A DNA stretch of 30,135 nt from Promethearchaeota archaeon (GTDB taxonomy: Archaea; Asgardarchaeota; Lokiarchaeia; Sigyniarchaeales; SOKP01): contig JALGVJ010000058.1 in assembly GCA_029838195.1 (NCBI GenBank), positions 1-30,135 on the forward strand. Reading direction: 5' to 3'. Of the stretch, positions 1-30,135 are shown piece by piece (position 1 is the stretch's first letter; every line of letters begins with the position of its first letter). The translations under genes and the position numbers were made by a program. The notes under the pieces were generated by a model. That model was not told where the DNA came from, made no database searches, and saw nothing but the letters and a program-made list of their open reading frames with translations.

Positions 1-1
1 C

Positions 2-97
2 GTGATTTTCCGAGGGGGCGACGAAACCAGATGTGTTATAATTGAGGGTTTTGTCGGAATGAGATTTAAAAAACTTAAAAAACAAGCTATATTATAA
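2..97 (+). CDS. Possible 3' end of an ORF entering from the left edge (VIFRGGDETRCVIIEGFVGMRFKKLKKQAIL*)
   Basis: Frame open from the window edge to TAA at 95-97; too short to identify, could be non-coding. Confidence 0.25.
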   Translation: MIFRGGDETRCVIIEGFVGMRFKKLKKQAIL

Positions 98-282
98 ACT
101 TAAAAATACCCTCAATTGTATTAAAAGTTAATATTTGAGGATTAGTAAAACCATTCTTCATAGAAACATTCTTGTTAAATTTTCATATCATATATTAATC
201 CATTAAATTAGAGAATTTATTAAAAACAATCCCTATTTGAAAGGAAAAATTTTTCTATAGAAAAAGTGTTTTTTCAAAATTT

Positions 283-1104
283 TCACCGGGGGAGGATATT
301 TTTTAATGATTTCATTGATTTTTGTGCTACTTTTATGGGATCTTCTTTCCATAGCGATTCATTAAAAAGTTCGATGGAAATCCATTGGTTATATCCTAAT
401 GATTTCAATGTATTCATGAAATCTTTCAAATTTAAAGTACCATCTCCTGGAAGAACTCTATCAGAATCTTTCATGTCAAGGTCGGGGTTGAAATTTACAT
501 CATTGATATGAACGAGCCAAAGTTGATGTGGAGATAAAGAATTTAGAGAATCTATTGAATTCCCTCCGACGAAAAAATGAAATGTATCGATAACAAGTCC
601 CATTTCCACCAAATTCTCATTATTAAGGATTTCTAAAGCAAGAGATAAGTCTCTCACGGAGCAATTTGGAAAACCCAATGGTTCAAATGCTAATTTAAAA
701 TTATGCTGCTCTGCTAATCTTTTTAAAATGATTAATCTCTCGATGGTTTGTTCTTTAATTTCAGCGAGGCTAAAAGATCTATCATCCAAGAAACTCGGAA
801 CAGCTATTATTAAATCGCAACCAATAATATTTCCAATTTTCATCAATTTTTTTGTATATTTTTGGATATTAGCGAATTCTTCCTCAGGGCATAACGAGAA
901 TAATTCGATGGCATTGAACGAGACGCATTTTAAATCATGTTGGTCTAACAAGCTTTTTAAATCATGAGGAGAATGGTTTTTCAAATATAAGAAGGTTTCA
1001 TCTCTTCTTAATTCAACGCCTTCGAAGCCTGCTTCGGAAGAGACTTCCAAGAATTGTACCATTGGGGTTTTCAGGAGAGTTGCTTGATTAATGGCGAGCT
1101 TCAT
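283..1104 (-). CDS. iolI: Sugar-phosphate isomerase/epimerase, xylose-isomerase-like TIM barrel, IolI (inosose isomerase)-like
   Basis: Likely true start ATG at 1104 (MKLAINQATL) rather than 1176. Metal-ligand motifs FEPLG, DTFH, HIND, DRVLPGDG and SIELF, co-linear with B. subtilis IolI as recalled; the exact substrate is not established. Confidence 0.8.
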   Translation of the reverse strand: MKLAINQATLLKTPMVQFLEVSSEAGFEGVELRRDETFLYLKNHSPHDLKSLLDQHDLKCVSFNAIELFSLCPEEEFANIQKYTKKLMKIGNIIGCDLIIAVPSFLDDRSFSLAEIKEQTIERLIILKRLAEQHNFKLAFEPLGFPNCSVRDLSLALEILNNENLVEMGLVIDTFHFFVGGNSIDSLNSLSPHQLWLVHINDVNFNPDLDMKDSDRVLPGDGTLNLKDFMNTLKSLGYNQWISIELFNESLWKEDPIKVAQKSMKSLKNILPR

Positions 1105-1206
1105 GAATGCTTGGTTGATTTGATTTGTTTGTTTGAAAAATATAAATAGGACAAAAACAATAACATAATTTGTCATTAATTTATAAAAAATTTGTGCGTG
1201 GTTTCC

Positions 1207-1641
1207 ATGCAGTTATCAAAGAAAGGAATGACCCTTTTCAATAAAATAACCGTACTCTTTAATTGTTTGACAATTTTACTAGGCTTGTTTTATGTGATTT
1301 TAAACGTTCGCTACTTTTTAGTCATGGTCTTTAGTTTCATTGTAGCAATCTCGTGGATCCTTGATATTCTTTTAGTGCTCATTGATGATTTTAAGATAAA
1401 TAAAAATAATTCCTTGGGAAAGCGATTAAATCTTTTAGGATACGTTTTCATGGTCGTACAATTAGCTTGCGTGTTTTTACTCGTTGGAGGATTATTTTTC
1501 TTGAATGCTGGCTGGACTTCCTTGATTATTCAATACACGCTCATCTACTTAGGTTTTTTTAGCTTTTTTGTTTTTGGGATGGGGCTTTCTCTTTTTAATT
1601 TAGTGCAATTAAAAAAGCCGGAGGGATGGACGTTTGAATAA
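1207..1641 (+). CDS. Small integral membrane protein (about 4 TM), hypothetical
   Basis: Four hydrophobic segments. ATG at 1207 preferred over TTG at 1192. Overlaps the next gene by 8 nt, suggesting coupling. Confidence 0.75.
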   Translation: MQLSKKGMTLFNKITVLFNCLTILLGLFYVILNVRYFLVMVFSFIVAISWILDILLVLIDDFKINKNNSLGKRLNLLGYVFMVVQLACVFLLVGGLFFLNAGWTSLIIQYTLIYLGFFSFFVFGMGLSLFNLVQLKKPEGWTFE

Positions 1642-2905
1642 AAAAACTATCGTGAAAATTGCGGCAGGAGGGCTATCTTGTTTGTTTTTGCTCTGGGGTG
1701 TTCTATGGATCTATTTATTATTTGAAGGAAGCCGGCGATTAAGAGGAATTACCATTTTTATTGAAGAATTCGTAGCACAGAGTTCTGCTTTAATGGTGGC
1801 AGCATGCGTTTCTGCTACGGTAATATTATTAAAATTGATAGCTAAAAAGAGAGTTACTCATCCACGGCAATATCTTGCGGTTGCCATTATTGGATTTTTG
1901 ATTGCGGGTTTGAATTCGCTATCTTTATTAACAACGCCTTATACGATAATTACTGCCAATACTGAATTTAATGAAGCATTTGGGAATGATTGGGAAGAAC
2001 AAATCCCAACAGAAGTAAGAGAATATTTTCTTCCCCTACCATATAATATTCCATCTCATTTTTTATCGGTACCCCGACAAGACTTCAAGGTAGAGAAGGA
2101 TGTTTTATTTTATTCGGGCGAAGGCATTAAATTACATTTTGATGTGTACATGCCCACGCGTCCATCCAGCGAGCTGCCGGGGAAAGGAAGCATTATCATT
2201 AATCTACACCCTGGTGCCTGGTCATCGGGAGGCAAAGGCACGTGGAACATGATATCGACGAGTCAATATTTAGCGTGTCAAGGATATGTCGTGTTTGATA
2301 TAGAATATGGTTTAATTGAATGGTTTAAATACGTTGCTCCTGCTCCTGAAACACCTGATTATGTTTATGGAAACTTTACTATTGAAGATCAAGTGCGCCA
2401 TATAGGTATTTTTACGAAAAAACTTGCTAATGAATATGCTTCTCGATATGGTGGAAATTTAAATTCGGTATATTTCATGGGACGCTCTGCGGGGGCACAT
2501 CTGGCGGGCGTTTGTGGATTGGGAATTAATAATAAATATCATGCCGGAACGTTCAGTTCAAGAATTACAGTTAAGGGGATAATACCATTATATTGCCCGC
2601 CCGCAGCTCCAGATTCTCTCTTGGAAGAAACCAGAGAAGAAAACGAAGAGAGATATAATGCATATTCTTTAGCGGGGCTTGCAGATAAAAATGATCCTCC
2701 AATTATATTTTTTCAAGGAACCAGCGATGGACAAGTCAAAATAGAATGGGTCCAAGAGATGGAAATAGAATTAGAAGCCGCAGGGGTAACATGTTGTCTA
2801 TTAGTCTTTCCGTTTGCCGGTCATGCGAATGATTTTGTTTTAGACTCAAACATAGGTCAAGTTTGGATATACTACTTGGAACGATTTCTTTACTTGACAC
2901 AATAG
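1634..2905 (+). CDS. Membrane-anchored alpha/beta-hydrolase (HSL/BD-FAE-like esterase/lipase) with about 3 N-terminal TM helices
   Basis: HPGAW oxyanion motif, GRSAG nucleophile elbow, GTSDG Asp, FAGH His; TTG start preceded by GGAGG. Confidence 0.88.
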   Translation: MNKKTIVKIAAGGLSCLFLLWGVLWIYLLFEGSRRLRGITIFIEEFVAQSSALMVAACVSATVILLKLIAKKRVTHPRQYLAVAIIGFLIAGLNSLSLLTTPYTIITANTEFNEAFGNDWEEQIPTEVREYFLPLPYNIPSHFLSVPRQDFKVEKDVLFYSGEGIKLHFDVYMPTRPSSELPGKGSIIINLHPGAWSSGGKGTWNMISTSQYLACQGYVVFDIEYGLIEWFKYVAPAPETPDYVYGNFTIEDQVRHIGIFTKKLANEYASRYGGNLNSVYFMGRSAGAHLAGVCGLGINNKYHAGTFSSRITVKGIIPLYCPPAAPDSLLEETREENEERYNAYSLAGLADKNDPPIIFFQGTSDGQVKIEWVQEMEIELEAAGVTCCLLVFPFAGHANDFVLDSNIGQVWIYYLERFLYLTQ

Positions 2906-2926
2906 TTTCTATTTAATTCAATAAAC

Positions 2927-2936
2927 TTTTTTTTTT
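2927..2936 (+). terminator. Poly-T tract, probable archaeal-type terminator of the esterase gene
   Basis: T10 run about 20 nt after the stop, between convergent genes. Confidence 0.45.
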
Positions 2937-2996
2937 CTATTTTATCCTTCGTACTCAAATAAATGGAAGTAAAAATGAGAGAGATTTTCCTTTTAA

Positions 2997-4268
2997 TCAT
3001 AATCGATCTAATTCCTCCCTAATGGCACGTAATTCACGTTGTAAGGCCCGCTCTTTATTTTTTAATTCTCTTTTTTTTCTTGCTTTTAATCTTTTCTCGT
3101 CCAAGGAAAATAAGGAGGGCGTAGGAGGGAATCTTTCGACCCCTAAATCATTAAAAATTTTATCAATTTCGGGATTAGAAAACTCAGAGAGCGATACAAT
3201 GCGTTCTTCTTTGATTGATTTTTCCGACGCAATTCCAATTAGACAAGCGTCTCTTGCAATTAATAGATTAGCATGGGGCTGCTTTTCTTCTTTAACACAT
3301 TCTAAAAACGCCATGCGTTCTACTTGGCATCCCACGTGGCCTAAATTTTCATTATCCGAATAATAATCGACTTCGACTTCTCTTAATTCTCCTACGGGGC
3401 CTCCGGCGATCGTTAAACTTCGGTCATTCTTTGCCAAACCCCAAGCACCATTATCTCCAATAATCCCTATTTCTAATCCTTCAATGGGTGAAATCTCGTA
3501 CATGCAGAGACCTAAATTACCTTTTGCGCCATTTTCATATTCTATTACCACGTTCGCATGATCCACGATCGTTGGAGGCTGTTCTAATTTTTGTCCTTTA
3601 AAAGGGGAAAAAGCACATTGAATCACGTGTCCCGGCTTATAGACGTGTTGCCCGCCCATGGAAAATACTTTTTTAGGAGGTGATCGGATAAACCAATTAA
3701 ATAAATCAAAATGATGGCAGTTTTTTTCCAAAATGGCTCCGCCTGATTTTTTTTCATCAAAAAACCATGGAGTAGCAAAATTATCCCGATATTCTTTACA
3801 ATACGCCATCATTACCCTTCCAAAGGTTCCCTTTTCGACCAAATGTGCCATGGTACGATAAAGATTTGAATATCGATAAACCAATCCGATTTGAACTATC
3901 TTTTTCATTTCACTCATAGTTTTTATGATCTCATCCATTTGTTTTACATTAATTGCAACGGGCTTTTCTAAGAAGACATGCTTTTCTGCTTTCATTGCAT
4001 CGATGGTAATGGGGGCATGCAGATAATTAGGCGTTGATATTACCACGGCGTCTAATTCGGGAATATCTAATAATTCTCTATAATCAGTACATAAATGTGG
4101 CGAGCTTTTCTTTAAAAATTCTCGCGCCGTTTCGAGTTGCTTCTCATTAGGATCTGCAACTGCCATGATATTACACTCCGAAAGCTTATTAAAACCAATA
4201 CAATGTCCTCTTCCCATGTCTCCAAAACCAATTAATCCCAAATTCACGAGTTTAGAATTTGTTGTCAT
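2997..4268 (-). CDS. Gfo/Idh/MocA family NAD(P)-dependent oxidoreductase (IolG-like)
   Basis: GLIGFGDMG Rossmann motif, STPNYLH, LEKP, GGAILEKNCHHFD. Confidence 0.92.
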   Translation of the reverse strand: MTTNSKLVNLGLIGFGDMGRGHCIGFNKLSECNIMAVADPNEKQLETAREFLKKSSPHLCTDYRELLDIPELDAVVISTPNYLHAPITIDAMKAEKHVFLEKPVAINVKQMDEIIKTMSEMKKIVQIGLVYRYSNLYRTMAHLVEKGTFGRVMMAYCKEYRDNFATPWFFDEKKSGGAILEKNCHHFDLFNWFIRSPPKKVFSMGGQHVYKPGHVIQCAFSPFKGQKLEQPPTIVDHANVVIEYENGAKGNLGLCMYEISPIEGLEIGIIGDNGAWGLAKNDRSLTIAGGPVGELREVEVDYYSDNENLGHVGCQVERMAFLECVKEEKQPHANLLIARDACLIGIASEKSIKEERIVSLSEFSNPEIDKIFNDLGVERFPPTPSLFSLDEKRLKARKKRELKNKERALQRELRAIREELDRL

Positions 4269-4763
4269 GTTTTTTCACTTTTGATATACTTTCTTTTATT
4301 AACTTGTAATGTTAGAGAGAGTAAATATTTTCATGCGATGATAGATATCTAAAAAAGAAATGATGTAATTGTTAAATTTAATTAATAAATCTATATTATT
4401 GTTCCTTTTTATTTCTCTTTTAGTATCAAACCTAACTTTATTCCGATTTTTTGTTCATAGTATTTTTAGCATTTTTTTTCATTTAATTTTAATTTTTAAT
4501 TGAGTGTAAACTACATGAAAAAGCCATAACACTTGACTTTATTTTATCCAACCAGAAATTTATCCAAATTCTTAAGAAAAAAGTTAGGAAATTATTCCTA
4601 TGAAAAGAGAACATGGGAATCGAAATCTGATTTGAAAACTTTAGGAAAAATTCACCTCAAGAATTTAAAAAAAAGGTTTTATTTTTTTTTTAATTAATCT
4701 TTTTTTGTAACTAAACTCTAATTTGATAGGATATTCATGAATTTTTATTAGTGAGAATGGAAA

Positions 4764-6188
4764 ATGAATTCTGAAAGAGAAGATGATTTAAATTTACCCA
4801 ATATCCTCATTATCTTAGCAGATGATCTAGGATATGGAGATTTGGGATGTTATGGCGCGAAAAAAATTCCAACACCTAATATAGATCAAATCGCTTCCCA
4901 AGGTATTAAGTTTACTGATGTTCATGCAGCTTCCGCAGTTTGTACACCAAGTAGATATTCCATCATTACAGGACGTTATTGTTGGAGATCTAAACTAAAA
5001 AAAGGCGTTTTAGGAGGATTTGATTTTCCAATAATAGAAAAAGATAGGTTCACTATAGCACGAATGCTAAAAGCACGGGGATATCATACTGCAGCCATTG
5101 GCAAATGGCATCTTGGTTTTGAATGGCCTGTTGAGAATTCAGACCCTTCTTTATTTGAGCCGAGTTTCAGAATTGCTGAACCTCCGGATATTGATTATTC
5201 TAAGCCGCTTAAAGGAGGTCCGAATGATCTGGGGTTTGATTATTTTTTTGGCATTTCCGGTTCCCTTGACATGCCCCCTTATTGTTTTATTGAAAATGAT
5301 CACGTGTTAGGGATTCCAAACATCCCAAAATATCCCCTCTATCAACAACAGATAAAAGGTTCCATGGTAGAGGGCTGGAAAGATGAGGAGGTTGATATCA
5401 ATTTTACGAGAAAAGCAAAAATGTTTCTTAACGATCACGTGAATAACTTTAAGGAAAACCCTTTTTTTCTTTATTTGTGTACCTCAGCACCTCATAGACC
5501 TTGTGATATAAGACCTGATTTTGTTATTGGTAAAAGTCAAGCAGGAGATAGAGGAGACATGGTAGTTCTTTTCGATTGGGTAGTTGGTCAAATTGAAAAA
5601 GAGTTAGAAAAATTAAATCTTATCGAAAATACAATTCTCATCATTACTAGTGATAATGGGGCCAGAAAAACGTGCTATAATGGTTTGGATTATGGACATG
5701 ATTCAAATGGACCTTGGAGAGGTCAAAAAGCTGATATATGGGAAGGAGGACATCGAATTCCGTTTATCATTCGATGGCCTCGCACTATAAAGGGGAATAA
5801 AACATCTAATGAACCATTTTGCTTAATTGATTTATTTAGAACGTTCGCAGCGTTAATCAACTATGAGATGCCTCAAAATGCCGCCGAAGATAGTGTAAAT
5901 GTATTATTAGCTCTGTTGTCCAAAAATGAACGCTATTTCATGCGCGAATTTATGGTCCATCATTCTGATTTGGGATTTTTTGCTTTAAGACAAGGAAAAT
6001 GGAAATATATTAATAAATTGGGATCGGGAGGCTTTACACAGCCTATTAGACAATTACCAAAAAAGCATGGTCCCAAAGGTCAACTCTATGATCTAGAGGA
6101 GGATCCTAAAGAAATTAAGAATCTCTGGCTTTCAGAGCCAGAGATCGTTAAGGAATTAAAAGAGAAATTAGAGAAAATTAAGCGTTAA
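4764..6188 (+). CDS. Formylglycine-dependent (S1) sulfatase, Cys-type
   Basis: ADDLGYGD, CTPSRYSIITG (CxPxR), GKWHLG, SDNG, EGGHRIP; no signal peptide seen. Confidence 0.95.
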   Translation: MNSEREDDLNLPNILIILADDLGYGDLGCYGAKKIPTPNIDQIASQGIKFTDVHAASAVCTPSRYSIITGRYCWRSKLKKGVLGGFDFPIIEKDRFTIARMLKARGYHTAAIGKWHLGFEWPVENSDPSLFEPSFRIAEPPDIDYSKPLKGGPNDLGFDYFFGISGSLDMPPYCFIENDHVLGIPNIPKYPLYQQQIKGSMVEGWKDEEVDINFTRKAKMFLNDHVNNFKENPFFLYLCTSAPHRPCDIRPDFVIGKSQAGDRGDMVVLFDWVVGQIEKELEKLNLIENTILIITSDNGARKTCYNGLDYGHDSNGPWRGQKADIWEGGHRIPFIIRWPRTIKGNKTSNEPFCLIDLFRTFAALINYEMPQNAAEDSVNVLLALLSKNERYFMREFMVHHSDLGFFALRQGKWKYINKLGSGGFTQPIRQLPKKHGPKGQLYDLEEDPKEIKNLWLSEPEIVKELKEKLEKIKR

Positions 6189-6492
6189 GGAATAAATCCT
6201 ATTCTCTTATATTAGACAAAAGAAATTGAAATAAAAGTGTAATAATAATAATTATTTAATGATTTTTTTTTGGAACTTGTTGTCGTGAATTATAAAGGCT
6301 CATGCAAGGTTATAAAAAAAAAATTGTAGAGATATCTCCAGAAGCAAGGGAATTATCCGAATTTTTAAAGCTCACGGATTTTATTTAAATATTCTACATT
6401 TTTTTTATCGTGCTCCCTAATTTTTTTTAAAGATCTTTGGAGCATGCCATCTTTTTTAGTTTTAGAGGAAAAAAATTTGAATAAGAGAAATC

Positions 6493-9213
6493 TTATAAAG
6501 TTAAGAAATTCAAAGTTTTTCCGTTTTGAACGGTTTCGAGAAGGGCTTGAATTTGCTTTTCTTTTAATGAAAGTAAATTCTTAATTACAATGCTTTTTAA
6601 AATAATGATCCACATTTTATTTCTTGCTTCAGTTAAATCCGTGAGATCTACATTGAATAGTTGATTTTTTATTAATTTTTTATCCGATTCAAATAAAAGC
6701 TCTTCATAAATGTTAGCAATTTGAATGAGAGGAATCACGTTATTTAGAATTTGAAGATCCGTTGAAGAAATGGGAAGAGCCCCCGCTTTTTGACCTTTTA
6801 AAAGAATTTCGAAAAATTTCGAAAGCTTTTGATTACTCTTAATAACAGAAGGAAGTTTATCATGAATAAGCTTTTTAGTAGTAGATTCTAAATTGAAATA
6901 TTTTAATAATTTTTTACATTTTTCCATGATTCGCTCTTTTTTACATATCATGCTTCCCGAGTTCACGGTAAGGGTAATTTCAAGTTCATCAAAAGGTGTT
7001 AATATAATTTTATTTATTTTTAACGCTTGTTCCTTTTCTTGAAATTCCGATTCACCAGATATTTCATTACCGTTTAATATAATGGTAATCATATCAGGTG
7101 GATTGATGCCCTTAAAAGTAAACGTATAAGACCTTCGTTCAGGAATCCACTCAAATAATTCCTTCAATAGGGGTTTCTTCACGCGAAAAAGTAATGAATG
7201 CTTTTTACTTATCAAGCAAAACTCTGTTAAAACATTTTTTCCTTTCAAATAATCTTGGGAAACGCCATCATCTTCATAAAGCTGAAAATTATTATCTTTT
7301 CCGGGAAAAATGATAACATGTAATGAAGGGGGATTTGAAGTGTCATTCCATTTAAATTTTTCATTCGAATAATCAGCTAAAGGAATGATTCCACCCGCTT
7401 TAGCAAAAACTGGAATATCTTCAAGTAGACCATGTACGACTATTACTTGATTCCCCTTATGATATTCTCCCGTGAAAAAATTAAACCATTCGCCTTCCGG
7501 TAGCCAAATTATTTGTCTGGATTGTCCGATATCCTCATCGATTTTTGAAGTGAATGGAGCGCATAATAATTCAGATCCAAAGAAATATTGATTGGGAAAA
7601 TTATAAGCATTTTCTTCCAGCGGATATTCATAATACATGGGTCTAATTAAAGGAAGACATTCATTCCACGTTTTCCAGGCCATGGTATAAATGTAAGGAA
7701 TGAAAGAATGACGTAATTGCATGACCTTTTTAGCTATTTGAAAAATTTCTTCATTAAATTCCCAAGGAAGGCGTTCATTGAAGGGATTTTTAGTACTATG
7801 AAGGCGAAAAATAGGATTAAAAAGTCCAAATTGGATCCACCGGATATATAATTCGGGATCAAAACCCTTGCCTCCCATATGTCCTCCTAAATCATGACTC
7901 CACCAAGTAAAACCAATATTAGATGCAGTACTTGTAAAATAAGGTAAAAAATCTAAACTCTGCCATGTAGCAAATGTATCTCCCGAGAAGCCTATGGGAT
8001 ATCTATGATTTCCTAAGCCACCATAACGTGAAAAAATAAAGGGCCTTTTCTCCTCGTTTCTTCCCGAATCATAAAAGCTCAAGTGGTTAATCCACCATAA
8101 TGGGTCTAATCCCTCAATTTTGGAAGTTTCTCCTTGCTGCCAGTCAGTCCACCAAAAATCTATTCCTTCTTGCTCATAGGGGTGGTAAATGAAGTTGAAA
8201 TAAGCCTCATAAAAACGAGGAACAGTCAAATCAAATTCAATGGGCTGATACGTGGTAGGATCAATACCCATGTATCGAGCTACACGTTCATATTGTTTTT
8301 CATGTGGAAAAATACCACTAGCCGGATGAATGTTGAGCGCGACTCTTAAACCTTTTTCTTCATGTAAAAACTTTAATAATGCCTTATAATCTGGAAATAA
8401 ATCTTCATTCCACGTGAATCCCGTCCATCCATCGTGAAATTTTAAGGTTTCAAGATGTTTCATATCTCGTTTTTTAATGTATTCTTCTATATTTACAACA
8501 TGCCAATCCATATCGATAACGCAGACAGATAAAGGAGTTTGCTTCTCTTCAAATTTATTCATTAATTCCATTAATTCTTCTTGAGTATATTCCCAATAAC
8601 GGCTCCACCAATTCCCTAAAGCCCAACGTGGGATCATGGGAATCATACCAGCAATTTTACAAAAATCTTGTAAACATTGCTTGAAATGAGTTCCATATCC
8701 AAAAAAATAAATATCTAATTCCTCATGGTCTCTTTTTTTAATCCAGCCATTTTCATCAAAAATTAAGGAGCTTGAATCATCTATAATGCTCCATCCATTT
8801 CTAGACATTAATCCATTTTCAAGCGGAATAGGTCCATCAGCATTATCTAAAGTCCTAGCTGTTCCTTTTAAATTTTCAGAATCTTTATCGCCGTAATGCC
8901 AAATTGTACCCGTTTCTTTAAGTTCAATAAATAGATTTTTAGGACTTAACTCTTCTTCGCCCTTAAAGTAATATAAATGAAGATGTTCGGTGATAATTTC
9001 TATTCTATCCGCTAATTTAATGCAATCAAATTTTGGAACTGGTTGTTTTCGATACCAAAATACTTGGCTTGGTCGATCACAAAAAAAACTCGTTTTATCA
9101 TGTTCTATTCGAATAATCCTGGAAGTAAGCACCGTGAATCGAATTTTGCCTTCTTTAATAATTGCGTCCTGAGATGCTTCAGGATTCATACTTCTAAATA
9201 GATTTAACTTCAT
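6493..9213 (-). CDS. Glycoside hydrolase family 31 (GH31_u1-like alpha-glycosidase) with C-terminal DUF5110-like domain and extension
   Basis: WWSRYW, IDMDWH, FWWTDWQQG (nucleophile Asp), FSGDT (acid/base), SHDLGGH, FRLHS, YEDDG. Confidence 0.93.
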   Translation of the reverse strand: MKLNLFRSMNPEASQDAIIKEGKIRFTVLTSRIIRIEHDKTSFFCDRPSQVFWYRKQPVPKFDCIKLADRIEIITEHLHLYYFKGEEELSPKNLFIELKETGTIWHYGDKDSENLKGTARTLDNADGPIPLENGLMSRNGWSIIDDSSSLIFDENGWIKKRDHEELDIYFFGYGTHFKQCLQDFCKIAGMIPMIPRWALGNWWSRYWEYTQEELMELMNKFEEKQTPLSVCVIDMDWHVVNIEEYIKKRDMKHLETLKFHDGWTGFTWNEDLFPDYKALLKFLHEEKGLRVALNIHPASGIFPHEKQYERVARYMGIDPTTYQPIEFDLTVPRFYEAYFNFIYHPYEQEGIDFWWTDWQQGETSKIEGLDPLWWINHLSFYDSGRNEEKRPFIFSRYGGLGNHRYPIGFSGDTFATWQSLDFLPYFTSTASNIGFTWWSHDLGGHMGGKGFDPELYIRWIQFGLFNPIFRLHSTKNPFNERLPWEFNEEIFQIAKKVMQLRHSFIPYIYTMAWKTWNECLPLIRPMYYEYPLEENAYNFPNQYFFGSELLCAPFTSKIDEDIGQSRQIIWLPEGEWFNFFTGEYHKGNQVIVVHGLLEDIPVFAKAGGIIPLADYSNEKFKWNDTSNPPSLHVIIFPGKDNNFQLYEDDGVSQDYLKGKNVLTEFCLISKKHSLLFRVKKPLLKELFEWIPERRSYTFTFKGINPPDMITIILNGNEISGESEFQEKEQALKINKIILTPFDELEITLTVNSGSMICKKERIMEKCKKLLKYFNLESTTKKLIHDKLPSVIKSNQKLSKFFEILLKGQKAGALPISSTDLQILNNVIPLIQIANIYEELLFESDKKLIKNQLFNVDLTDLTEARNKMWIIILKSIVIKNLLSLKEKQIQALLETVQNGKTLNFLTL

Positions 9214-9329
9214 GCTAAATTTTTATTCTTGTTAATTTTATCTTGGAATTAATTGCTTAATTTTTACCATGAGCTTTTTATTTTATTTATTTTTAAAAAT
9301 AAATATCCCTTAATATCATTTATTATCTT

Positions 9330-10757
9330 TTATCGTTGGTCAAGGTACCATTGCTTTAAATCTTTAATAAGCTTGAATTCTAAAAGAAGCTCTCCCCCAG
9401 CATCCTTCTCAATTTTCTCAAAAAGTTCTTCGTAGATATCCGGATTGTCCGCAACGATATTATCATTCCATTCCGGATCTTTTGATAGATCAAAAAGTTT
9501 TTGATATCTTTTATTATTAGAAGTAATTAAAGCATAATGATCATCTTTATAAAGAGTATATGCATTGAAACCACAAGTAATATAATTTCTATCTCCAATA
9601 AGCTGATCTTTTTCATCTAAAAAAACCGATAAATCAATACCATCAAAAACCTCCTCTTGTTTTTTCCCTAAAAATCCGTAGATTGTCGGTAAAATATCGT
9701 GATCATAAACATAAGTTTTTTTAATTCTTTTTGGTCCTTTTACTCCTCTTGGTGGTTTAATCATGAATGGAATGTCCACGAGCTCAGGATACATGTGAGT
9801 GTGAATTTTTCCCGTAGCACCATGTTCACCAATGCTATGTCCGTGGTCACTTATTAAAATAATTAAAGAATCATCATAAAGCTCTAATGCTTTCAACTCT
9901 TCAATGAATTTTCCAAACCAATAATCACAATTCGATACCTCTCCAGCATATCCCGCACGCATGTATTCTAATTCCCCCGGAAGGAGATAACTTAAATTAT
10001 CACTATAAGATGGAAGAATTACCTTTTTTCCCTTGTAATTTTTATCGACATACAGTTCTAGAAATCTCTGTGGTGGATCCCACGGCTCGTGTGGGTCGAA
10101 TTCGTCAATTACAGCCAGTACGTTTTCCAGATTTTTGCTATTTCTTACAAAACGGATGGCTTCATTAAAAGTTTGAGCCGGAAAGTAATCATCTTCCGTT
10201 TTTCTTTCTTGAACATTCATTAAATATTTTTCTATACCTCTTCTTTGCATTTTTCGAGTAGTTCGAGCTTTTTCATTACCAATGAGATGAACATTTACGA
10301 GTTCATTAAATTTTTCATCTTTTGTATTAATTACTGCTCGATATTTATCAAATTCATGCCCTCGGATCCAATTCCATTCATCAAAACCAATGTGAAAATT
10401 CATGTGTGGTTTAAATTGATGATAAGTGCTGGTAATAAATGAGGAAACGAATTTGAACTTCTTCAAGTATTCAGATAAATGAATTTGATAAGGCGGGATG
10501 GGATGCCATCCAGGAGCTATAACGGGGTCATCTGTTCTTAGTTCAGGGCGGGGATGGTTAAAAGGAAATGTTCGAATGCCCGTATGAATCGCTCTTCGAA
10601 CGGGAATAGTGGCCAAAGATTCGGGATATGCATTATAGAAAACTATTGAATCTTTAGCAAATGCATCGAAATTGGGTGTATGAATCCAGTCATTTCCGTA
10701 AGTCTTGCCCGAGTGGTCTTTACGGAGTGTATCAAAAATAATGAGAAAAATTTTCAT
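9330..10757 (-). CDS. Sulfatase-like alkaline-phosphatase-superfamily hydrolase with Thr at the nucleophile position
   Basis: DTLRKDH, ATIPVRRAIHTG (T-x-P-x-R), DPHEPWDPP, SDHG metal ligands. Confidence 0.88.
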   Translation of the reverse strand: MKIFLIIFDTLRKDHSGKTYGNDWIHTPNFDAFAKDSIVFYNAYPESLATIPVRRAIHTGIRTFPFNHPRPELRTDDPVIAPGWHPIPPYQIHLSEYLKKFKFVSSFITSTYHQFKPHMNFHIGFDEWNWIRGHEFDKYRAVINTKDEKFNELVNVHLIGNEKARTTRKMQRRGIEKYLMNVQERKTEDDYFPAQTFNEAIRFVRNSKNLENVLAVIDEFDPHEPWDPPQRFLELYVDKNYKGKKVILPSYSDNLSYLLPGELEYMRAGYAGEVSNCDYWFGKFIEELKALELYDDSLIILISDHGHSIGEHGATGKIHTHMYPELVDIPFMIKPPRGVKGPKRIKKTYVYDHDILPTIYGFLGKKQEEVFDGIDLSVFLDEKDQLIGDRNYITCGFNAYTLYKDDHYALITSNNKRYQKLFDLSKDPEWNDNIVADNPDIYEELFEKIEKDAGGELLLEFKLIKDLKQWYLDQR

Positions 10758-10883
10758 ATTGTATAGCTTATATTTTCTTTTTAATTTAAAATTTAACTTA
10801 ATGTTATAATAGGTTTCTTCTTGCGATAGTAAATGTCCAATTTTTAAAAAATATAAAAATAGTAATTAGAAAAAGAGACTATT

Positions 10884-12035
10884 TTAAGAGATGGGATAAG
10901 TGCCATGCTTGTTAATTACATTTAGAATCGTAGGAACTGAGGCAAGCGTGTGCATGATAGATGGAAATCCTTCAGAGACGCCCATTAAGAAATTATCTCC
11001 CGGAGCAACATCTTTTAACATTTCAAGAGTGGTTTTTTTAACTGCTTTTTGTCCTTGAAGGCTTACAGATTCAGGAAAATTTGCCCATATGATTTTATCT
11101 TTCCATAATTCTCTTGCTTCCTTAAGCGGTAAATCTCCCATGGGAGGAGGAGTGAAACTTTCAATCGCATCAATTTTCGTTTTAGGAATCAAGTTTTTCA
11201 AGCTATTTAACATTCCATCCATGTGTACCACGTATTTCTTATCATGTTTATGAAATATTTCTGCTACTTCATTATAAAATGGAAGGCTGAATTTTTCAAA
11301 AAAAGTGGGAGTCGTGATTTGACCAGTAACATTATCGGGGCCCCACACGTAATCTGCAGGCGATTCCGCAGCAATTTTATATATTTCTAATTCTTTTTTA
11401 TAAATTAATCGATATAATTCCTCAAATTCTTTTCTATTCGTGTAGTACTCAAGAGCCAAGGTTTTGGGGCCCATTAGCATCCTCAAGGCTTGAAATGGGG
11501 ATTTAGGAACAAAAGCCGCTACTACGCCGTAATCTCCAATTATCATTTTAAAATCATTTATATCATCATAATGGGGTTGGTATTCCGTATTTTCAATCAG
11601 ATATTTCAAGGGTTCATAATCATCAGAACTTTTAATTAGATATCCATCTTCGGGAAACCAAGGCAACATTTCAGATAAGTCAAGTGATTTCCATTTTGTT
11701 TTTAAGGTTAATTTTCCTTTAGGTGTTTCGATACTTCCCGTTACGAGGTGAGAACTATTCATAGCAATCAATATATCCACGGGAGACCAAGAGGTTATAT
11801 TTCCATAGTGATGAGTAGCTTCCATTTTGGCATTAGGACAAGAAACCTCATGTGCTTGTACAACCATCGAACCGTGTAGTCCCAAGCCTTTATCCAGCAA
11901 CTTCCGCCAAGGTTGATACAAGGCTAATCCAATGATATATTTAGTTTCAACATATACCGTAAATGGGATAATGTCCGGAGCTTCATGATTTAAGACGGCC
12001 AAAATTCGTTCGCGAGCTTTCAACTTGTCATCCAC
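10884..12035 (-). CDS. Uroporphyrinogen-decarboxylase/MtaA-CmuA superfamily protein, probable corrinoid-dependent methyltransferase
   Basis: RERILAVLNHEAPD N-terminus, SPF motif, PDNVTG, FEKFSLPFY, VHMDG, TPPPMGD; overlaps the corrinoid protein gene by 16 nt. Confidence 0.82.
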   Translation of the reverse strand: MDDKLKARERILAVLNHEAPDIIPFTVYVETKYIIGLALYQPWRKLLDKGLGLHGSMVVQAHEVSCPNAKMEATHHYGNITSWSPVDILIAMNSSHLVTGSIETPKGKLTLKTKWKSLDLSEMLPWFPEDGYLIKSSDDYEPLKYLIENTEYQPHYDDINDFKMIIGDYGVVAAFVPKSPFQALRMLMGPKTLALEYYTNRKEFEELYRLIYKKELEIYKIAAESPADYVWGPDNVTGQITTPTFFEKFSLPFYNEVAEIFHKHDKKYVVHMDGMLNSLKNLIPKTKIDAIESFTPPPMGDLPLKEARELWKDKIIWANFPESVSLQGQKAVKKTTLEMLKDVAPGDNFLMGVSEGFPSIMHTLASVPTILNVINKHGTYPIS

Positions 12036-12667
12036 CTCCTACAAATTTTTACACCTTCAATAGCCGTTTTGGCACAGCCATCAGCACCAATACTTTTAAC
12101 AAACTCCTCAGTTACAGAAGGCCCTCCAATAAGAATTTTTATTTTTCCTTTTAAATCGGCGTTTGCGATATCTTTGACAATTTTTTGGATTTCAATCAAG
12201 GTTCCGGAGAGAAGGCCGGAAATGGCGACAATATCCGGCCGTTCTTTTTTAATTGCCTCAATGAATTGGTCGCTCGATACATCCACGCCAAGATCAACCA
12301 CTTCAAAACCTTCTGCTTTTAAAAAAGTTGTGACTATGTTTTTCCCAATGTCGTGAATATCGCCTTTACCCGTTCCAATAACAACTTTACCAATAGCTCT
12401 TGAAGATTTTGAAACATTTAAACGAGGAATGAGAATTTTCATCAATCTCGTACTCGTTTCTCCTGCCATTATTAACTCGGGTATGAAATATTCTTCAGCT
12501 TCAAATTTTTCTCCTACTTTTTTTAAGGCTTGAGCAATACCATTTTCAATTATCAAAATAGGATCAATATTTTGGCTTAAAGCATGCTTGCATAATTCTT
12601 CTGCTTTTTTTAAATCTAATTCCACGATAGCATTTTTTAAATTTTCTAAAATTTGGCTATTTTCCAT
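12020..12667 (-). CDS. Methyltransferase-cognate corrinoid (B12-binding) protein, MtaC/MttC/MtvC-like
   Basis: N-terminal helical cap (EEYFIPELIMAGE), GDIHDIGKN (DxHxxG), DLGVDV, SGLL, IGG. Confidence 0.95.
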   Translation of the reverse strand: MENSQILENLKNAIVELDLKKAEELCKHALSQNIDPILIIENGIAQALKKVGEKFEAEEYFIPELIMAGETSTRLMKILIPRLNVSKSSRAIGKVVIGTGKGDIHDIGKNIVTTFLKAEGFEVVDLGVDVSSDQFIEAIKKERPDIVAISGLLSGTLIEIQKIVKDIANADLKGKIKILIGGPSVTEEFVKSIGADGCAKTAIEGVKICRRWMTS

Positions 12668-12722
12668 TATTTTTCCCTTTCTCCAAATTTATATTGTATT
12701 ATTTAAATTATCGCATTAATTA

Positions 12723-12735
12723 TATATAAAATTTC
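12723..12735 (-). promoter_or_regulatory. Candidate archaeal BRE + TATA box for the corrinoid/methyltransferase unit
   Basis: Minus strand reads GAAAT TTTATATA about 56 nt upstream of ATG 12667, plus a purine-rich GGAGAAAGGG near the start; weak evidence in AT-rich DNA. Confidence 0.4.
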
Positions 12736-13024
12736 AAGATAGAAGGAAACAAAAAAACCATTAATATTCATGAAAAATAATTGGTAAGTGAAGAATTTTC
12801 ATGAAGGGAAAAAACCAAGATTGTTTTAAAAAATCCGTTATAATTAAGAAATTAAAGAATGAGCTATTTTATTCCAATTTTTACTCCTTTTATTAGTAAA
12901 AACTCAAAATAATGAATGACATGTAGCATGATAGAAATACATACCTTTTTCTGTATTATTTTAAAAAAATCATCCCATTTTAATAAAAGTAATTTACAGA
13001 AATCGCTTGAATTCAAAAAAAAAG

Positions 13025-13845
13025 TCAAATTATTTTTCCAGCAATAACGTGAATACCAAGCTTATTGGCATATTCTAAATGCTCTTTCTTTATTTCTAAA
13101 CAAGCCATTATTAATCCATCATACCCTTTTTCATGCTTCATTTTATATAATTTACCTTTTAAAATTAAATCCGCAATATCTCTATTGTCTGCCGTGGATT
13201 TAATTTCCATTAGATATACCTTCCCATCTCGAATTACCACATCGATATCAGTCGTATAATGAATGGAATAAACACTTCCATCAAGATCATATAAAAATTC
13301 TCGGGTAATATTACTCTTATCTAATTTTCTTGAATTAGTTTGTCACTTAATAAATTTAAAACTAAATCTTGCAAATTAAATCCAGTTCTCGTACTTACCG
13401 TGGTAATGAGCCTACGTAAATCGTCACGCTCTTTTGAGGCTTCTTCAAACCGTTTATCCATCTCTTTGATGAGAGTCTCGAAGCGCTTGTCCACGGCTTC
13501 GAACCGTTTATCCATCTCTTTGATGAGAGTCTCGAAGCGCTTGTCCACGGCTTCGAACCGAGCATTCATCTCATTAATGAGAGTCTCGAAGCGCTTGTCC
13601 ACGGCTTCGAACCGAGCATTCATCTCATTAATGAGAACGCTTTCGAATCGCTTATCAACGGTTTCAAATCGCTTGTCTATTTGTTGGATGAGCATTTCGA
13701 ATCTCTTATCGACTTCAGAAAAAAACATCTTAAGATCATCTTTAGTAGCAACGACTCCTGAGAGGGCACTAATAATTGCTCCTTTTACCTCATCATCTTC
13801 TCGAATTAATTTCGGTAACAATTTTAAAAAATCTTCTTTTTCCAT
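13025..13845 (-). pseudogene. DUF3782-like coiled-coil/PD-(D/E)XK nuclease gene, split by a single-base frameshift near 13321-13345
   Basis: The 5' ORF (13845-13321) has the typical N-terminus and coiled-coil repeats. The -1 frame continues DKSNITREFLYDLDGSVYSIHYTTDIDVVIRDGKVYLMEIKS, in frame with the 13240-13025 ORF (D...EIK nuclease motif). Confidence 0.82.
13444..13662. repeat. 54-bp coding tandem repeat, about 4 units (A,A,B,B'), encoding an 18-aa coiled-coil unit
   Basis: Units start at 13444, 13498, 13552 and 13606; they encode AVDKRFETLI(K/N)EM(DK/NA)RFE. Confidence 0.95.
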
Positions 13846-13961
13846 TTCGCGAAAATCGTTTTTTCTATGAAGAATATTGTTATTGTATTGATTTAAATCT
13901 AACTGATAATTTAGAAAAATATTCCGGTAATCAGTATTTTTTATCGATTAATTAAAAAAAG

Positions 13962-17141
<3,180 letters not shown>

Positions 17142-17397
17142 TCAAACTTTTTATAATATAATGATACAAGAGGTAGTTTAACAAATCTAAAAAGATATTT
17201 TAATATTTTAATAATTGATAATATTTTAAATTTGAATTTTCATCCAAAAAAATTTAAAATTTTCTAAAATGAGTCTTTTAAATAATATTAAAAACCTTGA
17301 AAAACAGGCTCTTTTTTAATCTTTCCATTCATTCATCAAGGAAATTTTTATAAAGGAAAGGATTTTAAACTTTTATAGACTAGGATTTTGTTTAAAA

Positions 17398-17802
17398 ATG
17401 GTGAATTTAGAGAAAATAAAAGAAATTGCATGTAAATACAAGTTAATTTTAATTTATCTATTTGGATCTAAAGCGATTCAAAAAACTTCAAAATTGAGTG
17501 ATATAGACATTGCTATTCTTTTAAACGATAAAATCCATTATGATTTAAAAGAGCTGATATTAGATTTGATCTTTGAATTCGTACAGATCTTTAGAATTGA
17601 TAGGATTGATTTATTAATTTTAAATTCTGCTCCATTAGCGATTCAATATAATGTTATTACAGAAGGAAAGTTGCTTTATCAATCAAATATTGAAGAAAGA
17701 TGTAATTATGAGATAAAAATAAGAAAAAAATATTTTGATTTTAAAAAATACGAAGAAGAGTATTTTAAAGCAATGCATGATCAAATTCTGGAGGAATATT
17801 AA
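17398..17802 (+). CDS. mntA: Minimal nucleotidyltransferase (MNT) antitoxin, MntA-like
   Basis: LFGS-x10-DID motif (LFGSKAIQKTSKLSDID), IDLLILN; adjacent to the HEPN gene. Confidence 0.92.
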   Translation: MVNLEKIKEIACKYKLILIYLFGSKAIQKTSKLSDIDIAILLNDKIHYDLKELILDLIFEFVQIFRIDRIDLLILNSAPLAIQYNVITEGKLLYQSNIEERCNYEIKIRKKYFDFKKYEEEYFKAMHDQILEEY

Positions 17803-17804
17803 GA

Positions 17805-18227
17805 TTGATTGATAAGAAAGTTATAAATTCTCGCATTGCTAAATTGAGAGAATATATTAAAATTTTAGAAGAATTAAGTCAAGAAAAAAAAGAAGATTTC
17901 TTAAAAAATTATAAAATATATGGTTTAGCAGAAAGATACTTACAATTATCAATTGAATGTGTTTTAGACATGGGGAATCATATTATTTCAAGAATAGGAT
18001 TTAAGAAGCCAGAAACATATCAAGATATTATATTGATTCTTGGAAAAAATTCAGTAATACCCGAAAATTTTGCAGAAAAAATTGCTAAAATGGCAGGACT
18101 TCGTAATATTTTAGTGCACGGATATTCTGAGATTGATGAAATAATAATATATAATTATGTAAAGCACGATTTAGACGATTTTAGAAAATTTATCAAATAT
18201 ATAATTCAATATTTAGATGAAATGTGA
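17805..18227 (+). CDS. hepT: HEPN/DUF86 RNase toxin, HepT-like
   Basis: ERYLQLSIE, RNILVHGY (R-x4-H-x-Y); TTG start 2 nt after the mnt stop, with GGAGGA upstream. Confidence 0.92.
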   Translation: MIDKKVINSRIAKLREYIKILEELSQEKKEDFLKNYKIYGLAERYLQLSIECVLDMGNHIISRIGFKKPETYQDIILILGKNSVIPENFAEKIAKMAGLRNILVHGYSEIDEIIIYNYVKHDLDDFRKFIKYIIQYLDEM

Positions 18228-18409
18228 TTAGATAAATATTTTATTGCCAAATAAGCATGACAATTATCTCTTTTTGCTTCGATTTCCTTCCAATAAGCAT
18301 TTTAATCGTAATAAAGTAAAATTTCTAAAACATGATAGTTCATTTTTAATTTAATTCAAAAAGAAAAATATTAGAAAATCTCAAAAAAAACTAATTTTTT
18401 CATATTCCA

Positions 18410-19834
18410 ATGGAAAAACCAAATATTATTCTTATTTTAATTGATGATTTAGGGTGGAAAGATTTAAGTTGCTATGGTAGCAGTTTTTATGAAACGCCTA
18501 ATATCGATAGACTTGCGTTCGAGGGCATGACCTTTACCAATGCTTACGCTGCGGCTCCCGTGTGCTCACCCACGAGAGCTAGCCTTCTTACTGGTAAATA
18601 TCCCGCCACAGTTGGATTAACAAATTACATTGATAATGAACCTAGGGTAGATACTCTTTCTCCTAATGAATCATTTCGGGCACGAGGAAAACTCATCGAT
18701 GCACCTTTTATTAATCATCTACCTCTTTCTGAAGATACTATTGCAAGAAGATTAAGGGAAAATGGTTATTCCACGTGGCATGTAGGAAAATGGCATCTTG
18801 GTTCCCTTCCATTTTATCCGGAGAATCATGGTTTTGATGTAAATATAGGAGGATGTAATTGGGGACTTCCCATTTACGGCTATTTTAGTCCATGGAGAAT
18901 CCCTACTTTAGAAGATGGTCCTAAAGGATATTATTTAACTGATTTTTTAACAGATAAAGCAACTGAGCTCATTAAGAATAAAAATGATAAACCCTTCTTT
19001 CTAAATTTATGGTACTATTCCGTTCACATTCCCATTCAAGCGAAACGTGAGATTACGAGATATTATAAAGAAAAAAGAAGAAAAATGGGATTGGACAAGG
19101 TTAAAACTTTCGAATTAGGTGAATTTTTTCCTTGTGAACATAAAAGAAATTTTAGAATAAAACGACGCTTGATTCAATCTGATCCAAAATATGCGGCAAT
19201 GATTCATTCGCTGGATGAAAATATCGGGCGCATTTTGAAAACTCTTGAGGAGTTTGGAGAAACCAAAAATACTATTATCATTTTTACTTCAGACAACGGA
19301 GGATTGGCTACTGCCGAAGGTTCGCCTACTTGTAATGCTCCTTTAGCAGAAGGTAAGGGCTGGATGTATGAAGGAGGGATACGGGAACCCTTAATTATTA
19401 AATGGCCTGGCCAAATTAAAGAAGGAAGCACGTGTAATGTTCCAATTACGAGTCCAGATTTTTATCCTACAATTTTAGAAATCACTAACACGCCCTTTTT
19501 GGAAACCCATCACCATGAAGGCACGAGTTTTTTACCACTACTTAAGGGAAAGACGAGATTAGGCAAAAAAGAAAGAGGAATTTATTGGCATTTTCCCCAT
19601 TATGGAAACCAAGGAGGCACACCAGGCTCTTCTATTCGTCGGGGAGATTATAAATTGATTAAATTTCACGAGGACAACCACGTGGAATTGTATGATTTAC
19701 GGAAAGATATTGGAGAAACATTGGATTTATCAGAAAATTTAGCTAATATAAGGGAAGAACTCGAACAGGAATTAAATGACTGGATGACTCGGGTGGGGGC
19801 AAAATTACCAGAAATCAATCCTAATTATCATTAA
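18410..19834 (+). CDS. Formylglycine-dependent (S1) sulfatase, Cys-type
   Basis: DDLGWKD, CSPTRASLLTG, GKWHLG, SDNGG, EGGIREP; no signal peptide. Confidence 0.95.
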   Translation: MEKPNIILILIDDLGWKDLSCYGSSFYETPNIDRLAFEGMTFTNAYAAAPVCSPTRASLLTGKYPATVGLTNYIDNEPRVDTLSPNESFRARGKLIDAPFINHLPLSEDTIARRLRENGYSTWHVGKWHLGSLPFYPENHGFDVNIGGCNWGLPIYGYFSPWRIPTLEDGPKGYYLTDFLTDKATELIKNKNDKPFFLNLWYYSVHIPIQAKREITRYYKEKRRKMGLDKVKTFELGEFFPCEHKRNFRIKRRLIQSDPKYAAMIHSLDENIGRILKTLEEFGETKNTIIIFTSDNGGLATAEGSPTCNAPLAEGKGWMYEGGIREPLIIKWPGQIKEGSTCNVPITSPDFYPTILEITNTPFLETHHHEGTSFLPLLKGKTRLGKKERGIYWHFPHYGNQGGTPGSSIRRGDYKLIKFHEDNHVELYDLRKDIGETLDLSENLANIREELEQELNDWMTRVGAKLPEINPNYH

Positions 19835-19925
19835 TTTAAATTTAATTAATGATTTAAAGCGTTGATTCCATCACCTCGAATGCTTACTTGTTTTAAATTA
19901 CTTTTTTCTTTATTTTTTACCATTA

Positions 19926-19936
19926 TTTTTTTTTTT
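19926..19936 (+). terminator. Poly-T tract, probable terminator
   Basis: T11 run downstream of the sulfatase, between convergent genes. Confidence 0.4.
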
Positions 19937-20053
19937 CAGAAAATTTAACGCATTTTAGAATTAATTAATTAAATATAAAAAGAACAAGATCCTATTCAAA
20001 AAACGTAAATTTAGTAAGAAGAGAAAAAGAAAAAGAAAAAAAATGGATTTAAC

Positions 20054-20506
20054 TCATGAAAAAATTAATACAATGAATATCATGACAACAAGGAATAAAA
20101 TGACAATAGACACTATCAGCATGATAATGAAAAGCAAGATCAAAATGATTAGAACGAATCCTAATGAGCTGAGAAATCCTTGATCATAAATTTTAGCCAC
20201 AACTATAGCCCCAACAAGTAAGCTCACGATTAATGCAATGACATATAGAATGGTAGGATCAAATTGAACATAATTTATTAAAAAGAACATGCTAATTGAA
20301 ATAATGATCCATATAATATTCACGATAATTGCCTTTCCCCATGAATCGCTCCAATCCTTTCTTTTAGCAAGCCATCGGGTCAATGCAACTCCAATAATGA
20401 ATGCAATAACAGCTATGATAGCAACCGCAAGGATTAATGCAATAAAAAGTCCTCCGATTAAGGTACCAAGCCAATCTCCAATAAAATCTCCTATTTGTAA
20501 AATCAT
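20054..20506 (-). CDS. Hypothetical very hydrophobic membrane protein (about 4 TM)
   Basis: Ile/Leu/Val-rich helices; SD-like AAAGGAG upstream of the ATG. Confidence 0.8.
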   Translation of the reverse strand: MILQIGDFIGDWLGTLIGGLFIALILAVAIIAVIAFIIGVALTRWLAKRKDWSDSWGKAIIVNIIWIIISISMFFLINYVQFDPTILYVIALIVSLLVGAIVVAKIYDQGFLSSLGFVLIILILLFIIMLIVSIVILFLVVMIFIVLIFS

Positions 20507-20773
20507 TTTTTAAATCTCCTTTCAATAGATAATCATGTTAATATTAAATAAAGTATAGGATGTCAAGTTAGTAAGTACAAGAAATGCACTCATTTTAAAG
20601 TTTTATATTTTCTTCGAATATACCGAATTAATTTATTGATTTCTTCTATGATCACGTGTAATGTAATAAATCCTCTAAATTCTCCATTATCATCATCTTA
20701 TTTCAATGCCAAACCAATATTTAACATTGCCTTGAGGGTTTAATTTTTCTGAAAAGAAGTATTTTATATTAAT

Positions 20774-21643
20774 GTGAGAATACCCAAAATAATTAAAGAA
20801 ATACAAGAAGAATTCAATATAATCGGAAGGGAAAATGAACTAAAACAAATCATCTTAGCTCATTCTGTTCGAAAGCACTTAATGCTCGAGGGAGATGTCG
20901 GAGTAGGTAAGACCACGCTTGCTCAAGCAGTTGCCACCTATTTTGACTCTCATTTTTTTCGAATTGATTGTTCCGAAGATACGCTTACTCATAACCTTAT
21001 AGGATATTTTGACCCTCCATTAGTCATTTCCAAAGGATATGTAGAAGATTCCTATGTTTATGGCCCGTTACCATTAGCAATGATGAATGGAGGGTGTTTA
21101 TTTATTAATGAAGTCAATCGCATGCCGGAAAGTACTCAAAATATTTTATTGACGGCTTTAGATGAAAGAATGATTGAGATACCCAAATTGAAAACCATTC
21201 ACGCTAAAGAGGGCTTTTTCGTAATAGCAACCTTAAATCCAGCAGCTCACGTGGGAGTCACGGCATTAGGTGAGGCTCTCAAAGATAGATTTATTTGGAT
21301 TCATTTGGATTACCAATCTCCTGAAGAGGAATTGGAAATCATCAAAAAAGAAACAGGAGCATCGAATTCAGACACCCATAACGTTATTAAAATTTCTCAA
21401 AAGATCATGCAAAAAACCAGAGAACACTCTTCCGTTCGAAGGGGCAGTTCTATTCGAGGGGGTATTGATCTGGCAGAACTCATGATGAAATATGAGAATC
21501 CCCGAAACTCTAAAAATTGGGTAGAAGCAAGCATCATGGCCTTGTATAATAAAATTGAGCTGGAGGATGGTCTTGCCCGTTCAAAAAAAGAAGTCATAAC
21601 AGATATCGTATTGTCCGTTTTAAATGAGTCGGATTTTCAATAA
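20774..21643 (+). CDS. MoxR-family AAA+ ATPase
   Basis: Walker A GDVGVGKT, Walker B LFINEVNR, ATLNP sensor 1, ALKDRF arginine finger, SIRGG. Confidence 0.93.
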   Translation: MRIPKIIKEIQEEFNIIGRENELKQIILAHSVRKHLMLEGDVGVGKTTLAQAVATYFDSHFFRIDCSEDTLTHNLIGYFDPPLVISKGYVEDSYVYGPLPLAMMNGGCLFINEVNRMPESTQNILLTALDERMIEIPKLKTIHAKEGFFVIATLNPAAHVGVTALGEALKDRFIWIHLDYQSPEEELEIIKKETGASNSDTHNVIKISQKIMQKTREHSSVRRGSSIRGGIDLAELMMKYENPRNSKNWVEASIMALYNKIELEDGLARSKKEVITDIVLSVLNESDFQ

Positions 21644-21657
21644 TCGATGATTTCTCC

Positions 21658-22761
21658 TTGGAACGTTGGGAGGAGAAGGAGAATAAGAGGCTACGAGTGG
21701 ATTTTGTTGATAAACCTCCGGATAAAGAAATTTTAAAGTTTGAAATCATTAGAAAGAAGAAAAGGAAGCCCGATTATTATTACCACTTGGCGAATTCGCT
21801 GGATTATAAACAAATTAAAAATATGACATATTTAGCCATTCAGCATCAAAATTTAGAGGCGATAATGGGATTATTAAAATCGAACGTGTATGCGGCCACG
21901 GATGCATTGGATACGGAAGAAGGCGTGAGATTTTTTGCTGAAAAGGCAAAAGAAACAAGTTTAATCATGCCGGAATTGTATTTTTTCATTAGGCGTCCCA
22001 TATCTCAAAAATATAAATCGATTTTTAGACGATTGGCACGCCAGAGCATTATAAAGACTTCTATCAAAATTGCTAGTAGAGGAATTCGGGGAGGATATAA
22101 AAAGACTGTTCCGCGATATATAATTGGCTCTCCTGAGTTTGATTTGGATGAGACTATTCAACATAACCCGTTAAAAATCCATAAAAAGATATTATCTCAT
22201 GGAGATATTTTTGGGATTGAAAGAAAAAGGAAAAAAAGGAGAGTCATGATGATTTTGGATACAAGCGGCAGCATGTATGGTAGATTATTATTGAATGCAG
22301 CGTTAACCACTTCCGTTTTAGCCTATAACATGGAAAAAGAAAATTATGGCATCGTGTTATTCAATTCAACAGCAATGATAATGAAAAAATTAAATGAGAG
22401 AAAATATATAACAGATATCATTGATGAGATCTTGGATTCGGAAGCAGCTGGTTTCACTAATATTTCTATAGGGCTTCAAAAAGGATTAGAAGAATTAAAT
22501 AAATCATCCCTTGATAGACAACATCAATTTGGGATTTTAATTACGGATGGCGTCTATAATAGGGGCGAAAACCCGGTTAAAATCGCTAAAAAATATCCAA
22601 AACTCCACGTGATTGGCATGCCTGCAGATAATGATGCTGATAAGGGAATTGAAACTTGCAAGGAGATTGCAAATGCTGGTAGGGGTAAATTTATTTCTGT
22701 TCAAGATTATAAAGATATTCCTAGAGCGTTAATTCATTTATTAGCTCAAGCCGGGTCTTGA
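21658..22761 (+). CDS. von Willebrand factor A (VWA) domain protein, MoxR partner
   Basis: MIDAS DTSGSM, GFTNI, LITDG; FDLDETI upstream motif; 14 nt after the MoxR gene. Confidence 0.92.
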   Translation: MERWEEKENKRLRVDFVDKPPDKEILKFEIIRKKKRKPDYYYHLANSLDYKQIKNMTYLAIQHQNLEAIMGLLKSNVYAATDALDTEEGVRFFAEKAKETSLIMPELYFFIRRPISQKYKSIFRRLARQSIIKTSIKIASRGIRGGYKKTVPRYIIGSPEFDLDETIQHNPLKIHKKILSHGDIFGIERKRKKRRVMMILDTSGSMYGRLLLNAALTTSVLAYNMEKENYGIVLFNSTAMIMKKLNERKYITDIIDEILDSEAAGFTNISIGLQKGLEELNKSSLDRQHQFGILITDGVYNRGENPVKIAKKYPKLHVIGMPADNDADKGIETCKEIANAGRGKFISVQDYKDIPRALIHLLAQAGS

Positions 22762-22956
22762 TATTATAAAATTTTGCGAAAAATTGTATCGTTTTTATAA
22801 GGAAAGGGTTAGTATTTCACGATGTATTAATTAATTTCAATAATCATTATCCTTTTATTTCCTCTTTAATATAAATCTTAAAATTTTAAAGTCTCTCATG
22901 TTTAAATAAATAGATTAAATCTATTTAATGTAAAAATGTTTAAAGGCTAAATTTAG

Positions 22957-24267
22957 ATGGTCCGTCCTCCAACTGAACCGAATCTCTGCTTGCGCTGTAA
23001 GGGTGGGCGACTTTTATGTGGTAAGACGCGTTGTCCCATTTTATTAAAAAAGTCCGTTTTAAAATCCATCGTTCCTTTTCCATTTGATAAATCAAAACGG
23101 GATGTAGAAATTTTCGGCGCAAGCCCACCAGGCATATTCGTTGGACATTTTAATTATCCGGTAGTTAATATCGGACCTCTCATTCCTTTCCAAGAATTTA
23201 ATATTAATCTGGAAAAAACAGAAAATTACATGTTGGATGCTCCAGAATTATGGTTTGGTAAATCGATGGAAGAAATTATAAGATATCGAACGAGTTTGGT
23301 CAGAAATAACTTCCTTTCTAACGTGAACTATGTAAAAATGGGTCAAAAAACCACGCCCCCCCTTAAAACACTTCGCTTGCTAGAAACTGCGCAGGAATTA
23401 GCAATGGCATCTCAACCAGTGGATACCGAATCAAAATTATTAAATTTACGCTTCCGAGTGCTCATGGATAATCATTCCCCCCCATTAGGCCCAACGGGCA
23501 AGATAGAAAATTTAAGAATAACAGAAAATACAAAAGTTCATCCTAAAGTAGAATATTGCGTATCTGATACTGATTTAAAAGCTCAAGATGCAATTACCGA
23601 ACATTTATATTTTAGGGGCCACGTACCGGAATACACCATCCGTAGAATTTTTTCTTCGGGATTGTTAGGAGAAAAACAGAATCGAAAATTAGTGCCCACG
23701 CGATGGGCAATCACCGCGGTGGACGATATTATTTCAAAAGCTTTAATAAAGGAGATAAAAAAATTTCCTGAAATTAATGATTATAGGATTTTTGAATCAT
23801 CGTACTTAGATAATCACTTTAAAATCTTACTATTTCCCGGAAAATTTTTATATGAAATGAATGAAGTTTGGGCTGCTAAGAGCTTATGGAATCCAACTTA
23901 TAAACCTCAAATTGCCACCGACTATGAATTCTACTCAGGAAGGAAAAATTATGCAAGCAACATCACGGGAGCTTATTATGCGGCTCGAAAATCTGTTTGC
24001 GAGTATTTGCATTCAATAAAAAGGCAAGCACGAGTTTTAATCTTTCGAGAAGTGTTTGGAGGGTATGTGGTTCCTCTTGGCGTATGGGTTATTCGGGAAG
24101 CTGTTAAAAATGCCATAGTTAATACCGATCCTATCATAGTAGATAATTTTGATGAGGCTCTAAATAAAATGGGGGAGGGTCTTAGGTTAAATTTAAGGGC
24201 TTGGAAACAAAGTAGCAAGATTATTAATTTCATTAAAACTCAAAGGACTCTTGATCAGTATATATGA
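22957..24267 (+). CDS. nreA: Archaeal DNA repair protein Nre (PCNA-interacting)
   Basis: CLRCKG-x4-CG-x3-CP Cys cluster, GASPP-IFVG, RKLVPTRWAITAVD, GAYYAAR, YVVPLGVWVIRE, C-terminal PIP box QRTLDQYI. Confidence 0.93.
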   Translation: MVRPPTEPNLCLRCKGGRLLCGKTRCPILLKKSVLKSIVPFPFDKSKRDVEIFGASPPGIFVGHFNYPVVNIGPLIPFQEFNINLEKTENYMLDAPELWFGKSMEEIIRYRTSLVRNNFLSNVNYVKMGQKTTPPLKTLRLLETAQELAMASQPVDTESKLLNLRFRVLMDNHSPPLGPTGKIENLRITENTKVHPKVEYCVSDTDLKAQDAITEHLYFRGHVPEYTIRRIFSSGLLGEKQNRKLVPTRWAITAVDDIISKALIKEIKKFPEINDYRIFESSYLDNHFKILLFPGKFLYEMNEVWAAKSLWNPTYKPQIATDYEFYSGRKNYASNITGAYYAARKSVCEYLHSIKRQARVLIFREVFGGYVVPLGVWVIREAVKNAIVNTDPIIVDNFDEALNKMGEGLRLNLRAWKQSSKIINFIKTQRTLDQYI

Positions 24268-24439
24268 TTTTTTGAGGATTTCCACCCATTCACTTTCTCA
24301 TTCTCAAGCACCCTCTTACTTAAAAACCTAAATGGTAATGAATCACCATTAAAGAGGGAAATGGAAAAAAATTAAGTTTATATATAAATAGATTCATCTA
24401 ATTATTAACTGAATTTTATAGGATAAACCTTCTCTTTTC

Positions 24440-25036
24440 GTGATTTTCATGACATGTGATCAATGTTTGGGTTTACTTCTTATTAGTATTGCTTGTTTTA
24501 TTATCATGATATATTTAACAAGGGATTATTTCGAACGTAAAAAGTTGTATTCAATTTGGATGGCATTATTTTATTTCATTGCGGGACTCATCTGGCTCCT
24601 TAAATTTTTTCTTTTAGATTGGTTATTTAACGTGTATACTTCTTTTGAGGCATTCTATCTCATCATTCAATTAATTCCTTTTTTATTCTTGATGATTGTT
24701 TTACTAAATTTTTTGATTGTAAAATGGATCTATTGGCTATTCATCATAGCTGGAACTGCGATTCTTTCCATTGTTCATTCGTTTATTCCATTGAATTTAA
24801 TCATGTATTACGTGCTTTTGAGTTTTATTGCCGCGGACATGGTCTTATTGGTTTTGAATTGGAGGAAATATAAAAACGTGCGCGACTTAGGAGTCATTCT
24901 TGGATTAGGCGTGATTTTTTCCTCCTATTTCTTCCTAATGTTCTTTAATTCCGAGATGATGCATGGTATTCTATTAACCATTGCGGCACTTATCTGGGGA
25001 ATTAATTACACGAAAGTCACTGAAAAAGTAGAGTAA
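24440..25036 (+). CDS. Hypothetical 7-TM membrane protein
   Basis: About seven hydrophobic segments in 198 aa; start may be GTG 24440 or the ATG three codons later; TTTATATA about 60 nt upstream. Confidence 0.8.
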   Translation: MIFMTCDQCLGLLLISIACFIIMIYLTRDYFERKKLYSIWMALFYFIAGLIWLLKFFLLDWLFNVYTSFEAFYLIIQLIPFLFLMIVLLNFLIVKWIYWLFIIAGTAILSIVHSFIPLNLIMYYVLLSFIAADMVLLVLNWRKYKNVRDLGVILGLGVIFSSYFFLMFFNSEMMHGILLTIAALIWGINYTKVTEKVE

Positions 25037-25093
25037 AAATTAATTTTTTTAATAAATAATATAAGATAAAAAACTTTATCAAAAAAAAATTCA

Positions 25094-25963
25094 ATGCCAT
25101 TAAAAATGATAATTGATGTTCACGTGCATCCTTTTTGCAAGGAAGCCACATGGGGAGATTTAGACAAAATAGCAAGTGCCATGTGGGGATTAGATCCCAT
25201 CAAATTAAAACGGATGAAAGTAATGTTAAAAGGAGTAGCGTCAAATATTTCGATTGATAGCTACATTGAATTAATGAACAAATTTCATATTGATAAATGT
25301 GTTATTGTATCTTTTAATGTCACTACTGCATACGGTGTAACTTTAGTGACCAATGAAGATGTTGCTAATTTTGTTTCAAAATATCCAAAAAGGTTCATTG
25401 GATTCGGATGCGTGGATGTTCCAGCACCAGATGCTATGGATCAGTTAGAACATGCTATTTTAAGCTTGGATCTAAAAGGAATTAAAATTGTTCCACCCGT
25501 CCAGAAATTTGATATCTCCGATAAAAAATATGATCCTTTATGGAAAAAAATGGTGGATTTGAATGTCCCCTTATGGACTCATGGAGGACATCAAGTTTCC
25601 ACGGCTGGTTCGCGAGCAGATTTAGGCCATCCCATGTTAATAGATAAAATGGCTATGCGAAATGAAGATTTAACCATTATAATTGGCCATATGGGAACGC
25701 CGTGGTTCTGGGACACTTATTCCGTGGTATTGCGTCATCCCAACGTGTACGTTGATATATCTGCCCATCCAGATCTGTATTCCTATTTTCCATGGGATGC
25801 TTATTCCAAATACAATATTGAACATAAAATTTTATTCGGTTCAGATCACCCTCTCGTGCATTGGAATAATATTGTCCCGGCTGCTCAAAATTTACCCATA
25901 TCTGATAGTTTTAAAAAAAAAATTATGGGAGAAAACGCTGTAAAACTTTTTTCGTTCAAATAA
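25094..25963 (+). CDS. Amidohydrolase_2 family metallo-hydrolase
   Basis: IIDVHVH, LKGIKI, WTHGG, IGHMG, VYVDISA, LFGSDHP, GENA. Confidence 0.92.
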   Translation: MPLKMIIDVHVHPFCKEATWGDLDKIASAMWGLDPIKLKRMKVMLKGVASNISIDSYIELMNKFHIDKCVIVSFNVTTAYGVTLVTNEDVANFVSKYPKRFIGFGCVDVPAPDAMDQLEHAILSLDLKGIKIVPPVQKFDISDKKYDPLWKKMVDLNVPLWTHGGHQVSTAGSRADLGHPMLIDKMAMRNEDLTIIIGHMGTPWFWDTYSVVLRHPNVYVDISAHPDLYSYFPWDAYSKYNIEHKILFGSDHPLVHWNNIVPAAQNLPISDSFKKKIMGENAVKLFSFK

Positions 25964-26131
25964 TAAAAATTTTTTATTATTTATTTCATTTCTTATCTAA
26001 TTCTTGTTAAGAACTTAAATGCGAGTAAGAAATAAGAAGGTTTTGAATTTTAAAAAATATAGATTTAATTTTTAAGCTTTGTTAGTAGTCTTGTAATTAC
26101 TAAAAAATAAGTTTAAAAAAAATAAAAATAA

Positions 26132-27862
26132 TTAAATTTCCAAGGGTTTGATCTCAATTTTTTCCACCTTTTTCACTTTCTTCACTTTTGGATGCCGTAT
26201 CACATTACCCTTAATGACCACCATCGTTACATTTCCTAAAGTATCAATATTTTCTAGCGGATTTTCAGGAACGACTTGTAAATCTGCAAATTTCCCTTCC
26301 TCAATGCTTCCGGTAATATCACTAAGCCCTAAGATTTCAGCCGTATTTTTAGTTGCAAAATAAATAGCTTCTTGAGCGGACATGTCGGTATATTTTAAAT
26401 AATATTTCAGCTCTTTCCATACACCATAATGGGTTGAATAGGGAACGGACGCATCTGTACCAATACAAAATCGGATTCCATTTTCGTACGCTTTACGCAA
26501 TCCCAATATCATTTCTTTTTCAATCAATTTAGCATTTTCAAATTTAACAGGCGTGATTTTAGTATCTTTAATTGGTAAAGTCGCTAATGCCATTCCGGCG
26601 GAAATGGTGGGAGTAAGAGCTGTGTATCCTCGAAGTGCTTTTGGATTATTTTTAAATAAAGGTATCAAATCATCTGGAATATCCGCTCCATGCTCGATTG
26701 TATCCACCCCGCCATTTAACGCTTCTCGAATTCCTTCCGTACTCTCACAATGCGTGGCTACTAATAAATTGCCCCGGTGGGCTTCAGTACAAGCGATTTC
26801 AATCTCTTCAACCGTCATTTGAGGGCGCCCTGCCTCTCCAACTATGCGAGCATCCATGACTCCCCCTGTAGATAAAATCTTGATGCAATCCACCTCTTCT
26901 CTTATATTTTTCCTCACTCTTTTTCTAATTTCTCCCTTGCTATCTGCCATAAAGCCAAAGGCGCCCCCATGGCCACCAGTAGGACAAATTCCTAATCCCG
27001 ACACCAATAATCGCGGGCCTAAAATTTTTCCCTCCTCGATCATTTTTCTGAGTTTTACATCTAAATAAAAAGGATCTCCCATTGAGCGGAGCGTGGTCAC
27101 TCCGGCATTTAAAGCATTCTGAGCATTTTTTTTCATCATGCGAATGGAAATCCACTTACCAATGCTGGTCCCAAGCAAGCGCATTAATTTTTTCATGGTC
27201 TCATCACTAAGGTTCATCACTTTCATTGGCTTTCCGCTTCCAAATAAATGACAATGAGCGTTGATGAGTCCAGGGAGGACATATTGCCCTTTTAAATCAA
27301 TTTTTTTATATTCTTGAGGAATTTCTATTTCTTCAGCCAAGCCTACCTTCAAGATTTTTCCGGGTTCTTGTCCTTCTTCTACTTTATTTTGAATTAAAAT
27401 TACTCCATTAGAAATGACCTTACTATCCTTGTTACCATCAATGATATTACAATTTATTAAGGCAAGATTACGTTTCGGTTCTTTTTTCCTACCAAATTTC
27501 GATTTCAAAAAATACACGATTTTAATCATGAGGTAGATATCGATCAAGCTACTAATGATAATAATAAACCAGTACCACGCACTTGACATCCAAGAGGGTT
27601 CTAAACGAGCTAATCCGAGTGTATAAGTGTACATTCCAAAATTATTTAATATCATGTCAATGATACCGAGGGGGATGCCAATAAAAGGGAGGATCCAAGG
27701 ATACACGTTCAATAAACCAACCAAAAGATACGCCAACATTCCAAGAACGCCGGTTAATGATCCATACGTCATCCATGCTAAAACAGCGACCAAGAGAATA
27801 AAAAATAACGAAATTTTTCGCAATACGGGAGTAATTTTATAAGGTTCAATATTTTCGGTCAT
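26132..27862 (-). CDS. Amidohydrolase_1 (prolidase/Xaa-Pro dipeptidase-like) fused to an N-terminal membrane domain
   Basis: PGLINAHCHL, GVTTLR, TGGHG, IKILSTGGV (carboxylated Lys position), ATHCES, IEHG, IGTDA, GSIEEGKFAD; first about 120 aa hydrophobic. Confidence 0.9.
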   Translation of the reverse strand: MTENIEPYKITPVLRKISLFFILLVAVLAWMTYGSLTGVLGMLAYLLVGLLNVYPWILPFIGIPLGIIDMILNNFGMYTYTLGLARLEPSWMSSAWYWFIIIISSLIDIYLMIKIVYFLKSKFGRKKEPKRNLALINCNIIDGNKDSKVISNGVILIQNKVEEGQEPGKILKVGLAEEIEIPQEYKKIDLKGQYVLPGLINAHCHLFGSGKPMKVMNLSDETMKKLMRLLGTSIGKWISIRMMKKNAQNALNAGVTTLRSMGDPFYLDVKLRKMIEEGKILGPRLLVSGLGICPTGGHGGAFGFMADSKGEIRKRVRKNIREEVDCIKILSTGGVMDARIVGEAGRPQMTVEEIEIACTEAHRGNLLVATHCESTEGIREALNGGVDTIEHGADIPDDLIPLFKNNPKALRGYTALTPTISAGMALATLPIKDTKITPVKFENAKLIEKEMILGLRKAYENGIRFCIGTDASVPYSTHYGVWKELKYYLKYTDMSAQEAIYFATKNTAEILGLSDITGSIEEGKFADLQVVPENPLENIDTLGNVTMVVIKGNVIRHPKVKKVKKVEKIEIKPLEI

Positions 27863-28099
27863 GTGTTAATTCACTCATTAATTATTATTTAATTTTTGAT
27901 TTAGACATCATTTAAGGATCATCTTTTAGAAATAAAAGGTTTATTGAATTTTTATCCGTGTATTATTAATTAGATTTTTTACATTTTTAAATCAAGTTGG
28001 GGATATTGTAGAATTAAATAGAGTTAAATTATAGAGCGAGTCAAAATATTTATTAAAAAAGAAACAAATCTGAAATTAAAAAAAGGAATGTGAAACAAA

Positions 28100-29341
28100 A
28101 TGAACCGTGAAACAAAATGGTTTAATGAGAAATGGTGGATATCTCCCTTTAATTATTTAGAAGAAGTGAGAACATCATTAAATTTACCAGAAAAAGTGTA
28201 CGTGAGAGATTCTACCATTCGGGAAGGAGAAGAAACTCCAGGAGTTCGTTATACCTTGGGCGAGAAAATTCAAATTGTAGAGAAATTAGAAGATATAGGT
28301 GTTAGACACATTGATTGCGGATATATTGGAAAAGTTTCCGATCAATGGGAATTGGCAAGTAAGCTTAAGGAACTTGGACTGCACATGCAGACCTATTGCC
28401 ATCTCAGTTCGAATGCCGCTGGATGGACTGAGGAAATCAAAAAAGCTCTTGAAGCAAGAGTTGATTTTATTGGTTTTGGAATTGTATTAACGGAATGGCA
28501 ATTACAACTTTTTTCTGGGATTGAAGAAATCAAACCGGAAGTAATGATTGCCTTGATCCCCACTGTGTTAAAAAGAATAAAAAAATTAGGGGGCAAAGCT
28601 ATTTTGGACTGCGTGGACGCCACTCGTTCTGATTTACCAACACTAGTAAAAGCTATTGAACGAGGAATTAAACATGGGGTACAAATGGTGATGCTTTATG
28701 ATACCGTAGGGGCTTGCAACATTCCTGCTATTTCTTACTTGATTAAAACCCTAAGACCAATTACACGAGAAATACCGCTGGGCATTCATGTCCACGATGA
28801 TTTTGGATTAGGCACGGCATCCACGATTGCAGCGGTTGAACAAGGAGCCACTTTCATGGATTTAGTGGTCAATAAATTAGGAGATCGTGCGGGAAATACT
28901 TCTCTTGAAGAAGTGGTGGTTGCTTTAGAAATGCTTTACGGAATTGACACGGGCATTGATCTTTCAAAATTATATGATTTAAGCAAGTTAGTTGAGAAAT
29001 TATCAAGAGTTCCCCTTCCTCCTAATAAACCCGTAGTAGGAAGTAATACTTTTGTACACGAAAGCGAACTTCACGTAATGGGAGCTTTGAAAAAAGAAAA
29101 ATATTGGATGTGCTTTACACCCTATAAACCAGAAGTTGTTGGTCAATCGGAAAAAGTAATTTTTGGTCCTACCACGCTTCACGGGGATGCTATCAAGATT
29201 AAATTACAACAAATGGGACATGACACTTCTCAAAAACAGGTGAATAAAATATTGAGCACCCTCCAAGCAATTTTTAAAGAAAAAAATTATATTACCGAAA
29301 TAGAATTGGAAGGAATAATTAAAAAGACCATTACTTCTTAA
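28100..29341 (+). CDS. DRE-TIM metallolyase, homocitrate/isopropylmalate/citramalate synthase family, without C-terminal regulatory domain
   Basis: RDSTIREGEETPG, DTVG, HVHDDFG, GDRAGN, LEEV, PVVG, HESELH. Confidence 0.88.
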   Translation: MNRETKWFNEKWWISPFNYLEEVRTSLNLPEKVYVRDSTIREGEETPGVRYTLGEKIQIVEKLEDIGVRHIDCGYIGKVSDQWELASKLKELGLHMQTYCHLSSNAAGWTEEIKKALEARVDFIGFGIVLTEWQLQLFSGIEEIKPEVMIALIPTVLKRIKKLGGKAILDCVDATRSDLPTLVKAIERGIKHGVQMVMLYDTVGACNIPAISYLIKTLRPITREIPLGIHVHDDFGLGTASTIAAVEQGATFMDLVVNKLGDRAGNTSLEEVVVALEMLYGIDTGIDLSKLYDLSKLVEKLSRVPLPPNKPVVGSNTFVHESELHVMGALKKEKYWMCFTPYKPEVVGQSEKVIFGPTTLHGDAIKIKLQQMGHDTSQKQVNKILSTLQAIFKEKNYITEIELEGIIKKTITS

Positions 29342-29521
29342 ATTCTCTTGCTTCTCATTATTTAAGAAATAATTGGGGAGCCCACACGTTTTTTCATATT
29401 TTTATTTTCCTCTGCTGATTAAAATTAAAAAAAAAAAAAGAGTAATAACATGACGAATGCTAAAAAAATTCCTTCACATTTTTATAAAAAAAAATAATTT
29501 TTAAGAAAAAGTAATTTTTTC

Positions 29522-29839
29522 TTAAAAATAACTTCCAAGATGTTCTTTGGAGGTACCGTGGAGGGCGATGCCTTGATCATGTCGGAATATACCTTTTATC
29601 AGGTAATTAACCTCGAAACCAGAGAAAGCTCGCCTGCTAACAAAAAGTATTTTTTCATCGGAAATTTCGACCAAAAATTCGCAAGCACGCGTTATATTCG
29701 CGAGCGGGGTTTTTACATTGATGCGGATATTTGCCGGCATTTCAAGGTGGAACTCTTGTTCTTGTATGATCTTCGAGGCTTTCTTTTCCATTATGGATGG
29801 CATGGGATAATGGAATTGGGACTCTATGGACGGCAGCAA
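29522..29839 (-). CDS. Hypothetical protein (start uncertain)
   Basis: 105-aa ORF in a GC-richer stretch, followed on its own strand by a T13 tract (A-run 29427-29439); competes with a 139-aa antisense ORF. Confidence 0.35.
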   Translation of the reverse strand: MLPSIESQFHYPMPSIMEKKASKIIQEQEFHLEMPANIRINVKTPLANITRACEFLVEISDEKILFVSRRAFSGFEVNYLIKGIFRHDQGIALHGTSKEHLGSYF

Positions 29840-30050
29840 AAAATCATCTACATTCGACGGGAGAGCACCCAGACATTGACTTTCTTGTTGTTCTGCTGCG
29901 GGATGATCTTATTGGATCAATTCGCAAATTTCGAATGGGAATTAAGCAGGAAAAAATGAACGTGCCTAAAAACTCACTTTTTTTTTTCATTTCTATTTTT
30001 CTTTTCATGTTCTTGTTCTTGTTCCTTTTGTTAGATCATTATTAGTTAGA

Positions 30051-30134
30051 TCAGCATGAGTTAGGAGGCTTATCATCCAATCTTTTCTTTACCTTCCGGT
30101 TGTATTTCGCCCATTTTTTCTCAATGGTCGAGGT
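30051..30134 (-). CDS. C-terminal end of an ORF entering from the right edge (TSTIEKKWAKYNRKVKKRLDDKPPNSC*)
   Basis: Frame open from the window edge to TGA at 30053-30051; basic, protein-like tail. Confidence 0.45.
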   Translation of the reverse strand, partial: TSTIEKKWAKYNRKVKKRLDDKPPNSC

Positions 30135-30135
30135 T

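What the first reader, a model, noticed from the sequence alone, without database searches (positions are those of the whole stretch)
6493..12667. Corrinoid protein - methyltransferase - Thr-type hydrolase - GH31 run: candidate anaerobic sugar/cyclitol demethylation system
Seen: four consecutive minus-strand genes (16-nt overlap, then 126-nt and 116-nt gaps) inside a glycan-degradation region. Known: cobamide-dependent O-demethylases (MtvB/OdmB/MtoB-type, UroD fold, with a cognate corrinoid protein) are described for methoxy-aromatics, and related systems for methanol and methylamines. The described route for removing the methyl of 6-O-methyl-galactose in marine bacteria is an O2-dependent P450. 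Inference: this module strips methyl groups from methylated sugars, O-methyl-inositols or head groups freed by the neighbouring hydrolases, passing methyl to a pterin/Wood-Ljungdahl pathway while freeing the sugar. That would be an oxygen-independent route I do not know to be described. No second methyltransferase or RACE/RamA activator is in the window.
Basis: partly seen in the sequence, partly recalled or inferred. Interest (0 to 1): 0.8.

Follow-up and report, generated by a model that had tools for sequence, protein, structure and literature searches.

The report
Portable B12 methyl-transfer cassette in glycan locus
An Asgard archaeon carries a two-gene vitamin-B12 methyl-transfer cassette that, together with an odd threonine-type sulfatase-like gene, was dropped between two sugar-cleaving genes; this hints at an oxygen-free way to strip methyl groups from sugars, but most relatives keep the cassette elsewhere and the substrate is unknown.

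Summary
They are a His-on corrinoid protein, a very divergent UroD-fold methyltransferase, a sulfatase-fold protein with Thr at the formylglycine position, and a GH31. An independent assembly at 99% identity has the same order. They are not one conserved module. The corrinoid protein and methyltransferase form a tight, overlapping two-gene cassette in every Asgard orthologue, but most of those loci hold no glycan genes. In the same-genus genome, GH2 and GH31 are 67 nt apart. So window 9214-13961 (nuclease-gene remnant, cassette, Thr-type gene) is an insertion, or a deletion in the relative. Some evidence favours a link with the Thr-type gene. The cassette sits beside its orthologue in a second, rearranged glycan locus, and the gene trees argue against simple shared descent. 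In two related genomes the Thr-type gene adjoins other UroD paralogues. The genome also encodes one RamA activator, two MtrH homologues and the H4MPT Wood-Ljungdahl pathway. My best reading is a substrate-specific MT1 plus its carrier, with a His/Asp/Glu site instead of MtaA's His/Cys/Cys. A methylated glycoside is a candidate substrate (about 0.3), not shown. Earlier notes of this scan describe the same cassette type and theme on other DNA.

The parts
12020..12667 (-). Corrinoid (cobamide) carrier protein with cap and Rossmann domains; D-x-H-x-x-G present (GDIHDIG), so His-on
   Evidence: Pfam PF02607 + PF02310. Best NCBIfam match is MtgC-like at 182 bits, below its cut-off of 370. Sequence. 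Always directly upstream of the UroD gene in orthologues.
10884..12035 (-). Divergent UroD-fold methyltransferase (P0002), probably an MT1; likely true start at the TTG four codons in
   Evidence: PF01208 43 bits. AF2 model pLDDT 92.9. Foldseek top hits are UROD and MtaA 4ay7 at 12-15% identity. HMDG replaces H-x-C-G, and no Cys is invariant. At most 29% identity to the other 25 paralogues.
9330..10757 (-). Sulfatase-fold (alkaline-phosphatase superfamily) protein with Thr at the formylglycine position; no signal peptide
   Evidence: PF00884 95 bits. T-I-P-V-R-R motif, conserved in all orthologues read. Orthologues in 17 of 24 same-family genomes. Their neighbours are GPH transporters, Gfo/Idh/MocA, GNAT, GH2 and URO-D genes.
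6493..9213 (-). GH31 glycosidase, cytoplasmic, specificity unresolved
   Evidence: PF01055/PF21365/DUF5110. NCBIfam alpha-glucosidase and alpha-xylosidase models match only below cut-off. The orthologue in same-genus G001 directly follows GH2.
13962..17132 (-). GH2 LacZ-type beta-galactosidase, the upstream edge of the inserted block
   Evidence: NF052611 1126 bits, cut-off 999. 68% orthologue in G001, adjacent to GH31.
13026..13845 (-). DUF3782/PDDEXK_10-type gene: a coiled-coil part with 54-nt tandem repeats, then the PD-(D/E)xK part in another frame (broken or frameshifted)
   Evidence: Repeat family D1. Sequence read. Pfam PDDEXK_10 on the matching gene of L096. Eight similar stretches in the genome.
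9214..13961 (.). 4.75-kb block (nuclease-gene remnant, corrinoid protein, UroD, Thr-type gene) that separates GH2 from GH31 here but not in the same-genus genome
   Evidence: G001:C36 has GH2 6542-9709 and GH31 9777-12491, 67 nt apart. No bounding repeats found. No G+C anomaly.
4764..6188 (+). Cys-type sulfatase (C-T-P-S-R)
   Evidence: PF00884 163 bits; motif.
18410..19834 (+). Cys-type sulfatase (C-S-P-T-R)
   Evidence: PF00884 199 bits; motif; 73% orthologue beside GH2-GH31 in G001.
2997..4268 (-). Gfo/Idh/MocA sugar oxidoreductase
   Evidence: Pfam and NCBIfam.
1634..2905 (+). BD-FAE-type esterase with a hydrophobic N-terminus
   Evidence: Pfam; N-terminus.

Best explanation
The core feature is a self-contained, translationally coupled two-gene cassette. 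It comprises a His-on corrinoid carrier protein and a divergent UroD-fold methyltransferase, found across Asgard archaea. This Asgard group belongs to a large uncharacterised branch of the UroD/MtaA superfamily. Most likely the enzyme is a substrate-specific MT1. It would take a methyl group, probably O-linked, from an unidentified small molecule onto Co(I) of its own carrier. One of the two stand-alone MtrH homologues would then pass the methyl to H4MPT and the Wood-Ljungdahl pathway, and the single RamA would re-reduce oxidised cobalt. In this species the cassette lies, together with a Thr-type sulfatase-fold gene and a nuclease-gene remnant, on a 4.75-kb block between GH2 and GH31 of a cytoplasmic glycoside-processing locus. 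The four-gene run is therefore a lineage-specific juxtaposition, not a conserved operon. The repeated adjacency of cassette and Thr-type gene makes a shared pathway plausible but unproven. Shown: the gene content, the fold, the pairing, the synteny comparisons and the components elsewhere in the genome. Inferred: the MT1 role, the methyl sink and any substrate.
For: Pairing: the corrinoid gene is directly upstream and overlapping in every Asgard orthologue with enough flank, and its identity falls in step with that of the enzyme (72/82, 58/72, about 50/65%). Fold: AF2 pLDDT 92.9, top matches UROD and MtaA. Site: H271, D273, D139, D289, N235 and K266 are invariant, E292 and E355 nearly so, and no Cys is conserved; HMDG lines up with H-x-C-G of 12 paralogues. 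Components elsewhere: RamA at C72, MtrH at C50 and C1, CdhC and Mch. One distant family member (L049) sits next to a RamA homologue. Portability: the cassette is present in 5 of 40 relatives and absent from the same-genus genome, and its flanks vary. Insertion: GH2 and GH31 are 67 nt apart in G001. Link to the Thr-type gene: a second locus, L097, reads MFS, GH4, Cys-sulfatase, GNAT, GFO, anSME, corrinoid protein, UroD, Thr-type gene (convergent, 61% identical), GH38. The UroD and Thr-type gene trees both place the two linked loci apart.
Against: No biochemical data exist for any member of this branch. Profile searches hit no solved structure at E<=1, so MT1 versus MT2 rests on the ligand pattern alone. 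Most distant family members (33-43% identity, mainly Bathyarchaeia) have no adjacent corrinoid protein, so the wider family need not be corrinoid-dependent. The 126-nt spacer after the enzyme gene holds three T5-6 runs and TATA-like words, but at 17% G+C these could be chance, so co-transcription with the Thr-type gene is undecided. The block could equally be a deletion in G001.
Confidence: 0.6

Rival explanations
1. The cassette and the Thr-type sulfatase-fold enzyme work on the same imported, decorated glycoside. The Thr-type enzyme removes a sulfate or phosphate ester, the cassette removes an O-methyl group without oxygen, and GH2, GH31 and Gfo/Idh/MocA enzymes then consume the sugar.
For: The cassette adjoins the Thr-type gene in two glycan loci with different orientation and different glycosidases (GH2/GH31 versus GH4/GH38), and the loci are not sisters in either gene tree. 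The Thr-type gene is flanked by other UroD paralogues in G006 and G017. Its usual neighbours are GPH sugar transporters and Gfo/Idh/MocA genes. A second, unrelated UroD paralogue, GH94-like gene and corrinoid protein form a run in a GH2/esterase/GFO locus of the same genome. UroD paralogues lie within 1 kb of a GPH transporter gene in 4 of 24 cases against 0.75 expected, P about 0.009. Only the O2-dependent P450 route for 6-O-methyl-galactose was found in the library.
Against: Most orthologous cassettes lie among non-glycan genes: a SAM methyltransferase, Fe-ADH and AFOR, or FrhB-like and Fe-S proteins, actin, flavodiiron protein. G024 and G008 have both genes, but on different contigs. Presence of the two genes across relatives does not correlate. 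G006 and G017 are one genus, so they count as about one event. GPH transporters make up roughly 2% of this genome's genes, so nearness to one is weak evidence. No transporter lies in the window.
Confidence: 0.3
2. The cassette demethylates a non-sugar donor already known for UroD-type MT1 enzymes, such as methoxylated aromatics (OdmB, MtvB, MtoB) or methyl halides (CdmB). Its place in the glycan locus would then be an accident of insertion.
For: All characterised UroD-type MT1 enzymes use such donors, and CdmB-like genes are reported in Asgard archaea (PMC13222342). The commonest conserved neighbours of the cassette are a convergent class-I SAM methyltransferase, Fe-ADH and AFOR, not glycan genes. 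The block carries a nuclease-gene remnant from a multi-copy family.
Against: There is no detectable sequence tie to any named MT1 or MT2. NCBIfam gives only 37 bits to the MtaA subfamily model, cut-off 244, and there are no PDB hits. A chance insertion next to the same rare gene in two lineages is unlikely, roughly 1e-3 per event by my estimate.
Confidence: 0.2
3. The UroD-fold protein is an MT2: it passes methyl from the carrier to an acceptor (a thiol, pterin or other nucleophile). The substrate-specific MT1 would be encoded elsewhere.
For: MtaA, MtbA and MtoA are UroD-fold MT2 enzymes. There is only one methyltransferase gene per cassette.
Against: The His/Cys/Cys-type site is replaced by His/Asp plus carboxylates. 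Two MtrH homologues already offer an MT2. No candidate MT1 (MttB, MtaB or another UroD) is consistently linked to the cassette.
Confidence: 0.1
4. The wider family is not corrinoid-dependent at all (for example a cofactor-free decarboxylase or another TIM-barrel enzyme), and the Asgard pairing with a B12 protein serves another purpose, such as sensing.
For: Most distant members (33-43% identity) lack an adjacent corrinoid protein. UROD itself is a decarboxylase with the same fold.
Against: Overlapping, co-inherited genes occur in every Asgard orthologue. The carrier has the full cap plus DxHxxG architecture of methyltransferase-cognate corrinoid proteins: TIGR02370 scores 172 bits, though below its cut-off. 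A RamA homologue lies next to a distant member.
Confidence: 0.05

Closest known systems
Three- or four-component corrinoid O-demethylase systems (MtoABCD of Methermicoccus and Archaeoglobus; Odm, Vdm and Mtv of acetogens and Desulfitobacterium)
   Same: A UroD-fold methyltransferase sits next to a cognate cap + Rossmann corrinoid protein. A RamA/RACE-type activator and a pterin-directed MT2 are present in the genome. The host is an anaerobe with the Wood-Ljungdahl pathway.
   Different: Only two of the four components are clustered. The enzyme shows no detectable sequence tie to named MT1 enzymes, has a beta-rich insert at about residues 50-115 and a His/Asp/Glu pattern. The candidate MT2 is MtrH-type, not MtoA- or MeTr-type. 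The substrate is unknown.
MtaA/MtbA methylcobamide:coenzyme M methyltransferases (PDB 4ay7)
   Same: The same fold; among the best Foldseek matches (TM 0.59-0.67).
   Different: 12% identity. NF004889 scores 37 bits against a cut-off of 244. H-x-C...C is replaced by H-M-D and GVSEGF.
CdmB chloromethane methyltransferase of Acetobacterium dehalogenans (PMC13222342)
   Same: A UroD-superfamily MT1 with extensions early in the barrel, working with a corrinoid protein; homologues are reported in Asgard archaea.
   Different: The Asgard CdmB relatives are reported from Sigynarchaeales and lie next to mecE-like genes, which I did not see here.
Cytochrome P450 6-O-methyl-D-galactose demethylase of marine Bacteroidota (PMC6292453, PMC10033563)
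   Different: An O2-dependent monooxygenase that releases formaldehyde. It is unrelated in fold and chemistry, and nothing here shows that the substrate is shared.
Type I (formylglycine) sulfatases and Thr-nucleophile members of the alkaline-phosphatase superfamily (NPP, LtaS/EptA)
   Same: The Thr-type protein matches the PF00884 fold, including the N-terminal D-x-x-R-x-D metal region.
   Different: Thr replaces the Cys/Ser that becomes formylglycine. Unlike LtaS and EptA the protein is soluble and cytoplasmic. Its activity is unknown.

Membership tests
Corrinoid-dependent methyltransferase system (MT1 + corrinoid protein + MT2 + activator) | Corrinoid protein with B12-binding_2 cap, Rossmann B12-binding domain and D-x-H-x-x-G | tested here: met
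   PF02607 71 bits and PF02310 89 bits; GDIHDIG in the sequence.
Corrinoid-dependent methyltransferase system (MT1 + corrinoid protein + MT2 + activator) | Methyltransferase gene genetically coupled to the corrinoid protein | tested here: met
   Overlapping genes here and in all Asgard orthologues with enough flank.
Corrinoid-dependent methyltransferase system (MT1 + corrinoid protein + MT2 + activator) | MT2 and ATP-dependent activator in the same cluster | tested here: not met
   None in the window. RamA (C72) and MtrH (C50, C1) stand alone elsewhere in the genome.
Corrinoid-dependent methyltransferase system (MT1 + corrinoid protein + MT2 + activator) | Methyl transfer to or from Co(I)/CH3-Co(III) | not testable with these tools
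   Needs an anaerobic UV-visible assay.
MtaA/MtbA/MtsA (MT2, methylcobamide:CoM) | Score above the family model cut-off | tested here: not met
   NF004889 37 bits against 244.
MtaA/MtbA/MtsA (MT2, methylcobamide:CoM) | H-x-C-x(n)-C zinc and thiol-activating ligands | tested here: not met
   HMDG and GVSEGF at the aligned positions. No conserved Cys in 54 family members. The low-identity alignment limits certainty.
UroD-type O-demethylase or dehalogenase MT1 clade (OdmB, VdmB, MtvB, MtoB, CdmB) | Phylogenetic placement with characterised members | not tested
Profile against PDB found nothing at E<=1, and I do not know whether CdmB is in that copy.
Uroporphyrinogen decarboxylase (HemE) | Full-length match to URO-D or HemE models | tested here: not met
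   Pfam matches only model positions 119-327 at 43 bits. No HemE model among the NCBIfam hits.
Formylglycine (type I) sulfatases | C/S-x-P-x-R maturation motif | tested here: not met
   T-I-P-V-R-R, conserved as Thr in 12 orthologues.
Bathyarchaeial MtgB O-demethylase (PMC10989822) | Homology to MtgB_1 or MtgB_2 (about 300 aa, reported only in Bathyarchaeia) | not tested
   No sequence available. The length differs (383 versus about 300 aa), and the paper says MtgB has no homology to known MT1 enzymes.

The most novel reading that the evidence does not exclude
Asgard archaea have an oxygen-independent, cobamide-dependent way of removing methyl ethers from imported, sulfated or phosphorylated glycosides. 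A mobile unit carries it: a corrinoid protein, a His/Asp/Glu UroD-fold MT1 and a Thr-type sulfatase-fold esterase. This unit inserts into cytoplasmic glycan-processing loci and feeds the methyl group through MtrH into the H4MPT Wood-Ljungdahl pathway.
Probability: 0.3. Interest if true: 0.8.

Novelty: new variant of a known kind. Interest (0 to 1): 0.55.

Why it matters
Methylated sugars such as 6-O-methyl-galactose of porphyran, and methylated fucose, xylose and uronates, block ordinary glycan catabolism. The only demethylation route I found in the searched literature needs O2. Anoxic sediments, where Asgard archaea and Bathyarchaeia abound, would need another route. A cobamide route would also link glycan breakdown to C1 and acetogenic metabolism. 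Whatever the substrate, this work defines a large untested branch of the UroD/MtaA superfamily: 738 clusters at 50% identity with E<=1e-30. It has a carboxylate-type site and is a compact two-gene target for biochemistry. The recurring Thr-type sulfatase-fold partner, of unknown chemistry, is widespread in this Asgard family.

Tried and rejected
1. Sequence or profile search of the enzyme against PDB found nothing at E<=1. Only the fold search placed it.
2. I looked for bounding repeats of the 4.75-kb block and found only short AT-rich chance matches. Aligning the GH2-GH31 spacer of G001 to the block edges gave no usable breakpoints.
3. Composition shows no G+C anomaly over the block.
4. A family-wide tally of UroD against sulfatase positions across 31 genomes was abandoned, because the output lists only 150 of 320 matches.
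5. The mlp gene clusters (PMC10418091) are mostly from Firmicutes and concern methyl-sulfur or methyl-selenide metabolism, with no sugar link. I rejected them as the closest system.
6. Promoter and terminator reading of the spacers is uninformative at 16-21% G+C. The sigma-70 scanner was not used, because the organism is an archaeon.
7. The anSME idea: the radical SAM gene next to the cassette in L097 and L001 is an anaerobic sulfatase maturase (TIGR03942 just above cut-off). Its orthologue here lies on another contig (C9), so it is not part of this locus.


Full report
**Organism and observation.** The window is contig C94 of a 4.5-Mb, 33% G+C genome. Its close protein relatives are named Lokiarchaeota, Promethearchaeota, Hodarchaeota or Helarchaeota, so this is an Asgard archaeon.

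- **12020-12667:** a corrinoid protein with cap and Rossmann domains and a GDIHDIG motif.
- **10884-12035:** a URO-D-family protein with a weak, partial Pfam match of 43 bits.
- **9330-10757:** a PF00884 sulfatase-fold protein that reads T-I-P-V-R where sulfatases have C/S-x-P-x-R.
- **6493-9213:** a GH31.

The gaps are 126 and 116 nt. The overlap is 16 nt from the GTG start. From the TTG start used by orthologues it is 4 nt.

Around these genes lie a LacZ-type GH2, two Cys-type sulfatases, a Gfo/Idh/MocA enzyme, an esterase and a xylose-isomerase-like TIM protein. None of the enzymes has a signal peptide. An independent assembly (GCA_054387035.1) shows the same order at 99-100% identity.

**The cassette.** The enzyme has 46 full-length relatives at 54-99% identity, nearly all Asgard. 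A second tier follows at 33-43% in Bathyarchaeia, Brockarchaeota, Anaerolineae, Actinomycetota and others. A profile search finds 738 clusters at 50% identity with E<=1e-30.

In every Asgard locus with enough flank, the corrinoid gene lies directly upstream and overlaps the enzyme gene. Its identity to the window's copy falls in step with that of the enzyme. In the second tier an adjacent corrinoid gene is the exception, although one such locus has a RamA homologue next door.

The AF2 model is confident (pLDDT 92.9). It shows the UroD/MtaA barrel with a beta-rich insert at about residues 50-115. Sequence and profile searches reach no solved structure.

The family keeps H271, D273, D139, D289, N235 and K266, with E292 and E355 nearly invariant, and it has no conserved Cys. 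When aligned with the genome's 25 other UroD paralogues, HMDG falls on the H-x-C-G motif. Twelve paralogues keep that motif and ten replace it with H-x-D-G. The window's enzyme is at most 29% identical to any paralogue.

**Rest of the pathway.** The genome holds the following:
- 26 URO-D matches and six corrinoid proteins.
- One RamA activator (C72) and two MtrH homologues (C50, C1).
- Pterin-binding proteins.
- CdhC and Mch, so an H4MPT Wood-Ljungdahl methyl sink exists.

RamA and MtrH are not next to any corrinoid or UroD gene.

**Is the four-gene run a module?** No.
- Among 40 relatives the cassette occurs in five, and it is absent from the 96%-complete same-genus genome G001.
- The Thr-type gene has 59-71% orthologues in 17 of 24 same-family genomes, at places without the cassette.
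- GH31 orthologues occur in G001 and G013, never beside the Thr-type gene.
- In G001, GH2 (68% identical) and GH31 (64%) are 67 nt apart, with the 73% orthologue of the window's 18410-19834 sulfatase nearby.

Window 9214-13961 is therefore an inserted block, or a block deleted in G001. It contains a DUF3782/PDDEXK_10 gene remnant, the cassette and the Thr-type gene. I found no bounding repeats and no composition anomaly.

In G011, GH2 (58%) lies about 1 kb from a Thr-type gene (65%) without the cassette. A stepwise origin of the block is therefore also possible.

**Contexts of the cassette elsewhere.** Pfam scanning of 98 neighbours within 6 kb in 12 Asgard loci shows no glycoside hydrolase or sulfatase among the 25 commonest families.
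- **Largest subclade:** a convergent class-I SAM methyltransferase, Fe-ADH and aldehyde:ferredoxin oxidoreductase.
- **82% relative (L099):** FrhB-like and Fe-S proteins and seryl-tRNA synthetase.
- **L003 and L005:** unrelated genes.
- **L001 (71%):** an anaerobic sulfatase maturase orthologue, an MFS transporter, an FGGY kinase and a GH2 mannosidase.
- **L097 (72%, from a JGI metagenome):** MFS, GH4, Cys-sulfatase, GNAT, Gfo/Idh/MocA, anSME, corrinoid protein, UroD, a convergent Thr-type orthologue (61% identical, T-I-P-A-R-R) and GH38.

In the UroD tree, the window (with L099) and L097 (with L001) fall in separate well-supported subclades, and each has a sister without the Thr-type gene. 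In the Thr-type tree the two linked copies are also not sisters. Either the linkage arose twice or it survived many rearrangements and losses. A rough estimate gives a chance insertion next to this gene about 1e-3 per event. This is my estimate, not a computed test.

**Further hints for a sugar link.**
- Neighbours of Thr-type orthologues in nine related loci are GPH-type sugar transporters (6), Gfo/Idh/MocA (6), GNAT (4), GH2 (2) and URO-D (2).
- In G006 the Thr-type gene is flanked by two other UroD paralogues. In G017 it is followed by one. These two genomes belong to one genus.
- In the window's own genome, an unrelated UroD paralogue, a GH94-like gene and a corrinoid protein form a run. 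It lies beside a GH2 mannosidase, an esterase and two Gfo/Idh/MocA genes.
- UroD paralogues lie within 1 kb of a GPH transporter in 4 of 24 cases against 0.75 expected (P about 0.009). The genome has some 70-90 such transporters, which tempers this.
- Second-tier loci show a scatter of GH2, GH4, BNR sialidase-like, apiosidase-like, aldose-epimerase and enolase-superfamily neighbours. I had no background to test this against.

**Literature.** The searched library holds only the P450 route for 6-O-methyl-galactose. No paper there combines methylated sugars with corrinoid demethylation. CdmB (PMC13222342) shows that UroD-type MT1 enzymes can use non-aromatic donors and have Asgard relatives. The bathyarchaeial MtgB (PMC10989822) is about 300 aa and is described as unrelated to known MT1 enzymes. 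The mlp clusters (PMC10418091) are a different system.

**Verdict.** I put the following weights on the readings:
- **Corrinoid methyl-transfer pair:** about 0.85 that the cassette is one.
- **MT1 rather than MT2:** about 0.6, based on the ligand pattern.
- **Functional link to the Thr-type gene:** plausible, about 0.45.
- **Methylated glycoside as donor:** about 0.3.
- **GH31 as part of a unit with the cassette:** not supported.

Earlier notes of this scan describe the same cassette type in another Lokiarchaeon (e1-5425992) and the same theme in at least 19 genomes. I treated these as leads only.

Noticed in passing
window 13026-13845 (-): A DUF3782/PDDEXK_10-type gene. A coiled-coil ORF with three or more 54-nt tandem repeats (13443-13636) ends in TAG, and the PD-(D/E)xK part continues in another frame (13320-13026). 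About eight similar stretches occur in the genome. It lies at the edge of the inserted block.
   Followed up: partly
window 17398-18227 (+): A nucleotidyltransferase (MNT, Polbeta) and HepT-like pair, a toxin-antitoxin-type module, between GH2 and the 18410 sulfatase.
   Followed up: no
window 20774-24267 (+): A MoxR-type AAA ATPase, a VWA protein and an archaeal Nre (Nre_N/Nre_C) protein in a row.
   Followed up: no
G000, whole genome: A very large expansion of GPH/MFS_2 sugar-type transporters: 89 Pfam matches and about 71 full-length genes in 4.5 Mb. The genome also has 26 URO-D matches but only six corrinoid proteins and one RamA.
   Followed up: partly
L089 (G006:C132) 7912-11799; L091 (G017:C4) 7896-10467: In related genomes the Thr-type sulfatase-fold gene is flanked by other UroD paralogues (orthologues of G000 C1:282421 and C41:3982), with no corrinoid gene nearby.
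   Followed up: partly
L007, L015, L105, L109, L111-L114, L117, L120: In a large Asgard subclade the cassette is followed by a convergent 206-aa class-I SAM methyltransferase (best PDB match 6mro), then Fe-ADH and aldehyde:ferredoxin oxidoreductase. This is conserved synteny of unknown meaning.
   Followed up: partly
L097 7949-9067 (-); L001 12681-13898 (+); G000:C9:25092-26291: An anaerobic sulfatase maturase with a C-terminal SEC-C motif lies beside the cassette in two loci. One of them (L001) has no sulfatase within 10 kb.
   Followed up: partly
L049 7924-9744: A RamA homologue (36% identical to the G000 copy) lies directly upstream of a bathyarchaeial second-tier UroD-family gene that has no adjacent corrinoid protein.
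   Followed up: no
G000:C39:26686-34311 (L179): A second glycan-embedded set in the same genome: a UroD paralogue, a GH94-like 906-aa gene and a corrinoid protein on one strand, divergent from a GH2 beta-mannosidase-like gene, with an esterase and two Gfo/Idh/MocA genes nearby.
   Followed up: yes
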